From Escherichia coli (GTDB taxonomy: Bacteria > Pseudomonadota > Gammaproteobacteria > Enterobacterales > Enterobacteriaceae): a DNA stretch of 64,000 bases. Positions 1 through 64,000 of this stretch are shown piece after piece; positions within the stretch are counted from its first letter, which is position 1, and every line of letters begins with the position of its first letter. The DNA lies in assembly GCF_048403405.1 (NCBI RefSeq), contig NZ_CP183129.1, one strand, 5' to 3'. The position numbers were made by a program, and so were the translations under genes. The notes below the pieces were generated by a model. It saw nothing but the letters and a program-made list of their open reading frames with translations, was not told the origin of the DNA and made no database searches.

Positions 1-116
1 ACCGTTGAGTCATACCAGCAAACCGGGATACACGTTGCCCAGTCAATAATTGATTACTTCGCAGGAAGGGAGATAAAAAACGTGTTGTGAGTTCAGCGAA
101 CGAAGATTTTAAATAC

Positions 117-150
117 AAAAAAACCGCAATTTGTGGAACACATTGCGGTT
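117..150 (-). terminator. Rho-independent terminator at the 3' end of the tRNA-fMet operon
   Basis: Inverted repeat ccgcaat / attgcgg (plus 124-130 and 143-149) followed on the minus strand by a 7-nt U run (plus-strand A run 117-123), directly downstream of the last tRNA copy. Confidence 0.55.
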
Positions 151-168
151 TATCAGCATTCTAAGTAT

Positions 169-245
<77 letters not shown>

Positions 246-279
246 TCACCGTACTGCTTTTACTTCATCAAATTTTGAT

Positions 280-356
<77 letters not shown>

Positions 357-389
357 TCACCGTACTGCTTTACTTCATCAAATTTTAAT

Positions 390-466
<77 letters not shown>

Positions 467-472
467 TCCGTG

Positions 473-520
473 GATGCGCACTATACTCCGCTCGCGTTTT
501 CATGCAACCTTTTTTTTAAC
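473..520 (-). promoter_or_regulatory. Stable-RNA type sigma70 promoter for the tRNA-fMet operon
   Basis: Minus-strand TTGCAT (plus 502-507), 16-bp spacer, TATAGT (plus 480-485), GC-rich discriminator (gcgcatcc) before the tRNA 5' end, A-tract UP-like element upstream (plus 511-519). Confidence 0.5.
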
Positions 521-674
521 CCGATCACGGATTCGGCATGATTTTGAACAAAAACAAATCACTAAAGCCTATTTTTTGTGCAAAATTTGCGTCAGGGAGA
601 GGCTGCTCATTTCATTAAACGCGGTGGTTTGTTATCTTCGTTGCGCCTTATTTTTTAACCTGAAGAAGAGAACA

Positions 675-1772
675 ATGAAAGGACGTTGGGTAAAGTACCT
701 TCTTATGGGCACGGTTGTGGCAATGCTTGCCGCCTGCTCTTCCAAACCAACCGATCGCGGACAGCAATATAAAGACGGGAAATTTACCCAGCCTTTCTCT
801 CTGGTGAACCAGCCAGATGCCGTTGGCGCGCCGATTAACGCCGGTGATTTTGCCGAGCAAATTAATCATATTCGTAATTCGTCACCGCGTCTGTATGGCA
901 ACCAGAGTAATGTTTATAACGCGGTGCAAGAGTGGCTGCGCGCAGGCGGTGATACCCGCAATATGCGCCAGTTCGGCATTGATGCCTGGCAGATGGAAGG
1001 TGCCGACAACTATGGTAACGTGCAGTTTACAGGCTATTACACGCCGGTAATTCAGGCGCGCCATACCCGCCAGGGCGAGTTCCAGTATCCGATTTACCGT
1101 ATGCCGCCAAAACGTGGTCGTTTGCCGTCTCGTGCGGAGATCTACGCGGGGGCATTGAGCGATAAATACATCCTCGCTTACAGCAACTCCCTGATGGATA
1201 ACTTCATTATGGATGTGCAGGGTAGTGGGTATATCGACTTTGGTGATGGCAGTCCGCTTAACTTTTTCAGCTATGCAGGGAAAAACGGTCATGCCTATCG
1301 CAGCATTGGTAAGGTGCTGATCGACCGTGGCGAAGTGAAAAAAGAAGATATGTCGATGCAGGCGATTCGTCACTGGGGCGAAACACACAGTGAAGCCGAG
1401 GTTCGCGAGCTGCTGGAACAGAACCCGTCTTTCGTCTTCTTTAAACCGCAATCTTTTGCACCGGTGAAAGGGGCAAGTGCGGTGCCGCTGGTTGGCCGTG
1501 CTTCTGTTGCCTCCGATCGTTCAATTATTCCGCCAGGTACTACCTTGCTGGCAGAAGTGCCGCTGCTGGATAATAACGGCAAATTTAACGGTCAGTACGA
1601 ATTGCGTCTGATGGTGGCGCTGGATGTCGGTGGCGCAATCAAAGGCCAACACTTCGATATCTATCAAGGGATCGGGCCGGAAGCCGGGCACCGCGCAGGT
1701 TGGTACAACCACTATGGACGTGTCTGGGTGCTGAAAACGGCTCCGGGCGCAGGTAACGTCTTTAGCGGCTGA
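675..1772 (+). CDS. mltA: Membrane-bound lytic murein transglycosylase A (lipoprotein)
   Basis: 365-aa product MKGRWVKYLL...NVFSG with lipobox LAACSS matches MltA. Track ORF 393..1772 runs through the tRNA gene; true start is the ATG at 675. Confidence 0.93.
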   Translation: MKGRWVKYLLMGTVVAMLAACSSKPTDRGQQYKDGKFTQPFSLVNQPDAVGAPINAGDFAEQINHIRNSSPRLYGNQSNVYNAVQEWLRAGGDTRNMRQFGIDAWQMEGADNYGNVQFTGYYTPVIQARHTRQGEFQYPIYRMPPKRGRLPSRAEIYAGALSDKYILAYSNSLMDNFIMDVQGSGYIDFGDGSPLNFFSYAGKNGHAYRSIGKVLIDRGEVKKEDMSMQAIRHWGETHSEAEVRELLEQNPSFVFFKPQSFAPVKGASAVPLVGRASVASDRSIIPPGTTLLAEVPLLDNNGKFNGQYELRLMVALDVGGAIKGQHFDIYQGIGPEAGHRAGWYNHYGRVWVLKTAPGAGNVFSG

Positions 1773-1847
1773 TGTGATATTCTGTATGCCGTTTTTACGG
1801 ATACGACAGGGTGAGGGATAACCTCGCCCTTTTTATTCTGAGGTGCT

Positions 1848-2654
1848 ATGTCTGTGGTAATTAGTGATGCATGGCGTCAGCGTTTTGGTGGCACAGCGCG
1901 TCTGTATGGTGAAAAAGCGTTGCAACTGTTTGCTGACGCGCATATTTGTGTGGTCGGTATTGGCGGTGTCGGTTCCTGGGCGGCGGAAGCGCTGGCGCGC
2001 ACAGGGATTGGCGCAATCACGCTTATCGATATGGATGATGTGTGCGTCACCAATACCAATCGGCAAATTCATGCCCTGCGCGATAACGTTGGGCTGGCAA
2101 AAGCGGAAGTTATGGCGGAGCGTATTCGCCAGATTAACCCGGAGTGCCGTGTAACGGTGGTGGATGATTTCGTGACGCCGGATAACGTAGCGCAGTATAT
2201 GAGCGTGGGTTATTCGTACGTGATTGATGCCATTGATAGTGTACGGCCCAAAGCGGCGCTGATTGCTTATTGTCGGCGCAATAAAATCCCACTGGTCACA
2301 ACCGGTGGCGCGGGTGGGCAGATTGACCCGACGCAGATTCAGGTTACCGATCTGGCGAAAACGATTCAGGACCCGCTGGCGGCGAAGTTGCGTGAGCGCC
2401 TGAAAAGCGATTTTGGCATAGTGAAAAACAGTAAAGGTAAGCTCGGCGTGGATTGCGTGTTCTCTACCGAAGCATTGGTGTACCCGCAGTCAGACGGTAC
2501 GGTGTGTGCTATGAAAGCCACGGCGGAAGGGCCGAAGCGGATGGATTGTGCATCTGGATTTGGCGCGGCGACGATGGTGACCGCCACCTTTGGTTTTGTT
2601 GCGGTTTCTCATGCGCTGAAGAAGATGATGGCGAAAGCGGCCCGTCAGGGGTAA
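1848..2654 (+). CDS. tcdA: tRNA threonylcarbamoyladenosine dehydratase (E1-like, ThiF/MoeB family)
   Basis: 268 aa; Rossmann motif VVGIGGVGSW; matches TcdA (CsdL/YgdL); ATG start with RBS. Confidence 0.9.
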   Translation: MSVVISDAWRQRFGGTARLYGEKALQLFADAHICVVGIGGVGSWAAEALARTGIGAITLIDMDDVCVTNTNRQIHALRDNVGLAKAEVMAERIRQINPECRVTVVDDFVTPDNVAQYMSVGYSYVIDAIDSVRPKAALIAYCRRNKIPLVTTGGAGGQIDPTQIQVTDLAKTIQDPLAAKLRERLKSDFGIVKNSKGKLGVDCVFSTEALVYPQSDGTVCAMKATAEGPKRMDCASGFGAATMVTATFGFVAVSHALKKMMAKAARQG

Positions 2655-2660
2655 ACAATC

Positions 2661-2694
2661 AGGTCGGATGCGACGCGAACGTCTTATCCGACCT
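2661..2694. repeat. REP (repetitive extragenic palindromic) element between convergent tcdA and csdE
   Basis: aggtcggatgcgacgcgaacgtcttatccgacct, typical REP consensus with inverted arms. Confidence 0.7.
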
Positions 2695-2704
2695 GGTGCA
2701 GTGC

Positions 2705-3148
2705 TTAAACCTGCTTCGCCACAGCGATAATCGCCTCGCTTAACGCATTCAACCCCTGGCTGCGTGAGGCGCTAAGCTGCGCACGCAATCCCAGCTCATC
2801 AAACAATGCCAGCGGCGACTGTGCCTGCAATTCGGCGGCGGTTTTCCCCTCAACGGCAGTCAACAACACCGCCAGCAGGCCGCGCACAATGCGCCCTTCG
2901 CTGTCGCCAAAGAAGTGCATTTTACCGTTTTCAGCCACGGTATATCCCAGCCAGACGCGGTTTTCGCATCCGGCAATCTCTTTAGCCTGCGCTTTTAACT
3001 CGTCTGGCAAAGCCGGAAGCTGTTTCCCCAGCATGATCAACTGGCGATATTTATCTTCCCATTGCGTCAACGGTGCGAAGGTATTGCGTAACGTTTCTGC
3101 GGTTACGGTTGTGCCGAACGGATGTCCGGCGAATTGCGGGTTTGTCAT
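2705..3148 (-). CDS. csdE: Sulfur acceptor protein CsdE (SufE-like)
   Basis: 147 aa [14 protein letters not shown]..., matches CsdE; start overlaps csdA stop. Confidence 0.92.
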
Positions 3149-4353
3149 TAATCCACCAATAATTCCAGCGCGCGGTCAACGGCATTCACCAGCGCATCCA
3201 CATCACTCTTTGTATTATATGGCGCAAAAGAGGCGCGCAGTGTGCCGGTTACGCCTAATTCTGCCAGTAGCGGCTGAGCGCAATGCTGCCCGGCGCGCAG
3301 GGCAATACCGTACTCCGCCAGCAGCGTCACCATATCGCTGTGATGAACGCCAGCAAAATCAAAGGCCAGCAGGCTGGAATCCTGGCAGCGAAATGAGCGG
3401 AAGCCAGGACGTTTTGCCAGCGCATCTTCCGCCAGCGTTGCTAAGCTACGGCTCCAGCTTTCTGCCTGGTTGATATCGTAATCTGCCAGCCATTCCAGCG
3501 CCGCGCTTAATCCTATGACACCAGCGACATTTGGCGTTCCGGCTTCCAGTTTCCACGGCGCAGATTGAGTCGTGAAGCCGTCAAAACTCACTTCGTGAAT
3601 CATTTTGCCGCCACCCAGCCAGGGTGACATCGCTTCCAGCAGTTCTGATTTGCCATACAGCACGCCGATACCCGTCGGGCCATACAGTTTGTGACCAGAG
3701 AAAGCATAGAAATCAATATCCAGTTGCTGAACATCTGCGGGGACATGCACCGCCCCCTGAGCACCATCAACCATCACCACCATCCCGGCTGAATGAGCAA
3801 AGGTAATCGCTCGCGCCAGATCCGGGCAACCGCCAGTGACGTTCGACATTTGTCCCAGAGCAAGAATTCGACTACGAGGTGTGATCAGTTCTGGCAACAA
3901 ATCGACATCCGGCAGTCGCTGCGCATTAAGCGGCAATTTCACCACTTTGGCTCCAGTTTGTTGGGCGACCATCAGCCAGGGGACGAGGTTGGCGTGGTGT
4001 TCTGCCACGCTGACAATAATCTCATCGCCCGGTTGCAGACGTGGACGCGCATAGCATTGTGCCACCATGTTGATGGATTCAGTGGTGCCGCGCGTCCAGA
4101 CGATAGTTTTGTCATCTGGTGCATTCAGTAATTGCGCCACTTTCTCTCGTGCAGCTTCATAACGCGCGGTCAGGCGTTGGGCTTCGGCAAACTGGCTGCG
4201 ATGGACGTTTCCGGCGCTCAGGCTGTAAAACTGTCGGGTGGCTTCAACCACGGCTTCAGGTTTAAGCGCGGTCGCGGCGCTGTCGAGATAGACGCCCGCA
4301 TCCTGAAGTGCGGGAAACTGGGCGCGAAACTGTGCGGGATTAAAAACGTTCAT
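3148..4353 (-). CDS. csdA: Cysteine desulfurase / sulfinate desulfinase CsdA (PLP-dependent)
   Basis: 401 aa starting [16 protein letters not shown]; PLP-lysine motif SGHKLYGP; start set at the internal ATG (4353) preceded by RBS gaggag rather than the TTG track start at 4389. Confidence 0.9.
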
Positions 4354-4544
4354 GGTACTCCTCGGCTTGATGAACCGATCGTGACGCAAAATTCACTTTG
4401 ATACAAGGAGAGTGCTAACCATCAGAATTATCTGGATATCCTGGCGAAGCCGCGTAAGTAACATATGCTGAATAGTGTTAGGCGTTAATTTTAGCCTGTT
4501 AATCAATACTATTAAGATTTATTAATCGCTTTAAGGAGAAGATG

Positions 4545-4772
4545 ATGAAAAAGACTGCCGCAATTATTTCTGCCTGTATGCTGACTTTTGCCCTGAGCGC
4601 CTGTTCCGGTTCGAACTATGTGATGCACACCAATGACGGACGTACCATCGTCTCTGACGGCAAACCACAGACTGATAACGATACCGGTATGATTTCGTAT
4701 AAAGACGCTAATGGCAACAAACAGCAGATCAACCGTACTGACGTGAAAGAGATGGTCGAACTGGATCAGTAA
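4545..4772 (+). CDS. ygdI: Small lipoprotein YgdI (DUF903)
   Basis: 75 aa [22 protein letters not shown]... with lipobox; RBS aaggag 6 nt upstream of the second ATG. Confidence 0.85.
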
Positions 4773-4788
4773 TTCGCGATCGCAAGGT

Positions 4789-4994
4789 AAAAAAAAGCAC
4801 CGCAATTAGGCGGTGCTACATTAATCACTATGGACAGACAGGGTAAATGTACAGGAAGTGAAAAAAGGTAGCTTTGCTACCATGGTCTGAATCGCAGACC
4901 AATTGCAAACACAACAACACAACATCACAACCGTAAGCCAAAAGTTCACCAGAACACGCATTCCGATAAAACTTTTCGTTCCGGCTCAGGAAGT
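4789..4994 (-). ncRNA. gcvB: GcvB small regulatory RNA (Hfq-dependent regulator of amino-acid and peptide transporter mRNAs)
   Basis: Minus strand reads ACTTCCTGAGCCGGAACGAAAAGTTTTATCGG...GTTGTGATGTTGTGTTGTTGTGTTTG...AGCACCGCCTAATTGCGGTGCTTTTTTTT, matching E. coli gcvB including the GU-rich R1 region and terminator; divergent from gcvA. Confidence 0.9.
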
Positions 4995-5122
4995 GCCGCC
5001 ACTATAGGTATTTGCTGGTAGAAGCTCAACGGACAATTTATAATGGCTCAGATTAAAAAAACTAATAGGTTACACAGTGTGATCTAATTGTTAAATTCAT
5101 TTAACATCAAAGTTTAAAAGCC

Positions 5123-6040
5123 ATGTCTAAACGATTACCACCGCTAAATGCCTTACGAGTTTTTGATGCCGCAGCACGCCATTTAAGTTTCACTCGCGCA
5201 GCAGAAGAGCTTTTTGTGACCCAGGCCGCAGTAAGTCATCAAATCAAGTCTCTTGAGGATTTTCTGGGGCTAAAACTGTTCCGCCGCCGTAATCGTTCAC
5301 TCCTGCTGACCGAGGAAGGTCAAAGCTATTTCCTCGATATCAAAGAGATATTTTCGCAATTAACCGAAGCGACGCGTAAACTCCAGGCCCGTAGCGCCAA
5401 GGGGGCGTTGACGGTCAGTTTACTCCCCAGTTTCGCCATTCATTGGTTGGTTCCGCGACTTTCCAGCTTTAATTCAGCTTATCCGGGAATTGACGTTCGA
5501 ATCCAGGCGGTTGATCGTCAGGAAGATAAGCTGGCGGATGATGTTGATGTGGCGATATTTTATGGTCGGGGCAACTGGCCGGGGCTACGGGTGGAAAAAC
5601 TTTACGCCGAATATTTATTGCCGGTGTGTTCGCCGCTACTGCTGACTGGCGAAAAACCCTTGAAGACCCCGGAAGATCTGGCTAAACATACGTTATTACA
5701 TGATGCGTCACGCCGTGACTGGCAGACATATACTCGCCAATTGGGGTTAAATCATATCAACGTTCAGCAAGGGCCAATTTTTAGCCATAGCGCCATGGTG
5801 CTGCAAGCGGCTATTCACGGGCAGGGAGTGGCGCTGGCAAATAACGTGATGGCGCAATCTGAAATCGAGGCCGGACGTCTTGTTTGCCCGTTTAATGATG
5901 TTCTGGTCAGTAAAAATGCTTTTTATCTGGTTTGTCATGACAGTCAGGCAGAACTGGGTAAAATAGCCGCCTTTCGTCAATGGATCCTGGCGAAAGCCGC
6001 TGCTGAACAAGAAAAATTCCGCTTTCGTTATGAACAATAA
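5123..6040 (+). CDS. gcvA: LysR-family transcriptional regulator of the glycine cleavage system
   Basis: 305 aa MSKRLPPLNALRVFDAAARHLSFTRAAEEL... matches GcvA; N-terminal HTH. Confidence 0.95.
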   Translation: MSKRLPPLNALRVFDAAARHLSFTRAAEELFVTQAAVSHQIKSLEDFLGLKLFRRRNRSLLLTEEGQSYFLDIKEIFSQLTEATRKLQARSAKGALTVSLLPSFAIHWLVPRLSSFNSAYPGIDVRIQAVDRQEDKLADDVDVAIFYGRGNWPGLRVEKLYAEYLLPVCSPLLLTGEKPLKTPEDLAKHTLLHDASRRDWQTYTRQLGLNHINVQQGPIFSHSAMVLQAAIHGQGVALANNVMAQSEIEAGRLVCPFNDVLVSKNAFYLVCHDSQAELGKIAAFRQWILAKAAAEQEKFRFRYEQ

Positions 6041-6058
6041 TTTACGTAGGGTACGACC

Positions 6059-6454
6059 ATGACCAGCCGTTTTATGCTGATTTTTGCCGCCATTAGCGGC
6101 TTCATTTTTGTGGCTCTGGGCGCTTTTGGCGCGCATGTGTTAAGTAAAACCATGGGGGCCGTTGAGATGGGCTGGATCCAGACCGGTCTCGAATACCAGG
6201 CGTTCCACACGCTGGCGATCTTAGGTCTGGCGGTGGCAATGCAGCGTCGCATCAGTATCTGGTTTTACTGGAGTAGCGTTTTCCTCGCGTTAGGCACGGT
6301 GCTGTTCAGCGGCAGCCTTTATTGCCTGGCGCTGTCCCATCTGCGTTTGTGGGCATTTGTCACACCGGTTGGCGGCGTGAGCTTCCTCGCGGGCTGGGCG
6401 TTAATGTTAGTTGGTGCTATCCGTTTAAAGCGCAAGGGCGTAAGTCATGAATAA
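6059..6454 (+). CDS. ygdD: Inner membrane protein YgdD (DUF423)
   Basis: 131 aa, four hydrophobic segments; position and sequence match YgdD. Confidence 0.85.
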
Positions 6455-7547
6455 GGTTGTATTGCTGTGCCGTCCGGGCTTTGAAAAAGAGTGCGCCGCA
6501 GAAATTACCGATAAAGCCGGCCAGCGGGAAATTTTCGGTTTTGCCCGCGTGAAAGAGAATGCGGGTTATGTCATTTATGAATGTTATCAACCTGATGATG
6601 GCGATAAGTTAATCCGTGAGCTGCCGTTCAGTTCATTAATTTTTGCCCGCCAGTGGTTTGTGGTGGGGGAACTCCTGCAGCATTTGCCGCCAGAAGATCG
6701 TATTACTCCCATTGTCGGCATGTTACAGGGCGTAGTAGAGAAGGGCGGTGAACTGCGTGTTGAAGTTGCCGATACCAACGAAAGCAAAGAGTTGCTGAAA
6801 TTCTGCCGTAAATTCACCGTGCCGCTACGCGCTGCCTTGCGCGATGCGGGTGTGCTGGCGAACTATGAAACGCCGAAGCGTCCGGTTGTACATGTATTCT
6901 TTATTGCACCAGGCTGCTGCTATACCGGTTACTCATACAGCAACAATAATTCGCTGTTCTATATGGGCATTCCGCGCCTGAAATTTCCGGCAGATGCGCC
7001 GAGTCGTTCCACGCTTAAACTGGAAGAGGCATTTCATGTGTTTATTCCTGCGGATGAGTGGGATGAACGCCTGGCGAACGGGATGTGGGCGGTGGATTTA
7101 GGCGCTTGCCCAGGCGGCTGGACCTACCAACTGGTGAAGCGCAACATGTGGGTTTATTCCGTCGACAACGGCCCGATGGCGCAAAGTCTGATGGATACCG
7201 GACAGGTGACGTGGCTGCGGGAAGACGGTTTCAAATTCCGTCCGACACGCAGCAATATCTCCTGGATGGTATGCGATATGGTTGAAAAACCGGCGAAAGT
7301 TGCGGCATTGATGGCGCAGTGGCTGGTTAATGGCTGGTGCCGTGAAACCATTTTCAACCTCAAACTGCCGATGAAAAAACGCTACGAAGAAGTGTCACAC
7401 AATCTGGCGTATATTCAGGCACAGCTTGATGAACATGGCATAAATGCTCAGATTCAGGCGCGGCAGTTGTATCACGATCGCGAAGAAGTGACGGTGCACG
7501 TCCGCCGTATCTGGGCTGCGGTGGGTGGTCGTCGCGACGAGCGATAA
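6447..7547 (+). CDS. rlmM: 23S rRNA (cytidine2498-2'-O)-methyltransferase
   Basis: 366 aa [20 protein letters not shown]... matches RlmM (YgdE); overlaps ygdD by 8 nt. Confidence 0.92.
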
Positions 7548-7590
7548 CAGGCAAGGCCGGGGCGTCGTCTCCGGCCTGCTACCCTTTCCG

Positions 7591-8322
7591 TCAGGCTGTT
7601 ACCAAAGAAGTTGCAACCTGGCGCTCATCAGAAATAATGTGCGTTACCTCATCCAGATGCCCGATGCGGGCTTCCCCTGAACGATTAAATTTACTTTTAT
7701 CAATCAATAACAACGATTGCGCGGCGCGTTTTAATAGCATTGATTTGTAATCAGCGTTGATGGCATTGGAGTCCCACAGTGCGCCGCTGCTATCGATCCC
7801 TTCACAAGAAAAAATAAACAGATCGATTTCCAGCGATTTAAGTTGGGAAATCAGCGAGGGATTGACGTAACAGCCATATTTGCGCTCAAGTGTGCCGCCG
7901 GAACTGATTAGTTGAATGCGTTCGCGTTTACCGAGTTCATGGCAAATCGGATGGCTATTGGTGAAGACCTGGATGTTGATGTCAGGCAACTGGCGTGCCA
8001 GATACCAGCAGGTTGAACTGGCGTCTAAGGCTATCACCATCCCTTCTTCAATCCACGCGAGCGCCTCGCGCGCGATATCTGCTTTATGCGCATAATGGCT
8101 TTTCAGCCGGATGTGAAAGGGATCGCCACTGTCTTGATTTTGACGGTGGATATATTTAGCGCGCCCATGATTGCGCAGAATTTTACCCTGCGTCTGTAAT
8201 TCATTGAGATCGCGACGAATGGTTTCTTTACTGACCTTTAGCTGTTCAGAAAGAGCTTCCGTGGTCAGGCTGGTATGGTTCAGCAGCAGGTCGACTATCG
8301 CTTGCTGGCGTGCCGCTTTCAT
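7591..8322 (-). CDS. fucR: DeoR-family activator of the fucose regulon
   Basis: Matches FucR; start set at the ATG (8322, MKAARQQAIV..., 243 aa) rather than the upstream GTG at 8331; N-terminal HTH, C-terminal sugar-phosphate binding domain. Confidence 0.88.
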   Translation of the reverse strand: MKAARQQAIVDLLLNHTSLTTEALSEQLKVSKETIRRDLNELQTQGKILRNHGRAKYIHRQNQDSGDPFHIRLKSHYAHKADIAREALAWIEEGMVIALDASSTCWYLARQLPDINIQVFTNSHPICHELGKRERIQLISSGGTLERKYGCYVNPSLISQLKSLEIDLFIFSCEGIDSSGALWDSNAINADYKSMLLKRAAQSLLLIDKSKFNRSGEARIGHLDEVTHIISDERQVATSLVTA

Positions 8323-8379
8323 ATTTTTCACCCCATCATTCGATAACCGCCCGCGTCATGCGGGCGTACCGGTATGAGA

Positions 8380-8802
8380 TTACGGTGTTACCCCTTTTTT
8401 TAAAAGAATATTCCCGTACTTCGCTCGTTCGCCTGTGATAACGATCGCAAAGGCTTTTTGCGCCCGTTCATAAAACGCAAAACGATTGATGCGGATGATG
8501 TCAGGACACGGGGCTTGTAGTGAAAGCGCATTACGGTAACGTCGTTCTACTTCAGGATCGAGAGTGTCACCTTCTACCGCCGCCATCATCACCAGCGGCG
8601 GTGCATAACTGTCCAGTTCAAATAACGGGATAATCGCCTGGAGCAAGTCGCTCACCAACAGGCCATCAGCGCGGATCACCTGCGGTCCCATCGAATGGGC
8701 GGGAAAGTGAGCATCGGAAAAAATAATTTCATCTCCATGTCCCATCTCTGCCAGCACTTTCAATAGTTCGGGAGAAATTAACGGCGAAATTGTTTTCAGC
8801 AT
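8380..8802 (-). CDS. fucU: L-fucose mutarotase
   Basis: 140 aa [26 protein letters not shown]... matches FucU (RbsD/FucU family). Confidence 0.93.
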
Positions 8803-8803
8803 T

Positions 8804-10222
8804 TCACACTTCCTCTATAAATTCAGGTTCAGTTTGCGGGTAGAAATAACGGTACTGATAATGAATCTGTGCACGGGCTTCTTCCGGGCTGTTAAATTCC
8901 CCTACGCCATACCAACCGAACAGCGCAGCTCCTGCGACGGTCGTTTCGGCATCGTCGAGAACTTTTACCGGAATATCAAGCATATTGGCTTTAATCTGAT
9001 TCCACAATGTGTTGCGACTTCCTCCGCCGACTAACAATAATTCAGAGGCTTTAAAGTGCCCGATTTTTTCCAGCATCTGTAGATTGCGCTGTAATTGCGC
9101 AGTTAACCCTTCCAGCGCCGCGCGATAGAAATGCCCCCGCGTGGTATTAAGCGTCACTCCTTGCCAGCCAGCGTTCTGACACGACAATAAATCACACTGC
9201 ATTTTCACACCATCCGCGCCAGGTGCGATCAGACGAGCCTCTTCAATCAACATTTGCCAGGGAGTTTCAGCCGTCCAGAACAGCTTTCTCACCCATTCCA
9301 GCACGCCGGATGCCAGCCATTGCATACCTGGGTTATACAACCCTGCCTGACTATCCAGTTCGCAGGTCGAACCGGCGTACTGACTTAACAGCGAAGTATC
9401 AACCTGGGCGCTACGGACCATTAAAATTTCCCATGTACCGGAAGAGAGCACGGGTTCATTTTGTTCGGCACCAGCGCCAAAAAGGGCGAACTGGGTATCG
9501 TGACCTGCGGAAATCACCGGTATGCCAACGGGTAAGCCGAGCATTGCTGCGGCGCTGTTCTGTAACGTACCAATCTGTTCACCCGCTTCCACCAGACGAG
9601 GGAAGAGTCGGCGTGGAATACCGGTGGCTTGTAAAATTTGCGGACTGAAATCGCGTTGCTGGATATCCAGCATCTGGCTGGTTCCGGCCATCGTGATATC
9701 AGTAGTGAATTCGCCGGTTAAACGGTGGTTAATCAGCGACGAAATAAAGAGCCAGGCGTGCGCGCGTTCCAGCAGTTGTGGATGATTTTCTTTCAACCAC
9801 ACCAACTTATATAACGTATTGAAACTAAAGGCTCCGACTCCAGAAATAGCCTGCAACTGCTGTGCGGAGATCAACCGTTCAATATTGTCCATTACCGCTG
9901 CTGTTCGCGGACATTTCCAGCTAATGATCGGATAGAGCAGATTGTTTTGCTTATCTACCAGAGCGCCATCCACACCAAAGGTGGTGACGGCGATACCGCG
10001 GATGTGGCAATCAGTCAGTTCACTATTGATTTGCCGACAGCAATCAGCAAAGCGTTGCAAAATGGCGGCTAAAGACCACTGGTGCCAGGTGTTGTTTTCC
10101 ATCGCGATATCGCTGGCATTAGGCGTTGAGGCGCGGGCAACAATTTTTCCCTGCCGATTAACCGCGATGGCCCTGACATTGGTCGCGCCACAGTCGAGTA
10201 CCAGGATAACTTCTTGTTTCAT
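8804..10222 (-). CDS. fucK: L-fuculokinase (FGGY family)
   Basis: Matches FucK; start set at the ATG at 10222 ([18 protein letters not shown], 472 aa) with strong RBS aggag 7 nt upstream; the track start at 10252 lies inside an upstream hairpin. Confidence 0.9.
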
Positions 10223-10240
10223 AATCGCTCCTGCAATATA

Positions 10241-10264
10241 GCCGGATAACATTGTTTATCCGGC
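10241..10264. repeat. Perfect hairpin palindrome in the fucI-fucK intergenic spacer
   Basis: gccggataa cattgt ttatccggc; a second inverted repeat gcccgg...ccgggc follows at about 10285-10309; REP-like mRNA stability element. Confidence 0.5.
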
Positions 10265-10330
10265 TAACCACTCTTGCTTGTTCAGGCCCGGTAGCCGGAG
10301 CGACCGGGCATCACATCAGGGAGTAATGTA

Positions 10331-12106
10331 TTAACGCTTGTACAACGGGCCGTAGTTCTGGCAAGCGCGGTAATCCTGGCCTTCAATATCCATGCCGTGC
10401 GCGGCCCAGGCAGAAGGACGATATACTTTGGTCTCTTCAACGTTGTGCATACATACCGGGATACGCAGCATGGAGGCGAGAGTGATAAAGTCTGCGCCAA
10501 CGTGGCCGATGGTTAGAACCCCGTGGTTAGCGCCCCAGTTCGCCATTACCGAGTACACATCCGTAAACGGCCCTTTACCGGTGAGGCGCGGTGCAAACCA
10601 GGTGGTTGGCCAGGTTGAGTTGGTGCGTTTGTTGAGGATGTCATGCACATCATTCGGTAACTCAACGCTCCAGCCTTCCGCGATTTGCAGTACCGGGCCC
10701 AGGCCTTTGATGATGTTGACACGGGTCATGGTGAACGGGACGCCGCCTTCGGTAAGGAAGCGGGAAGAGTAACCGCCGCCACGGAAGTATTCGTGGATCG
10801 CCGGGCACCATTCGGTAGCGGCGAGGCAAGCGTCAGCCTCTTGCTGAGAGATTTCCCAGTGTGGCTTCATCGTCGGGTTACCTTCGCTGTCGCGTTGTTT
10901 ACAGGAACCGTCCAGCGCAGCAGAACCGGAGTTGATCAAATGGATGATGCCGTGTTCTGCCAGTCCATCCAGTTTATGCCCCGTTACACGTTCAATTGCT
11001 TCTGGTGACCAGTAGGTACGCACATCGGCAAATACCTGAGCGGTGCCGGTGAGCTGGTGACCCATTAGCATTGCCACGCCGTTAAGACTGTCGTTTTCAG
11101 TCGCCACGACAAAGGGTTCGCGCACGCCATTCCAGTCAAATGAACTGTTGAGGATCGCTTCGGCGGTGTCACCATTGGGATATTGATCGGTCCAGTGACG
11201 TTGCCCCTGGAAGCCCGCAGCGATGGCGTTGTAGCCAAGTGATTCTTCCACGCGACCGATATCGGCCAGTTTGCTGTTGCCTTGCATCATGTCGCGGATA
11301 CACATCGCCATCAGTAAACTTTCGCGCAGAACTGCGCGGCTTTGCTCGGCATTTCGTTGATACTGTTTGTTATTTTCATCTTCGCCATAGCGGAAGTTTT
11401 TATCAGCCCAGGCCAGCGCCATTTCCAGTTCGGCTTCGTCGTAAATCTTCTGATCGATACGGCGACGCAGTTCGGTCATATCCACCGCCTGGACTTTCAT
11501 TCCCAGCCAGGATTCAAAGAAGTTGTGATCAACGATGGAACCAGCGATACCCATCGAAACGCCGCCCAGCGACAGATAGCTTTTACCTTTCATGCTGGCG
11601 ACGGCCAAACCGGCGCGGGCAAAGCGCAGCAGTTTTTCTTCAACATCGGCAGGAATCGATGTGTCATCGGCATCCTGAACGTCATGACCGTAAATGGAGA
11701 ATGCCGGGATGCCTTTCTGGCTGTGAGCTGCCAGAGCCGCTGCCAGGTAAACAGCGCCGGGACGTTCAGTGCCGTTAAAGCCCCAAATGGCTTTCGGGCG
11801 GGTTGGATCCATGTCGATGGTTTCACTGCCATAGCACCAGCAAGGCGTTACCGTAATGGTGAGGCCTACATTCTGGCTGCTGAATTTTTCTTCGCAAGCA
11901 GCGGCTTCAGCCATACCCGCGATACAGGTATCGGAAATGACACACTCGACGGCAGCTCCGCAGGCATGGCGCAGTTTCTCGGTCAGCAATGCAGCCGTGG
12001 CTTTCGCCATATTCATTGTTTGTTCTTCAAGCGACTCACGAACACCCATGCGACGACCGTCAATAACCGGGCGGATACCAATTTTCGGTAAGCTGATTTT
12101 TTTCAT
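10331..12106 (-). CDS. fucI: L-fucose isomerase
   Basis: 591 aa [19 protein letters not shown]... matches FucI. Confidence 0.95.
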
Positions 12107-12138
12107 TACTGATTCCTCACTTTATTCGGAAAATATGT

Positions 12139-13455
12139 TCAGTTAGTTGCCGTTTGAGAACGGAAACGGGCAAAGATAAAGATGACTGCGAAGCAGAGTG
12201 CCGGGATCAGTTCGGCAGTGGGGATGTTGCCCGCTGCGTCACTGACAAAACCCATGACCGGAGTGACAATACCGCCGCCAATAATGGTCATAACGATGAA
12301 GGACGAACCGTATTTGGTGTCCTGGCCGAGATTCTTAATGCCCAGCGAGAAGATTGTTGGGTACTGAATCGACATAAAGGCACTGCATAATGTCAGGGCT
12401 ATTAAGCCCACATGACCGCCAGCGAAGGCTGAGATCAGGCACAGTGCCATAGCGATTAATGCGTAGGCTGCCAGGACTTTGTGTGGTGCGAAGCGACTGA
12501 TGAGCCAGGTACCGGTGAAACGACCAATAAAGAAGCACACCATGGTTCCGGTTAAATAGTTAGCGGCAAAGCCTGCGGTCATACCTGGAATTTCTTCTAC
12601 AGCGTAGCGAATCAAATAGCTCCAGCAGGCCGTTTGCGCGCCGACATAGCAGAATTGCGCTAATACCGCCCAGCGCCAGTGACGAATACGCGCCAGACGA
12701 GAAAGCGATGCGGAGAACGATCCTTGTTTGGCGTCACTGTGATTATCACTCTGCAATGCCGGGAATTTCGTCAGCATGATCAGCAGGGCGACCAGTAACA
12801 CGATAGCCACGATGATCATATAAGGTGTCTGTACCGATAATACCAGGCTGTGTTTATACGCACTCAATTGCTCTGGAGACATTTTATCGAGAACGTCTTG
12901 CGATTGATGTGGCACGTTAGACAAAATAAGACTTTGTCCAAAGACAACCGCGATAATTGCGCCAAACGAGTTAAATGTTTGCGCAAGATTTAAGCGGAAG
13001 TGACCACTGCTTTCCGGCCCTAATACCGTAACAAAAGGGTTTGCGGCAGTTTCCAGACAACCTAATCCGGCTGCAATAATAAATAGGCCAACTAAAAATA
13101 AGGTGTAGTTCATTATTTCTGCAGCGGGCCAGAATAATGCAGCGCCCAAGGCATATAAAAATAATCCGGTAATAATCCCTGCTTTATAACTGAGTTTTTT
13201 CATCAATATCCCAGCAGGGATTGGGATAATGAAATAACCAAAGTAAAAGGCCGATTGGATCAGGCCAGCCTGGAAATTTGTCAGCGTAAAAGCCTGCTGG
13301 AATTGAGGTAATAAAATGTCGTTAAGGTTATTGGCTACCGCCCAAAGAAAAAACAGTGAGCACAGCAGCGCGAATGGAATAATGTAACTTCTGCTTTGCC
13401 CTGCATCTTTATCTACCGCACGGTAACTCTGCGTTTGTATTGATGTGTTTCCCAT
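12139..13455 (-). CDS. fucP: L-fucose:H+ symporter (MFS)
   Basis: 438 aa, 12 predicted TM segments, matches FucP. Confidence 0.95.
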   Translation of the reverse strand: MGNTSIQTQSYRAVDKDAGQSRSYIIPFALLCSLFFLWAVANNLNDILLPQFQQAFTLTNFQAGLIQSAFYFGYFIIPIPAGILMKKLSYKAGIITGLFLYALGAALFWPAAEIMNYTLFLVGLFIIAAGLGCLETAANPFVTVLGPESSGHFRLNLAQTFNSFGAIIAVVFGQSLILSNVPHQSQDVLDKMSPEQLSAYKHSLVLSVQTPYMIIVAIVLLVALLIMLTKFPALQSDNHSDAKQGSFSASLSRLARIRHWRWAVLAQFCYVGAQTACWSYLIRYAVEEIPGMTAGFAANYLTGTMVCFFIGRFTGTWLISRFAPHKVLAAYALIAMALCLISAFAGGHVGLIALTLCSAFMSIQYPTIFSLGIKNLGQDTKYGSSFIVMTIIGGGIVTPVMGFVSDAAGNIPTAELIPALCFAVIFIFARFRSQTATN

Positions 13456-13643
13456 AGCATCCTCTTAGGTTCAGAAGCTTAAGCACGTAATCGGTTATGT
13501 TTTCAAAAGTGCAAAACCAGCGAGTTCGGGCTTCATATCAGTGAATATTTGCCTGTCAGAAATGAACTCATGGATTCATTTTCAAATAAAAAACGCTCTG
13601 TAATATGACGGCGGTCACACTTATTAGCTGGGAGGTGACTTTA

Positions 13644-13659
13644 TGTGACTACCATCACT
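13644..13659. promoter_or_regulatory. CRP binding site in the divergent fucPIK / fucAO control region
   Basis: TGTGActaccaTCACt, 9 of 10 match to TGTGA-N6-TCACA; the fuc regulon is known to be CRP dependent. Confidence 0.6.
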
Positions 13660-13776
13660 TTAATAATCGAAATTTCATGCCCGTTTCAGAAAATAAATCA
13701 TAAAAAACACAAACCCGATGACCGTATTAATTGTTTGTGCCGAAAACGGGCATTTCTGGCGAGGGGGAATGGAAAA

Positions 13777-13812
13777 ATGACCGTTTTGATAAATATTTTT
13801 AAGAGCGGTCAT
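13777..13812. promoter_or_regulatory. Candidate FucR operator: inverted ATGACCG half-sites
   Basis: atgaccg (13777-13783) and its reverse complement cggtcat (13806-13812) flank a 22-bp AT-rich spacer; a third direct copy atgaccg lies at 13718-13724 and a related tgacggcggtca at about 13606-13617. Confidence 0.35.
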
Positions 13813-14001
13813 TTTTAATAGGGTTATAAAAAGAGAACTTGCGGTTATTTACTATGATTAGTTGAACCAGGTCACAAAATATAAGCTTGTGAATTTCTTT
13901 CTGGTTAATCAGGAAGAAGATGGTGGGTAATTAAACGGCTAATTCAATAGTGTGAAAGGAACAACATTATTGCCCTGTTTTGAATCAGAGAGAGGTAGCT
14001 A

Positions 14002-14649
14002 ATGGAACGAAATAAACTTGCTCGTCAGATTATTGACACTTGCCTGGAAATGACCCGCCTGGGACTGAACCAGGGGACAGCGGGTAACGTCAGTGTACGT
14101 TATCAGGATGGGATGCTGATTACGCCTACAGGTATTCCATATGAAAAACTGACGGAGTCGCATATTGTCTTTATTGATGGCAACGGTAAACATGAGGAAG
14201 GAAAGCTCCCCTCAAGCGAATGGCGTTTCCATATGGCGGCCTATCAAAGCAGACCGGATGCCAACGCGGTTGTTCACAATCATGCCGTTCATTGCACGGC
14301 AGTTTCCATTCTTAACCGACCAATCCCCGCTATTCACTACATGATTGCGGCGGCTGGCGGTAATTCTATTCCTTGCGCGCCTTATGCGACCTTTGGAACA
14401 CGTGAACTTTCTGAACATGTTGCGCTGGCTCTCAAAAATCGTAAGGCAACTTTGTTACAACATCATGGGCTTATCGCTTGTGAGGTGAATCTGGAAAAAG
14501 CGTTATGGCTGGCGCATGAAGTTGAAGTGCTGGCGCAACTTTACCTGACGACCCTAGCGATTACGGACCCGGTGCCAGTGCTGAGCGATGAAGAGATTGC
14601 CGTAGTGCTGGAGAAATTCAAAACCTACGGGTTACGGATTGAAGAGTAA
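14002..14649 (+). CDS. fucA: L-fuculose-1-phosphate aldolase (class II)
   Basis: 215 aa MERNKLARQIIDTCLEMTRLGLNQGTAGNVSVRY... matches FucA. Confidence 0.95.
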   Translation: MERNKLARQIIDTCLEMTRLGLNQGTAGNVSVRYQDGMLITPTGIPYEKLTESHIVFIDGNGKHEEGKLPSSEWRFHMAAYQSRPDANAVVHNHAVHCTAVSILNRPIPAIHYMIAAAGGNSIPCAPYATFGTRELSEHVALALKNRKATLLQHHGLIACEVNLEKALWLAHEVEVLAQLYLTTLAITDPVPVLSDEEIAVVLEKFKTYGLRIEE

Positions 14650-14676
14650 TTTCGTAAAGCAACAAGGAGAAGGATG

Positions 14677-15825
14677 ATGGCTAACAGAATGATTCTGAAC
14701 GAAACGGCATGGTTTGGTCGGGGTGCTGTTGGGGCTTTAACCGATGAGGTGAAACGCCGTGGTTATCAGAAGGCGCTGATCGTCACCGATAAAACGCTGG
14801 TGCAATGCGGCGTGGTGGCGAAAGTGACCGATAAGATGGATGCTGCAGGGCTGGCATGGGCGATTTACGACGGCGTAGTGCCCAACCCAACAATTACTGT
14901 CGTCAAAGAAGGGCTCGGTGTATTCCAGAATAGCGGCGCGGATTACCTGATCGCTATTGGTGGTGGTTCTCCACAGGATACTTGTAAAGCGATTGGCATT
15001 ATCAGCAACAACCCGGAGTTTGCCGATGTGCGTAGCCTGGAAGGACTTTCCCCGACCAATAAACCCAGTGTACCGATTCTGGCAATCCCCACCACAGCAG
15101 GCACTGCGGCAGAAGTGACCATTAACTACGTGATCACTGACGAAGAAAAACGGCGCAAGTTTGTTTGCGTTGATCCGCATGATATCCCGCAGGTGGCGTT
15201 TATTGACGCTGACATGATGGATGGTATGCCTCCAGCGCTGAAAGCTGCGATGGGTGTCGATGCGCTCACTCATGCTATTGAGGGGTATATTACCCGTGGC
15301 GCGTGGGCGCTAACCGATGCACTGCACATTAAAGCGATTGAAATCATTGCTGGGGCGCTGCGAGGATCGGTTGCTGGTGATAAGGATGCCGGAGAAGAAA
15401 TGGCGCTCGGGCAGTATGTTGCGGGTATGGGCTTCTCGAATGTTGGGTTAGGGTTGGTGCATGGTATGGCGCATCCACTGGGCGCGTTTTATAACACTCC
15501 ACACGGTGTTGCGAACGCCATCCTGTTACCGCATGTCATGCGCTATAACGCTGACTTTACCGGTGAGAAGTACCGCGATATCGCGCGCGTTATGGGCGTG
15601 AAAGTGGAAGGTATGAGCCTGGAAGAGGCGCGTAATGCCGCTGTTGAAGCGGTGTTTGCTCTCAACCGTGATGTCGGTATTCCGCCACATTTGCGTGACG
15701 TTGGTGTACGCAAGGAAGACATTCCGGCACTGGCGCAGGCGGCGCTTGATGACGTTTGTACCGGTGGCAACCCGCGCGAAGCAACGCTTGAGGATATTGT
15801 AGAGCTTTACCATACCGCCTGGTAA
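14677..15825 (+). CDS. fucO: L-1,2-propanediol oxidoreductase (iron-containing alcohol dehydrogenase)
   Basis: Matches FucO (MANRMILNETAWFGRG...); two adjacent ATGs, second chosen (382 aa); the first (14674) is equally possible. Confidence 0.92.
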   Translation: MANRMILNETAWFGRGAVGALTDEVKRRGYQKALIVTDKTLVQCGVVAKVTDKMDAAGLAWAIYDGVVPNPTITVVKEGLGVFQNSGADYLIAIGGGSPQDTCKAIGIISNNPEFADVRSLEGLSPTNKPSVPILAIPTTAGTAAEVTINYVITDEEKRRKFVCVDPHDIPQVAFIDADMMDGMPPALKAAMGVDALTHAIEGYITRGAWALTDALHIKAIEIIAGALRGSVAGDKDAGEEMALGQYVAGMGFSNVGLGLVHGMAHPLGAFYNTPHGVANAILLPHVMRYNADFTGEKYRDIARVMGVKVEGMSLEEARNAAVEAVFALNRDVGIPPHLRDVGVRKEDIPALAQAALDDVCTGGNPREATLEDIVELYHTAW

Positions 15826-15843
15826 ATGCGCTGATGTGATAAT

Positions 15844-15876
15844 GCCGGATGCGACGCTAGCTGCGTCTTATCCGGC
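15844..15876. repeat. REP element between convergent fucO and xni
   Basis: gccggatgcgacgctagctgcgtcttatccggc, canonical REP palindrome. Confidence 0.75.
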
Positions 15877-15929
15877 GTATAAGTTCATTAAATTCAATGT
15901 GTTGATAATCGTTTGCATCCGGCACGCCG

Positions 15930-18163
<2,234 letters not shown>

Positions 18164-18220
18164 AGGAAATACATCGCGTTAAAACGGAGGAAGCGCCGCC
18201 CGAAAGCGGCGCGAAAGGAC

Positions 18221-19510
18221 TTAGCTGAACAGAGAGTAGAAGATTGCGGAGATTGCAATCAGACCCATCACGACAACGAATACGTTGCTGATGTGACCGC
18301 TGTACTTACGCATTGCCGGTACTTTCTGAATTGCGTACATCGGCATCAGGAACAGGATCATCGCGATGATTGGGCCGCCCAGGGTTTCAATCATACCCAG
18401 GATGCTCGGGTTCAGGGTGGCAACAATCCAGGTCGTTACCAGCATGAACAGCGCAGTGATACGGTTCAGCTTGTTGATTTCGATAGACTTACCTTTACCA
18501 CGCAGAGATTTAATCACCATACCGTTGAAGCCTTCACGTGCGCCCAGGTAGTGGCCGAGGAAGGATTTGGTGATAGCGATAATCGCGATAATCGGAGCCA
18601 TCCACGCGATAACCGGTGCGTTAAAGTGGTTAGCCAGGTAAGACAGAATCGAGATGTTCTGCTCTTTAGCCGCAGCCAGGTCTGCCGGAGTCAGGCTCAG
18701 TACGCAGCTGAATACGAAGAACATTACGGTCAGCACCATCATGATGTGTGCGAATGCCAGGATCTTCGAGCATTTCTGTTCTGCCATATCGCCGTACTCT
18801 TCACGCTTCGCAACAGCGAAAGAAGAGATGATCGGAGAGTGGTTGAACGAGAACACCATTACTGGAATTGCCAGCCACAGGGTCATCCACAGACCGTTTC
18901 CGGTTGCCGATGCAGTGTCCAGAGACAGCGTTTCCAGTGCTGCGCCGTTCCACTGCGGGATCAGGTACAGAGCCAGCAGCATCAGTACGCCAACAAACGG
19001 GAATACCAGAATACTCATCGCTTTAACGATCATCTGCTCACCGAAGCGAACGATGGTCATCATACCCACGATCAGGATCAGCGACAGAATCGCACGCGGC
19101 GGTGGTGTCATACCCAGCTGATGAGACATGAAGCTTTCAACTGTATTGGTGATTGCCACGCTATAAACCAGCAGGATCGGGTAGATAGCGAAGAAGTAGA
19201 GCAGGGTAATCAGTTTACCTGCGCCAATACCAAAGTGTTCTTCTACAACCTCGGTGATGTCTTCGCCTGGGTTTTTACCAGACAGTACGAAGCGAGTCAG
19301 GCCGCGGTGAGCAAAAAATGTCATCGGGAACGCAAGGATAGCCATGATGATCAGCGGGATCATACCGCCAACACCGGCGTTGATTGGCAGGAACAGCACG
19401 CCCGCGCCGATTGCCGTGCCGTAAAGGCCCAGCATCCACATGGTGTCTGTCTTGCGCCAGGCACTACGAGAGTCTTTCGACGCAATCGTGCTGGTTTGAG
19501 TCGTTTCCAT
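18221..19510 (-). CDS. sdaC: Serine:H+ symporter
   Basis: 429 aa [31 protein letters not shown]... matches SdaC (HAAAP family). Confidence 0.95.
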
Positions 19511-20065
19511 CTATTTCTCCTGGAGGAATGCAAATAATTCAGCTTTTAGCCAGTTCAGCCCGGGAAGGTGCCTGACCGTAAAAATGAAATCTGTCTATCG
19601 GCGATGGCTTAATCATTTACCGCCGTAATAATTTGAGGGCGGAAAGATACACACAAGTTATGTATCTATCAGTGATCTTGATCCCAAATACAATAATCTA
19701 CTTGGAAGATAGATTATCCCAACGCTTTACTCTGTAAATCAAAAGTAAAAGAGAATTTAAGGGCAATATTTGCCCATTAAACGACATCTGACTTCTTCCG
19801 GGGCGCGCAATATATGTAGGTTGAACTGAAAAAATCAATACTTTTAGTTAATCATGGCGATAATTTCTTTTTCATAGCGATAAAATGTGGTTTATGAAAA
19901 TAGGGAAACGTTTGCGTTGCAATATAAATTGTATGACATATTAACTGTGATGATATTTATCGCGTGAGGGTGGTAAGAAACATTCATATAACAAATGAAA
20001 TAAATTGATGGGTATGTGACCAAAAACGAGAAAACCCGGCAACAAACGTCACCGGGGGAGGGAGA

Positions 20066-21430
20066 TTACGTGCAGATTTCGTAGCAAGGGATGTAGGCTG
20101 AGCCTGGCAACTTCATACGATGCTGGGCAACAAAACCCTGTAGCAGGTCGTCCATACGACGCATAATCTCTTTATCGCCGTTGATTTTGTAAGGACCAAA
20201 CTCTTCAATGGCGCGAATACCGACTTCTTTTACGTTACCCGCCACAATACCGGAGAACGCACGGCGCAGGTCGGCAGCCAGCACTTCAACGGGTTGATCC
20301 GGGTAAAGCTTCAGATTAGCCATATTCTCGTGAGAGGGCTCAAACGGCATTTGCAAATCTGGCGCAATGCGCATTGACCAGTTAAAGCTGTAGGCATCGC
20401 CTGTGTCGCGGCGATTTTCTTTCACCAGCGGCATCGATTTTTTCATCTGACGAGCGACTTCAGCGGCGTCATCAATGATGATGCGGTAATGGCGGCGCGC
20501 GTTTTCACCCAACGTATGCACGACAAACTCGTCCAGTACGCGGAAGTAGTCGGCGCTCTCTTTCGGGCCGGTGAGGATCAATGGTAAAACCTGATCTTTG
20601 TTGGCCGGGTTCATTAAAATTCCCAGCAAATACAGCAACTCTTCTGCCGTACCCACACCGCCAGGGAAGATAATGATACCGTGAGCGATACGGACAAACG
20701 CTTCCAGACGTTTTTCGATATCTGGCATGATGATCAATTCGTTGACCAGCGGGTTAGGCGGTTCAGCGGCGATAATCGACGGTTCTGTCATACCAATAAA
20801 ACGACTGTCTTTGTAACGCTGCTGTGCGTGTCCGACCGCAGCGCCTTTCATCGGCGCTTCCATCGCTCCCGGACCACAGCCGGTGCAGATATTCAGCTCA
20901 CGCAGGCCCAGCTGATTCCCGACGCGACGGGCATACAAATACTCGTTTTCGTTAATTGAGTGCCCGCCCCAGCAGACCACCATATTTGGCGCTTCACCGA
21001 CATGCAGCGCGCGAGCGTTACGCAAGATGGAAAAGACCAGGTTAGTGATGTGGACGGAGTTGTCGAGATTCAGGTTGGGAAAACGAACGGTGTTATGGAT
21101 TTGCCCGTAAACGAAGAGAATGTCACGCAGAACCGCGAACAAGTTGGCCTGCAAAGCGCGAATAATTCGCCCATCGACAAAAGCCTCTTCCGGGGGATTA
21201 ATCAGTTCCAGCTTTACGCCGCGTTCACGGCGCAAGACGTTAATATCGAAATTTTCAAAACGAGACAGCAATTCTTTGCTGTTATCGGTCAAACTACCGG
21301 AGTTCAGTACGGCAAGTGAACAGTTGCGAAACAGTTGATAGAGGTCGCTGCTGGCGGTGCGTTTAAGCATATCCACTTCCAGCTGCGACAACATATCCAT
21401 GGAGCCAAGCGGGCTAATATGTGTAATCAA
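20066..21430 (-). CDS. ppnN: Pyrimidine/purine nucleotide 5'-monophosphate nucleosidase (LOG-family, (p)ppGpp-regulated)
   Basis: 454 aa; matches YgdH/PpnN; LOG-family motif [10 protein letters not shown]. Confidence 0.9.
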
Positions 21431-21541
21431 GAAAAACTCCTTATGGGACGAATATCGTCATTCCCTTTGATTACAATAGCCCTGCCTGATGACCTTTCAC
21501 AACCTTCTGCGTGAATCCAGCACGCAAAATTGAGAAAAAAT

Positions 21542-22390
21542 TTATTGCCGAACCAGTCTTGTGGTCGATGGGACAAAATCGCTATTACTGCGCCACGGGT
21601 TAATGTCCAGACCGCCACGACGGGTATAACGTGCGTAAACGCTCAATTTCTCTGGCTGGCAGAAGCGTAACAGGTCATTAAAGATGCGTTCCACGCACTG
21701 TTCGTGGAACTCGTTGTGATGGCGGAAAGAAACCAGGTAACGCAGCAGTTTTTCTCTGTCAATTTGGCGTCCACGATACTGAATTTGGATCGATCCCCAA
21801 TCTGGTTGATGGGTGATCAGGCAGTTTGATTTCAGCAGGTGGCTGACGAGCGTCTCTTCTACTACTTTTTCGCCACTGGTGGCATTCTCCAGATAGTCAG
21901 TAGTGAATTCATAGTTATCGATAGTGATATCCTGGTCATCAATGCAAGTGCCATTGAAATGACCTATCGGTTGGCCTTCCAGTTCATCAAGACGATATAA
22001 CGCCACGCTAACCTTACCCTGAGCGCAAGTGCTTAAGTCGCGCTCCAGCGTCTGGCGCACCTCATCCCAGTTATTAAAACGCGTCTGGTTAAAACTGTTG
22101 AGATAGAGCTTAAAACTCTTCGATTCAATCAGATTTGCGCTGGTGTAATCAAGTTCAACATGACCGACGGCGACCTGCGGCAAACCTTTCGCATTCAGCC
22201 AGGAAAGTTCATATAGCGTCCAGATATCCGTACCGTGAAAAGGCAGGTTATCCGCTTTCAGACCCAGCGGATCGCGATTCAGACTACGCGGAACGCCTTG
22301 CAGTAGGCTGGCGTCATAGGTATCCCGGTAATCGGTTGATTTTCCAAGAGTCAGGCCCGCAAGTGCCTGATGGTTTGCATAAGAAGACAT
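21542..22390 (-). CDS. queF: NADPH-dependent 7-cyano-7-deazaguanine (preQ0) reductase
   Basis: 282 aa [31 protein letters not shown]... matches QueF (YqcD). Confidence 0.93.
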
Positions 22391-22457
22391 GTTTCACCGT
22401 CATAAACCAGATAAACTAAACGACAAGTGTATCTGGTTTAAGTGAAGAGAGAAATTA

Positions 22458-23003
22458 GTGGACGATTTGACCGCACAAGCCCTGAAAGATTTTACTGCAC
22501 GCTACTGCGATGCGTGGCATGAAGAGCATAAAAGCTGGCCGTTGAGTGAGGAACTGTACGGCGTTCCTTCACCGTGCATTATTTCAACCACCGAAGATGC
22601 CGTATACTGGCAACCCCAGCCGTTTACCGGGGAACAAAATGTAAACGCGGTTGAACGCGCTTTTGATCTTGTGATACAACCCACAATTCATACCTTTTAT
22701 ACGACTCAGTTTGCCGGGGATATGCACGCGCAGTTTGGCGATATCAAACTGACATTGCTGCAAACCTGGAGTGAAGACGACTTCCGTCGGGTGCAGGAAA
22801 ATCTGATTGGTCATCTGGTGACTCAGAAAAGGCTAAAATTGCCGCCCACGCTATTTATCGCGACGCTGGAAGAAGAGTTAGAGGTCATCTCGGTGTGTAA
22901 TCTCTCCGGTGAAGTGTGTAAAGAGACGCTGGGAACACGTAAACGGACGCATTTAGCCTCAAATCTTGCGGAATTCCTTAATCAACTTAAGCCTCTTCTG
23001 TAA
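22458..23003 (+). CDS. syd: SecY-interacting protein Syd
   Basis: 181 aa, GTG start, matches Syd. Confidence 0.9.
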
Positions 23004-23021
23004 TCCAAATACCCCATCTGG

Positions 23022-23039
23022 TTGTGAGAGATCTCTTAC
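23022..23039. promoter_or_regulatory. UvrY (SirA) response-regulator binding site upstream of csrB
   Basis: 18-bp near-perfect inverted repeat TGTGAGAGATCTCTTACA centred about 183 bp upstream of the csrB 5' end; matches the inverted repeat reported for UvrY/SirA at csrB; the cognate kinase gene barA is in this window. Confidence 0.7.
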
Positions 23040-23213
23040 AGACTCTGTAGGAGATCGCCAGGAAATAAGCGAATACTTAAAAAGATAAGAATCGTTATTT
23101 TCATTTAAAATCAATATATTGCTTGTCAATTCTTAACTTTCATATGAAGTTTTCCTTAAGGCATTGTCTGTAAGCGCCTTGTAAGACTTCGCGAAAAAGA
23201 CGATTCTATCTTC

Positions 23214-23579
23214 GTCGACAGGGAGTCAGACAACGAAGTGAACATCAGGATGATGACACTTCTGAAGGACACACCAGGATGGTGTTTCAGGGAAAGGCTT
23301 CTGGATGAAGCGAAGAGGATGACGCAGGACGCGTTAAAGGACACCTCCAGGATGGAGAATGAGAACCGGTCAGGATGATTCGGTGGGTCAGGAAGGCCAG
23401 GGACACTTCAGGATGAAGTATCACATCGGGGTGGTGTGAGCAGGAAGCAATAGTTCAGGATGAACGATTGGCCGCAAGGCCAGAGGAAAAGTTGTCAAGG
23501 ATGAGCAGGGAGCAACAAAAGTAGCTGGAATGCTGCGAAACGAACCGGGAGCACTGTGAATACAGTGCTCCCTTTTTTT
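23214..23579 (+). ncRNA. csrB: CsrB sRNA (CsrA-sequestering RNA)
   Basis: Begins GTCGACAGGGAGTCAGACAACGAAG; at least 8 CAGGATG/AGGATG motifs plus further GGA motifs; ends with hairpin gggagcactgtgaatacagtgctccc plus 7-nt T run; located between syd and yqcC as in E. coli. Confidence 0.92.
23547..23579 (+). terminator. csrB intrinsic terminator
   Basis: Perfect hairpin gggagcactgt / acagtgctccc followed by TTTTTTT. Confidence 0.85.
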
Positions 23580-23624
23580 ATTCCTGCTATCCTTCGCGGC
23601 AGTTTTTCTTATTGAGGTTGCTTT

Positions 23625-23954
23625 ATGACCACTCATGACCGCGTTCGTCTCCAGCTGCAGGCGCTTGAAGCATTACTGCGTGAACATCAGCACTGGCAAA
23701 ACGATGAACCCCAGCCGCATCAATTTAACAGTACCCAACCGTTCTTTATGGACACCATGGAACCACTGGAGTGGTTGCAGTGGGTGCTGATCCCGCGAAT
23801 GCACGATTTGTTAGATAACAACCAGCCGTTACCGGGCGCTTTTGCCGTTGCACCCTATTATGAAATGGTGCTGGCGACGGACCACCCGCAACGCGCGCTT
23901 ATTCTGGCTGAGCTGGAAAAACTGGATGCTCTTTTTGCGGATGATGCGAGCTAA
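23625..23954 (+). CDS. yqcC: YqcC (DUF446) protein
   Basis: 109 aa MTTHDRVRLQLQALEALLREHQHWQ... matches YqcC; stop overlaps truC start (TAATG). Confidence 0.88.
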   Translation: MTTHDRVRLQLQALEALLREHQHWQNDEPQPHQFNSTQPFFMDTMEPLEWLQWVLIPRMHDLLDNNQPLPGAFAVAPYYEMVLATDHPQRALILAELEKLDALFADDAS

Positions 23955-24736
23955 TGCTGGAAATACTCTATCAGGATGAATGGCTGGTTGCGGTAAATAA
24001 ACCCTCCGGCTGGCTGGTTCACCGCAGCTGGCTGGATCGCGACGAGAAAGTAGTGGTCATGCAAACCGTGCGTGACCAGATAGGCCAGCATGTGTTTACT
24101 GCTCATCGTCTGGACCGACCAACTTCTGGTGTGTTGTTGATGGGATTATCCAGCGAGGCCGGACGGCTGCTGGCACAACAGTTTGAACAGCACCAAATCC
24201 AGAAACGTTACCATGCGATTGTGCGCGGCTGGTTGATGGAAGAAGCAGTTCTGGATTATCCACTGGTGGAAGAACTGGACAAAATCGCTGATAAATTTGC
24301 CCGCGAAGATAAAGGCCCACAGCCAGCAGTGACGCATTATCGCGGTCTGGCGACCGTAGAAATGCCGGTAGCGACCGGACGTTACCCGACCACGCGCTAC
24401 GGCCTGGTGGAACTGGAGCCGAAAACCGGACGCAAGCACCAGCTCCGTCGCCATCTTGCCCATTTGCGCCACCCGATTATTGGCGACAGCAAACATGGTG
24501 ATTTACGCCAGAATCGCAGCGGTGCTGAACATTTTGGCCTTCAGCGGTTAATGCTGCATGCCAGTCAGTTGTCATTGACGCATCCTTTTACTGGCGAGCC
24601 GCTGACTATTCACGCGGGCCTGGACGACACCTGGATGCAGGCGTTATCACAATTTGGCTGGCGGGGGCTGCTTCCTGAAAATGAAAGGGTTGAGTTCAGT
24701 GCGCCATCGGGTCAGGATGGAGAGATAAGTTCCTAA
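23954..24736 (+). CDS. truC: tRNA pseudouridine(65) synthase
   Basis: 260 aa [23 protein letters not shown]... matches TruC (RluA family; catalytic-Asp motif HRLDRPTSG). Confidence 0.93.
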
Positions 24737-24753
24737 TCCAGGGAGAAAACGGT

Positions 24754-25203
24754 ATGGCGGAAATTGGTATTTTTGTGGGCACTATGTACGGAAATTCGCT
24801 GTTAGTGGCGGAAGAAGCGGAAGCAATTCTGACCGCGCAGGGCCACAAAGCAACGGTATTTGAAGATCCTGAATTAAGCGACTGGCTGCCCTATCAGGAT
24901 AAGTATGTTCTGGTGGTTACGTCCACGACCGGGCAGGGCGACCTTCCTGATAGCATTGTGCCGCTCTTTCAGGGAATCAAAGATACCCTGGGCTTCCAGC
25001 CGAATCTGCGTTATGGCGTGATTGCGCTCGGCGACAGTAGTTATGTGAATTTCTGCAATGGCGGCAAACAGTTCGATACCTTGTTGCAGGAACAGAGCGC
25101 TCAGCGGGTTGGCGAAATGCTGTTGATTGACGCCAGTGAGAACCCGGAACCGGAAACGGAATCAAATCCGTGGGTCGAACATTGGGGCACGCTGTTGTCC
25201 TGA
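24754..25203 (+). CDS. yqcA: Flavodoxin-like protein YqcA
   Basis: 149 aa [23 protein letters not shown]... flavodoxin fold signature. Confidence 0.9.
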
Positions 25204-25637
25204 TATGTTCAGCGAGCGGTAAATGCCGTTTTAGCGGTGCTGAATCGAATCTTTTCAGGCAAATGCCAGTAAAAACTGCTTCATAGCGCGGATTTTTACT
25301 GGCGTTTGCCTGGAGTCAAGCGATCCATTTCATACTCTTCTTTATTTCTTCGTTTTAACCCTTCCTTTCTTGTTCTTGTTTTCATTTCCGTGAAGTGGAT
25401 TCCACCGTCCAGGGCTAATGCCAAAATCGGGCCTCATTGAACGCATTAATGTTGTGTTGTTGCACGGTGAGCCGCTATGGCGCGCTTTTTATACTGCTAT
25501 TGCCAGATATAAACACGCGCCGTATTCGGCGAACGACCTATAAAAACGGCAAAAAACACCCTACGTCACCTCTGATTTCCTGGCGATGTCGCAGTCCAGA
25601 GTGAGCGTGGCTAACGCGAATTTTCAGGAGTGCAACA

Positions 25638-26990
25638 ATGAGTTCTTTAAGTCAGGCTGCGAGCAGTGTGGAAAAACGCACAAATGCTCGTTACTGGATA
25701 GTGGTGATGTTGTTTATCGTCACATCCTTCAACTACGGCGACCGCGCTACGCTCTCTATCGCCGGTTCGGAAATGGCCAAAGATATCGGCCTTGATCCTG
25801 TGGGAATGGGCTATGTGTTCTCTGCCTTCTCATGGGCTTATGTTATCGGGCAGATCCCTGGTGGTTGGTTGCTGGATCGTTTTGGTTCAAAACGCGTCTA
25901 CTTCTGGTCGATCTTTATCTGGTCGATGTTTACCTTGCTGCAAGGCTTCGTCGATATCTTTAGTGGATTCGGCATTATCGTTGCCCTGTTTACTCTGCGC
26001 TTCCTGGTCGGGCTTGCTGAAGCGCCATCTTTCCCCGGCAACAGTCGCATTGTTGCGGCCTGGTTTCCGGCGCAGGAAAGGGGAACGGCGGTGTCGATTT
26101 TTAACTCCGCTCAATACTTCGCAACGGTGATCTTCGCGCCGATTATGGGCTGGCTGACGCATGAAGTGGGCTGGTCACACGTCTTCTTCTTTATGGGCGG
26201 TCTGGGGATTGTCATCAGCTTTATCTGGTTGAAAGTCATCCACGAGCCAAATCAACATCCGGGGGTAAATCAGAAAGAGCTGGAGTACATCGCCGCGGGT
26301 GGCGCGCTGATCAATATGGATCAGCAAAACACCAAAGTTAAAGTGCCGTTCAGCGTGAAGTGGGGGCAGATCAAACAGCTGCTCGGGTCACGGATGATGA
26401 TCGGCGTTTATATCGGTCAGTACTGTATCAACGCCCTGACTTACTTTTTCATTACCTGGTTTCCGGTTTATCTGGTGCAGGCGCGTGGGATGTCGATTCT
26501 GAAAGCGGGCTTTGTGGCTTCCGTTCCGGCGGTTTGCGGTTTTATCGGCGGTGTGCTGGGTGGGATTATTTCCGACTGGCTGATGCGCCGCACGGGATCG
26601 CTGAACATTGCGCGTAAAACACCGATCGTAATGGGCATGTTGCTGTCGATGGTGATGGTGTTCTGCAACTACGTCAACGTTGAGTGGATGATCATCGGCT
26701 TTATGGCGCTGGCCTTCTTCGGTAAGGGCATCGGGGCGCTGGGTTGGGCAGTAATGGCAGATACCGCGCCAAAAGAGATCAGCGGTCTTTCCGGTGGCCT
26801 GTTCAACATGTTCGGTAACATTTCTGGCATCGTCACGCCAATCGCAATTGGTTATATCGTTGGCACGATTGGCTCGTTTAATGGGGCGCTGATTTATGTT
26901 GGTGTTCATGCCTTAATCGCGGTACTGAGCTACCTGGTGCTGGTGGGCGATATCAAGCGTATCGAGCTGAAACCTGTCGCGGGGCAATAA
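25638..26990 (+). CDS. gudP: Glucarate/galactarate MFS transporter
   Basis: 450 aa, MFS; matches GudP. Confidence 0.93.
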
Positions 26991-26991
26991 G

Positions 26992-28332
26992 ATGACGACA
27001 CAATCCAGTCCTGTTATTACTGATATGAAAGTCATTCCGGTCGCCGGGCACGATAGCATGTTGCTTAATATTGGTGGGGCGCATAACGCATATTTCACTC
27101 GCAATATTGTGGTACTCACCGATAACGCCGGGCATACCGGCATTGGTGAAGCGCCAGGCGGAGAGGTGATTTATCAGACACTGGTCGATGCTATTCCGAT
27201 GGTGTTGGGCCAGGAAGTTGCGCGCCTGAATAAAGTGGTTCAGCAGGTGCATAAAGGTAATCAGGCAGCCGATTTTGATACCTTCGGCAAAGGTGCCTGG
27301 ACTTTTGAATTGCGCGTTAATGCCGTGGCGGCGCTGGAAGCCGCCTTGCTTGACCTGCTAGGTAAGGCGCTGAATGTTCCGGTCTGCGAACTGTTGGGGC
27401 CAGGCAAGCAACGCGAGGCTATTACCGTCCTCGGTTATCTGTTTTATTTCGGTGATCGGACCAAAACCGATCTTCCTTATCTGGAAAATACGCCGGGCAA
27501 CCATGAGTGGTATCAGTTGCGCCATCAGAAAGCGATGAACAGCGAAGCCGTTGTGCGTCTGGCGGAAGCCTCACAGGATCGCTACGGCTTTAAAGATTTC
27601 AAACTTAAGGGCGGCGTGTTACCTGGCGAGCAAGAAATCGACACTGTTCGTGCATTGAAGAAACGCTTCCCGGATGCGCGGATTACCGTTGATCCCAACG
27701 GTGCATGGCTGCTTGATGAAGCCATTTCTCTGTGCAAAGGGCTGAATGATGTTCTTACCTATGCCGAAGATCCATGCGGAGCAGAACAGGGGGTCTCCGG
27801 ACGTGAAGTGATGGCGGAGTTTCGGCGGGCGACCGGCTTGCCCGTCGCGACTAATATGATCGCCACCAACTGGCGCGAAATGGGCCATGCGGTGATGCTC
27901 AATGCGGTAGATATTCCACTTGCCGATCCGCACTTCTGGACGCTTTCCGGTGCAGTCCGCGTGGCGCAGCTTTGCGACGACTGGGGGCTGACCTGGGGCT
28001 GCCATTCCAACAACCATTTCGATATCTCTCTGGCGATGTTTACCCATGTGGGCGCGGCGGCACCGGGTAATCCTACCGCTATCGATACCCACTGGATTTG
28101 GCAGGAGGGCGATTGTCGCCTGACCCAAAATCCGCTGGAGATTAAAAACGGAAAAATTGCCGTTCCTGATGCGCCCGGTCTGGGCGTGGAACTGGACTGG
28201 GAACAGGTACAAAAGGCACATGAGGCCTATAAACGTCTGCCTGGCGGTGCGCGTAACGACGCGGGCCCGATGCAGTACCTGATCCCCGGCTGGACCTTTG
28301 ACCGTAAACGTCCCGTTTTCGGCCGTCATTGA
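26992..28332 (+). CDS. gudX: Glucarate dehydratase-related protein (enolase superfamily paralog)
   Basis: 446 aa [24 protein letters not shown]...; paralog of the downstream gudD. Confidence 0.92.
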
Positions 28333-28352
28333 TTTTGAAAAAGGACATAAAT

Positions 28353-29693
28353 ATGAGTTCTCAATTTACGACGCCTGTTGTTACTGAAATGCAGGTCATC
28401 CCGGTGGCGGGCCATGACAGTATGCTGATGAATCTGAGTGGTGCACACGCACCGTTCTTCACGCGTAATATTGTGATTATCAAAGATAATTCTGGTCACA
28501 CCGGGGTAGGGGAAATTCCCGGCGGCGAGAAAATCCGTAAAACGCTGGAAGATGCGATTCCGCTGGTGGTGGGTAAAACGCTGGGTGAATACAAAAACGT
28601 TCTGACGCTGGTGCGTAATACATTTGCCGATCGTGATGCCGGCGGGCGCGGTTTGCAGACATTTGACCTGCGGACCACTATTCATGTGGTTACCGGGATA
28701 GAAGCGGCAATGCTGGATCTGCTGGGGCAGCATCTGGGGGTTAACGTGGCATCGCTGCTGGGCGATGGTCAACAGCGTAGCGAAGTCGAAATGCTCGGTT
28801 ATCTGTTCTTCGTCGGTAATCGCAAAGCCACACCGCTGCCGTATCAAAGCCAGCCGGATGATAAATGTGACTGGTATCGCCTGCGTCACGAAGAAGCGAT
28901 GACGCCGGATGCGGTGGTGCGCCTGGCGGAAGCGGCATATGAAAAATATGGCTTCAACGATTTCAAACTGAAGGGCGGTGTACTGGCCGGGGAAGAAGAA
29001 GCAGAATCTATTGTGGCACTGGCGCAACGCTTCCCACAGGCGCGTATTACCCTCGATCCTAACGGTGCCTGGTCGCTGAACGAAGCGATTAAAATTGGTA
29101 AATACCTGAAAGGTTCGCTGGCTTATGCAGAAGATCCGTGTGGTGCGGAGCAAGGTTTCTCCGGGCGTGAAGTGATGGCAGAGTTCCGTCGCGCGACTGG
29201 CCTGCCGACCGCAACCAATATGATCGCCACCGACTGGCGGCAGATGGGCCATACGCTCTCGTTACAATCCGTTGATATCCCGCTGGCGGATCCGCATTTC
29301 TGGACGATGCAAGGTTCGGTACGTGTGGCGCAAATGTGTCATGAATTTGGCCTGACCTGGGGTTCACACTCTAACAACCACTTCGATATTTCCCTGGCGA
29401 TGTTTACCCATGTAGCCGCTGCTGCACCGGGTAAAATTACTGCTATTGATACGCACTGGATCTGGCAGGAAGGCAATCAGCGTCTGACCAAAGAACCGTT
29501 TGAGATCAAAGGCGGGCTGGTACAGGTGCCGCAAAAACCAGGATTGGGCGTAGAAATCGATATGGATCAGGTGATGAAAGCCCACGAGCTGTATCAGAAA
29601 CATGGGCTTGGTGCGCGAGACGATGCGATGGGAATGCAGTATCTGATTCCTGGCTGGACGTTTGATAACAAGCGCCCGTGCATGGTGCGTTAA
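28353..29693 (+). CDS. gudD: D-glucarate dehydratase
   Basis: 446 aa starting [25 protein letters not shown] at the ATG (28353) with RBS; the track start is an upstream TTG. Confidence 0.93.
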
Positions 29694-29863
29694 GACAGAA
29701 AACCAAAACCGGCTTCATAAGAAGTCGGTTTGAGATTACTGACGAAGTGGTTTACGGGGCCGGTTTTCCCCCTCACCCTCTCCCCGGAGGGGCGAGGGGA
29801 CTGTCTGTGCTGCTCCCAGCATTGGCATTGGACGGAACCTATTTTGACTCGACAAGACGTCCA

Positions 29864-32620
29864 TTACCCGAGAATTTTGCTGGCTTCGCGCGCGACATTA
29901 TCCATCTCGTCCAACAGTTCCAGCAGCTCCGGCTCCAAATCTTCTTCTTTAGTACCGCTACGTAGCTGTTGTTCGATCAGCTGGCAGAGATTCTTCATAC
30001 GCGGCACACCGCTATAGCCGCAACTGCCATGCAGTTTATGAATCAAATCAACCAGGCCTTCCGGGTTTTCTCCAACCAGCTGTTCCTCAACTTTGTTGCG
30101 AACTTCAGGCAGGAAATCGAGTAACATTTGCAGCATATCGCGCGCTAAATCGGTTTTTCCTGCTGCCTGGCGTAGTGCCAGTTGCCAGTCGAGGGTCGCA
30201 TTCGGGTTCACCACAATTTCGTTGACTTCGGGCGTCACGACGCGAGACGAAATACCGCTGCCAGGCTTGTAGCGCAACAACAAATTATGCAATCGCTCTT
30301 CTTCAATCGGTTTCGCCAGATAATCGCTCATCCCTGCGCCAAGCAGCTTCTCTTTTTGCCCGGCCATTGCATGCGCCGTTACCGCGATAACTGGCGTTTG
30401 TTGCTGATGGGGGAGCTGGTGGATGAGTTCGCAGGCCCGAATGCCGTCCATGTCCGGCATTTGAATATCCATTAAGATCAAATCGAACGGCATCTGTTTC
30501 GCCCGTTCAACCGCCTGATGCCCGCTATCGCAAAGTTCCACATGTTGCACCATATCTTCCAGCAATGCGCCGATAAGTTTCAGGTTAGCGGGGTTGTCAT
30601 CAACCGCCATGACTGTCATTGCCAGCTTACTTTCATCGGTTACAGGCAAAAGCGTGTTTTGTTTGTGATGACAAAATTCCGTCAGGGCAGGTAACAGGCG
30701 CGTAGGTGTTAATGGTTTCAGCAGACACGCGCCGATACCATCTTGCTTAAGTTTTTCAGCATTGACTTGTGCATGGCAAGGAAGTGCCAGCATCAGAAAA
30801 TCGGTCATCGATACCGCTTTCGCTAATCGCTCATGTTGCATTGTTAGCGGCTCGCGGAAGGTCACCGCGATGCCTAACAACATCATGTCGTAATGCGCGG
30901 GAGGCAGCGCGGAGAACGTTGGGCTATAAACCACTTCCAGCGGCGTTTCACTTAAAATATCCAGCGTGCATTGCGCTGCTGCGGAGTTTGGTTCGACATA
31001 GGCCAGGCGCTTGCCGGCTAGGCACTGGGTGGATGGCCCTTCGATAATAATGTTCGGGTTCAGATCGAGATTAATGTGGAACCAGAAAGTTGAACCGCGA
31101 TTCGGCTGGCTATGGAACGAAATATCGCCGCCCATTTCATTAACCAGTTTTTGTGTAATCACCAGCCCCAGCCCGGTGCCACCATGACGGCGGGAAATAC
31201 TGGCATCAGCCTGTCGGAAGGCCTGGAATAAGCGCGATTGATCGCGTTCAGGAATACCAATGCCGGTATCCCGAATCTGCACTTCAATCTGCACTTTAGT
31301 ATTACTCAGAGCACGTTTTTCTACCAGAATATCAATGTTGCCATTCTCGGTGAATTTAATTGCATTCCCCACCAGGTTAGTGATGATTTGCTGTAATCGC
31401 AGTGGGTCGCCGATCACGTTATCGGGCACGTCGCTCTTAATATTGAGCGTCAGTTCCAACCCTTTATCGTGAGAAGAATGTGCCAGCAGGGTAACGACTT
31501 CATCCAGCGTGCTGCGTAGTGGGAATGGAATACTTTCCAGAATCAGCTTACCTGCTTCCAGTTTCGAGAAGTCGAGAACATCATTAATAATTGCCAGCAA
31601 ATTATTTGCCGAACGTTCAATCGTATTCAGGTGATCGCGCTGCGTTGGTGTTAATTCTGTTTTCAGCGTCAGGCGGGTAAAGCCAATAACACCATTCAGT
31701 GGTGTACGCAGCTCGTGTGACATATTTGCAAGAAACTCGGATTTAATACGCGCCGCTTCCTGGGCGCGCTTTTTCGCCAGATCCAACTCAACGTTCTGAA
31801 TTTCCATCTGCTCCAGCGTTTCACGCAGATCGGACGTCGCCTGGTCGATATTGTGCTGCATCTCTTCGTGATAAGCAGCCAGCGACATTGCCATCGAGTT
31901 GATACCGTTTTTCAGCATATCCAGCTCGCCGAGCATAAATCCTTCCACACGGCTGTCGAGTTGCCCGCGACGGATGCGGTCGACGGTATTCACCATATTG
32001 CGAATCGGACCGGTTACATCGCGCATTAAGCGCCAGCCAAAAATAAGCGCAATACCGATACAAAACAGCATCATCACGCTGGAAATAAAGATCTCTTTAT
32101 ATTGCTGCAAGCGAACCGATTTAAGATCCAGCTCCAGCGCAATATATCCCAGCATATTTTGACTATTTTTGGCATCGCTACTGGGCGATTCGTCGGGGGA
32201 GTAACTCTCAGAAATAATCGGCGTGCGGAGGATCATAATATCGCCGTCACGAGTGACAGTGAGCTGGCGAGGAAACGGCACGTTGCTGCCGAGCTGCATT
32301 GATGAAGGATCAAGATGAAAATTGGAGGTGACAAAGAGTCGGTTATTTTCATCATAAACCGAAATCGCGCGAACAATATCGGAATGGCGACGATGCAGTA
32401 CGCTTATTAACTGACCGATAGATTCGCGATTTTGCAGGCTCATGCCATATTCAGTAGAAACTGCAAGCGGCTCAATAATGCTGGCTCCGGCATCTTCCAG
32501 TTGACGCTGCAAGTCGTTATAGCGATGCACAACGAAAAAGATACTCAGCAATAAACCAATAAGGACGGTCGGTGCCAGGATCAGAATCATCATGCGTGCG
32601 CGCAGGCTGTAGTTGGTCAT
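29864..32620 (-). CDS. barA: Hybrid sensor histidine kinase BarA (HAMP-HisKA-HATPase-REC-HPt)
   Basis: 918 aa [24 protein letters not shown]...; H-box SHELRTPLN; matches BarA. Confidence 0.95.
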
Positions 32621-32676
32621 GGAGTTCCGTTATGGGACAATTAAGGTCACACTGTTAAATTGAGAAAGTCTCGCCA

Positions 32677-33978
32677 ATGGCGCAATTCTACTCTGCAAAA
32701 CGACGCACGACGACGCGTCAGATCATAACTGTTTCAGTCAACGACCTCGACTCTTTTGGTCAGGGCGTGGCACGACATAACGGCAAAGCGTTATTTATTC
32801 CTGGATTACTGCCACAGGAAAACGCGGAAGTTACTGTTACTGAAGATAAAAAACAGTACGCCCGCGCTAAAGTCGTGCGCCGGTTAAGCGATAGCCCGGA
32901 ACGCGAAACGCCACGCTGCCCTCATTTTGGCGTATGCGGTGGCTGTCAGCAACAACACGCCAGCGTGGATTTACAGCAGCGAAGCAAAAGTGCGGCACTC
33001 GCCCGATTAATGAAACACGAAGTCTCTGAAGTGATCGCCGATGTTCCCTGGGGCTATCGCCGTCGCGCGCGTTTAAGTTTGAACTACTTACCGAAAACAC
33101 AGCAACTTCAGATGGGGTTTCGCAAAGCGGGCTCCAGTGACATTGTCGACGTTAAACAATGCCCCATTTTAGTGCCCCAACTTGAAGCATTGCTGCCCAA
33201 AGTCAGGGCATGCCTGGACAGCTTACAAGCTATGCGCCATCTTGGTCATGTTGAACTGGTACAGGCAACCAGCGGCACGCTGATGATTTTGCGCCATACC
33301 GCACCGCTAAGTTCGGCTGATCGCGAAAAACTGGAACGCTTTTCGCATTCTGAAGGCCTGGATCTGTATCTCGCCCCCGATAGTGAGATACTCGAAACCG
33401 TCGCTGGTGAGATGCCCTGGTATGACTCAAACAGGTTGCGCTTAACTTTTAGCCCGCGCGATTTTATTCAGGTCAATGCGGGTGTGAACCAAAAAATGGT
33501 AGCGCGTGCGTTGGAATGGCTGGATGTGCAACCTGAAGATCGCGTACTGGATTTGTTCTGCGGTATGGGCAACTTTACACTGCCATTAGCGACACAAGCT
33601 GCCAGTGTGGTGGGTGTAGAAGGTGTTCCGGCGCTGGTGGAAAAAGGCCAGCAGAATGCGCGTCTTAATGGCTTACACAATGTGACGTTTTATCACGAAA
33701 ATCTTGAAGAAGATGTCACAAAGCAGCCGTGGGCGAAAAACGGCTTCGATAAAGTGTTGCTGGACCCGGCGCGAGCAGGTGCCGCAGGTGTTATGCAGCA
33801 AATTATAAAACTGGAACCTATTCGTATAGTTTATGTATCCTGTAACCCTGCAACGCTGGCTCGGGATAGCGAAGCGTTATTAAAAGCAGGATATACCATT
33901 GCGCGACTGGCGATGCTGGATATGTTCCCACACACGGGACATCTGGAATCGATGGTACTTTTCTCGCGCGTTAAATAG
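32677..33978 (+). CDS. rlmD: 23S rRNA (uracil1939-C5)-methyltransferase
   Basis: 433 aa [25 protein letters not shown]...; Fe-S cysteine cluster [10 protein letters not shown]; matches RlmD (RumA). Confidence 0.95.
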
Positions 33979-34025
33979 TTGCGATTTGCCGATTTCGGCA
34001 GGTCTGGTCCCTAAAGGAGAGGACG

Positions 34026-36260
34026 ATGGTTGCGGTAAGAAGTGCACATATCAATAAGGCTGGTGAATTTGATCCGGAAAAATGGATCGCAAGTCTGGGT
34101 ATTACCAGCCAGAAGTCGTGTGAGTGCTTAGCCGAAACCTGGGCGTATTGTCTGCAACAGACGCAGGGGCATCCGGATGCCAGTCTGTTATTGTGGCGTG
34201 GTGTTGAGATGGTGGAGATCCTCTCGACATTAAGTATGGACATTGACACGCTGCGGGCGGCGCTGCTGTTCCCTCTGGCGGATGCCAACGTAGTCAGCGA
34301 AGATGTGCTGCGTGAGTGCGTCGGTAAGTCGGTCGTTAACCTTATTCACGGCGTGCGTGATATGGCGGCGATCCGCCAGCTGAAAGCGACGCATACCGAT
34401 TCTGTTTCCTCCGAACAGGTCGATAACGTTCGCCGGATGTTATTGGCGATGGTCGATGATTTTCGCTGCGTGGTCATCAAACTGGCAGAGCGTATTGCTC
34501 ATCTGCGCGAAGTAAAAGACGCGCCGGAAGATGAACGCGTACTGGCGGCAAAAGAGTGCACCAATATCTACGCGCCGTTGGCGAACCGTCTTGGGATTGG
34601 ACAACTGAAATGGGAGCTGGAAGATTACTGCTTCCGTTATCTCCACCCGACCGAATACAAACGCATCGCAAAACTGCTGCATGAACGCCGTCTCGACCGC
34701 GAACACTATATCGAAGAGTTTGTCGGCCATCTGCGCGCTGAGATGAAAGCTGAAGGCGTTAAAGCTGAAGTGTATGGTCGACCGAAACACATCTACAGCA
34801 TCTGGCGCAAAATGCAGAAAAAGAACCTCGCCTTCGATGAGCTGTTTGATGTGCGTGCGGTACGTATTGTCGCCGAGCGTTTACAGGATTGCTATGCCGC
34901 ACTGGGGATAGTGCACACTCACTATCGCCACCTGCCGGATGAGTTTGACGATTACGTCGCTAACCCGAAACCAAACGGTTATCAGTCTATTCATACCGTG
35001 GTTCTGGGGCCGGGTGGCAAAACCGTTGAGATCCAAATCCGCACTAAACAGATGCATGAAGATGCAGAGTTGGGTGTTGCTGCGCACTGGAAATATAAAG
35101 AGGGCGCGGCAGCTGGCGGCGCACGTTCGGGACATGAAGACCGGATTGCCTGGCTGCGTAAACTGATTGCGTGGCAGGAAGAGATGGCTGATTCCGGCGA
35201 AATGCTCGACGAAGTACGTAGCCAGGTCTTTGACGACCGGGTGTACGTCTTTACGCCGAAAGGTGATGTCGTTGATTTGCCTGCGGGATCAACACCGCTG
35301 GACTTCGCTTACCACATCCACAGTGATGTCGGACACCGCTGCATCGGGGCAAAAATTGGCGGGCGCATTGTGCCGTTCACCTACCAGCTGCAGATGGGCG
35401 ACCAGATTGAAATTATCACCCAGAAACAGCCGAACCCCAGCCGTGACTGGTTAAACCCAAACCTCGGTTACGTCACAACCAGCCGTGGGCGTTCGAAAAT
35501 TCACGCCTGGTTCCGTAAACAGGACCGTGACAAAAACATTCTGGCTGGGCGGCAAATCCTTGACGACGAGCTGGAACATCTGGGGATCAGCCTGAAAGAA
35601 GCAGAAAAACATCTGCTGCCGCGTTACAACTTCAATGATGTCGACGAGTTGCTGGCGGCAATTGGTGGCGGGGATATCCGTCTCAATCAGATGGTGAACT
35701 TCCTGCAATCGCAATTTAATAAGCCGAGTGCCGAAGAGCAGGATGCCGCCGCGCTGAAGCAACTTCAGCAAAAAAGCTATACGCCGCAAAACCGCAGTAA
35801 AGATAACGGTCGTGTGGTGGTAGAAGGTGTCGGTAACCTGATGCACCACATCGCGCGCTGCTGCCAGCCGATTCCTGGAGATGAGATTGTCGGCTTCATT
35901 ACCCAGGGGCGCGGTATTTCAGTGCATCGTGCAGACTGTGAGCAACTGGCGGAACTGCGCTCCCATGCGCCAGAACGCATTGTTGACGCGGTATGGGGCG
36001 AGAGCTACTCCGCCGGATATTCGCTGGTGGTCCGGGTGATGGCCAATGATCGCAGTGGATTATTGCGTGATATCACGACCATTCTTGCCAACGAGAAGGT
36101 GAACGTGCTTGGCGTTGCCAGCCGTAGCGACACTAAACAGCAACTGGCGACTATCGACATGACCATTGAGATTTACAATCTGCAAGTGCTGGGCCGCGTG
36201 CTGGGTAAACTCAATCAGGTGCCGGATGTTATCGACGCGCGTCGGTTGCACGGGAGTTAG
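34026..36260 (+). CDS. relA: GTP pyrophosphokinase ((p)ppGpp synthetase I)
   Basis: 744 aa MVAVRSAHINKAGEFDPEKWIASLG... matches RelA. Confidence 0.96.
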   Translation: MVAVRSAHINKAGEFDPEKWIASLGITSQKSCECLAETWAYCLQQTQGHPDASLLLWRGVEMVEILSTLSMDIDTLRAALLFPLADANVVSEDVLRECVGKSVVNLIHGVRDMAAIRQLKATHTDSVSSEQVDNVRRMLLAMVDDFRCVVIKLAERIAHLREVKDAPEDERVLAAKECTNIYAPLANRLGIGQLKWELEDYCFRYLHPTEYKRIAKLLHERRLDREHYIEEFVGHLRAEMKAEGVKAEVYGRPKHIYSIWRKMQKKNLAFDELFDVRAVRIVAERLQDCYAALGIVHTHYRHLPDEFDDYVANPKPNGYQSIHTVVLGPGGKTVEIQIRTKQMHEDAELGVAAHWKYKEGAAAGGARSGHEDRIAWLRKLIAWQEEMADSGEMLDEVRSQVFDDRVYVFTPKGDVVDLPAGSTPLDFAYHIHSDVGHRCIGAKIGGRIVPFTYQLQMGDQIEIITQKQPNPSRDWLNPNLGYVTTSRGRSKIHAWFRKQDRDKNILAGRQILDDELEHLGISLKEAEKHLLPRYNFNDVDELLAAIGGGDIRLNQMVNFLQSQFNKPSAEEQDAAALKQLQQKSYTPQNRSKDNGRVVVEGVGNLMHHIARCCQPIPGDEIVGFITQGRGISVHRADCEQLAELRSHAPERIVDAVWGESYSAGYSLVVRVMANDRSGLLRDITTILANEKVNVLGVASRSDTKQQLATIDMTIEIYNLQVLGRVLGKLNQVPDVIDARRLHGS

Positions 36261-36276
36261 GCCGAAATTAGCTCGT

Positions 36277-36315
36277 ATCTACAATGTAGATTGATATATA
36301 CTGTATCTACATATG
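36277..36315. promoter_or_regulatory. mazEF promoter/operator palindromes (alternating palindrome)
   Basis: Perfect palindrome atctacaATGtagat (36277-36291) followed by ttgatatatactgtatctacata, the known MazE-MazF autoregulatory site upstream of mazE. Confidence 0.7.
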
Positions 36316-36337
36316 ATAGCGGTTTGAGGAAAGGGTT

Positions 36338-36586
36338 ATGATCCACAGTAGCGTAAAGCGTTGGGGAAATTCACCGGCGGTGCGGATCCCGGCTACGTTA
36401 ATGCAGGCGCTCAATCTGAATATTGATGATGAAGTGAAGATTGACCTGGTGGATGGCAAATTAATTATTGAGCCAGTGCGTAAAGAGCCCGTATTTACGC
36501 TTGCTGAACTGGTCAACGACATCACGCCGGAAAACCTCCACGAGAATATCGACTGGGGAGAGCCGAAAGATAAGGAAGTCTGGTAA
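36338..36586 (+). CDS. mazE: Antitoxin MazE
   Basis: 82 aa [27 protein letters not shown]... exact MazE-like sequence (AbrB/SpoVT fold). Confidence 0.96.
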
Positions 36587-36921
36587 TGGTAAGCCGATAC
36601 GTACCCGATATGGGCGATCTGATTTGGGTTGATTTTGACCCGACAAAAGGTAGCGAGCAAGCTGGACATCGTCCGGCTGTTGTCCTGAGTCCGTTCATGT
36701 ACAACAACAAAACAGGTATGTGTCTGTGTGTTCCTTGTACAACGCAATCAAAAGGATATCCGTTCGAAGTTGTTTTATCCGGTCAGGAACGTGATGGCGT
36801 AGCGTTAGCTGATCAGGTAAAAAGTATCGCCTGGCGGGCAAGAGGAGCAACGAAGAAAGGAACAGTTGCCCCAGAGGAATTACAACTCATTAAAGCCAAA
36901 ATTAACGTACTGATTGGGTAG
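36586..36921 (+). CDS. mazF: mRNA interferase toxin MazF (ACA-specific endoribonuclease)
   Basis: 111 aa [36 protein letters not shown]...; start overlaps mazE stop. Confidence 0.96.
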   Translation: MVSRYVPDMGDLIWVDFDPTKGSEQAGHRPAVVLSPFMYNNKTGMCLCVPCTTQSKGYPFEVVLSGQERDGVALADQVKSIAWRARGATKKGTVAPEELQLIKAKINVLIG

Positions 36922-36992
36922 GTGTTACTAACTCACTTCTATTCTGGTCACAGGTTTCCACCTGACAGACCCGCAATTTTCAGGACATTCTA

Positions 36993-37784
36993 ATGAATCA
37001 AATCGACCGTTTGCTCACTATTATGCAGCGCCTGCGCGATCCGGAAAACGGCTGCCCGTGGGATAAAGAGCAGACATTTGCCACCATTGCGCCTTACACC
37101 CTTGAAGAAACCTACGAGGTGCTGGACGCCATCGCCCGTGAAGATTTTGACGATCTTCGCGGTGAACTGGGCGATCTGCTATTCCAGGTGGTGTTTTACG
37201 CGCAAATGGCTCAGGAAGAAGGGCGCTTTGACTTTAATGATATTTGCGCTGCTATTAGCGATAAATTAGAACGTCGCCATCCGCATGTTTTTGCTGACAG
37301 TTCTGCCGAAAACAGTAGTGAAGTGCTTGCCCGTTGGGAGCAAATTAAAACCGAAGAGCGCGCGCAGAAAGCGCAGCATTCGGCGCTGGACGATATTCCT
37401 CGTAGTTTACCGGCTTTAATGCGTGCGCAAAAAATCCAGAAACGTTGCGCCAACGTTGGCTTCGACTGGACGACGCTTGGTCCGGTAGTCGATAAAGTCT
37501 ACGAAGAGATCGACGAGGTGATGTACGAGGCGCGGCAGGCTGTTGTCGACCAGGCTAAACTGGAGGAGGAAATGGGTGACCTGCTGTTTGCCACGGTCAA
37601 TCTGGCTCGTCATTTAGGGACAAAAGCGGAAATCGCATTGCAAAAAGCGAACGAAAAATTCGAGCGTCGTTTTCGCGAAGTGGAGCGTATTGTTGCCGCG
37701 CGTGGACTGGAAATGACAGGTGTTGACCTCGAAACAATGGAAGAAGTCTGGCAACAGGTAAAACGGCAGGAAATTGATCTCTAA
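36993..37784 (+). CDS. mazG: Nucleoside triphosphate pyrophosphohydrolase MazG
   Basis: 263 aa MNQIDRLLTIMQRLRDPENGCPWDKEQTF... matches MazG. Confidence 0.95.
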   Translation: MNQIDRLLTIMQRLRDPENGCPWDKEQTFATIAPYTLEETYEVLDAIAREDFDDLRGELGDLLFQVVFYAQMAQEEGRFDFNDICAAISDKLERRHPHVFADSSAENSSEVLARWEQIKTEERAQKAQHSALDDIPRSLPALMRAQKIQKRCANVGFDWTTLGPVVDKVYEEIDEVMYEARQAVVDQAKLEEEMGDLLFATVNLARHLGTKAEIALQKANEKFERRFREVERIVAARGLEMTGVDLETMEEVWQQVKRQEIDL

Positions 37785-37996
37785 GGGAATTACGTGGTCA
37801 AGCGCGATTTGTGTCATTTTTTAAATGACAAGCGCTTGATTTGCGTCAAAAACATTTACCCCAAAGGGGCTATTTTCTCACTCCTGATTTCAATAGTGCG
37901 CTGGCGAAGAGGAGGGATAATGAAAGTTTGTGGCACAGGTCATGTTCGGGTATACTGCTTTCCCGTCCTGGTTATTCCATCGTCTTTTCAACCTAA

Positions 37997-39649
<1,653 letters not shown>

Positions 39650-39668
39650 GTAAAAAAGTTAGAACGGC

Positions 39669-39691
39669 AACGCGTACCCTGGGTACGCGTT
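39669..39691 (+). terminator. Palindromic hairpin in the pyrG-eno spacer (partial terminator or processing site)
   Basis: aacgcgtaccc t gggtacgcgtt, 11-nt perfect arms, followed by gtttgt (weak U run). Confidence 0.4.
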
Positions 39692-39721
39692 GTTTGTCTG
39701 GAGTTTCAGTTTAACTAGTGA

Positions 39722-41035
<1,314 letters not shown>

Positions 41036-41060
41036 GTCTGACTTTATCTGATTTAAAAAT

Positions 41061-41085
41061 GCCAGCCTTCGGGCTGGCATTTTTT
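41061..41085. terminator. Bidirectional intrinsic terminator between convergent eno and ygcG
   Basis: gccagcc ttcg ggctggc hairpin flanked by A-rich run upstream and T run downstream (T/U run on both strands). Confidence 0.8.
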
Positions 41086-41094
41086 ATGGTTGAG

Positions 41095-41967
41095 TTACCA
41101 GCGACCGGACGCGCCGCCACCGCCAGAAGAACCGCCCCCGCCGCTAAATCCGCCGCCACTTGAGCCGCCACCGGAACCGCTGTTGTCTGAATGATAACTT
41201 CTACCAGATGCTTTTTTCTGAAGTACACATAAACAGGTAAAGACCATAATGGTGGTGAAAGTAAAAAAGAAGAAAAATACAGCAATGGAAAAAGTTTTAT
41301 CGGAGAACAGGAATAAATCTAAAAGATAGATTGCTGAAATACAGACACTGCTTTTACATGCGCGACAAAAATTACTGCCTTGATGAAAAAACCAGAAAGG
41401 GAAGAACATCACTGCAAATACCCAAAAAATAGCAAAGTAGTAATGATCGCTGGAAGACGCTGATTCACTTTCTGAAGGATTAGCCGAATATTGGTGTTGT
41501 GAAGTGAGTTGGTTATTCAAAGCGATTATAGCTAACTCTAATCCCTTAGCTAATTTTTGTTGTTTAAATGCGGGTATCATGTTGCTACGGATGATATCTC
41601 CAGCCAGAGCATCGGTTACCTTTTCTTCCAGCCCATAACCTACCTGGATGCGGACAGTACGATCCGACCAGGCAACAATGATCAGTATCCCATCATTGCG
41701 TTTGGCATCTCCTAAACGCCAATTGTTAAAAACCCTTGTAGCATATTGTTCAATTGTCTCGTCTTTGGTTGTGGGAATAATTAATACAGCAATTTGTACT
41801 TGGGTATTATTGAAAATAGATTCTAACTTCCGCGTCAGTTCTTTCTTTTCTTGTGAGTTTAAGCTACTCGTAAGATCCGTAACTTGTTGCTGTAATTGTG
41901 GGACAATAGTTGGTTGGGCTGCAACAAAGGAACACACGAATGTGAATATTAGTATGAAATAGCGCAT
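41095..41967 (-). CDS. ygcG: TPM-domain (TLP18.3/Psb32/MOLO-1 phosphatase-like) membrane protein YgcG
   Basis: Signal peptide [21 protein letters not shown] domain, TM segment, Gly/Ser-rich C-terminal tail ([27 protein letters not shown]); start set at the ATG at 41967 (290 aa), the track start at 42012 is also an ATG; AT-rich coding sequence. Confidence 0.8.
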
Positions 41968-42260
41968 TATAAATGTCCCATTAAAGCTGGATAAATAAAT
42001 TGACGGCGACATCGGTAATTTGAGATTCGTTATAATTAAAAACGAACACAGAAAAAATAAGTATAATTTTGGTGAATGTTTTTGACATGATTAAATCCAT
42101 TTGCTTTATTTATTTCTGACATAATACGTTACTCCCTTTTATTATTAACGATCTGTTTCTCATTTTTCTTTAAACCTGCCTGTAACAGAATGTTAATAAG
42201 ACATGATTGTTGCGGCAGGATCTGCAATAATTAACAATTATCCACTTCACAGAGAATGCT

Positions 42261-42932
42261 ATGCAGTACCCGATTAACGAGATGTTCCAGACCCTGCAAG
42301 GTGAGGGTTACTTTACCGGCGTCCCCGCCATTTTTATTCGTTTACAGGGATGCCCGGTTGGCTGTGCCTGGTGCGACACCAAACACACCTGGGAAAAGCT
42401 TGAGGATCGGGAAGTCTCCCTTTTCAGCATTCTGGCGAAGACCAAAGAGAGTGATAAGTGGGGGGCGGCGAGCAGTGAAGACTTGCTGGCTGTCATTGGT
42501 CGCCAGGGATACACCGCGCGGCATGTGGTGATTACGGGTGGTGAGCCTTGCATTCATGATTTGCTGCCACTGACTGACCTGCTCGAAAAGAACGGTTTTA
42601 GCTGCCAGATCGAAACCAGTGGTACTCATGAAGTACGCTGCACACCGAATACCTGGGTTACCGTATCGCCAAAGCTGAACATGCGCGGCGGCTATGAAGT
42701 GTTGTCACAGGCACTGGAGCGAGCCAACGAAATCAAGCATCCAGTGGGACGCGTGCGTGATATTGAAGCACTGGATGAACTACTGGCAACACTGACCGAT
42801 GATAAACCGCGAGTCATTGCGCTGCAGCCGATTAGCCAAAAGGAAGATGCTACTCGTTTATGTATCGATACGTGCATTGCGCGCAACTGGCGTTTGTCGA
42901 TGCAAACACATAAATATTTAAATATTGCCTGA
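42261..42932 (+). CDS. queE: 7-carboxy-7-deazaguanine synthase (radical SAM)
   Basis: 223 aa MQYPINEMFQTLQGEGYFTGVPAIFIRLQGCPVGCAWCDTKHTW... (CxxxCxxC-variant radical SAM motif). Confidence 0.95.
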   Translation: MQYPINEMFQTLQGEGYFTGVPAIFIRLQGCPVGCAWCDTKHTWEKLEDREVSLFSILAKTKESDKWGAASSEDLLAVIGRQGYTARHVVITGGEPCIHDLLPLTDLLEKNGFSCQIETSGTHEVRCTPNTWVTVSPKLNMRGGYEVLSQALERANEIKHPVGRVRDIEALDELLATLTDDKPRVIALQPISQKEDATRLCIDTCIARNWRLSMQTHKYLNIA

Positions 42933-43069
42933 TTAAACATTTATAAGCGTTATAAATGGGTGGAACCTGTAAAGACTTCTACTCATTTATATTCTTTGTC
43001 GCCTCTAAAAAACCTCCATTTTGCCCATCCTGGACTAATCATTATCATTTTCTACAAATTCTGTGGTGT

Positions 43070-43270
43070 TAATTTTTCGTTGGAGTGAAAATTATTGCGG
43101 TGAAATTTGGTAGATTTTAGTTTGAATAGAGTTATTTTAAATATTTATCTTTTTAATCAATGGATTAAATGCTCTTTAACATAATGGATGTGTTGTTTGT
43201 GTGATCCTGTAAAGTTGGTAGATTGTGACTGGCTTAAAAAATCATTAATTAATAATAGGTTATGTTTAGA
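43070..43270 (+). promoter_or_regulatory. CRISPR leader (AT-rich, promoter and spacer-acquisition signals)
   Basis: About 200 bp AT-rich sequence ending ...aatcattaattaataataggttatgtttaga directly abutting the first repeat; degenerate repeats lie at the opposite end of the array, fixing polarity; left boundary approximate. Confidence 0.55.
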
Positions 43271-44031
43271 GTGTTCCCCGCGCCAGCGGGGATAAACCGC
43301 GTTCAGCGTTGCTGGGCTGCGCAATGGACTGGTGTTCCCCGCGCCAGCGGGGATAAACCGCGGAGTTTTCACGGAACGCACAGCGAATTATGGTGTTCCC
43401 CGCGCCAGCGGGGATAAACCGCCGATAAATTTTCGCCCCGTTTCCAGCGCCGCGTGTTCCCCGCGCCAGCGGGGATAAACCGTTCAAACTGTAGGGATCG
43501 GCAATGGTGCCGAAGTGTTCCCCGCGCCAGCGGGGATAAACCGGGGCATTAGAATAACTTAAATGGAAAAAGAAAGTGTTCCCCGCGCCAGCGGGGATAA
43601 ACCGTCAGCCAGCACATAATTTTTATAGTCAGTATTGTGTTCCCCGCGCCAGCGGGGATAAACCGAAAGAGGTTATCGAGCGATATAACGCGTCCATGTG
43701 TTCCCCGCGCCAGCGGGGATAAACCGGTGCCTGGCGTCCATCTATTCACATGCCGCGCGTGTTCCCCGCGCCAGCGGGGATAAACCGTATTGGCGACGAT
43801 GGCATACCAGGACTACTCCGTGTTCCCCGCGCCAGCGGGGATAAACCGGCTCAGCGTCTGCTCTGGTGCCTCGCCCGTGAGTGTTCCCCGCGCCAGCGGG
43901 GATAAACCGGACCGTTACGGGCGCGTTCTTGGACTTGTTGAGTGTTCCCCACATCAGCGGGGATAAACCGGACACAGAGCGCCGCTATAGCGCCTATGCC
44001 AAGAGTTTCCCGCACCAGCGGGAATAAACCA
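43271..44031 (+). CRISPR. Type I-E CRISPR array: 13 repeats of 29 bp, 12 spacers of 32 bp (the queE-ygcE array of E. coli)
   Basis: Repeat GTGTTCCCCGCGCCAGCGGGGATAAACCG at 43271, 43332, 43393, 43454, 43515, 43576, 43637, 43698, 43759, 43820, 43881, then degenerate copies at 43942 (gtgttccccacatcagcggggataaaccg) and 44003 (gagtttcccgcaccagcgggaataaacca); exact 61-bp period. Confidence 0.97.
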
Positions 44032-44500
44032 CCATATAACCCGTTATCTCTTTCTCAAGTTTTTATATTAGCTGTACTTGTAATAAGCAACATATCCACG
44101 TAACACCTCATGTTCAAAATAGTTCTCCATGTCAGAGAAGTTCACAATTATCGATACAAAAAATTAAATTTAATCAAAGTGTTATTTGTATGATTCTTAA
44201 ATCGTTAAGAAATTTTAATCTATTATTTTTTTAATATTGAATTAATGCCTGTTAATTTTTTCTTTAGAATAACAGTGTGTTTTTTAAGCTTGTTATTCAT
44301 TGATTAAGTAATAAATCTGGAAGTTTGTCTTTGTTTTGAGGCTAATGAGTGGTTTTACATAACCGTCTCTATAGGCTGTTGATGAATAGTTCTTATGAAT
44401 AAAGATATCCAGTTCATACTTTAAATGAAAATTGATAAAGTACGGTTTGCGTTGTCTTTTATTCTAAAGACATCGAGTGTAGTTAATATTCCTTGTAAAA

Positions 44501-44623
44501 ACAGGGATAAACCGAACTAGTTAAAGTTTTTATTATGTTCCCTGCATCAGCGGGGATAAACCGGACTTGTTATCATTTTTTAAGTTGTCGAACTTATGTT
44601 CCCCACGTCAGCGGGGATAACCA
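44501..44623 (+). CRISPR. Decayed satellite CRISPR array (truncated repeat, two degenerate repeats, one 32-bp spacer)
   Basis: Partial repeat cagggataaaccg (ends 44514), degenerate repeats atgttccctgcatcagcggggataaaccg (44535-44563) and atgttccccacgtcagcggggataacc (44596-44623) separated by a 32-bp spacer; preceded by about 470 bp of AT-rich leader-like sequence. Confidence 0.8.
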
Positions 44624-44669
44624 TTCAGGTATGTTCAGGCCGGGCAGTTTCCCGCCCGGTCTTCCTCAC

Positions 44670-46148
44670 TTACGCATTCGACCAGCTCTGGATCGAATCC
44701 GCATTCCCCAATTCCCCATGCATCACTTCATACGATTTTTTCAGGATTACATCAGTATGTTTGGTTAACTCCTTGAAAATGCCTTTATTCATCGCGTTGT
44801 AGCGTTTGGCGTTGCTCTCAACAGGCATAAAGATATCTTTCACGCGAACCATTTTGTCGACAGCCGTTGCGTAATCCGGGTATAGCCCCAGACCTACCGC
44901 CGTATTAATCGCTGCCCCCAGGCTTGCACAACCATTAATGGCGTTACGGCGTGCCGGAAGGTTGAACACGTCGGCAAAAATCTGCATAAACAGATCGCTG
45001 TTCGAACCGCCGCCAGTAATGATCACATGCTTTGCAAAGTGATTCATTTCATTACACATATTGTCGTAATTGTTCTTCAGCGTCAGCGCCACGCTTTCCA
45101 GTATCGAACGATATATCCATGCGTAATCCATGCTGGAATCAAAGCCAATCATAATCCCGCGTTTGTACGGTTCCCACGGATTGGTCAGCCAGTCCAGCAC
45201 CGTCATCAGACCATTACAGCCTGGCGGCACACAAGACGCTTTTTTGTTGAGCAAATCTTCCGGTGAAAGATCCTGTGCTTTGGCATCCTGAATTAACGAC
45301 TCGCCTAACATGTCGCGTAGCCAGCTCACCGTCCACATGCCTTTGCGAATACCGTAACCTTCATACAGCAAGGTTTGCGGAATAGAAGACATAATCGGCC
45401 AGTACGCTACCGGATCTTTCGGTAGTAATTTGCCGTTCATCATCAACGCGATGTAAGTGCCAAGAGAAATTACCGCAGTTTCATCATCCAGTAACCCGGC
45501 TCCCAGTGCTTCTACCGGTTTATCACTGGTGGTACAAACAACCGGCAGCCCAGCCGGGAAATGTGTCGCCAGCGCGGCTTGAGGAGTGATATGCCCAAGA
45601 ACAGTGCCCGGCATTTGCACATCAAACAGCATATGACGGGGGATATTAAACTTCTCCATGACTGCGGCATCTTCACTCCATGCCCAGGTCTTATAATCCA
45701 CCGGCCACTGACCAAAATAGTTGGCGATATTGTCTTTAAACTCGCCGGTTAAGCGATGCGTCAGATAACCCGAAAAAGAGGTGACATATGCCACGTCAGG
45801 ATTCGTATGTTCGTAAGGGCGTGTAACGCGTGCATCCTGCCAGCTAATCAACGGCGCAGCTGGCGTGCCATCGGCTTTCAATAACGCACGGCAGCAACGG
45901 ATGGATCCCAGACCAATACCGACAATATCTTCTTTATTTCCGGCAAACTGACTCATCAAATCGTGACCGGCAAAGCATAATGATGCCCATAAATCGTCGT
46001 CAGGATGTTCTGCGGTATCGGCATCTGGCGTGTGCATCGGCTGCAATAAGCCTTTGCCTTCGCAAACCACATTACCTTCCAGATCGTACATCACCACTTT
46101 TGTGCTCTGACTTCCACCATCAATCCCTATGATGTATTTTTTCGACAT
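44670..46148 (-). CDS. ygcE: FGGY-family carbohydrate kinase (uncharacterised substrate)
   Basis: 492 aa MSKKYIIGIDGGSQSTKVVMYDLEGN...; FGGY sugar kinase fold; matches YgcE. Confidence 0.88.
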   Translation of the reverse strand: MSKKYIIGIDGGSQSTKVVMYDLEGNVVCEGKGLLQPMHTPDADTAEHPDDDLWASLCFAGHDLMSQFAGNKEDIVGIGLGSIRCCRALLKADGTPAAPLISWQDARVTRPYEHTNPDVAYVTSFSGYLTHRLTGEFKDNIANYFGQWPVDYKTWAWSEDAAVMEKFNIPRHMLFDVQMPGTVLGHITPQAALATHFPAGLPVVCTTSDKPVEALGAGLLDDETAVISLGTYIALMMNGKLLPKDPVAYWPIMSSIPQTLLYEGYGIRKGMWTVSWLRDMLGESLIQDAKAQDLSPEDLLNKKASCVPPGCNGLMTVLDWLTNPWEPYKRGIMIGFDSSMDYAWIYRSILESVALTLKNNYDNMCNEMNHFAKHVIITGGGSNSDLFMQIFADVFNLPARRNAINGCASLGAAINTAVGLGLYPDYATAVDKMVRVKDIFMPVESNAKRYNAMNKGIFKELTKHTDVILKKSYEVMHGELGNADSIQSWSNA

Positions 46149-46174
46149 GATTTTTCTCCTGTAATTTTCTGGAC

Positions 46175-47452
46175 TTACTTGCTGCTAGCCATAGCAGGGG
46201 CGCTATCAGCAGTACGAATTTTTTGGAACAGCAAAAAGGTAAAGACGATCACCATGGCAAGCGCCGCCATGCCCATCAGCCACATATTGCGGTAGGCTTC
46301 TGCAGCGGGCAGGGTGTCTTGCCAGTAGCCGATAATCGGGTAAACGAAGACATCCGGCAGGAATCCAATCACCGAACAAATACCTACCGTGGTGCCCATA
46401 ATGTAAGACGGTGTTCTCGCTTCGCCAGGGCAGGCCCAGTACAGCCCGCGTGAGGCGTAACAGGTGAATCCCAGCAGTAAAATCAGGCCAATCCCCATCG
46501 CGACCGATTGCGGGTTAGAGTTCGTGACGAGCAGGGCAGTTAACGCCAGCAAGCCGAGTACGGAAAGGATTTGGATCACGCGGGTAGGGGATTTCACTTT
46601 GCTGTAGGTGGAGATAATGCCACCAAGTGGGCCGCACAGTGCGCGGAAGATTTTGTTGATCACAATCCCCATGTAGCTCGCCGCCACCAGCGACATGCCG
46701 TACATTTCGGTCAGATAGTTGGTGGAGTAACTCAGAATGGCGTAGATGGTGAAGACACCAAAAATCACCATGCTGCAATACCAGGTGGTGCTGATGCGCA
46801 AAACAGCCAGGATGTCGCTAAGCTGGAATGACTGTTTTTCTTCGTTATTGGTATTGCGCAGGTTGTTGTTATCGCTAACAAAAAACCAACACAAAATGCC
46901 CAGCAGAATGTAAACCACACTATAGATAATAATGACCGTTTTCAGGCTGGCGCTGTCATCCGGTGCAAAGCGAGAAAAGACCCACATGGTAAACACCGCC
47001 AGCGACATTACACCGACGCCGCGCAGCCCTTCCATCCAGCCCATAATTTTCCCTTGCTCGCTATGATCGCCCAGCAACGAGGCGGCTTTAATCGACACCG
47101 ACCACAGCATTAAAATCGTCGTTATCGCAAAGGCGACCTGAATACAGAGCATTACCCACAGCGGTGGATATGTTGCCATTAACAGACCCAGTAATCCGGT
47201 AATGATCATCGCGGAAGTAATCATTTTGCGGTGTGAAAATTTATCGGCAATAACGCCGCTGGGGGCATAAAGAATAATAGCCGCAATACCAAAGGTACTC
47301 ATTATTAAACCTATCTCGGTATTGCTGAATCCCATAAATTTCGCCATGGGAATTTGATAAATATAACGTAAATAAGCCAGGTCGAAACTAACGCCGCCGC
47401 TAAAACTAATTATCGCGAGGGTTATCCAACGGCGATATGAGTTGTGTTGCAT
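46175..47452 (-). CDS. yqcE: MFS transporter (uncharacterised)
   Basis: 425 aa, 12 predicted TM helices; matches YqcE. Confidence 0.88.
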   Translation of the reverse strand: MQHNSYRRWITLAIISFSGGVSFDLAYLRYIYQIPMAKFMGFSNTEIGLIMSTFGIAAIILYAPSGVIADKFSHRKMITSAMIITGLLGLLMATYPPLWVMLCIQVAFAITTILMLWSVSIKAASLLGDHSEQGKIMGWMEGLRGVGVMSLAVFTMWVFSRFAPDDSASLKTVIIIYSVVYILLGILCWFFVSDNNNLRNTNNEEKQSFQLSDILAVLRISTTWYCSMVIFGVFTIYAILSYSTNYLTEMYGMSLVAASYMGIVINKIFRALCGPLGGIISTYSKVKSPTRVIQILSVLGLLALTALLVTNSNPQSVAMGIGLILLLGFTCYASRGLYWACPGEARTPSYIMGTTVGICSVIGFLPDVFVYPIIGYWQDTLPAAEAYRNMWLMGMAALAMVIVFTFLLFQKIRTADSAPAMASSK

Positions 47453-47629
47453 ATCGTATTCCCATTTGTAATAGACAAAAAAAGAGAAAAGTAAGCCGCC
47501 CTTTCAGGTGGATTACTTTTCTCAGGTCTCTAGTAATTGCAATAAGAAATAACATGGAAAGTAGTGGTGTTGTGTGAGAGTAATCACGCTTCTGCTTTTT
47601 AAAATTATTTGACAATTCGAATATCACAC

Positions 47630-47645
47630 TGTGATTACGATCACA
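47630..47645. promoter_or_regulatory. Consensus CRP binding site upstream of ygcW
   Basis: TGTGAttacgaTCACA, perfect match to both CRP half-sites, centred about 130 bp upstream of the ygcW start; candidate -10 (tatgat / gataaa, 47662-47670) places it near a class II position. Confidence 0.65.
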
Positions 47646-47698
47646 TTAGCGATTATGCCCTTATGATAAAAATTATCTCCAGTTACCAGAGATAATGA

Positions 47699-47743
47699 GA
47701 AAGGTAACTTCCCTCTCGCGGGGGAAGTTACCTTTCTTTTTTT
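47699..47743 (+). terminator. Strong intrinsic terminator inside the ygcW 5' leader (candidate antitermination target)
   Basis: Perfect 15-bp stem gaaaggtaacttccc / gggaagttacctttc (47699-47713 and 47722-47736), 8-nt loop, then TTTTTTT (47737-47743), ending 24 nt before the ygcW ATG. Confidence 0.75.
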
Positions 47744-47767
47744 GCCTTACGGAAATTGGAGCTAACT

Positions 47768-48553
47768 ATGTCAATCGAATCTCTCAATGCGTTCTCAATG
47801 GATTTTTTCTCCCTGAAAGGTAAAACCGCAATTGTTACCGGCGGGAATAGCGGTTTAGGCCAGGCATTTGCCATGGCGCTGGCCAAAGCAGGCGCAAATA
47901 TCTTTATTCCAAGCTTCGTTAAAGATAACGGCGAAACAAAGGAAATGATTGAAAAACAGGGTGTTGAGGTGGACTTCATGCAGGTGGATATCACCGCAGA
48001 AGGCGCGCCGCAGAAGATAATCGCCGCCTGTTGCGAACGTTTCGGTACCGTCGATATTCTGATTAACAATGCCGGTATTTGTAAGCTGAATAAGGTGCTG
48101 GACTTCGGTCGTGCCGACTGGGACCCGATGATTGATGTGAACCTGACCGCCGCATTCGAGTTAAGCTATGAAGCTGCAAAAATTATGATCCCGCAGAAAA
48201 GCGGTAAAATCATTAATATCTGTTCATTATTCTCTTACTTAGGTGGACAATGGTCACCTGCATATTCTGCCACTAAACATGCTCTTGCCGGGTTCACCAA
48301 AGCTTATTGTGATGAACTAGGTCAATATAATATTCAGGTAAATGGTATTGCTCCGGGATATTACGCTACCGATATCACTCTGGCGACCCGTAGTAATCCA
48401 GAAACTAACCAGCGCGTTCTTGATCATATTCCGGCAAACCGTTGGGGCGATACTCAGGATTTAATGGGCGCAGCCGTATTCCTCGCAAGTCCGGCATCGA
48501 ATTATGTCAACGGACATTTATTAGTGGTTGATGGCGGTTATTTAGTGCGCTAA
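47768..48553 (+). CDS. ygcW: Short-chain dehydrogenase/reductase (SDR), uncharacterised
   Basis: Start at ATG 47768 (MSIESLNAF..., RBS ggag 7 nt upstream); NAD(P)-binding motif TGGNSGLG and catalytic YxxxK (YSATK); track start is an upstream TTG. Confidence 0.88.
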   Translation: MSIESLNAFSMDFFSLKGKTAIVTGGNSGLGQAFAMALAKAGANIFIPSFVKDNGETKEMIEKQGVEVDFMQVDITAEGAPQKIIAACCERFGTVDILINNAGICKLNKVLDFGRADWDPMIDVNLTAAFELSYEAAKIMIPQKSGKIINICSLFSYLGGQWSPAYSATKHALAGFTKAYCDELGQYNIQVNGIAPGYYATDITLATRSNPETNQRVLDHIPANRWGDTQDLMGAAVFLASPASNYVNGHLLVVDGGYLVR

Positions 48554-48622
48554 TCCATAACGGTGGTTTCTGTTTTCTCTTATTAATGATTATTCCATTT
48601 TTATTATCAGGAAGGAATTACT

Positions 48623-50077
48623 ATGTCTTTATCTCGCGCAGCGATTGTCGACCAGCTAAAGGAAATTGTTGGTGCAGATCGCGTAATTACCGATGAAACA
48701 GTATTAAAGAAGAACAGTATTGACCGTTTTCGCAAATTTCCGGATATTCATGGCATTTATACTTTGCCGATTCCGGCAGCGGTCGTAAAACTCGGTTCCA
48801 CAGAACAAGTATCCCGTGTGCTGAATTTTATGAATGCGCACAAAATTAACGGTGTGCCGCGTACCGGTGCTTCCGCTACCGAAGGTGGGCTGGAAACCGT
48901 TGTGGAAAACTCGGTGGTGCTCGACGGCTCTGCCATGAATCAAATCATTAATATTGATATTGAGAATATGCAGGCCACGGCGCAATGCGGAGTTCCGCTG
49001 GAAGTGCTGGAAAACGCGTTGCGTGAAAAAGGTTACACCACGGGGCATTCTCCGCAGTCAAAGCCGCTGGCGCAGATGGGCGGCCTGGTAGCAACCCGCA
49101 GTATCGGGCAGTTCTCCACACTCTACGGCGCAATCGAAGATATGGTCGTTGGTCTGGAAGCAGTATTGGCTGATGGCACCGTAACACGCATTAAAAACGT
49201 ACCACGCCGCGCGGCAGGCCCGGACATTCGTCACATCATCATCGGCAACGAAGGTGCATTGTGCTATATCACTGAAGTAACAGTGAAAATCTTTAAGTTC
49301 ACCCCGGAAAACAACCTCTTCTACGGCTATATCCTGGAAGACATGAAAACCGGCTTCAACATCCTGCGTGAAATCATGGTGGAAGGGTATCGTCCGTCGA
49401 TCGCTCGTTTGTATGACGCTGAAGATGGCACCCAACACTTCACCCATTTTGCCGACGGAAAATGCGTGCTGATCTTTATGGCTGAAGGTAACCCTCGCAT
49501 TGCGAAGGCGACGGGCGAAGGGATTGCTGAAATCGTGGCACGTTACCCGCAATGCCAGCGAGTGGACAGCAAGCTGATCGAAACCTGGTTTAACAACCTG
49601 AACTGGGGACCGGATAAAGTAGCTGCCGAACGTGTGCAGATCCTCAAAACCGGCAACATGGGCTTTACCACCGAAGTGTCCGGCTGCTGGAGCTGCATTC
49701 ACGAAATCTACGAAAGCGTTATTAACCGTATTCGTACCGAGTTCCCGCACGCCGACGACATCACCATGCTGGGCGGTCACTCCTCTCATAGCTATCAGAA
49801 CGGCACCAACATGTACTTCGTCTACGACTACAACGTCGTTGACTGTAAGCCGGAAGAGGAAATCGACAAGTACCACAATCCGCTCAACAAAATCATCTGC
49901 GAAGAAACCATTCGCCTCGGTGGTTCGATGGTGCACCACCACGGCATTGGTAAACATCGCGTTCACTGGAGCAAGCTGGAACACGGCAGCGCGTGGGCGT
50001 TGCTGGAAGGGCTGAAAAAGCAGTTCGATCCTAACGGCATTATGAATACGGGTACTATCTATCCGATTGAAAAATAA
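48623..50077 (+). CDS. ygcU: FAD-linked oxidase (alkyldihydroxyacetonephosphate-synthase / D-lactate dehydrogenase-like)
   Basis: 484 aa; FAD-binding PCMH-type domain; matches YgcU. Confidence 0.88.
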   Translation: MSLSRAAIVDQLKEIVGADRVITDETVLKKNSIDRFRKFPDIHGIYTLPIPAAVVKLGSTEQVSRVLNFMNAHKINGVPRTGASATEGGLETVVENSVVLDGSAMNQIINIDIENMQATAQCGVPLEVLENALREKGYTTGHSPQSKPLAQMGGLVATRSIGQFSTLYGAIEDMVVGLEAVLADGTVTRIKNVPRRAAGPDIRHIIIGNEGALCYITEVTVKIFKFTPENNLFYGYILEDMKTGFNILREIMVEGYRPSIARLYDAEDGTQHFTHFADGKCVLIFMAEGNPRIAKATGEGIAEIVARYPQCQRVDSKLIETWFNNLNWGPDKVAAERVQILKTGNMGFTTEVSGCWSCIHEIYESVINRIRTEFPHADDITMLGGHSSHSYQNGTNMYFVYDYNVVDCKPEEEIDKYHNPLNKIICEETIRLGGSMVHHHGIGKHRVHWSKLEHGSAWALLEGLKKQFDPNGIMNTGTIYPIEK

Positions 50078-50170
50078 TGTGTCAGGCAGCGTTCCGCGAT
50101 GACGGAGCGTTGCCTTTTCGGCTTCTCAGGCGAGAAGCCGTTCTTATTACCGGACAATGAAGGGGTAAAG

Positions 50171-51508
50171 ATGAACACTTCACCGGTGCGAATGGATGAT
50201 TTACCGCTTAACCGTTTTCACTGTCGAATTGCTGCGCTCACTTTCGGCGCACACCTGACCGACGGTTATGTTCTCGGCGTCATTGGTTACGCCATTATTC
50301 AGCTTACGCCCGCCATGCAACTGACGCCGTTAATGGCGGGAATGATTGGCGGCTCGGCGCTCCTTGGTTTGTTTCTTGGCAGCCTGGTTCTTGGATGGAT
50401 CTCCGACCATATTGGTCGGCAAAAAATCTTCACCTTCAGCTTTTTGCTGATTACGCTCGCTTCGTTTTTACAATATTTTGCCACCACGCCAGAGCATCTT
50501 ATAGGACTACGCATTTTGATTGGCATTGGTCTGGGAGGCGATTACTCAGTAGGTCACACTTTGCTGGCTGAATTTTCTCCGCGCCGCCATCGCGGTGTTT
50601 TGCTGGGCGCATTCAGTGTGGTGTGGACCGTAGGCTATGTGCTGGCAAGTATTGCCGGACATCACTTTATTACCGAAAGCCCGGAGGCCTGGCGCTGGCT
50701 GCTGGCATCAGCGGCGTTACCAGCCTTGCTGATTACGCTGCTACGTTGGGGAACGCCAGAATCGCCACGCTGGCTACTGCGCCAGGGGCGTTTTGCAGAA
50801 GCTCACGCTATCGTGCATCGCTACTTTGGTCCCCATGTTTTACTGGGCGATGAAGTGGCAACGGCGACCCATAAACACATCAAAACCTTGTTCTCTTCGC
50901 GCTACTGGCGGCGCACGGCGTTTAACAGCGTCTTCTTTGTCTGCCTCGTAATCCCATGGTTTGTGATTTACACCTGGCTGCCAACTATCGCGCAAACTAT
51001 TGGTCTGGAAGATGCGCTGACAGCTAGCCTGATGCTTAATGCGTTGTTAATTGTGGGCGCGCTGCTGGGATTAGTTCTGACGCACCTGCTGGCACATCGC
51101 AAATTTTTGCTGGGAAGTTTTTTGCTGCTGGCGGCAACGCTGGTAGTGATGGCCTGTTTGCCTTCCGGTAGTTCATTAACGCTGCTGCTTTTTGTTCTCT
51201 TCAGCACCACCATTTCGGCAGTCAGTAATCTGGTGGGCATTTTGCCTGCGGAAAGTTTTCCTACTGACATTCGCTCGCTGGGCGTCGGTTTTGCCACCGC
51301 CATGAGTCGGTTGGGCGCGGCAGTAAGTACGGGCCTGCTGCCGTGGGTGCTGGCGCAGTGGGGAATGCAAGTCACCTTATTGCTCCTGGCGGCAGTGTTG
51401 TTGGTTGGTTTTGTCGTGACCTGGCTATGGGCACCAGAAACCAAAGCACTCCCGCTGGTGGCGGCGGGAAATGTAGGAGGTGCGAATGAACATTCTGTTA
51501 GCGTTTAA
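50171..51508 (+). CDS. ygcS: MFS transporter (sugar-porter-like, uncharacterised)
   Basis: Start at ATG 50171 (MNTSPVRMDDLPL..., RBS aggggt); 12 TM MFS protein; the track start is 24 codons upstream. Confidence 0.85.
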   Translation: MNTSPVRMDDLPLNRFHCRIAALTFGAHLTDGYVLGVIGYAIIQLTPAMQLTPLMAGMIGGSALLGLFLGSLVLGWISDHIGRQKIFTFSFLLITLASFLQYFATTPEHLIGLRILIGIGLGGDYSVGHTLLAEFSPRRHRGVLLGAFSVVWTVGYVLASIAGHHFITESPEAWRWLLASAALPALLITLLRWGTPESPRWLLRQGRFAEAHAIVHRYFGPHVLLGDEVATATHKHIKTLFSSRYWRRTAFNSVFFVCLVIPWFVIYTWLPTIAQTIGLEDALTASLMLNALLIVGALLGLVLTHLLAHRKFLLGSFLLLAATLVVMACLPSGSSLTLLLFVLFSTTISAVSNLVGILPAESFPTDIRSLGVGFATAMSRLGAAVSTGLLPWVLAQWGMQVTLLLLAAVLLVGFVVTWLWAPETKALPLVAAGNVGGANEHSVSV

Positions 51509-52265
51509 AGCCGAACCGGATGCCGGAATGCTGGCGGAAAAAGAGTGGCAGGCGGCGGCTCAGGGTAATAGCGGACCGGATGTTTCGCTTCTGCTAAGTT
51601 TACTCGGTGCTGATGAACAGGCTGCCGCCGCGCTGCTGTTGGCGCAGAGAAAAAACGGTACGTCGATGTCTTTAACCGCGTTGAGCATGGGGAATGAACG
51701 GGCGTTGCACTGGCTGCGCTATCTCATGGCTCTTGGGTTTGAGGAAGCTGTATTGCTGGAGACGGCGGCAGATCTGCGCTTTGCGCCGGAATTTGTCGCT
51801 CGCCATATTGCCGAATGGCAGCGTCAGAATCCGCTGGATCTGATAATTACCGGCTGCCAAAGCAGCGAAGGGCAGAATGGGCAAACGCCATTTTTGCTGG
51901 CGGAAATGCTGGGCTGGCCCTGCTTCACCCAGGTGGAGCGTTTCACTCTCGACGCGCCGTTTATCACCCTCGAACAGCGTACTGAACATGGGCTGCGCTG
52001 TTGCCGGGTTCGCTTGCCTGCGGTGATTGCCGTGCGTCAGTGTGGTGAAGTGGCCTTGCCAGTACCGGGAATGCGCCAGCGAATGGCTGCGGGGAAAGCA
52101 GCAATTATCCGTAAAACTGTTGCTGCCGAATCGCCAGCGATGCAGTGTCGGCAACTGGCAAGAGCAGAGCAACGACGCGGAGCGACGCTGATTGATGGGC
52201 AAACGGTAGCAGAAAAAGCGCAAAAGCTATGGCAGGACTATTTACGCCAAAGGATGCAGCCATGA
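51486..52265 (+). CDS. ygcR: Electron-transfer flavoprotein beta-subunit paralog (FixA-like)
   Basis: MNILLAFKAEPDAGMLAEKEW...; ETF-beta-like; start ATG 51486 with RBS aggagg; overlaps ygcS 3' end by 23 nt. Confidence 0.82.
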   Translation: MNILLAFKAEPDAGMLAEKEWQAAAQGNSGPDVSLLLSLLGADEQAAAALLLAQRKNGTSMSLTALSMGNERALHWLRYLMALGFEEAVLLETAADLRFAPEFVARHIAEWQRQNPLDLIITGCQSSEGQNGQTPFLLAEMLGWPCFTQVERFTLDAPFITLEQRTEHGLRCCRVRLPAVIAVRQCGEVALPVPGMRQRMAAGKAAIIRKTVAAESPAMQCRQLARAEQRRGATLIDGQTVAEKAQKLWQDYLRQRMQP

Positions 52266-53122
52266 ATATCGCAATTGTGACAATAAATCAGGAGAATGCC
52301 GCAATAGCGAGCTGGCTGGCAGAACAGGATTTCAGCGGTTGTACCCTGGCACACTGGCAGATTGAACCTCAGCCCGCTGTGGCGGAACAGGTACTGGATG
52401 CGCTGGTGGAACAGTGGCAGCGAACGCCTGCGGACGTTGTTATCTTTCCGCCGGGAACGTTTGGCGATGAACTGTCGACCCGGCTGGCCTGGCGTTTACA
52501 TGGTGCAAGCATCTGCCAGGTGACTTCGTTAGATATTCCAACCGTAAGCGTGCGCAAATCCCACTGGGGAAATGCGCTAACGGCGACGCTGCAAACAGAA
52601 AAACGCCTGCTATGCCTTTCCCTGGCGCGTCAGGCGGGAGCAGCGAAAAACGCCACGTTGCCCTCTGGTATGCAGCAACTGAACATTGTCCCAGGTGCGC
52701 TTCCCGACTGGCTGGTTAGCATAGAGAATCTGAAAAATGTTAGCCGCGACCCATTAGCTGAAGCCAGACGGGTGCTGGTGGTGGGGCAGGGCGGAGAGGC
52801 AGATAACCAGGAAATCGCTATGCTGGCAGAAAAGCTGGGAGCCGAAGTGGGCTACAGTCGGGCGCGAGTGATGAACGGTGGCGTTGATGCTGAAAAAGTG
52901 ATTGGTATTTCCGGACATCTGCTGGCACCTGAGGTGTGCATTGTTGTTGGCGCTTCCGGCGCAGCAGCGTTAATGGCGGGCGTACGCAATAGCAAGTTTG
53001 TGGTGGCGATTAATCATGACGCCAGCGCGGCGGTATTTTCACAGGCAGATGTTGGCGTGGTTGATGACTGGAAAGCGGTGCTGGAGGCACTGGTGACAAA
53101 CATTCACGCAGATTGCCAATAA
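52262..53122 (+). CDS. ygcQ: Electron-transfer flavoprotein alpha-subunit paralog (FixB-like)
   Basis: MNIAIVTINQENAAIASWLAEQ...; ETF-alpha-like; ATGA overlap with the ygcR stop. Confidence 0.82.
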   Translation: MNIAIVTINQENAAIASWLAEQDFSGCTLAHWQIEPQPAVAEQVLDALVEQWQRTPADVVIFPPGTFGDELSTRLAWRLHGASICQVTSLDIPTVSVRKSHWGNALTATLQTEKRLLCLSLARQAGAAKNATLPSGMQQLNIVPGALPDWLVSIENLKNVSRDPLAEARRVLVVGQGGEADNQEIAMLAEKLGAEVGYSRARVMNGGVDAEKVIGISGHLLAPEVCIVVGASGAAALMAGVRNSKFVVAINHDASAAVFSQADVGVVDDWKAVLEALVTNIHADCQ

Positions 53123-53170
53123 CGTGTTGCCGGATGATCCTGCCGATGGTTCTGGGCTGGGGATTTGTAA

Positions 53171-53204
53171 GCCTGATAAGACGCGTCAAGCGTCGTATCA
53201 GGCG
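53171..53204. repeat. REP element (part of a BIME-like cluster spanning about 53125-53235) between convergent ygcQ and ygcP
   Basis: gcctgataagacgcgtcaagcgtcgtatcaggcg palindrome flanked by further partial REP copies (gccggatg..., gtcggatgtggcgtg...). Confidence 0.7.
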
Positions 53205-53268
53205 CTGAATGTCGGATGTGGCGTGCAGCCTACAAATCACACAAATTCAATTCGTTACGATTATCCCG

Positions 53269-53844
53269 TCAAAGCAATTTTTTCGCTAGCGTCCAGACCC
53301 CGGTATTCGTGGTGGAAAGCGCCACAACACCCGCGTTAATCGCATTACGCGCATCTTCTTCATCGCACACCAGCCCGCCGGCAATCAGCGGTTGGCGGAT
53401 TTTCTCCGTCACCCAGCCCAGCACTTTGGGCATACAGCCTGGCAGGATCTCAATACAATCCGGATTCGATTGCGCAACTTGCTTATCAATGTTGTGAAAC
53501 GAAATCGAATCAACAATAAACAGGCGATGAATACAGAAAAAACCTTCCGCTCTTGCTGCTTTCAGCATCGATGCTTTCGTGCTGATAATGCCGTCCGCCT
53601 CAGTCACCAGTTTCAAAAACTGAATCACCACTTCTTTATTTGACGCGCCTTCCAGCAAATCAACATGAATAAAAGCATATTTTCCGGCGTTCTTAATCTT
53701 TTTAACGATATTACTGATGGTGCAGATATTGCCGTACAACACGGAAATAAACTGGCATTCAGAGTCGATTGCCAGTTGCAGGCTGGCATTATCTTTAACG
53801 GCAGCAATCACCGGATTCTGGCGGAGCAGGTGTAAGAGGGGCAT
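53269..53844 (-). CDS. ygcP: GlpP-like glycerol-3-phosphate-responsive transcription antiterminator family protein
   Basis: 191 aa MPLLHLLRQNPVIAAVKDNASLQLAIDSECQFISVLYGNICT...; resembles the B. subtilis GlpP antiterminator family. Confidence 0.85.
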   Translation of the reverse strand: MPLLHLLRQNPVIAAVKDNASLQLAIDSECQFISVLYGNICTISNIVKKIKNAGKYAFIHVDLLEGASNKEVVIQFLKLVTEADGIISTKASMLKAARAEGFFCIHRLFIVDSISFHNIDKQVAQSNPDCIEILPGCMPKVLGWVTEKIRQPLIAGGLVCDEEDARNAINAGVVALSTTNTGVWTLAKKLL

Positions 53845-53860
53845 AAATTATCCTTATTAT

Positions 53861-54121
53861 TTATCCAAAACGGTAGGTGATGCCGAATCCGGAAGGCGGA
53901 TAGCGCCACTGTTGTAGTGTTGATTCGTCGCACAGCAAACGGCAGGTGCCACACTCCAGGCAGCCGCGATAATCAACGCGTAAGTCACCTTCCGGTGTGA
54001 GCGAAAAAAGACCAGCCGGACAAGCGTTAATCAACCGTTGTACCGTCTGACGCTCAACGGAGTCAGCCGGAACAATGTGCGGCGCATCGGCAACGCGCCA
54101 GAGATTACGGGCTACAGACAT
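53861..54121 (-). CDS. ygcO: Ferredoxin-like protein (FixX-like)
   Basis: 86 aa from the ATG at 54121 (MSVARNLWRV...); Cys cluster CxxCxxC (CLECGTCRLLC); track ORF extends upstream. Confidence 0.8.
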   Translation of the reverse strand: MSVARNLWRVADAPHIVPADSVERQTVQRLINACPAGLFSLTPEGDLRVDYRGCLECGTCRLLCDESTLQQWRYPPSGFGITYRFG

Positions 54122-55383
54122 CGCAGACTCCTGATAACATCGCCCGCCAGATGCCACAGGCCGTGACGACGTAAATGACGCCAGAATAACTGGCGCAGCG
54201 GTGGAACAGGTTTATCACCCTGATCCCATAAATCACGGGAAATATCCTGCATTAACGCAGGCCATGCACGGTACCATCCAGGGCGTTGCAAAAGCGCCGG
54301 AACATGCTGATAACGTTGTAGAACATCCCATAGCAGGCTGCGCTCTATGTTGTGATGATAAAGCGCAAACAGATTTTGCGGCTCGCGGTGCTGGCAGGCG
54401 CTTATCAGCGTTTGTGCCGCCGCCTGCGCGCCAGTCAGCGCCATATCCATGCCGCGCACGGAAATTCCGGTATTGACGCAACTGCGCAACGCATCGCCCA
54501 GCAGCAGCCAGCCGTTACCGGCGTATTGCACCGGCATACTGTGCAAGCCACCTTCTGGCACCAGATGCGCACCATACTCCAGTGATTCCGTGTTTTTGAT
54601 AAGCGGGCGCACTGCCGGATGCGTTTTAAAGCGAGCCAGCAGCTCGCTTGCCGGAACACGACTTTGCGTAAGGGAAGAGAGCGGGCAAACAATCCCTAAC
54701 GAGAGCGTTTGTTGATTAGTATAAAGAAATGTGCCGCCGGGTAAGTCATCACAGATCCTGCCGCTGAACAGCAACGCTGCGCCTTCGTTATTCTCCAGAT
54801 GAAAACGTTCTTCAATAGCGGATGTTTCCAGCGACAGCACTTCTTTGATCCCCAACGCCATCGCTTCGCCAGCAGGACGAGTCACTAACCCGTGACGTTC
54901 AGCCAGGACGCTGTTGGCACCTTCTGCCAGCACCACATAACGGGCGCGGAGAATATCGTCACCACAAATGACACCACACACCCTGCCGTTTTCTTCATAC
55001 AGCGCATCCACCGTCGCACCAGGGATGCATTCGACACCTTCTTTTTCGGCTTCGGCAACCAGCCACGGATCGAACCGTGCACGTAATACGCTCCAGGATT
55101 CACCGCCGGGCTGTAAGCTGGAAAACGTCGTTGCGCCATCCGGCGTTAACAGGGAAAGGCTTTCGTGAGTGATGCGTCGTTCAAGAGGCGCGGTCAGATG
55201 AAATTGTGGGAGGAGTTCCGCGAGCGCATGGGTGTATAAACGCCCGCCGGAAAGGTTTTTACTGCCGGGAATTTCAGCTCGTTCCAGTAACAGAACGGAC
55301 AAACCTGCCCGCGCGCAGCGTAAAGCACAAGCGGTGCCTGCTATACCCGCACCAATAATAATAATGTCGCAGTCGTCTTCCAT
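54112..55383 (-). CDS. ygcN: FAD-dependent oxidoreductase (FixC / ETF-quinone oxidoreductase-like)
   Basis: FAD-binding motif IIIIGAGIAG near the N-terminus; start uncertain (ATG at 55383 or 55395, GTG at 55413). Confidence 0.82.
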   Translation of the reverse strand: MEDDCDIIIIGAGIAGTACALRCARAGLSVLLLERAEIPGSKNLSGGRLYTHALAELLPQFHLTAPLERRITHESLSLLTPDGATTFSSLQPGGESWSVLRARFDPWLVAEAEKEGVECIPGATVDALYEENGRVCGVICGDDILRARYVVLAEGANSVLAERHGLVTRPAGEAMALGIKEVLSLETSAIEERFHLENNEGAALLFSGRICDDLPGGTFLYTNQQTLSLGIVCPLSSLTQSRVPASELLARFKTHPAVRPLIKNTESLEYGAHLVPEGGLHSMPVQYAGNGWLLLGDALRSCVNTGISVRGMDMALTGAQAAAQTLISACQHREPQNLFALYHHNIERSLLWDVLQRYQHVPALLQRPGWYRAWPALMQDISRDLWDQGDKPVPPLRQLFWRHLRRHGLWHLAGDVIRSLRCL

Positions 55384-55460
55384 GTCGTGCCCCATATATC
55401 CAGAGCGCAACACCCTAACATAGCGTTACTTAAGGGAAATTGACCGCCGACACACTCTTA

Positions 55461-55826
55461 TCATTCGCCGCGATAGATGCAACCTGCGGTGCAGGTTTCT
55501 TTCACCATAACCGCACTTAACAGCGGAACAACCGGTTTAACCTGATCCCAAATCCATTTTGCTAAAACCTCGCTGGTCGGGTTTTCCAGGCCAGGAATAT
55601 CATTGAGATAATAGTGATCGAGGCGCTCGTAGGTTGGCTTAAACGCCGCTTTTAGTTCAGCGAAATCGATAATCCAGCCCGTATGCGGATCGACTTCCCC
55701 GGTAATTTCCAGTCGCACCATAAAGGAATGCCCGTGCAGGCGACCACATTTATGCCCTTCCGGGACGTGTGGTAAGCGGTGAGCGGCTTCGAAGGTGAAA
55801 TCTTTAAATAACGTGGTGGACATCAT
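55461..55826 (-). CDS. queD: 6-carboxy-5,6,7,8-tetrahydropterin synthase
   Basis: 121 aa [35 protein letters not shown]... matches QueD; track ORF extends 28 codons upstream. Confidence 0.93.
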
Positions 55827-56141
55827 AATTTCTCTACATGACGATAAAACCGCCGTAGAGTACCGGAAAGGCTGTTTTTTCGCATTATCTAAAACGACTT
55901 TGTTGCGCAAAATCGCTGATTTATCTTAATGATTGGCTAAATTCATTTGTTTTTCATTGGGTTGGTTAATCTGTTTTGTTGTTAAAGACTATTGCTAAAA
56001 CAGGTTAGTCGATTTGGTTATTAGTTATCGCTATCCCGTCTTTAATCCACACCGTTCACCCCGTTAACCTTACCTTCTCTTCTGTTTTATGGGCGCTGAC
56101 AGGGCGCAGAAACAGCTTTGCTTACTGGAACATAACGACGC

Positions 56142-57941
56142 ATGACGACACAGGTCCCACCTTCCGCGTTGCTTCCGTTGAACCCGGAGCAACTGGCACG
56201 CCTTCAGGCGGCCACGACCGATTTAACTCCCACCCAGCTTGCCTGGGTTTCTGGCTATTTCTGGGGCGTGCTCAACCAGCAGCCTGCTGCGCTTGCAGCG
56301 ACGCCAGCGCCCGCCGCAGAAATGCCGGGTATAACTATTATCTCTGCTTCGCAAACCGGCAATGCGCGCCGGATTGCTGAAGCATTACGCGATGATTTAT
56401 TGACGGCAAAACTGAACGTTAAGCTGGTGAACGCGGGCGACTATAAATTCAAACAAATCGCCAGCGAAAAACTGCTTATCGTGGTGACGTCAACGCAAGG
56501 GGAAGGGGAACCGCCGGAAGAAGCCGTCGCGCTGCATAAGTTCCTGTTCTCCAAAAAAGCGCCGAAGCTGGAAAACACCGCGTTTGCCGTGTTTAGCCTC
56601 GGCGATAGTTCTTATGAATTTTTCTGCCAGTCCGGGAAAGATTTTGACAGTAAGCTGGCGGAACTGGGCGGTGAACGCCTGCTCGACCGTGTCGATGCCG
56701 ACGTTGAATACCAGGCTGCTGCCAGCGAGTGGCGCGCCCGCGTGGTTGATGCGCTTAAATCGCGTGCGCCTGTCGCGGCACCTTCGCAATCCGTCGCTAC
56801 TGGCGCGGTAAATGAAATCCACACCAGCCCGTACAGCAAAGACGCGCCGCTGGTGGCGAGCCTCTCTGTTAACCAGAAAATTACCGGGCGTAACTCTGAA
56901 AAAGACGTTCGCCATATCGAAATTGACTTAGGTGACTCGGGCCTGCGTTACCAGCCGGGTGACGCGCTGGGTGTCTGGTATCAGAACGATCCGGCACTGG
57001 TGAAAGAACTTGTCGAACTGCTGTGGCTGAAAGGTGATGAACCTGTCACCGTTGAGGGCAAAACCCTGCCGCTGAACGAAGCGCTACAGTGGCACTTCGA
57101 ACTGACCGTCAACACCGCCAACATTGTTGAGAACTATGCCACGCTTACCCGCAGCGAAACGCTGCTGCCGCTGGTGGGCGATAAAGCGAAGTTACAGCAT
57201 TACGCCGCGACGACGCCGATTGTCGACATGGTGCGTTTCTCTCCGGCGCAACTGGATGCCGAAGCGCTGATTAACCTGCTGCGCCCGCTGACCCCGCGCC
57301 TGTATTCCATCGCCTCCTCGCAGGCGGAAGTCGAGAACGAAGTACACGTCACCGTTGGCGTGGTGCGTTACGACGTGGAAGGCCGCGCCCGTGCCGGTGG
57401 TGCCTCCAGCTTCCTCGCGGACCGCGTGGAAGAAGAGGGCGAAGTCCGCGTCTTTATCGAACATAACGATAACTTCCGCCTGCCAGCCAATCCGGAAACC
57501 CCGGTGATTATGATTGGCCCAGGCACCGGCATCGCGCCGTTCCGCGCCTTTATGCAGCAGCGCGCTGCTGACGAAGCGCCGGGGAAAAACTGGCTGTTCT
57601 TTGGCAACCCGCACTTTACGGAAGATTTCCTCTACCAGGTGGAGTGGCAGCGCTACGTCAAAGAGGGCGTGCTGACGCGTATCGATCTCGCCTGGTCGCG
57701 CGATCAAAAAGAAAAAGTTTACGTACAAGACAAACTGCGCGAACAGGGCGCGGAGCTGTGGCGCTGGATCAATGACGGTGCCCACATTTATGTCTGCGGC
57801 GACGCTAATCGCATGGCGAAAGACGTTGAGCAGGCACTTCTGGAAGTGATTGCCGAATTTGGTGGCATGGACACCGAAGCGGCGGATGAATTTTTAAGTG
57901 AGCTGCGCGTAGAGCGCCGTTATCAGCGAGATGTCTACTAA
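56142..57941 (+). CDS. cysJ: Sulfite reductase [NADPH] flavoprotein alpha subunit
   Basis: 599 aa [28 protein letters not shown]... matches CysJ. Confidence 0.97.
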
Positions 57942-59653
57942 TGAGCGAAAAACATCCAGGGCCTTTAGTGGTCGAAGGAAAACTGACAGACGCCGAGCGC
58001 ATGAAGCTTGAAAGCAACTACCTGCGCGGCACCATTGCGGAAGATTTAAACGACGGCCTGACCGGTGGTTTTAAGGGCGACAACTTCCTGCTGATCCGCT
58101 TCCACGGCATGTATCAGCAGGATGACCGCGACATCCGCGCCGAACGTGCTGAACAGAAGCTGGAGCCACGTCATGCAATGCTGTTGCGCTGTCGTCTGCC
58201 GGGTGGGGTTATTACCACCAAACAGTGGCAGGCGATCGATAAATTTGCCGGTGAAAACACCATCTATGGCAGCATTCGCCTGACCAACCGCCAGACGTTT
58301 CAGTTCCACGGCATTCTGAAAAAGAACGTCAAACCGGTGCACCAGATGCTGCACTCGGTCGGTCTTGATGCGCTGGCGACTGCTAACGACATGAACCGTA
58401 ACGTACTCTGCACCTCGAACCCTTACGAGTCGCAGCTGCACGCGGAAGCCTATGAATGGGCGAAGAAAATCTCTGAACATCTGCTGCCGCGTACCCGCGC
58501 GTATGCGGAGATCTGGCTCGATCAGGAAAAAGTCGCCACCACCGATGAAGAACCGATCCTCGGTCAGACTTATTTGCCGCGTAAATTCAAAACCACGGTA
58601 GTGATCCCGCCGCAGAACGATATCGATCTGCACGCCAACGACATGAACTTCGTGGCGATCGCCGAAAACGGCAAGTTGGTGGGCTTTAACCTGCTGGTGG
58701 GCGGTGGGCTTTCTATCGAACACGGCAACAAGAAAACCTACGCCCGCACGGCGAGTGAGTTTGGTTATCTGCCGCTGGAGCATACGCTGGCGGTGGCAGA
58801 AGCCGTCGTGACGACTCAGCGCGACTGGGGTAACCGTACCGATCGTAAAAATGCCAAAACCAAATACACGCTGGAGCGCGTGGGAGTTGAGACGTTTAAA
58901 GCGGAAGTGGAGCGTCGCGCGGGGATCAAATTTGAACCGATCCGTCCATATGAGTTCACCGGACGCGGCGATCGTATTGGTTGGGTTAAGGGCATTGATG
59001 ATAACTGGCACCTGACGCTGTTTATCGAAAATGGTCGCATCCTTGATTATCCGGGGCGTCCGCTGAAAACTGGCCTGCTGGAGATCGCGAAGATCCACAA
59101 AGGTGATTTCCGCATTACGGCGAACCAGAATCTGATCATCGCCGGTGTGCCGGAAAGCGAGAAAGCGAAGATCGAGAAGATCGCCAAAGAGAGCGGGTTA
59201 ATGAATGCCGTCACGCCGCAGCGTGAAAACTCAATGGCCTGCGTGTCATTCCCGACTTGCCCGCTGGCGATGGCCGAAGCCGAGCGTTTCCTGCCGTCTT
59301 TTATCGACAACATCGATAATTTAATGGCGAAACATGGTGTCAGCGATGAGCATATCGTGATGCGTGTAACAGGCTGCCCGAACGGTTGTGGTCGCGCGAT
59401 GCTGGCGGAAGTGGGCCTGGTGGGTAAAGCGCCGGGTCGCTACAACCTGCATCTTGGCGGCAACCGCATTGGGACACGTATCCCACGGATGTATAAAGAA
59501 AACATCACCGAGCCGGAAATCCTGGCGTCGCTTGATGAACTGATAGGGCGCTGGGCGAAAGAGCGCGAAGCGGGTGAAGGCTTCGGCGACTTTACGGTGC
59601 GTGCGGGCATCATTCGCCCGGTGCTCGATCCGGCGCGCGATTTGTGGGATTAA
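57941..59653 (+). CDS. cysI: Sulfite reductase [NADPH] hemoprotein beta subunit
   Basis: 570 aa [30 protein letters not shown]... matches CysI; start overlaps the cysJ stop (TAATG). Confidence 0.97.
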
Positions 59654-59670
59654 CCATCAGCCCGGTCTTG

Positions 59671-59705
59671 TAGGCCTGATAAGACGCGTGAGCGTCGCAT
59701 CAGGC
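59671..59705. repeat. REP element in the cysI-cysH spacer
   Basis: taggcctgataagacgcgtgagcgtcgcatcaggc. Confidence 0.7.
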
Positions 59706-59726
59706 AAGGCAAACAGTGAGGAATCT

Positions 59727-60461
59727 ATGTCCAAACTCGATCTAAACGCCCTGAACGAACTGCCGAAGGTAGATCGCATTCTGGCGCTGGCGGAAACTAA
59801 CGCCGAACTGGAAAAACTGGACGCTGAAGGCCGCGTTGCTTGGGCGCTGGATAATCTGCCCGGTGAATATGTACTTTCTTCTAGCTTTGGCATTCAGGCG
59901 GCGGTGAGCCTGCATCTGGTGAATCATATTCGCCCGGATATTCCAGTGATCCTCACCGATACCGGTTATCTGTTCCCGGAAACCTACCGCTTTATTGACG
60001 AGTTAACGGACAAACTCAAGCTCAACCTGAAAGTGTACCGTGCTACCGAAAGCGCGGCCTGGCAGGAAGCACGCTACGGCAAACTGTGGGAACAGGGCGT
60101 TGAAGGCATTGAAAAGTACAATGACATCAACAAAGTCGAACCGATGAACCGGGCGCTGAAAGAACTTAACGCGCAAACCTGGTTTGCTGGCCTGCGCCGT
60201 GAACAATCCGGCAGCCGCGCCAATTTACCGGTGCTGGCAATTCAGCGTGGCGTATTTAAAGTGCTGCCGATTATCGACTGGGATAACCGAACTATTTATC
60301 AGTACCTGCAAAAACATGGCCTGAAATATCACCCATTATGGGACGAAGGATATTTATCGGTGGGCGATACCCATACAACCCGTAAATGGGAACCCGGCAT
60401 GGCGGAAGAAGAAACGCGTTTCTTTGGCTTAAAAAGGGAATGTGGGTTACACGAAGGGTAA
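59727..60461 (+). CDS. cysH: Phosphoadenosine phosphosulfate (PAPS) reductase
   Basis: 244 aa [36 protein letters not shown]...; the track ORF begins upstream inside the REP / cysI 3' end. Confidence 0.96.
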
Positions 60462-60479
60462 ATATTGCCGGATAAATTA

Positions 60480-60517
60480 AACGCCTCTGTCAGAAATGAT
60501 GGGGGCGTTTTTATTTT
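60480..60517 (+). terminator. Candidate cysH intrinsic terminator
   Basis: aacgcc...ggcgtt stem with a long loop followed by tttttatttt. Confidence 0.4.
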
Positions 60518-60725
60518 GCGAGCAGCATTCCGGCATTTAAAGGTGAACATCGCAGGGAGAATTAACAGGTATAGAATGGAGTTGGGTGCTTGAGGCTGTC
60601 TGGCGTTAAGCATTCGCGAGGTTCCAGATGGACAAAAGCCCCAGGCGATATTTCTATCAACCTGAGGCCAGCGTTCGAACCTAAGCAATTCGAATGTTAG
60701 TCTCTTCTTTGCAGGGAGGCAAGAC

Positions 60726-60878
60726 ATGCTGACAAAATATGCCCTTGTGGCAATCATCGTACTGTGTTGTACAGTACTGGGATTCACGCTGATGGTAGGC
60801 GACTCGTTGTGTGAGTTGAGTATCAGAGAACGTGGTATGGAGTTTAAGGCAGTTCTCGCTTACGAATCGAAGAAGTAG
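60726..60878 (+). CDS. Hok-family type I toxin (50-aa small membrane protein), part of a hok/sok-like locus
   Basis: [53 protein letters not shown]: N-terminal TM helix plus conserved Hok motif DSLCE...R...[11 protein letters not shown]; below the 60-aa cutoff of the ORF track; followed by hairpin cgcgggg gtaaaa ccccgcg (60885-60904) and a T run; K-12 carries a hok/sok-type locus (sokX) at this position. Confidence 0.8.
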
Positions 60879-61115
60879 CCACCACGCGGGGGTAAAACCC
60901 CGCGTATTGGATTGTGATGGTTTGGTCTCCTGCACCCTTTTTTAATTTATATTGTTTATGTAAATATTATGCCTATGTTTATTATTCATATATATTACGG
61001 ATGAAAATTATTTGATTATTCATAATGTAAATATTTTATTGAACGATATATATCACAGATAATTTTTAATATATGCGTAAATATCCTTTAAGTTTTACTG
61101 AAGGATAAAAACATT

Positions 61116-63773
61116 GTGACTTTCTTTGATTTCTGGGGAAAAACCCGACGTGGCGAGAAAGAGGGTGGTGACGACTATCACCTTCTTTGCTGGCATTCGC
61201 TGGATGTAGCCGCGATGGGCTATTTAATGGTTAAAAGCAATTGCTTCGGGCTGGCTGACTATTTTCGTCAACTAGGTTTCGCTGATACGGAGCAGGCAGC
61301 ACAATTTTTCGCCTGGTTGCTGTGCTGGCACGATACTGGAAAATTTGCCCGCTCTTTTCAGCAACTTTACCTGCACCCGCAACTCAAGGTTCCGGAAAGC
61401 TCTAGAAAAAATTACGAAAAAATCTCTCATTCAACGCTGGGTTACTGGTTGTGGCACCATTATTTAAGTGAATGCGAAGAATTGCTTCCTTCATCTTCAC
61501 TCTCTCCGCGCAAACTTAAACGGGTGATAGAGATGTGGATGCCCATGACTACCGGGCATCATGGTCGCCCGCCTGACCGTATGGATGAACTGGATAATTT
61601 TCTGCCTGAAGACAAAGCCGCCGCGCGAGATTTTCTCCTTGTAATCAAGGCACTGTTTCCTCTCATCGAGATCCCCGCATTCTGGGATGATGACGATGGC
61701 GTTGAACTTTTAAAACAACTTTCCTGGTATATCTCTGCAACTGTCGTACTTGCAGACTGGACGGGATCGTCAACGCGATTTTTTCCACGCGTCGCGCAGG
61801 CAATGGATATTGAAGATTACTGGCAGAAGGCTTTAGTTCAGGCTCAAAACGCATTAACCGTCTTTCCTCCAAAAGCACAAACCGCGCCTTTCACCGGAAT
61901 TAATACGCTGTTTCCTTTTATTGAGCACCCGACACCGTTACAGCAAAAGGTGCTGGATCTGGATATCAGCCAGCCTGGGCCACAGTTATTTATTCTGGAG
62001 GATGTGACTGGCGCAGGTAAAACAGAAGCGGCGCTTATCCTGGCCCACAGGTTGATGGCTGCGGGGAAAGCACAGGGTTTGTTTTTTGGCCTGCCAACAA
62101 TGGCAACGGCCAATGCCATGTACGATCGGCTGGTAAAAACCTGGCTTGCTTTCTATTCGCCAGAATCCCGCCCCAGCCTGGTGCTGGCACACAGTGCCCG
62201 CACATTAATGGACCGCTTTAATGAATCACTCTGGTCCGGTGATTTAGTCGGGTCAGAAGAACCGGATGAACAAGCGTTCAGTCAGGGATGTGCGGCCTGG
62301 TTTGCCGACAGTAACAAGAAGGCGTTGCTGGCTGAAATTGGCGTCGGCACGCTGGATCAGGCGATGATGGCGGTGATGCCGTTTAAACATAATAATCTGC
62401 GGCTTCTGGGACTGAGTAACAAAATCCTGCTGGCTGATGAGATCCATGCCTGTGACGCTTACATGTCGTGCATTCTTGAAGGATTGATTGAGCGGCAGGC
62501 GCGTGGCGGAAACAGCGTTATTTTGCTTTCTGCCACGTTATCTCAACAGCAGCGCGACAAACTCGTTGCTGCCTTTGCGCGTGGTGCAGAGGGTCAGCAA
62601 GAAGCTCCGTTCCTGGAAAAGGATGATTACCCCTGGCTGACGCACGTTACGAAATCGGATGTGCATTCACACCGGGTAGCAACGCGCAAAGACGTTGAGC
62701 GTAGCGTGAGCGTGGGTTGGCTTCATAGCGAACAAGAGTGTATTGCGCGTATCGAATCGGCGGTAAGTCAGGGGAAATGCATCGCCTGGATCCGGAATTC
62801 TGTCGATGATGCTATTAAAGTTCATCGTCAGTTGCTTGCCCGCGGCGTCATTCCTGCTTCCAGCCTTTCTCTGTTTCATAGCCGCTTTGCTTTTAGCGAT
62901 CGCCAGCGAATTGAAACGGAAACGCTGGCACGCTTCGGTAAAGAAGATAGCTCACAGCGTGCCGGAAAAGTCCTCATTTGTACTCAGGTCTTAGAGTCGA
63001 GCGTTGATTGCGATATGGACGAAATGATTTCCGACCTGGCCCCTGTTGATTTGCTGATCCAGCGAGCGGGGCGATTACAGCGGCATATCCGCGATATTAA
63101 TGGTCAGTTAAAGCGTGACGGAAAAGACGAGCGTTCTCCTCCTGAATTGCTGATTCTGGCCCCCGTCTGGGACGACGCTCCAGGTGACGAATGGTTCGGC
63201 AGTGCCATGCGTAACAGTGCATATGTCTATCCCGATCATGGACGAATCTGGCTGACGCAGCGTGTACTGCGTGAGCAAGGCGCGATTCAAATGCCACACG
63301 CAGCCCGCCTTCTTATTGAATCAGTCTACGGTGAGGACGTGGTAATGCCGGAAGGATTTGCCCGCAGCGAGCAGGAACAAGTGGGCAAATATTACTGCGA
63401 TCGCGCAATGGCTAAAAAGTTTGTGCTGAACTTCAGGCCCGGCTATGCCGCCAATATCAACGATTACCTCCCGGAAAAGCTGTCGACACGTCTGGCTGAG
63501 GAGTCTGTTTCCCTGTGGCTGGCTACCTGTATTGACGGTGTGGTGAAGCCTTATGCCACCGGTGCTCACGCATGGGAAATGAGCGTTGTCAGAGTGCGTC
63601 GAAGCTGGTGGAAAAAACATTGCGATGAGTTTTCTTTACTGGAAGGGGAAGCGTTCAGGCAGTGGTGCGTTGAACAGCGGCAAGATCCGGAGATGGCAAA
63701 TGTGATTTTAGTTACCGATGACGAAAGTTGCGGGTATTCGGCTAGGGAGGGATTGATTGGTAAGGTTGATTGA
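61116..63773 (+). CDS. cas3: Cas3 (type I-E CRISPR-associated HD nuclease / SF2 helicase), non-K-12 allele
   Basis: 885 aa; HD motifs (HSLDVAA, WHDTGKF), helicase motif I TGAGKTEA, motif II DEIH, motif III SATL, motif VI QRAGRLQRH; GTG start; sits directly downstream of cysH as in E. coli; N-terminal sequence differs from the K-12 Cas3 I recall (MEPFKYICHYWGKS...). Confidence 0.9.
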   Translation: MTFFDFWGKTRRGEKEGGDDYHLLCWHSLDVAAMGYLMVKSNCFGLADYFRQLGFADTEQAAQFFAWLLCWHDTGKFARSFQQLYLHPQLKVPESSRKNYEKISHSTLGYWLWHHYLSECEELLPSSSLSPRKLKRVIEMWMPMTTGHHGRPPDRMDELDNFLPEDKAAARDFLLVIKALFPLIEIPAFWDDDDGVELLKQLSWYISATVVLADWTGSSTRFFPRVAQAMDIEDYWQKALVQAQNALTVFPPKAQTAPFTGINTLFPFIEHPTPLQQKVLDLDISQPGPQLFILEDVTGAGKTEAALILAHRLMAAGKAQGLFFGLPTMATANAMYDRLVKTWLAFYSPESRPSLVLAHSARTLMDRFNESLWSGDLVGSEEPDEQAFSQGCAAWFADSNKKALLAEIGVGTLDQAMMAVMPFKHNNLRLLGLSNKILLADEIHACDAYMSCILEGLIERQARGGNSVILLSATLSQQQRDKLVAAFARGAEGQQEAPFLEKDDYPWLTHVTKSDVHSHRVATRKDVERSVSVGWLHSEQECIARIESAVSQGKCIAWIRNSVDDAIKVHRQLLARGVIPASSLSLFHSRFAFSDRQRIETETLARFGKEDSSQRAGKVLICTQVLESSVDCDMDEMISDLAPVDLLIQRAGRLQRHIRDINGQLKRDGKDERSPPELLILAPVWDDAPGDEWFGSAMRNSAYVYPDHGRIWLTQRVLREQGAIQMPHAARLLIESVYGEDVVMPEGFARSEQEQVGKYYCDRAMAKKFVLNFRPGYAANINDYLPEKLSTRLAEESVSLWLATCIDGVVKPYATGAHAWEMSVVRVRRSWWKKHCDEFSLLEGEAFRQWCVEQRQDPEMANVILVTDDESCGYSAREGLIGKVD

Positions 63774-63777
63774 GATG

Positions 63778-63801
63778 CCCTGGAGTCGGAGGACTCCAGG
63801 G
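63778..63801 (+). other. GC-rich hairpin 5 nt after the cas3 stop codon
   Basis: ccctggagtc ggag gactccaggg, 10-bp perfect stem with 4-nt loop, no following U run. Confidence 0.6.
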
Positions 63802-63889
63802 CCTATCCCCGCTGACGCGGGGAACGGAATAACAGAGTAACAGGAGCTACCTCTTACTGCTGGTTTATCCCTACGTTAATAGGGAAGAA
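63799..63889 (-). repeat. Two degenerate CRISPR-repeat-like units in inverted orientation, 62 bp apart
   Basis: gggcctatccccgctgacgcggggaacgg (63799-63827) matches the reverse complement of the array repeat at 24 of 29 positions with the stem-loop preserved; ctggtttatccctacgttaatagggaaga (63861-63889) matches at 17 of 29, concentrated at both ends; spacing close to the 61-bp array period. Confidence 0.5.
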
Positions 63890-64000
63890 GGGAGTATAGC
63901 ATCTACTGAGATGAATTTGTTTTGATATTTAATGTGAACTTCCTCTTACTGCCTTTACATTTTTCTATGCGAGGAGTAATCTTTGCTCAGTTTGGGAGAG

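Follow-up and report, generated by a model that had tools for sequence, protein, structure and literature searches.

Identity and setting of the locus

What lies between cysH and cas3 in this chromosome, and is it tied to the CRISPR-Cas genes beside it? The question arises from a 64,000-nucleotide stretch of Escherichia coli DNA (hereafter the window, meaning the whole stretch that was analysed), for which a preliminary description had placed a type I toxin-antitoxin locus of the hok/sok kind in this intergenic region and had suggested that the module may stabilise the cas locus. The hok/sok assignment was borne out by matches to Pfam and to Rfam family RF01794, by the mapping of K-12 sokX, by the pairing of tac and fbi elements and by the RefSeq label, and the absence of the locus from the list of open reading frames (ORFs) has a single cause, the shortness of its ORF. 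The locus is not new, being the known and annotated hokX/sokX type I toxin-antitoxin locus of E. coli, and the window very probably carries the uninterrupted, apparently functional form of this chromosomal system. All its parts are intact, it is an ordinary copy, and it has no tie to the neighbouring CRISPR-Cas genes.

Both the name hokX/sokX and the position beside cysH are found in published work (PMC7232551, PMC12736100, PMC3903273). Between cysH and iap a hok-5 has been described whose homologue is the hokX of E. coli B (PMC7232551); 90% of urological strains carry hok and sokX beside cysH, the rest having sokX alone in the manner of K-12 (PMC12736100); hok sok was reported in all E. coli but the carriers of cas-E2 (Almendros et al. 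2014, PMC3903273); and reads over sok_15/sokX were recorded in EHEC EDL933 (PMC5331693). A megablast search with the region matched practically every one of 5426 complete E. coli genomes, and in genomes so matched the RefSeq label between cysH and cas3 is "Hok/Gef family protein". One of them, NZ_CP128875.1, is 100% identical over the 681-bp query (60440-61120) and carries WP_000956458.1 at the hokX position.

Upstream, cysH ends at 60461 and has its own terminator, a hairpin followed by a T run, at 60479-60510 (terminator scan). Weak Rfam matches to ctRNA_p42d and Spot_42 at 60419-60519 lie on this terminator hairpin with scores below gathering, and were taken as chance. The Rfam scan at gathering scores also places other RNA genes in the window, namely three tandem tRNAs, GcvB and CsrB (172-466 on the minus strand, 4789-4994 on the minus strand and 23223-23582 on the plus strand). 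The features of hokX/sokX are as follows.

60572-60577, plus strand: putative -10 box of the hokX promoter, TAGAAT, with a weak -35, 6 nt 5' of the mRNA start
60584-60943, plus strand: predicted full-length hokX mRNA, from the 5' end GGGUGCUUGAGG to the T6 run; position 1 of the RF01794 model aligns to 60584
60584-60597, plus strand: tac-like 5' element, paired with the 3' fbi in the full-length mRNA and forming a local hairpin after removal of the 3' end
60584-60741, plus strand: leader of the hok mRNA, Rfam RF01794 ("sok")
60686 to 60628, minus strand: sokX antisense RNA, 59 nt; the K-12 ncRNA sokX (b4701) maps here with 57/59 bases identical
60664-60704, plus strand: Sok-target hairpin of the processed mRNA, loop CCUAAGCAA at 60680-60688; an inverted repeat within the RF01794 consensus structure
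60694-60722, minus strand: putative sokX promoter read from the minus-strand sequence, with TTGCCT as -35 (60717-60722, reverse-complemented) and TAACAT as -10 (60694-60699, reverse-complemented), 17 nt of spacer between them, and 60686 as +1
60694-60732, plus strand: mok-like upstream ORF of 12 codons, whose UGA stop (60730-60732) overlaps the hok start as AUGCUGA
60715-60719, plus strand: hok Shine-Dalgarno (SD) sequence GGAGG, 6 nt 5' of the ATG, read from the sequence
60726-60878, plus strand: hokX ORF, ATG start, 50 codons, a Hok/Gef membrane toxin peptide by family; identical to RefSeq WP_000956458.1
60884-60905, plus strand: GC-rich hairpin ACGCGGGG-GUAAAA-CCCCGCGU, in which 60884-60891 pairs with 60898-60905 in the folds
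60924-60937, plus strand: fbi-like 3' element GGUCUC CU GCACCC, complementary to the mRNA 5' end
60938-60943, plus strand: T6 run, the presumed transcript end, directly past fbi and 32 nt past the GC hairpin

The Hok peptide

The 50-codon ORF had been read as a Hok-family gene, and Pfam PF01848 (Hok/Gef) agrees, matching the peptide with 39.1 bits (cut-off 22; E=5.7e-10) over model positions 1-42 of 42. HokX has the Hok/Gef layout, with the usual length of about 50 residues (50 aa), a helix of hydrophobic residues at the N-terminus, the conserved LCE motif and a polar C-terminus. Alignment to the chromosomal Hok paralogs gives 78% identity to K-12 HokE, and HokX holds the residues that are invariant across HokA, C, D, E and X, which are K4, I11, V12, C14, T16, L28, C29, E30, E39 and A45. 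The NCBIfam Hok models score below their cut-offs on HokX (53 against 89 for the HokA equivalog NF007290, 39.5 against 73 for the Hok subfamily NF007279); identity with HokA is therefore ruled out, the closest paralog is HokE, and PGAP gives the generic name "Hok/Gef family protein". Judged by its sequence, HokX is a distinct paralog.

The hok mRNA and its fold-back

The leader at 60584-60741 matches the full RF01794 model (positions 1-157) with 111.7 bits (gathering 59; E=2e-26). It should be noted that this family is labelled "sok antitoxin", yet the model matches the hok-sense leader strand, and the annotated sokX lies on the opposite strand and is far shorter (59 nt); the strand of an RF01794 match should therefore not be taken as the antitoxin strand.

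The paralogs used for comparison with hokX were hokA, hokC, hokD and two copies of hokE from strain NRG857c, with coordinates from PMC7232551; hokB was left out, being a truncated pseudogene in NRG857c. The motif GGGTGC[C/T]TGA is shared by hokA, C, D, E and X and occurs once in the window. In hokA, hokC, hokD and hokE of NRG857c a -10-like box (TATAAT, TAGAAT or TAAGAT) lies 6-7 nt 5' of GGGTGC. A scan for consensus promoters and terminators reported no hok promoter, no sok promoter and no hok terminator, and we infer both promoters from identity with K-12 and conservation among the paralogs. At the other end, similarity to strains without cas genes stops just past the T run. As a side observation, the entire hokE locus of NRG857c is tandemly duplicated between ybdK and entD (502-654 and 1006-1158 of the fetched stretch), both copies encoding the same peptide.

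Complementarity between the two ends of the transcript, like that of the hok fold-back, had been noticed in part from the letters alone, and it holds up well beyond chance. The minimum free energy (MFE) fold of the hokX mRNA has -128.4 kcal/mol (z = -2.84), and for 60584-60945 the MFE and centroid structures alike have tac and fbi closing the molecule with 12 base pairs in two helices, 60584-60589 (GGGUGC) with 60932-60937 (GCACCC) and 60592-60597 (GAGGCU) with 60924-60929 (GGUCUC). Paired with the 3' untranslated region (UTR), the first 16 nt give a duplex of -21.8 kcal/mol, against -13.0 +/- 2.1 in dinucleotide shuffles, none of 500 being as strong. The best 5'/3' duplex falls at the equivalent spot, 42-63 nt past the stop codon, in hokA, hokC, hokD and hokE of NRG857c. 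Among these paralogs the duplex beats the shuffles in hokA and hokD only; for hokC and the two hokE copies it is no stronger than with shuffled 3' UTRs, as 146, 71 and 215 of 500 shuffles equal it. Within hokX itself, two alleles have a U-to-C change at 60926 that turns a G-U pair into a G-C pair, and the fbi pairing is preserved.

The folds also suggest how this closure could be relieved. With the RNA at full length, the predicted fold ties up the Sok-target region 60680-60693 in pairs with 60907-60920, while in RNA cut to about 60908-60915 the 5' end is predicted to fold locally and the hairpin 60664-60704 to form. Its loop CCUAAGCAA (60680-60688) contains the complement of the SokX 5' end and is exposed, in the predicted folds, only after truncation near 60908. 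That 3' truncation switches the mRNA structure is a thermodynamic prediction, and the predicted switch agrees with the scheme published for plasmid R1, in which 3' processing opens the closed full-length mRNA, making it at once translatable and a target of Sok (PMC9841398).

SokX and the mok-like upstream ORF

A Sok-like antisense RNA had been expected on the minus strand over the start of the ORF. Its gene is there, since K-12 sokX maps to this strand, but the location is another: the antisense covers part of the leader (60628-60686), 40-98 nt 5' of the hok ATG, and the putative promoter alone overlaps the hok SD and start region. This promoter agrees with consensus at 8 of 12 positions, the scan threshold being 9, and the 42 bases 5' of sokX on the minus strand are identical to those of K-12, where SokX is an annotated sRNA. 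SokX folds into a single-stranded 5' tail and a terminator-like hairpin followed by UUUUGU (-22.7 kcal/mol, z = -3.57).

The hokX allele of O121 strain WL1277 has lost 5 nt (60717-60721), and with them part of the hok SD and most of the putative -35 of sokX; it may be an attenuated form peculiar to this lineage. The same deletion brings the upstream ATG into frame with hok.

A search for an overlapping mok-like frame had also been proposed, and it gave a mixed answer: there is a short ORF of 12 codons whose stop overlaps the hok AUG, but no long mok-like frame overlaps hok in any of the three plus-strand frames. Two further upstream ORFs, at 60590-60700 and 60628-60684, both stop short of hok, so that the ORF at 60694 alone overlaps it. 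Its ATG sits in the 3' arm of the target hairpin, and no clear SD was found 5' of it. In hokA, hokC, hokD and hokE the ATG homologous to it shares the hok frame and gives an N-terminally extended product. The 12-codon ORF is probably the equivalent of mok and would act through termination-reinitiation, thereby coupling hok translation to the upstream start. Such a short, out-of-frame ORF is a small variant which could interest specialists in the translational coupling of type I toxin-antitoxin systems; together with the missing terminator hairpin, treated next, it is a minor variation inside a well-studied family.

The 3' UTR as an insertion target

The ORF had been described as followed by a GC hairpin and a T run. 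Both are present, but the T run does not come immediately after the hairpin, the two being separated by the 32 nt that include fbi. No local terminator hairpin precedes the T6 run: the fold of 60905-60945 has only -3.6 kcal/mol and the terminator scan is empty there. In contrast to hokX, the hokC, hokD and hokE loci of NRG857c have a separate terminator past fbi. A GC hairpin just past the stop codon is found in all the NRG857c hok loci compared.

In about 800 of the 5426 genomes homology breaks at 60900, inside this hairpin. An IS421 transposase gene stands next to the break in the two genomes examined, KK19-02 and a derivative of E. coli B, and K-12 hokE has IS186B at the homologous hairpin. 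The GC hairpin of the hokX 3' UTR is thus a recurrent hot spot for insertion of IS186/IS421, and every insertion in the hairpin parts fbi from the ORF. In strain XD35 hokX is disrupted twice, by IS150 in the leader (near 60657; 407-1776 of the fetched stretch) and by IS421 at the 3' hairpin.

Distribution and selection in E. coli

The part missing from K-12 (60729-60945, with the hok ORF) is present in 4220 of 5426 complete E. coli genomes (78%), and hokX is uninterrupted through the T run in 3417 (63%). About 800 (~15%) match partially, the sampled ones ending at 60900 in the GC hairpin. The hok ORF part is absent from about 1200 genomes (22%), K-12 included, and the sampled ones among these retain the leader and sokX only.

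Eight uninterrupted alleles were compared, those of the window and NRG857c and six sampled across the range of identity. The six are 96.4-98.3% identical in nucleotides to the window over 362 nt (96.4-100% for all eight), and 8/8 encode the identical WP_000956458.1. No frameshift or stop of the kind that would indicate a dead locus occurs among them. Seven sites of the ORF vary and all seven changes are synonymous (P ~ 4e-5, with 23% of sites being synonymous); the sole non-synonymous change seen, C15F, is in the IS-interrupted alleles of B type. The peptide appears to be under purifying selection, in a sample that is small (8) and in a gene where RNA structure may also constrain synonymous sites. 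An identical peptide in eight alleles whose ORF changes are all synonymous points to a gene that is probably active; unlike the hok loci of K-12, hokX may still be so.

Proposed mechanism

The mechanism proposed here for hokX/sokX derives from homology with plasmid R1 hok/sok (PMC9841398) and from the folding predictions. It builds on the observed family membership of the peptide and the leader, the mapping of sokX, the 5'/3' pairing, the conservation and the population frequency, and it adds the transcription ends, 3' processing, translation coupling and toxicity that this homology would imply. A weak promoter (-10 at 60572-60577) would drive a stable hok mRNA of about 360 nt from 60584. In the full-length RNA tac (60584-60597) would be paired with fbi (60924-60937) and the Sok target sequestered, so that the RNA would be neither translated nor bound by the antisense. 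Slow 3' trimming towards the GC hairpin (60884-60905) would then remove fbi, the 5' end would refold, and the target hairpin (60664-60704) would expose its loop. SokX (60686 to 60628 on the minus strand), a short and unstable RNA from a stronger promoter overlapping the hok SD, would pair with the leader, block translation and trigger decay. Were SokX lost, the 50-aa HokX (60726-60878) would be made and would damage the inner membrane.

Alternative readings and the relation to the cas genes

The weightiest alternative is that hokX is intact in structure but a silent relic, with HokX kept below a toxic level or the peptide non-toxic, as would be the case for the chromosomal hok loci of K-12; all five of these are reported inactive (Pedersen and Gerdes 1999, as cited in PMC7232551). 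We found in the literature no experiment on HokX toxicity or on the control of hokX by SokX, nor other functional data on hokX; the mok frame is shorter than in the paralogs and, unlike theirs, not in phase with hok, a dedicated terminator hairpin is missing, and loss is evidently tolerated, with about 15% of genomes interrupted and 22% without the hok ORF part. Against a relic, however, speak the intactness of promoter, tac, Sok target, SD, ORF, hairpin and fbi in the window, the identity of HokX in eight alleles that differ at up to 3.6% of nucleotides with 7/7 ORF changes synonymous, the confinement of C15F to IS-interrupted alleles, and an fbi change that keeps the pairing; repeated IS disruption, moreover, is also expected if an intact hokX is costly because it is active. 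We therefore regard a silent relic as unlikely. That chance in a stretch between genes accounts for the ORF and the complementarities has practically no probability, as the small size of the ORF is all that speaks for it, and the Pfam and Rfam matches lie above curated thresholds, the shuffle controls do not match the pairing, and the locus is conserved in thousands of genomes.

Toxin-antitoxin modules are often located in defence islands, and hokX stands next to cas3 in the window and, by its junction, in at least 2239 of 5426 genomes, which could suggest that hokX/sokX works as an addiction module keeping the neighbouring type I-E cas operon in place. This junction is, however, outnumbered by uninterrupted hokX (3417 genomes) by about 1180. 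In NRG857c, and in three of the six other uninterrupted alleles that were fetched (JNE21-009, 95-3322 and R6), cas genes are absent and uninterrupted hokX directly adjoins iap, while strains of K-12 type retain cas3 and are missing hok. A stabilising role, as first suggested, is therefore not supported; hokX is anchored to cysH rather than to cas. Nor could a module located on the cysH side impose a penalty on deletions that spare it. In the published account hok sok is present in all E. coli but cas-E2 carriers, and IS186 insertions at GC-rich sites of the region are implicated in the loss of cas-E1 by recombination that leaves hok in place (PMC3903273). Since the GC hairpin is a recurrent target of IS186/IS421, it bears on the loss of the adjacent cas genes and not on their retention; the IS hot spot of the hokX 3' UTR has, if anything, contributed to cas loss. 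Altogether, an addiction module for cas is extremely improbable.

A different link would be that HokX/SokX is an active chromosomal killer module cooperating with type I-E CRISPR-Cas, for example as an abortive-infection backstop, in which phage shut-off of host transcription would let the short-lived SokX decay and HokX/SokX fire. Read-through from the terminator-less 3' end of hokX into the cas3 promoter region, linking both, is likewise a possibility. The distribution data show only the independence of hokX from cas and lend no direct support to joint action, and we consider cooperation of this kind very unlikely.

Two observations concern the cas side of the region. In K-12 homology ends right after the hok ATG, and the start of the cas-E2-type cas3 follows about 100 nt further; as the homology ends at this ATG, the breakpoint of cas module replacement lies inside hokX. 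In the cas3 start region of the window (61073-61120) there is an extra T, with TTTT at 61094-61097 against TTT in the O157:H7, O121 and AMSHJX01 alleles. The annotated cas3 ATG of these alleles corresponds to window position 61073, and the extra T frameshifts the first ~14 codons; the long cas3 ORF of the window begins at GTG 61116 and has 885 aa. The annotation of NZ_CP128875.1, which is identical across the 681-bp query, calls its cas3 "frameshifted".

Comparison with known systems

Beyond correct annotation the significance is small, as this hok/sok paralog already has a name and a RefSeq annotation and occurs in most E. coli, and its relation to CRISPR-I has been published (PMC3903273). 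What the window offers is the ancestral, uninterrupted order of cysH, hokX/sokX and cas-E1-type cas3, in which coordinates can be assigned to every regulatory part. The nearest known system is hokX/sokX of other genomes (sokX being b4701 in K-12, hokX first noted in E. coli B), which is the same locus at the same cysH-side position, with a peptide identical to that of the window in many genomes and a K-12 sokX region identical at 57/59 bases. The uninterrupted window copy differs from that of K-12, which has only the leader and sokX part, homology stopping at the hok ATG (60728), and from the alleles of E. coli B type, which have the IS421 break at 60900 and C15F.

K-12 hokE/sokE is the closest paralog, with 78% peptide identity. 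Parts that can be aligned between hokE and hokX are the leader, the SD, the Sok-target hairpin and its extended stem, fbi (GCACC) and the GC hairpin on the 3' side; the GC hairpin of hokE, homologous to that of hokX, is a target of IS186. The upstream ATG of hokE is in frame and gives an N-terminally extended product of 62 aa, whereas in hokX a difference of 4 nt shifts it to another frame, which ends at a stop overlapping the hok AUG; hokE also has a separate terminator hairpin past fbi where hokX has the T run only.

The mok gene of plasmid R1 is a long frame (~70 codons) that overlaps hok out of frame, whereas the upstream ORF of hokX has 12 codons. The R1 hok/sok system (parB) is plasmid-borne and hokX/sokX chromosomal, and it is not obvious what post-segregational killing would mean for a copy on the chromosome. 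The two are alike in having a Hok-family peptide, a cis-antisense Sok in the leader, tac/fbi pairing and an upstream frame, and activation by 3' processing is predicted for hokX on the model of R1 (PMC9841398).

Follow-up and report, generated by a model that had tools for sequence, protein, structure and literature searches.

The cas3 locus and its left neighbour

The window (the whole stretch of Escherichia coli DNA that was analysed, 64 kb in length) contains a cas3 gene of the cas-E1 variant near its right end. The order of the locus is cysH, sok/hok, an AT-rich intergenic block and cas3, and cysJ, cysI and cysH lie upstream. E. coli TUM14771 matches the 1 kb at 60400-61400 with 100% identity. 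The genes and the features at the left side of the block are as follows.

60584-60741, + strand: 5' part of the hok mRNA and sok antisense region (Rfam RF01794 sok, 111.7 bits with a gathering score of 59, E=3.5e-26)
60726-60878, + strand: hok toxin ORF, 50 aa (ORF list; Pfam HOK_GEF, E=5.7e-10)
60879-60945, + strand: 3' UTR of the hok mRNA, or IG3, the left limit of the block (MFE fold and strain comparison)
60885-60904, + strand: local hairpin within the hok 3' UTR
60924-60937, + strand: 3' segment GGTCTCCTGCACCC of the hok 3' UTR, which pairs with the 5' end of the mRNA (MFE fold)
60938-60943, + strand: T-run at the end of the hok mRNA
61116-63773, + strand: cas3, cas-E1 variant, GTG start, 885 aa, intact ORF (ORF list and Pfam)

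The ORF at 61116-63773 is a type I-E Cas3, with an HD nuclease, a helicase core, a C-terminal domain and casA nearby. The Cas3_HD profile (E=4.5e-33) matches from residue 7 of the GTG form, and Cas3-like_C_2 was also found (E=6.1e-33). The match to the DEAD helicase family is weak (25.4 bits with a cut-off of 26), and no stretch passes alone. In the identical genome of TUM14771, casA is located downstream of cas3, and the product of the hok ORF is annotated as Hok/Gef (WP_000956458.1). An earlier note on this DNA had placed the block between a hok-like locus on the left and cas3 on the right. The sok family match, the Hok/Gef ORF and the Cas3 domains all back this assignment.

The left limit of the block can be set from the hok mRNA. 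When 60584-60945 is folded, the MFE structure pairs GGGUGCUUGAGGCU, which forms the first 14 nt of the mRNA, with GGUCUCCUGCACCC at 60924-60937. Nucleotides 1-6 pair with 60932-60937, nucleotides 9-14 pair with 60924-60929, and six U come next. We take this to be the 5'-3' pairing that is known for hok mRNAs. Since the pairing reaches 60937 and is followed by six U, the hok transcript appears to end at about 60943 and the block starts directly after it. The six T at 60938-60943 thus still belong to the hok mRNA, at its 3' end, and the block proper covers about 60946-61115. Strains that do not have cas-E1 resemble the window only as far as about 60945.

Composition, distribution and conservation of the block

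The earlier note claimed approximately 170 bp of extremely AT-rich DNA upstream of cas3. This tract is real and the letters quoted for it are present. Positions 60945-61115 (171 bp) have a G+C content of 18.1%, compared with 50.7% in the whole window. No 171-bp frame of the window has a G+C content below 17.5%, a value found only at 60938 and 44146, and the 0.1 percentile of such frames is 19.9%. The AT-rich segment reaches its greatest extent at 60938-61132 (195 bp, G+C 18.5%) and ranks second in the window behind the CRISPR-II inter-array tract at 44146-44536. TpA steps make up 18.3% of the dinucleotides in the block, compared with a window mean of 4.6%, and this density, the highest in the window, places it in the top 0.03% of frames. 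The block is therefore an AT-rich, TpA-rich tract of at least 100 bp, as is looked for in an H-NS-silenced promoter region. The DNA on either side of this short patch has a G+C content of about 47-50%, and it is possible that such flanks limit the formation of an H-NS filament.

A number of other possible elements were explored. The Rfam search of the block gave no match at E<=1, and the scan of the block for the IHF consensus gave no site. The A/T tracts at 61004, 61034, 61063 and 61093 are spaced by approximately 30 bp and produce no net bend in a wedge model. Two small ORFs of 33 aa each, 60914-61015 (+) and 61095-61196 (-), are broken by indels in O157 and were treated as spurious. The sequence GTAAATAT was considered as a motif of the block and is present in three copies, yet it is not kept between strains. 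A decayed CRISPR leader and a homologue of the K-12 IG5 or cas3-casA regions were also considered and rejected, since blastn (word size 7) gave no score above 24.7 bits and shuffled sequence averaged 24.8 bits.

The block is IG4, the region upstream of cas3 that is specific to the cas-E1 type I-E variant of E. coli. In the CRISPR-I locus between iap and cysH, IG4 was described as the region that separates hok/sok and IG3 from cas3, with cas-E1 as its constant partner (Almendros et al., 2014, mBio, PMC3903273). The two are alike in being found with cas-E1 only and in being absent from cas-E2 strains and from cas-less strains. In PMC3903273, IG4 served as an evolutionary marker only, and no promoter, start site, composition or regulator was assigned to it. 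IG4 is thus already known as a marker and is uncharacterised as a regulatory element.

The linkage is also seen in complete genomes. The cysH flank is common to 5425 of 5426 complete E. coli genomes, and the block together with this cas3 5' end is present in 2775 of the 5426. It is always chromosomal, it is nearly always single copy (2782 places in the 2775 genomes), and it always adjoins a cas3 of this type. In other arrangements the similarity to the window is lost at about 60945, and in K-12-like strains it is lost at 60728. In strain 63-2, for example, CACCCTTTTTTAA is followed directly by the 3' end of another type of cas3 in inverted orientation. The K-12-like genome does not contain the hok ORF, and its cas3 is preceded by an unrelated region of 91 bp with a G+C content of 34%. 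Its Cas3 is 29% identical to the Cas3 found here. AT-rich DNA upstream of cas3 (G+C 18-33% over 170 bp) is found in eight of ten related loci.

An alignment of the window with eight relatives, in which cas3 was compared over its first 1200 nt, divides the block into two parts.

60946-61045, no strand: distal part, hypervariable and TpA-rich (52-98% identity among cas-E1 strains, G+C about 18%)
61046-61115, + strand: proximal part, conserved, with the core cas3 promoter and the 5' UTR (95.7-100% identity among E. coli cas-E1 strains)

In Escherichia sp. MOD1-EC7003, 39 bp of the distal part are deleted. Identity among cas-E1 strains is 92-95% over the first 1200 nt of cas3 and 84-90% at its third-codon positions. 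By this measure, the proximal 70 bp are more constrained than the synonymous sites of cas3. Between this strain and EDL933, the proximal region is 95.7% identical with three differing positions, one of them in the T-run. In Escherichia albertii, cas3 is 91% identical and the upstream DNA has been largely replaced. It is still AT-rich there and keeps the short islands TCACAGA and TGC-TAAA. The site of the published primer cas3E1-R falls in the consensus of the aligned strains.

The cas3 promoter and start codon

The features that could control the expression of cas3 are located in or at the edge of the proximal part.

61044-61057, + strand: CRP-like candidate CGA-N6-TCACA, centre -42.5, a putative activator site judged from alignments and context
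61056-61061, + strand: best -35 candidate CAGATA at 17-bp spacing, 3 of 6 (placed relative to the transcription start)
61073-61075, + strand: cas3 ATG of RefSeq/PGAP, rejected as start codon (19 nt upstream of the mapped transcription start and out of frame in the window)
61079-61084, + strand: putative -10 AAATAT (-13 to -8), 3 of 6 (placed relative to the transcription start)
61092, + strand: cas3 transcription start, equivalent of EDL933 3694696 (Cappable-seq transfer; the G of CCTTTAA[G]TTT)
61093-61096, + strand: T-run polymorphism in the 5' UTR, TTTT here and TTT in most strains (alignment)
61101-61105, + strand: Shine-Dalgarno sequence AAGGA, 10 nt before the GTG

The transcription start comes from published data on a close relative. 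Cappable-seq of O157:H7 EDL933 was carried out in eight conditions in triplicate, with NZ_CP008957 as the reference (PMC10469882). Among the starts listed in Table S5 of that study, one gTSS, 3694696 on the minus strand, is assigned to "CRISPR-associated helicase/endonuclease Cas3". It appeared in the stationary samples from LB, M9, acid and salt, whereas all four exponential samples lacked it (PMC10469882). In NZ_CP008957, cas3 is annotated at 3692016-3694715, and the start is thus located 19 nt downstream of the annotated ATG. The equivalent position here is 61092, which leaves a leader of 24 nt to the cas3 GTG that includes AAGGA.

The earlier note had suggested that this block is the control point for cas3 expression. 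This agrees with its position as the sole non-coding space between the end of the hok transcript and cas3, with the conservation of the proximal part and with the start equivalent at 61092. It is very probable that the block contains the cas3 promoter. Constitutive cas3 transcription had been named as an outcome that would speak against silencing. In EDL933 transcription of cas3 starts in stationary phase only and is thus not constitutive.

The core cas3 promoter appears to be a weak one, judging from its hexamers. The consensus promoter scan found no site in the block, and a PWM scan gave numerous sigma-70-like hexamer pairs on the two strands, all of them weak. The weak hexamers upstream of 61092 agree with both of these results. 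A possible activator site is found at TCACA. The right half (61053-57) is perfect and conserved, and the TCACAGA core is also kept in E. albertii. The left half reads AACGA in the window and GCTGA in O157. The site as a whole is TGA-N6-TCACA in O157 and HB-Coli0, at a CRP-like position, and CGA-N6-TCACA in the window. Its centre at -42.5 is near the class II CRP position, for which -41.5 is canonical. The core in the window has one mismatch, and such cores are not above chance (69 in the window, 47 expected). The CRP-like site is therefore put forward as a candidate only.

The annotation of cas3 in public genomes does not begin at the GTG. PGAP calls a Cas3 of 899 aa from the ATG equivalent to 61073 in O157, HB-Coli0, ET245, SE11 and Sakai, and it labels cas3 as "frameshifted" in TUM14771 and FCI1. 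This label arises because the T-run is TTTT instead of TTT. In ten loci that belong to other species or to divergent lineages, cas3 begins at the equivalent of the GTG, as GTG, TTG or ATG. Among these are E. albertii, Intestinirhabdus, Citrobacter, Salmonella diarizonae, two Klebsiella and Phytobacter. In each of the ten, a purine run that resembles a Shine-Dalgarno sequence is located 6-10 nt upstream of the start, and no conserved in-frame extension upstream of the GTG equivalent was found in them. Purine-rich motifs are present at the Shine-Dalgarno position in the loci of nine other species. The starts of the homologues, the Cas3_HD match from residue 7 and the transcription start downstream of the ATG together identify the GTG at 61116 as the true start. 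This strain most probably has an intact cas3 and a wholly non-coding block. The "frameshifted" call for this strain is probably an artefact, given that transcription starts downstream of the RefSeq ATG.

This correction of the start codon is a practical by-product of the analysis. The RefSeq start is 43 nt too far upstream, and a cas3 of the TTTT type is most probably flagged wrongly as a pseudogene. Surveys that count "intact" and "degraded" CRISPR-Cas systems from the RefSeq annotation will misclassify strains like this one. The RefSeq label "Cas3'" is not specific to pseudogenes and cannot be used to count the TTTT form.

H-NS and the proposed control of cas3

H-NS prefers DNA of such composition and TpA content, and AT-rich DNA that was acquired horizontally is usually coated by it. 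A high-affinity nucleation motif for H-NS, TCGATAAATT, was reportedly defined by Lang et al. in 2007. The block contains no match to this motif with 0 or 1 mismatches, and a single match with two mismatches is found at 61033-61042 on the minus strand. Curvature prediction had been proposed as a check on H-NS binding, and none is predicted for the block. In the wedge model, whose result is indicative only, the end-to-end ratio is 0.957-0.977, and the block thus ranks at the 45th-84th percentile of the window. The same model gives ratios down to 0.68 for strongly curved segments that occur elsewhere in the window.

The earlier note relied on H-NS silencing of cas promoters in K-12. H-NS does repress K-12 cas3 in stationary phase, but the DNA involved is not homologous to the block, and the analogy is a functional one only. 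The repression is 8-fold and limited to stationary phase (PMC4782391), and deletion of hns barely changes cas3 in exponential phase (PMC4782391; PMC7019758). The region directly upstream of K-12 cas3, IG5, occupies the same position in the cas-E2 locus as the block does here. It serves an independent transcription unit that responds to growth phase and is activated by CRP (PMC7019758, PMC4782391). However, IG5 is 91 bp long with a G+C content of 34%, while the block is approximately 170 bp long with a G+C content of 18%. K-12 also differs in the missing hok ORF and in the low identity of its Cas3 given above. The K-12 region between cas3 and casA (Pcas and anti-Pcas) is silenced by H-NS and relieved by LeuO, according to Pul 2010 and Westra 2010 as reported in PMC4782391 and PMC8616872. 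Like the block, it is AT-rich DNA of a type I-E locus (G+C 29.5%, 414 bp), and it is the established example of an H-NS-coated cas promoter. It controls casABCDE12 and not cas3, however, and it is not homologous to the block. Binding of H-NS and LeuO to that region is shown by experiment, whereas binding of H-NS to the block is a prediction.

Two other systems can be compared. In Salmonella Typhi, cas3 is repressed by H-NS, as related in PMC8039139 citing Medina-Aparicio 2017. It is independently transcribed and described in that account as divergent from the cas operon. The member of the species that was compared in place of S. Typhi, Salmonella enterica subsp. diarizonae, has a Cas3 that is 70% identical to the Cas3 here, far closer than that of K-12. 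Its upstream 170 bp have a G+C content of 26%, and this sequence is not conserved with E. coli. In Klebsiella pneumoniae NTUH-K2044, cas3 mRNA goes up in an hns mutant and down when hns is induced (PMC4987720). This is another species and another locus. We propose that the block functions like the K-12 cas3 promoter region and like the H-NS-silenced cas promoters of K-12 and Salmonella, although it shares no homology with them.

Binding data for the neighbouring genes are available from H-NS ChAP-seq of E. coli K-12 W3110, SE11 and SE15 (PMC4720273). In that study cysH was scored as bound, with cysI and cysJ unbound, and the binding of cysH goes beyond its 3' tip alone (PMC4720273). SE11 carries cas-E1, hok and the block, but the score of cysH means "bound in at least one of three strains" and is not assignable to the cas-E1 strain. 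The interval from hok to cas3 corresponds to NC_011415 3125048-3125242 in SE11 and to NC_002695 3607216-3607408 in Sakai. The gene beside the other extreme AT tract, ygcE, was scored as bound, and ppnN/ygdH, beside a milder tract, as unbound (PMC4720273). The searched literature contained no H-NS occupancy or hns-mutant data for the block or for any cas-E1 strain, and no studies of cas-E1 regulation. A paper on H-NS ChIP-chip in O157 Sakai gives no region list, a Nissle preprint concerns the K-12 system and not cas-E1, and a STEC transcriptome paper gives cas genes with cas3 absent among them. Control of the block by H-NS is plausible in view of its composition, the repression of cas3 in K-12, S. 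Typhi and K. pneumoniae, and the binding of cysH. That H-NS both binds and represses the block appears slightly more probable than the opposite.

From these observations, cas3 is reasonably likely to be served by a weak stationary-phase promoter within an H-NS-coated AT patch. The proximal part, 61046-61115, would provide this promoter, with the start at the equivalent position 61092 and a 24-nt leader that holds the ribosome-binding site. Because the promoter is active only in stationary phase in a close relative, it should need an activator or an alternative sigma factor. The distal part, 60946-61045, is fast-evolving, TpA-rich DNA that would recruit H-NS (and StpA), and it could possibly serve as UP-like upstream DNA as well. 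A coat of H-NS over the patch of approximately 180 bp would extend across the -35/-10 region and hold cas3 transcription at a low level. In stationary phase, an activator, for which CRP-cAMP or sigma-S can be suggested, would overcome the silencing. Wild-type EDL933 transcribes cas3 detectably in stationary phase, and any silencing must therefore be incomplete.

Much of the evidence could also be read with H-NS playing no significant part. The weak cas3 promoter would then depend on an activator and on growth-phase control, through cAMP-CRP at TCACA or through sigma-S, and its AT-richness would be promoter or UP-element sequence together with the relaxed composition of non-coding, horizontally acquired DNA. 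The start that is seen in stationary phase only, across four media, agrees with this, as do the weak -35 and -10 hexamers and the absence of the H-NS motif and of predicted curvature. The CRP-like TGA-N6-TCACA of O157 and HB-Coli0 sits close to a class II position, CRP activates the non-homologous K-12 cas3 promoter, and deletion of hns raises K-12 cas3 only slightly (PMC7019758). However, the left half-site is CGA in the window, a one-mismatch form that is common by chance, and the centre is displaced from the canonical position. A G+C content of 18% with extreme TpA content over approximately 180 bp is the composition that H-NS prefers, and cas3 is repressed by H-NS in three related systems. 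We regard control by an activator alone as unlikely, though still a serious contender, and it is compatible with silencing by H-NS.

The remaining explanations deny the block a role in a working gene. It might be a functionless junction or scar of cas-module exchange, either an AT-rich hotspot of recombination or insertion or a decayed CRISPR leader. The block is indeed found at the exact breakpoint between cas-E1, cas-E2, the third inverted cas3 variant and cas-less strains, its distal half is hypervariable with indels, and IS421 adjoins it in ET245. That IS421 is in the hok 3' UTR, outside the block, however, and similarity to the CRISPR-II leader, the inter-array tracts and the K-12 intergenic regions is at the level of shuffled controls. 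With the proximal 70 bp constrained beyond synonymous sites and a start equivalent inside them, a scar is quite improbable. Hardly credible is the case in which 61073-61115 (approximately 43 bp) codes for Cas3 from the ATG at 61073, so that TTTT turns cas3 into a pseudogene and the block controls nothing functional. It would account for the 899-aa calls in five strains and the "frameshifted" calls in TUM14771 and FCI1. The sole cas3 start among those listed for EDL933 is located downstream of that ATG, however, and the ATG has no Shine-Dalgarno sequence, while AAGGA precedes the GTG. Nine other species start at the GTG equivalent, with the extension closed by stops or unconserved, and the Cas3_HD profile fits the GTG form. 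Besides this strain, FCI1, Escherichia sp. MOD1-EC7003 and one further contig combine TTTT with an intact ORF of 885 aa.

A weak stationary-phase promoter in an H-NS-coated patch, the reading preferred here, would make the block a largely ordinary finding, an expected kind of H-NS target for which binding is predicted. A more specific version can be considered, although it is doubtful. The block could be a stationary-phase switch, in which a weak core promoter is activated at the CRP-like TCACA within a short H-NS-bound patch, and the hypervariable distal half tunes the silencing of Cas3 among lineages. If this is true, the distal half would set the threshold of each lineage for CRISPR interference and for the risk of self-targeting. 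In K-12, the level of Cas3 limits interference. Roughly half of the E. coli that have been sequenced carry the cas-E1 module, O157:H7 and many B1 strains among them, and nearly all of the regulatory work concerns the non-homologous cas-E2 locus of K-12. The location of the promoter, the stationary-only start in EDL933 and the H-NS-type DNA now give a concrete construct with which to determine if the natural CRISPR-Cas system of E. coli is silent.

Start codon of cas3

The RefSeq/PGAP annotation starts the cas3 gene of cas-E1, the type I-E variant of this strain, at an ATG that lies 43 nt 5' of the likely true GTG (window 61073-61116; also in the compared loci L001 and L004). Strains in which cas3 is called "frameshifted" (TUM14771 and FCI1) have TTTT in place of TTT at 61093-61096, and they receive this call because the gene is started at the upstream ATG. 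The mapped start site (the EDL933 Cappable-seq cas3 TSS, equivalent to 61092) and the starts in other species indicate that the "frameshifted" cas3 is an annotation artefact.

Contigs labeled as a "Collinsella sp." MAG and as "Pseudocitrobacter vendiensis" (L016 and L017) encode stretches of Cas3 with 94-96% identity to the E. coli protein of this window. In the latter, the proximal 70 bp of the AT-rich block upstream of cas3 are also 100% identical. These sequence identities suggest contamination or very recent transfer.

Repeats and insertions at the AT-rich regions

Three of the four copies of GTAAATAT in the 64 kb are found within the block (60960, 61027, and 61077), where they belong to longer imperfect direct repeats (D1 and D2). 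Strain comparison shows no conservation of these copies. Along the proximal half of the block, A/T runs 4-5 nt long recur at intervals of 29-30 bp (61004, 61034, 61063, and 61093), and no net bend is predicted from them by the wedge model. In E. coli ET245 (L007 2335-3446), an IS421-family element within the hok 3' UTR, just 5' of the block, separates hok from cas3 and leaves the block intact.

Besides the block, the window has one more compositional extreme, the AT-rich tract at 44030-44536 (27% G+C), which lies between the two repeat sets of the CRISPR-II locus. The neighboring gene ygcE was scored as H-NS-bound in ChAP-seq.

CRISPR-II features
43273-44622, minus strand, CRISPR-II locus
43273-44029, minus strand, 13 repeats
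44537-44622, minus strand, 2 repeats

The cas3-casA spacer and a third Cas3 type

The spacer between cas3 and casA is 466 nt in this strain vs 97 nt in O157, HB-Coli0, and FCI1. Within it are two CRISPR-repeat-like units, both degenerate and inverted.

Spacer features
63774-64000, continuing in L001 7375-7839, cas3-casA spacer
63778-63801, strong hairpin directly 3' of the cas3 stop
63801-63825, inverted degenerate repeat-like unit, GCCTATCCCCGCTGACGCGGGGAAC
63862-63887, inverted degenerate repeat-like unit, GGTTTATCCCTACGTTAATAGGGAAG

E. coli strain 63-2 (L002 4543-7849) possesses a third Cas3 type of 899 aa, with 45% identity to the window Cas3 and 30% to that of K-12. Its cas3 is inverted, directly adjoins the hok 3' end without an AT block, and is divergent from casA, and the 610-bp region between the two genes carries repeat-like units as well (TTATCCCCGCTGACGCGGGGAAC).

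The CasA protein of the window strain is different from the common cas-E1 CasA (WP_000283634). The module with the long spacer may be the recombinant "B171-type" Cascade module (Almendros 2014; PMC3903273).

Follow-up and report, generated by a model that had tools for sequence, protein, structure and literature searches.

In Escherichia coli, the type I-E cas genes occur in two forms, which were named cas-E1 and cas-E2 by Almendros et al. (2014, mBio, PMC3903273). According to that study, cas-E1 is carried by the majority of strains, including O157:H7, and cas-E2 by K-12 and a minority of the strains in group A; hok/sok is found in every strain except those with E2; the E2 genes group with E. 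fergusonii, and those of E1 with E. albertii and Salmonella; and the mean GC content is near 53.5% for E1 and 45.6% for E2. Recombination within E1 was also described there, and the CRISPR2.1 array has an E1-specific leader (L1). In the spacer between cas3 and cas8e of I-E loci, CreR or regulatory mini-arrays have been reported (bioRxiv 10.1101/2023.03.03.530964), and the S. enterica CreR was tested in 10.1101/2023.03.10.532045.

Here we consider a 64,000-nt stretch of the E. coli contig NZ_CP183129.1 (the window), for which a first-pass annotation had proposed that alternative I-E cas cassettes occupy one chromosomal site. This proposal is supported by the data, and the alternatives are those published as cas-E1 and cas-E2 (PMC3903273).

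The cas3 gene and its product

The gene under study is the following:

61116..63773, plus strand: cas3, E1 variant, type I-E; GTG start, 885 aa, with HD nuclease, SF2 helicase and C-terminal domain

In the open reading frame call, the 885-aa product starts with MTFFDFWGKTRRGEKEGGDDYHLL, and the 885 codons that follow from the GTG at 61116 are uninterrupted. That this is a Cas3 of 885 residues with HD and SF2 motifs, as first read from the sequence, is agreed upon by NCBIfam, Pfam and the motif positions. In NCBIfam, the Cas3 HD model TIGR01596 scored 85.4 bits (cut-off, 43.45) over residues 24-219, and the helicase core model TIGR01587 scored 213 bits (cut-off, 102.45), while in Pfam, Cas3_HD was placed at residues 7-223 and Cas3-like_C_2 at residues 552-658. 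The HD nuclease of the Cas3 family is present, with HD at 72-73 and the metal-binding GHHG at 147, and so is the SF2 helicase with its Walker A, DExH and motif VI elements (GAGKT at 299, DEIH at 441, SAT at 472 and QRAGRL at 649), all of which align to the K-12 motifs. By homology, such a Cas3 would be recruited by Cascade bound at a crRNA-matched target, where the HD domain would nick the displaced strand and the helicase would unwind and degrade the DNA. The best solved relatives, the type I-E Cas3 structures 4q2c and 4qqw/6c66, match over nearly the full length, including HD and helicase (E = 2e-79 and 1e-63, respectively), although they are distant homologues; an E1-type enterobacterial Cas3 was not found among the structure matches.

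Comparison with K-12 and the left flank

The window Cas3 belongs to the same family as K-12 MG1655 Cas3 (b2761, YgcB), with the same domain order, catalytic motifs and chromosomal site and a similar length (885 and 888 aa), yet the two share only 28.8% amino acid identity over 816 columns (E = 2e-78, BLASTP). The first-pass annotation had taken the K-12 protein to be different and had set 90% identity as the threshold for refuting this; the value found is far below it. The high identity to K-12 cas3 that marks cas-E2 is absent, and the NCBIfam equivalog PRK09694, which K-12-type cas3 satisfies, was reached with only 424 bits, under its cut-off of 569. The GC content of cas3 is 51.2% in the window and 44.7% in K-12, that is, 6.5 points apart.

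To the left of cas3, the following features are found:

59727..60461, plus strand: cysH, conserved left flank gene; NCBIfam PAPS reductase, 345 bits; 97.7% nt and 99.6% aa identity to K-12
60584..60741, plus strand: hok mRNA leader and sok antisense region; Rfam RF01794 (sok), 111.7 bits, E = 8e-26
60726-60878, plus strand: hok-family toxin open reading frame, 50 aa; coding sequence missing from K-12 at this site
60726..60729, no strand: left recombination breakpoint; K-12 homology stops after the hok ATG, with 60728 corresponding to K-12 2887311
60879..61115, no strand: hok-cas3 spacer, E1-specific and AT-rich (27.8% GC); no K-12 homology, conserved in E1 strains

Window positions 167-60728 are collinear with K-12 2947685-2887311 at 96.2-98.1% nucleotide identity (blastn), and cysJ, cysI and cysH share 96.8-97.7% nucleotide and 99.3-99.6% amino acid identity with K-12, while past window position 60728 blastn gave no nucleotide alignment to K-12. 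The breakpoint that was to be sought in the cysH-cas3 spacer proved to be sharp and lies at the hok ATG: in both the blastn ends and a base-level alignment, about 97% nucleotide identity gives way within one base to sequence without detectable nucleotide similarity. The neighbouring genes had initially been taken as K-12-like, which holds for cysH and the 60-kb left flank (96-98% nt) but not for the hok-like reading frame. As K-12 homology ends directly after the hok ATG, the hok gene is not K-12-like, and since nothing but the hok leader and sokX remains in K-12, the toxin coding sequence falls past the breakpoint, on the variable side. The leader and sok region itself is common to both, with K-12 sokX (b4701) in the homologous stretch. 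The K-12 cas-E2 locus thus differs from the window in having no hok coding sequence and another upstream spacer.

The hok reading frame matched the NCBIfam HokA/Hok models under their curated cut-offs and is annotated as WP_000956458.1 (Hok/Gef family protein) in strains TUM14771, O157 and S1bESBLb. The hok-cas3 spacer matches the E1-linked intergenic region of Almendros et al. (PMC3903273) and is presumed to be the cas3 promoter region. A permissive Rfam search of 60300-64000 returned nothing beyond sok and a sub-threshold ctRNA match.

The remainder of the cassette

The downstream cas genes had been expected past the window end, and indeed the window stops 227 nt after cas3. The region beyond was therefore read from TUM14771, which is a separate record, and the downstream cas genes and array of the window strain are inferred from it. 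Over 16.9 kb the two sequences show 0 mismatches and 5 indel columns, none of which is in or near cas3, and their cas3 genes are 100% identical in nucleotides. In TUM14771, cas3 is followed by casA, casB, cas7e, cas5e, cas6e, cas1e and cas2e and then by an array, so that Cas3 is seen there beside Cascade genes, cas1-cas2 and an array. Compared with K-12, the block of cas3 and casABCDE shows 20-29% amino acid identity and cas1 and cas2 about 84%, while the flanks cysH, iap and cysD show 97-99% nucleotide identity (99% in amino acids). The right breakpoint between TUM14771 and K-12 lies inside the CRISPR array adjoining iap. From cas3 to cas2 the GC content of TUM14771 is 51.1%, close to the 51.2% of window cas3, compared with 44.8% in K-12; the cassette is about 2 points under the published E1 mean and nearer to E1 than to E2. 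A second I-E array, with a 61-nt period, is found inside the window at 43271-44030.

Relatives and frequency of the allele

Two properties place the locus in cas-E1: its cas3 clusters with those of O157:H7, E. albertii and Salmonella and not with those of K-12 and E. fergusonii, and hok/sok lies between cysH and cas3 (hok at 60726-60878, sok at 60584-60741). The nucleotide identity of window cas3 is 94.5% to O157:H7 (WP_001233978.1, E1; 95.6% in amino acids) and 92.5% to E. albertii, whose Cas3 protein shows 94% identity. The Cas3 of K. spallanzanii is 76% identical, and those of Intestinirhabdus, Phytobacter, Citrobacter, K. indica, K. grimontii and Salmonella 70-73% identical in amino acids. 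With the O157:H7-type locus, the window shares the site (cysH-hok/sok-cas3...cas2-array-iap), the gene order and the presence of hok/sok, but it differs from this common E1 form in one additional T upstream of the GTG and in a cas3-casA spacer of 465 nt instead of 98 nt.

Among 5426 complete E. coli genomes, E1-type cas3 was matched in 2777 (2423 at a query coverage of at least 80%) and K-12-type cas3 in 1177 (1131 at that coverage). It is the K-12 allele that is the unusual one, and not the window allele. Within E1, nonetheless, the window allele is found at an identity of at least 99% in only 6 of the 5426 genomes, the other full-length E. coli matches listed being 92.6-96.4% identical in nucleotides, and its identity to another E1 allele varies from 100% to 87% along cas3. 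The window allele belongs to a rare mosaic E1 sub-lineage with a long cas3-casA spacer.

The long cas3-casA spacer

The 465-nt spacer is rare, being present in 6 of 5426 genomes, while the common E1 spacer has 98 nt. By megablast and blastn, its first approximately 55 nt occur in 14 E. coli genomes and the whole of it in 6, and these are the same 6 genomes that carry a cas3 at least 99% identical to that of the window, MS 69-1 being one of them. Two short stretches of the long spacer are homologous to Klebsiella spallanzanii, and the 5' end of casA differs from that of common E1. A consensus scan of the spacer gave no promoters or terminators. The following features were located in it:

63778..63801, no strand: GC-rich hairpin with a 10-bp stem, directly after the cas3 stop (RNA fold); kept in three other long-spacer variants
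63799-63889, minus strand: CreR-like mini-array with two repeats, at the start of the long cas3-casA spacer
63889-63861, minus strand: PsiR1, repeat-like unit; keeps the 5' handle ATAAACCA and a hairpin
63860-63828, minus strand: PsiS, spacer-like unit, 33 nt
63827-63799, minus strand: PsiR2, repeat-like unit; 6 of its 29 positions deviate from the array repeat, hairpin kept
63939..63955, minus strand: predicted PsiS target, with an AAG PAM at 63955-63953

The units of the mini-array are spaced at about 62 nt, close to the period of 61 nt seen in the genuine window array, and the predicted fold of the minus-strand RNA contains both repeat hairpins (z = -7.0). PsiS matches its predicted target exactly at positions 1-11, is mismatched at position 12 and matches again at positions 13-14; in 2000 shuffles of the spacer region, a PAM-flanked run of at least 10 was never obtained. 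Three other spacer variants contain a different PsiS, with matching targets that have AAG or ATG PAMs and mismatches at positions 6, 12 and 18, but these targets were seen only when every sixth position was left free and the start of the spacer was moved by one base; exact seed matches were not found in the three variants. A permissive Rfam search of 60300-64000 gave no CRISPR direct-repeat family match to the mini-array.

As in described CreR systems, two degenerate repeats in the cas3-cas8e spacer enclose a segment of spacer length and run opposite to cas3, the upstream repeat with the handle and the downstream one with the hairpin, and the segment has a partial seed match close by, at a site with an AAG PAM. 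On these sequence features, the mini-array is consistent with the CreR RNAs, a known class that regulates cas genes, while its spacer and target sequences differ from those of K-12 and among the four variants examined. Descriptions of CreR versions from E1 E. coli were not found in the literature. Of the 5426 E. coli genomes, about 14 have such a spacer, as does Klebsiella spallanzanii. We tentatively suggest, as something close to an even chance but short of it, that the long spacer may carry a working CreR-type self-repression circuit in E1-type E. coli, and that these spacers would make up a small group of exchangeable regulatory cassettes, each with a guide and target pair that co-vary. 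If so, Cascade control in these lineages would be unlike that of K-12, which has H-NS/LeuO and its own mini-array, and also unlike that of most E1 strains, in which no mini-array is present in the 98-nt spacer.

Origin of the cassette and integrity of cas3

The explanation that we hold with high confidence is that the window carries an intact cas3 of cas-E1 in the form of a rare mosaic allele, and that K-12 differs at this site because a block was replaced in its lineage. E1 is the form in most I-E-bearing E. coli and is akin to the cysH-iap systems of Salmonella, Citrobacter and Klebsiella. In this scenario, in a minority lineage, which includes K-12, the block from just past the hok start codon into the iap-side array would have been replaced by a low-GC, foreign cas-E2 module, and the surrounding core genes would have retained their usual within-species similarity. 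One could instead suppose that a single ancestral cassette diverged rapidly in place under diversifying selection, since cas genes evolve fast and since the nucleotide difference even between E1 alleles is 4-7% in cas3, compared with 1-4% in the flanking cys genes. Replacement is preferred because a Cas3 with 28.8% amino acid identity lies beside flanks with 96-98% nucleotide identity, because the left breakpoint is base-sharp (from about 97% to none) and the right one falls within the array, because the differences are modular (20-29% amino acid identity in cas3 and casA-E, about 84% in cas1 and cas2 and 99% in the flanks) and because the GC content of cas3 differs (51.2% against 44.7%, a gap of 6.5 points). 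E1 is, moreover, nearer to Salmonella and Klebsiella (70-73% aa) than to K-12 (29% aa), and in the published placement (PMC3903273), E. fergusonii goes with E2, and E. albertii and Salmonella go with E1. In-place divergence was rejected, as breakpoints, modularity, GC content and phylogenetic placement effectively refute it and leave it next to no probability. Within the replacement scenario, the long-spacer allele might itself be a recent import from another enterobacterial species and hence a third cassette type rather than an ordinary E1. Its restriction to 6 of 5426 genomes at an identity of at least 99%, the same 6 that have the long spacer, would agree with this, as would the two short spacer stretches homologous to K. 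spallanzanii and the casA 5' end unlike that of common E1. We nonetheless consider an import unlikely: the coding genes are 94-98% identical in nucleotides to common E1 alleles, cas3 matches another E. coli at 100% in parts, the K. spallanzanii Cas3 is just 76% identical, and the pattern fits an E1 mosaic with a variable spacer, recombination within E1 having been described (PMC3903273).

That cas3 is intact needs to be considered in view of its annotation in TUM14771, where PGAP labels the identical gene a 'frameshifted' pseudogene with a start 43 nt upstream of the GTG. The relevant stretch is:

61073..61115, plus strand: upstream stretch, PGAP's first 14 cas3 codons in other strains; has 4 successive T (61097-61100) instead of 3

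Having 4 T in place of 3 T puts the ATG at 61073 out of frame, with a stop after 11 codons. If the extra T shifted the true N-terminus, cas3 would be a pseudogene and the I-E system would have no working nuclease, and in O157 and S1bESBLb the protein is indeed annotated from an ATG 42 nt upstream of the GTG equivalent. Were that upstream ATG the true E1 start, the window allele would have lost its native start. K-12 Cas3, however, does not have the 14-codon extension, and its N-terminus aligns with that of the GTG-started protein (888 and 885 aa). As coding sequence, the extension is not kept in E. albertii, Salmonella, Citrobacter, Klebsiella, Phytobacter and Intestinirhabdus, where the upstream frame has no conserved ATG and often an early stop, while a GTG, TTG or ATG start lies at, or at most three codons from, the GTG equivalent in all six, mostly preceded by a Shine-Dalgarno-like motif. 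In the window, a Shine-Dalgarno-like AAGGA is found 11 nt before the GTG at 61116, a spacing longer than optimal. The TTTT run was also checked as an assembly error; it is present in both records, the window and TUM14771, and in two other genomes, an Escherichia sp. genome and a contig labelled Pseudocitrobacter. With the 885 codons after the GTG uninterrupted as well, a frameshifted pseudogene was rejected as the likelier reading after this cross-genus comparison of start regions and appears improbable. Because the additional T falls in an extension that is not conserved, and because the GTG start is shared among genera, the PGAP flag is most likely an annotation artefact, probably stemming from a mis-set reference start codon.

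Implications

The replacement of E1 by E2 at cysH-iap has been known since 2014 (PMC3903273), and the window has the common form; as the swap is already published, the finding is correct but ordinary. It does mean that K-12 is atypical, and that results on K-12 Cas3 and on cas regulation in K-12 may not transfer to the approximately two-thirds of I-E-positive E. coli that carry E1. For annotators, the 'frameshifted cas3' flag in this sub-lineage should be regarded as probably a reference-start error. The few E1 strains with a CreR-like mini-array and with co-variation of guide and target would, in turn, be natural variants in which self-regulation of Cascade may be tested in E. coli.

Identity and start codon of the Cas3

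The ORF listing of the window reproduced the coordinates and the N-terminus (MTFFDFWGKTRRGEKEGGDDYHLL) that the first-pass annotation had given for its Cas3:

61116..63773, plus strand: cas3 ORF, GTG start, 885 aa

Judged by its sequence, this ORF encodes a Cas3. Its domains were recovered by NCBIfam (HD domain, 85 bits against a cut-off of 43; helicase core, 213 bits against 102) and by Pfam (Cas3_HD, residues 7-223; Cas3 C-terminal domain, 552-658). The HD and SF2 helicase motifs ascribed to it are complete and align with their K-12 counterparts (HD 72-73, GHHG 147, GAGKT 299, DEIH 441, SAT 472 and QRAGRL 649). The nearest solved structures are the type I-E Cas3 chains 4q2c and 4qqw.

The start codon should be considered, as PGAP treats the identical gene of TUM14771, the E. 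coli strain matching the window, as a frameshifted pseudogene that begins 43 nt upstream. For O157:H7 and S1bESBLb, the annotated cas3 begins at an ATG 42 nt upstream and encodes 899 aa. Within 61073-61115 the window carries one extra T (TTTT at 61097-61100 versus TTT in other strains with cassette E1, one of the two published versions of the E. coli type I-E cas cassette; K-12 has the other, E2), which places the upstream ATG out of frame and thus accounts for the "frameshifted" label. The pseudogene reading is disfavored, as the upstream extension is not conserved while the start is conserved across genera. In E. albertii, Salmonella, Citrobacter, Klebsiella, Phytobacter and Intestinirhabdus, the sequence in front of the start bears no relation to this extension; no conserved in-frame upstream ATG was found there, and a stop often occurs within 15-24 nt. 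In all six taxa, a GTG, TTG or ATG start lies at the equivalent position or at most 3 codons from it, four to five codons before the conserved (N/H)YWGK motif and, in most of them, behind a GGAG- or GGGA-like motif. When aligned with the GTG-started protein, K-12 Cas3 extends just four residues further at its N-terminus. Given this cross-genus conservation, GTG 61116 is likely the native start and the TUM14771 frameshift likely an annotation artefact, a point added by this work.

Comparison with K-12 and the left breakpoint

The Cas3 had been described as unlike that of K-12, a claim that an identity above 90% would contradict. BLASTP against MG1655 cas3 (b2761, from NC_000913.3) gave 28.8% identity over 816 columns, short of that level by a wide margin. 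With the NCBIfam equivalog model that recognizes K-12-type cas3, the window Cas3 scores 424 bits, under the cut-off of 569, and the GC content of the gene is 51.2% versus 44.7% in K-12. Window 167-60728, with the metZWV tRNAs at one end and the cysH-cas3 spacer at the other, is collinear with K-12 2947685-2887311, with identities of 98.1%, 98.0%, 97.2% and 96.2% in successive blocks.

Collinearity is briefly broken at 29735-29847 and 1808-1825 (the barA-gudD and tcdA-mltA intergenic regions), where the length differs or sequence is replaced. Between ygcE and queE lies a second I-E array (43271-44030), with 13 repeats of GTGTTCCCCGCGCCAGCGGGGATAAACCG at a period of 61 nt, of which the last two are degenerate; its aligned counterpart in K-12 covers only ~395 nt. 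At the other end, window 1-166 belongs to a gene that is cut by the window start, carries the annotation "phosphoglycerate dehydrogenase" and adjoins the metV initiator tRNA (tRNA-Met genes, 169-466). K-12 lacks this sequence at the site, and 1686 of the 5426 E. coli genomes have it; it probably marks the margin of an island integrated at metV.

At base level, K-12 homology ends exactly behind GGCAAGACATG, whose ATG is the start codon of a hok-family ORF:

60584-60741: hok/sok leader upstream of the hok ATG (Rfam RF01794, sok, 111.7 bits)
60726-60878: hok-family ORF, 50 aa, starting at the breakpoint ATG
60879-61115: hok-cas3 spacer, 27.8% GC

The left E1/E2 breakpoint in the cysH-cas3 spacer is thus placed exactly behind the hok ATG. 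The K-12 stretch homologous to the leader carries the annotated sokX, so that K-12 retains both leader and antisense RNA gene without the hok coding sequence, and the alignment contains no K-12 counterpart of the spacer 60879-61115. The neighboring genes had been called K-12-like; this stands for cysH (cysJ, cysI and cysH show 96.8-97.7% nt and at least 99.3% aa identity) but is wrong for the hok-like ORF. The exact left breakpoint and the correction on hok are added here. Window 60584-60878 amounts to a complete hok/sok type I toxin-antitoxin locus.

The cassette beyond the window

We used the TUM14771 record (NZ_CP128875.1) as a stand-in extension, as window 47117-64000 aligns to it without a mismatch, its 5 indel columns all lying away from cas3. 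Its gene order is cas3, casA, casB, cas7e, cas5e, cas6e, cas1e, cas2e, CRISPR array, iap and cysD, and high K-12 identity restarts within the array adjoining iap.

Identity of TUM14771 genes to K-12
cas3: 28% aa, 50.5% nt
casA-casE: 20-29% aa, 47.0-51.3% nt
cas1, cas2: ~84% aa, 71.1% nt
iap, cysD: 99% aa, 97-99% nt

Over these 16.9 kb the differences are indels only, at 47476, 47736 and 52151-52152. Two sit in homopolymer runs, and the GC dinucleotide at 52151-52152, in ygcR, is missing in TUM14771, whose ygcR is annotated "frameshifted"; an error or a difference in the TUM14771 assembly may thus lie behind this pseudogene call.

A CreR-like mini-array between cas3 and casA

The cas3-casA gap measures 465 nt in the window and TUM14771 versus 98 nt in common E1 strains; the 465-nt spacer occurs in 6 of 5426 genomes and its first ~55 nt in 14. 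Its elements are:

63778-63801: hairpin with a 10-bp stem, directly behind the cas3 stop codon
63799-63827, minus strand: PsiR2, a degenerate repeat matching the array repeat at 23/29 positions
63828-63860, minus strand: PsiS, the 33 nt between the two degenerate repeats
63861-63889, minus strand: PsiR1, the second degenerate repeat, retaining the handle ATAAACCA

Read on the minus strand, these form a repeat-spacer-repeat mini-array whose RNA fold contains both repeat hairpins (z = -7.0). A second copy of the first 11 bases of PsiS (GCAGTAAGAGG) lies on the minus strand at 63952-63942, with the canonical I-E PAM, AAG, in front of it; positions 13-14 match there as well, leaving position 12 as the sole difference within 14. 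The long-spacer variants of E. coli 06-00048, E. coli ECNB21-M121 and K. spallanzanii have different spacers, each with its own matching site and an AAG or ATG PAM. In these, the match is first interrupted at positions 6, 12 and 18, which are described in the literature as not contributing to pairing. PAM-flanked runs of at least 10 arose in 0/2000 shuffles for any of the four spacer variants. Guide and target co-vary across the variants, an addition of this work. The K-12 spacer holds an analogous element with an AAG PAM and mismatches at positions 6 and 9.

Mini-array and target in the window and in comparison loci
Window: 63799-63955, minus strand
L002: 16684-16840
L007: 3526-3696
L008: 3526-3683
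L016: 2189-2354

Long cas3-cas8 spacers are reported in ~20% of I-E loci, with mini-arrays read opposite to cas3 and AAG-PAM targets near the E. coli cas8 promoter (bioRxiv 10.1101/2023.03.03.530964), and an S. enterica I-E CreR, of the class of cas-regulating RNAs, was tested experimentally in E. coli (bioRxiv 10.1101/2023.03.10.532045). The window element shares the architecture of these regulatory mini-arrays and, with a function predicted by likeness, is best filed as a putative further member of the CreR class.

E1 as the common form

The proposal of alternative I-E cassettes at one chromosomal site is supported and corresponds to the E1/E2 dimorphism published from 131 strains (Almendros et al. 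2014, mBio, PMC3903273), where cas-E1 is the major cluster, with E. albertii and S. enterica outgroups within it, and cas-E2 unites K-12 with most group A strains, S. dysenteriae Sd197 and E. fergusonii. The window cassette fits E1 on every point testable. Among 5426 complete RefSeq E. coli genomes, E1 cas3 had any match in 2777 (2423 at ≥80% coverage) and E2 cas3 in 1177 (1131), in agreement with E1 being the majority form.

Six genomes carry cas3 at ≥99% identity to the window allele, 485 at 95-99% and 2286 at 90-95%, and E. albertii cas3, at 92.5%, is as close as many E. coli alleles. In sliding windows against S1bESBLb, identity is 100% over ~61866-62466 and 87% over 62766-63066; at this sequence level the allele shows itself as a mosaic, and recombination inside E1 was reported earlier (PMC3903273). 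Near-identical E. coli-type cas3 (94-96% aa) in a Collinsella-binned MAG contig and a Pseudocitrobacter vendiensis assembly (comparison loci L017 and L018) most likely results from contamination or mis-binning and not from genuine transfer.

The phenomenon is therefore already known, and the window allele is of the common type, not the odd one. With one genome surveyed per species, the closest Cas3 relatives are from E. albertii and an Escherichia sp. (94% aa), followed at 70-73% aa by Intestinirhabdus, Phytobacter, Citrobacter youngae, Klebsiella indica, K. grimontii and Salmonella enterica subsp. diarizonae. This spread across enterobacteria indicates that E1 is the ordinary enterobacterial form and K-12 the exception.

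Follow-up and report, generated by a model that had tools for sequence, protein, structure and literature searches.

Between cas3 and casA of an Escherichia coli type I-E CRISPR locus (contig NZ_CP183129.1), outside the CRISPR array, two sequences that resemble the array's repeat lie in inverted orientation beside a GC-rich hairpin. Are they the remains of an old array, the trace of a recombination event, or parts of a gene? The first-pass annotation of this DNA had offered three readings: a fossil array, a scar left by the exchange of cas cassettes between E. coli lineages, and a Cas6e-binding hairpin that had been kept for a role in regulation. The evidence assembled here argues strongly for a gene. 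The feature is very probably a functional degenerate mini-CRISPR of the creA/creR kind, which would encode a crRNA-like regulatory RNA on the minus strand, antisense to cas3. Throughout, the window means the whole 64,000-nucleotide stretch of DNA that was analysed.

The locus and its probable mini-array

The genes of the locus are arranged in the order cysJIH, hok/sok, cas3, a 465-bp intergenic region, casA-casB-cas7-cas5-cas6e-cas1-cas2 and a CRISPR array downstream of cas2 with the repeat GTGTTCCCCGCGCCAGCGGGGATAAACCG. A second CRISPR array, whose repeat is identical, occupies 43271-44031 of the window. Only the first 227 bp of the cas3-casA intergenic region fall within the window, and the remainder was read from the genome of E. 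coli TUM14771, which is 100% identical to the window over 63300-64000, the stretch searched. The 28.7 kb taken around the locus from this genome are referred to as L001 (subtracting 49299 from a window coordinate gives the L001 coordinate). The sok RNA upstream of cas3 is the sole Rfam match in 60000-64000 (E<=10), and neither CRISPR-DR nor any other Rfam family was found over either repeat-like unit in the same search.

The type I-E cas3 gene (61073..63773, plus strand; TGA stop at 63771-63773) carries a +1 T insertion at codon 8 that is seen by comparison with the cas3 of O157. The long reading frame resumes at a GTG at 61116, and the list of open reading frames accordingly gives 61116..63773. 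This GTG, 14 codons downstream, could still permit expression of Cas3 from the frameshifted gene. RefSeq tags cas3 as frameshifted in TUM14771 and in three other genomes with the same intergenic region (type A, see below), and the codon-8 frameshift is present in 4/4 type A genomes checked, which together form one clonal lineage. All four have casA and casB annotated as intact, and TUM14771 has the full casA-cas2 set. The combination of a frameshifted cas3 with an intact casA-casE fits a module that guards Cascade rather than Cas3.

The first repeat-like unit (psiR-down, 63799..63827, minus strand; plus-strand sequence GGGCCTATCCCCGCTGACGCGGGGAACGG) matches the reverse complement of the strain's own repeat at 23/29 positions. 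The first-pass annotation had counted 24; its description of an intact stem-loop, CCCCGC-TGAC-GCGGGG, is correct. The unit is a clear outlier, as the next-best match in the same orientation across the whole 64-kb window reaches 19/29. A second, more decayed unit had been reported 62 bp further on, and it is present there (psiR-up, 63861..63889, minus strand; plus-strand sequence TGGTTTATCCCTACGTTAATAGGGAAGAA), matching the repeat at 17/29 positions, a score that is not significant by itself given that dozens of sites in the window reach 16-17.

In the canonical I-E repeat, Cas6e cuts at the position that corresponds, in minus sense, to the junction of TTCTTCCCTATTAACGTAGGG with ATAAACCA in psiR-up and of CCGTTCCCCGCGTCAGCGGGG with ATAGGCCC in psiR-down. 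On either side of this position the two units are kept very differently. psiR-up retains 7/8 bases of the 5' handle ATAAACCA, together with a hairpin of 6-7 bp (TCCCTAT/GTAGGGA) that is preserved through paired substitutions, and has lost its 5' part. psiR-down retains the 3'-handle part, which agrees with the repeat at 18/21 positions and includes a 7-bp hairpin, and just 5/8 of its last 8 nt. The conserved segments are exactly those that would be left in a mature crRNA, and the segments that would be lost on processing are degenerate. The same asymmetry, with handles better preserved than the rest of the repeats, is found in eight other variants of the locus described below. As a separate observation, the CCCTA/TAGGG hairpin of psiR-up departs from the canonical Cas6e substrate.

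The units flank a single spacer-like guide of 33 nt (psiS, 63828..63860, minus strand), which reads GCAGTAAGAGGTAGCTCCTGTTACTCTGTTATT in minus sense. As CCA, the sequence that flanks it, is not a PAM, the guide does not target the mini-array itself. On the minus strand, the elements follow one another in the order extended -10, psiR-up, 33-nt spacer, psiR-down and GC hairpin. The predicted extended -10 of the mini-array (63893..63901, minus strand) is TGCTATACT in minus sense, and 9/9 non-K-12 variants have the motif TGnTAnnn[T/A] 11-12 nt upstream of where psiR-up begins.

A fold prediction for the minus-strand RNA gives three hairpins, those of the two units and the GC hairpin (-60.7 kcal/mol, z = -7.0). 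Five stem pairs of this RNA have changed on both sides among the variants, and the covariation score is higher than in all 500 shuffles; the sequences compared are related, and the count over shuffles, here and for the GC hairpin below, is no probability.

The GC-rich hairpin had been placed 5 nt past the cas3 stop, and it is there as described (CCCTGGAGTC-GGAG-GACTCCAGGG, 63778-63801). With the pair G63777-C63802 included, the stem has 11 bp around a 4-nt loop (63777..63802), and in minus sense the hairpin lies directly 3' of the mini-array. Across the nine variants it holds this position directly 3' of the downstream unit while its sequence varies: four stem pairs are altered on both sides, and strain 06-00048 (L003, variant C3) has a one-mismatch intermediate. 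Wherever it has a wobble pair, the pair is G.U when read in minus sense; the cas3 sense would give A.C. The covariation score of 0.294 exceeds all 500 shuffles and all slid controls. Similar hairpins occur at or within ~20 nt of the downstream unit in Chimaeribacter, Brenneria and Pectobacterium. A Rho-independent terminator was considered for this structure and rejected: the stem is present, but the T-run is absent on both strands, and a terminator scan of the intergenic region returned no terminator-like site. We propose that the hairpin forms the 3'-terminal structure of an antisense guide-RNA transcript; that it might also serve in termination is a guess.

The predicted guide target and the 32-codon reading frame

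The guide has a partial match 60 bp away in the same intergenic region (target 63952->63920, minus strand), next to the canonical I-E PAM AAG (63955->63953). Target and spacer agree at 19/33 positions, among them 1-11, 13-14, 16-17 and 21-23. This site is the sole match to seed and PAM in the window and in the 28.7-kb L001 locus, and when the spacer was shuffled, 0/20000 versions had a seed match as good beside an interference-type PAM within the 465 bp.

The target adjoins a predicted promoter that faces casA (63954..63982, plus strand), composed of a -35 element TTTACA (63954-63959), a 17-nt spacer and a -10 element TAATCT (63977-63982). The reverse-complemented PAM overlaps the -35 element, and a distance of 24-26 nt separates this PAM from a TAnnnT hexamer in 6/6 variants that carry the reading frame described next. 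A promoter and terminator scan of the intergenic region gave no sigma-70 match at threshold; the casA-facing promoter agrees with the consensus at 8/12 positions, below the scan rule of 9/12. Both promoter assignments, this one and the extended -10 of the mini-array, are based on positional conservation across variants and not on consensus strength.

The predicted promoter leads to a 32-codon open reading frame beyond the end of the window (L001 14789-14887, window-equivalent 64088-64186, plus strand) and then to casA (L001 14940). The reading frame encodes MEEKTSRCKRLFCRLMVRFGKRLSVSFQLSVN, has a strong Shine-Dalgarno sequence, AAGAGGG, and starts 135 nt downstream of the PAM. It ends 52 nt before casA, and the scan finds no terminator-like site in between, hence transcription from the targeted promoter probably extends into the cas operon.

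Homologues of the peptide are encoded by Klebsiella spallanzanii (75% identical) and Atlantibacter (41%), and K. indica has only a 5'-truncated remnant of the reading frame and no mini-array. An exhaustive profile search of 1.84 billion representatives returned four related clusters, one of which is a frameshifted fusion. On every contig examined, the reading frame is placed between cas3 and casA. Compared with the Klebsiella-type homologues (L017, L073, L076, L077), pN/pS is 0.14-0.21, with a synonymous divergence of 0.82-0.92, which is near saturation, and a non-synonymous divergence of 0.12-0.18; compared with the Atlantibacter homologue, pN/pS is 0.39. Judged by this purifying selection, the 32-codon reading frame is a real coding gene.

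Searches of NCBIfam, PADLOC and PHROGs gave no match to the peptide, tblastn against plasmids gave a chance match only, and a full-text literature search for strings of the peptide found no paper. AlphaFold2 predicts a single helix (pLDDT 85), from which no mechanism is drawn. The peptide is basic and is not hydrophobic like the classic small membrane toxins. By analogy with the Citrobacter rodentium system discussed below, it is a candidate Cascade-repressed toxin (CreT); it could alternatively be a leader peptide.

Variants across E. coli and other genomes

The intergenic region of the present locus, type A, occurs in 6/5426 complete E. coli genomes and is absent in >99% of the E. coli genomes that have this cas3 allele. 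Eight more complete E. coli genomes share only the GC hairpin and psiR-down with it, within other long intergenic regions of type B or of type C, the latter with sequence variants C3 and C4. In the common O157-like allele, the cas3-casA region measures 97 bp and contains no such element, and the K-12-type region is found in 1114/5426 complete genomes. cas3 and casA are 94-98% identical among these strains, and only the intergenic region between them differs. Types B and C possess their own spacers (26 and 32 nt) and their own targets within their own intergenic regions, with the PAMs ATG and AAG.

The first-pass annotation had proposed a comparison of cas3-casA intergenic regions across genomes. 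Species-representative genomes scanned by Cas7e yielded 64 loci, of which ~62 were usable (C. rodentium is not among them), and about 27 of these ~62 have a minus-strand repeat-like unit between cas3 and casA. Five further variants have an unrelated spacer and target, an AAG or ATG PAM and a mismatch at position 6. They come from Klebsiella spallanzanii (L017), Atlantibacter sp. (L019), two ENA metagenome assemblies (L073, L077) and an assembly of a public run (Logan; L076). The neighbouring genes of two more loci, L074 (ENA) and L075 (NCBI assembly), are mostly as in L073.

Together with B, C3 and C4, this makes eight other variants, each with its own spacer, a co-varying target and an AAG or ATG PAM. 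Cascade flips the bases at positions 6, 12 and 18 out of the duplex. In 6/8 of the other variants, all mismatches before the end of the match fall at position 6, 12 or 18, with type B mismatched exactly at these three and C4 at 6 and 12; the extra mismatches are at position 13 in K. spallanzanii and at position 14 in C3. Shuffling the spacers reproduced the match in 0/20000 cases for types A, B, C4 and L019 and in 1/20000 for L017, and these five tested variants thus all lie at 0-1 of 20000. For the K-12 element, whose units were assigned by manual analysis and whose seed match is weaker, 181/20000 shuffled spacers do as well.

A search of a phage collection gave no match to the intergenic region. 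A phage mimic of the guide (Cracr-type) was also considered: the handle-plus-seed pattern occurs on one viral contig, inside a long phage reading frame and without a repeat hairpin, and was set aside as chance.

Proposed function and relation to known systems

We infer from these features how the module might work. The extended -10 promoter would fire just upstream of psiR-up, and Cas6e would cleave the transcript after each repeat hairpin, giving a guide that consists of ATAAACCA, the 33-nt spacer and CCGUUCCCCGCGUCAGCGGGG, with the GC hairpin as the 3'-terminal structure of the antisense transcript. A mature crRNA-like RNA processed in this way is suggested by the extended -10 in 9/9 variants, the predicted hairpins and the stem covariation with its minus-sense G.U pairs. 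Loaded into Cascade, the guide with its seed GCAGTAAGAGG would pair in part with the site 60 bp off, through the seed and a few further bases beside the AAG PAM, which abuts the -35 of the casA-facing promoter. As the pairing is only partial, Cascade would bind without licensing cleavage by Cas3, and the promoter would be repressed. Such Cascade-dependent, Cas3-independent repression is what the 19/33 match, taken together with the experiments in Salmonella and C. rodentium, leads us to expect. The repressed promoter would drive the 32-codon candidate CreT and probably also casABCDE, there being no terminator between the reading frame and casA. The module would thereby both autoregulate Cascade and punish its loss.

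The earlier suggestion of a regulatory hairpin that binds Cas6e pointed in the right direction and understated the case, as the locus has the make-up of a complete promoter-repeat-spacer-repeat gene with a target. A fossil array is contradicted by the preservation of the mature-crRNA parts, the adjacent PAM-flanked target, the compensatory changes in the stems and a promoter element fixed in nine variants. A recombination scar is not supported as such, even though strains with 94-98% identity in cas3 and casA do differ just in the stretch between these two genes.

What, then, of a relic or scar that has decayed neutrally after an inversion or an exchange of cas cassettes? In its favour, both units are degenerate, no leader or IHF-type acquisition signals were found, and the intergenic region has been replaced wholesale between near-identical cas3 and casA genes and is missing from nearly all E. 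coli genomes with this cas3 allele. But neutral decay would not spare precisely the parts of a mature crRNA, keep stems through compensatory changes, hold promoter motifs in place in 9/9 variants or leave PAM-flanked seed matches in nine independent variants when 0/20000 shuffled spacers do as well, and we regard this explanation as scarcely credible. A canonical CRISPR array, active or fossil, would have near-identical direct repeats, a leader carrying acquisition signals and spacers taken from foreign DNA, and was rejected: the two units here, at 23/29 and 17/29, are unlike each other and have no Rfam CRISPR-DR match, and the spacer matches the host's own intergenic region. One might also assign the GC hairpin and the psiR-down stem-loop to the plus strand, where as tandem hairpins they would form the 3' end or a terminator of the cas3 mRNA and resemble the repeat only incidentally. 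The hairpin does begin 5 nt past the cas3 stop, and a GC hairpin is found at or within ~20 nt of the downstream repeat in Klebsiella, Atlantibacter, Chimaeribacter, Brenneria and Pectobacterium. However, no U-tract follows on the plus strand, the wobble pairs become A.C mismatches in cas3 sense, and psiR-up, the spacer-target match and the PAM are left unexplained, which makes this reading improbable.

The remaining alternative accepts the guide and differs over the peptide: the module would be a pure autoregulator of Cascade (CreR) with no toxin, and the reading frame a leader, an upstream open reading frame or a harmless small protein. The short distance to casA without a terminator-like site agrees with this, as do the absence of family matches for the peptide and its lack of the hydrophobicity of classic membrane toxins, and the I-E CreR of Salmonella acts in this manner without an identified toxin (10.1101/2023.03.10.532045). 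Against it, the peptide is under strong purifying selection (pN/pS about 0.15 with synonymous sites near saturation), which is unusual for a leader. Furthermore, the C. rodentium reading frame that agrees with it in size, place and orientation with respect to CreA encodes a translated toxin (PMC12055562), and the truncated remnant that K. indica keeps without a mini-array fits the joint loss of a toxin-antitoxin pair. We consider a regulator without a toxin unlikely.

The functional mini-CRISPR remains our preferred reading of the feature itself. A more ambitious, joint reading, to which we assign an even chance, holds that the region is a complete CreTA addiction module with a previously unannotated family of basic 32-aa toxins and an exchangeable cassette slot. 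On this reading, the peptide family, which extends to Klebsiella and Atlantibacter, may be one with the CreT of C. rodentium. The cas3-casA region of E. coli would be a slot that is empty or filled with type A, B, C or K-12, sets of guide, target and toxin would be swapped between near-identical cas operons, and the module may keep Cascade intact here although cas3 is frameshifted.

If the mini-CRISPR reading holds, what looks like junk becomes a predicted regulatory gene, and E. coli, the model organism for type I-E CRISPR, gains a natural and tractable example of self-regulation or addiction guided by Cascade. The variants, which combine the same cas genes with different or absent modules and have guides that co-vary with their targets, are a ready comparative set. 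They could be used to ask how much complementarity represses without cleavage, why positions 6, 12 and 18 vary freely and whether modules of this kind are the reason why Cascade persists in strains that show little sign of active immunity. In addition, the 32-aa peptide family is a candidate for a small toxin of a new kind. As a concept, such modules have been published before, for K-12, Salmonella and Citrobacter. The first-pass annotation had not seen the arrangement described; inverted mini-arrays are in fact on record for I-E loci (PMC10120712), as CreR in Salmonella (10.1101/2023.03.10.532045) and as CreTA in C. rodentium (PMC12055562).

The logic of the proposed module is shared with the archaeal CreTA of Haloarcula hispanica, in which a crRNA-like antitoxin is reported to guide Cascade by partial complementarity to the promoter of a toxin (Li et al. 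2021, Science; cited in PMC12055562 and PMC8501985). A toxin promoter within the cas locus is thereby repressed and the loss of Cascade is made costly. That module belongs to a type I-B locus, lies between cas6 and cas8 and has a tRNA-sequestering RNA as its toxin, whereas the candidate toxin here is a translated basic peptide of 32 aa.

The I-E CreR of Salmonella represses PcasA 8.6-fold through E. coli Cascade, and its psiR1 retains the 5' handle and its psiR2 the 3' handle (Liu et al. 2023, bioRxiv 10.1101/2023.03.10.532045). The present locus has in common with it a degenerate mini-CRISPR upstream of casA, asymmetric repeats, an AAG PAM and a partial, seed-proximal match. Recognition by E. 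coli Cascade and autorepression of PcasA are known for the Salmonella element and are proposed for the one here. The Salmonella guide matches over 15 consecutive bases and has no recognised toxin; the guide here matches over 11 consecutive bases with scattered matches beyond, and a conserved small reading frame lies between target and casA.

There is also a close likeness to C. rodentium, where the cas3-casA region (495 bp there, 465 bp here) is a CreTA module that has CreA on the other strand and a translated toxin reading frame of 96 bp (Basta, Campbell et al. 2025, PMC12055562). In both species CreA or its counterpart lies on the strand opposite cas3 and casA, a partial match with a canonical I-E PAM (ATG there, AAG here) stands just upstream of the casA-facing -35, and a reading frame of about 96 bp follows the targeted promoter, a translated toxin in C. 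rodentium and a candidate here. The C. rodentium target covers an UP element, a geometry that the arrangement of target and -35 matches here. Repression there requires Cascade and not Cas3 (PMC12055562), which fits the intact casA-casE beside a frameshifted cas3 in the present strain.

Within E. coli, the relevant comparison is K-12. Inverted mini-arrays between cas3 and cas8e/casA have been reported in about 19% of bacterial I-E loci, E. coli K-12 included, with targets in the cas8 promoter region and an AAG PAM (Shmakov et al. 2023, PMC10120712). The K-12 mini-array was confirmed in the present analysis. It shares with the one described here its place between cas3 and cas8e/casA, its inversion relative to cas3, an AAG PAM and a target immediately upstream of the cas promoter. 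Its upstream unit, ACCTTCCCTACTTAAGTAGGG followed at the cut position by ATAAACCG, is homologous to psiR-up and forms the hairpin CCCTAC-TTAA-GTAGGG ahead of ATAAACCG. Its downstream unit has decayed much further than psiR-down and overlaps the stop codon of cas3, and K-12 has neither the GC hairpin nor a homologue of the 32-aa reading frame, both of which are present here. The two forms also differ in frequency, with 1114/5426 complete genomes for the K-12-type region and 6 for type A. On every feature that sequence allows to be compared, the present locus fits the published mini-arrays, and it is best filed among them as a rare E. coli allele.

Gene content upstream of and within the cas locus

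The region between cysH and cas3 encodes a hok/sok type I toxin-antitoxin locus (window 60584-60878). Rfam placed sok at 60584-60741 with a score of 111.7 bits, and in the corresponding locus of E. coli TUM14771 a Hok/Gef coding sequence is annotated (L001, 11427-11579).

The adjacent cas3 carries an extra single T within a T-run at codon 8 (61073-61120; AAGTTTTAC versus AAGTTTAC in O157), and is marked as frameshifted in RefSeq because of this insertion. The codon-8 lesion is annotated alike in all four genomes checked that share the window's type A cas3-casA intergenic region. An 885-aa Cas3 product could still be made from an in-frame GTG at 61116. By annotation, casA and casB are intact in each of these four genomes, and TUM14771 has a complete and intact casA-cas2 set. 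A Cas7e sharing 99% identity with that of E. coli is also encoded on a contig of 7 kb (L009) that is labelled as part of a Collinsella sp. MAG, probably through binning contamination.

Other repeats in the window

The window encodes a second type I-E CRISPR array on the plus strand (43271-44031), with 13 repeats, the final two of which are degenerate, and an AT-rich leader on the upstream side. This array was missed by Tandem Repeats Finder. The 110-bp tandem repeat reported by the same program is explained by three tandem tRNA-Met (CAT) genes on the minus strand (169-466).

Alternative cas3-casA regions

The guide target lies on the plus strand in the type B and C intergenic regions, whereas it is on the minus strand in type A. 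In E. coli ECNB21-M121, the type B region encodes a 46-aa small ORF (L002, 4267-4407) downstream of its own guide target, with the Shine-Dalgarno sequence GAAGAGGA and a hydrophobic N-terminus (MLSIFLLQLVLSLLSKRQTKF...). It is unrelated to the conserved 32-aa peptide of type A, a candidate toxin, and may be a different Cascade-repressed toxin. No comparable ORF was found in the type C region.

The cas3-casA region of Klebsiella indica is short (151 bp, L013) and has no mini-array, the degenerate repeat-spacer-repeat found between these genes in the window. All that remains there of the 32-aa ORF is its 3' two-thirds (4289-4357, ICRLMIHLGNKLTVSFQLSVR*). It looks as if one deletion took the guide and the start of the candidate toxin together.

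Mini-array spacing across Enterobacterales

Among Enterobacterales, mini-array repeat spacings cluster at ~49-50, 55 and 60-64 bp (L024 3813-3951; L035-L071 around 3730-4110), corresponding to spacers of ~19-21, 26 and 32-35 nt. Pluralibacter gergoviae (L024 3813-3951) has three repeat units, one of them a perfect repeat, and thus a mini-array with two spacers. The spacer lengths rise in steps of ~6 nt, a pattern that recalls the Cascade backbone, which has a 6-nt periodicity.
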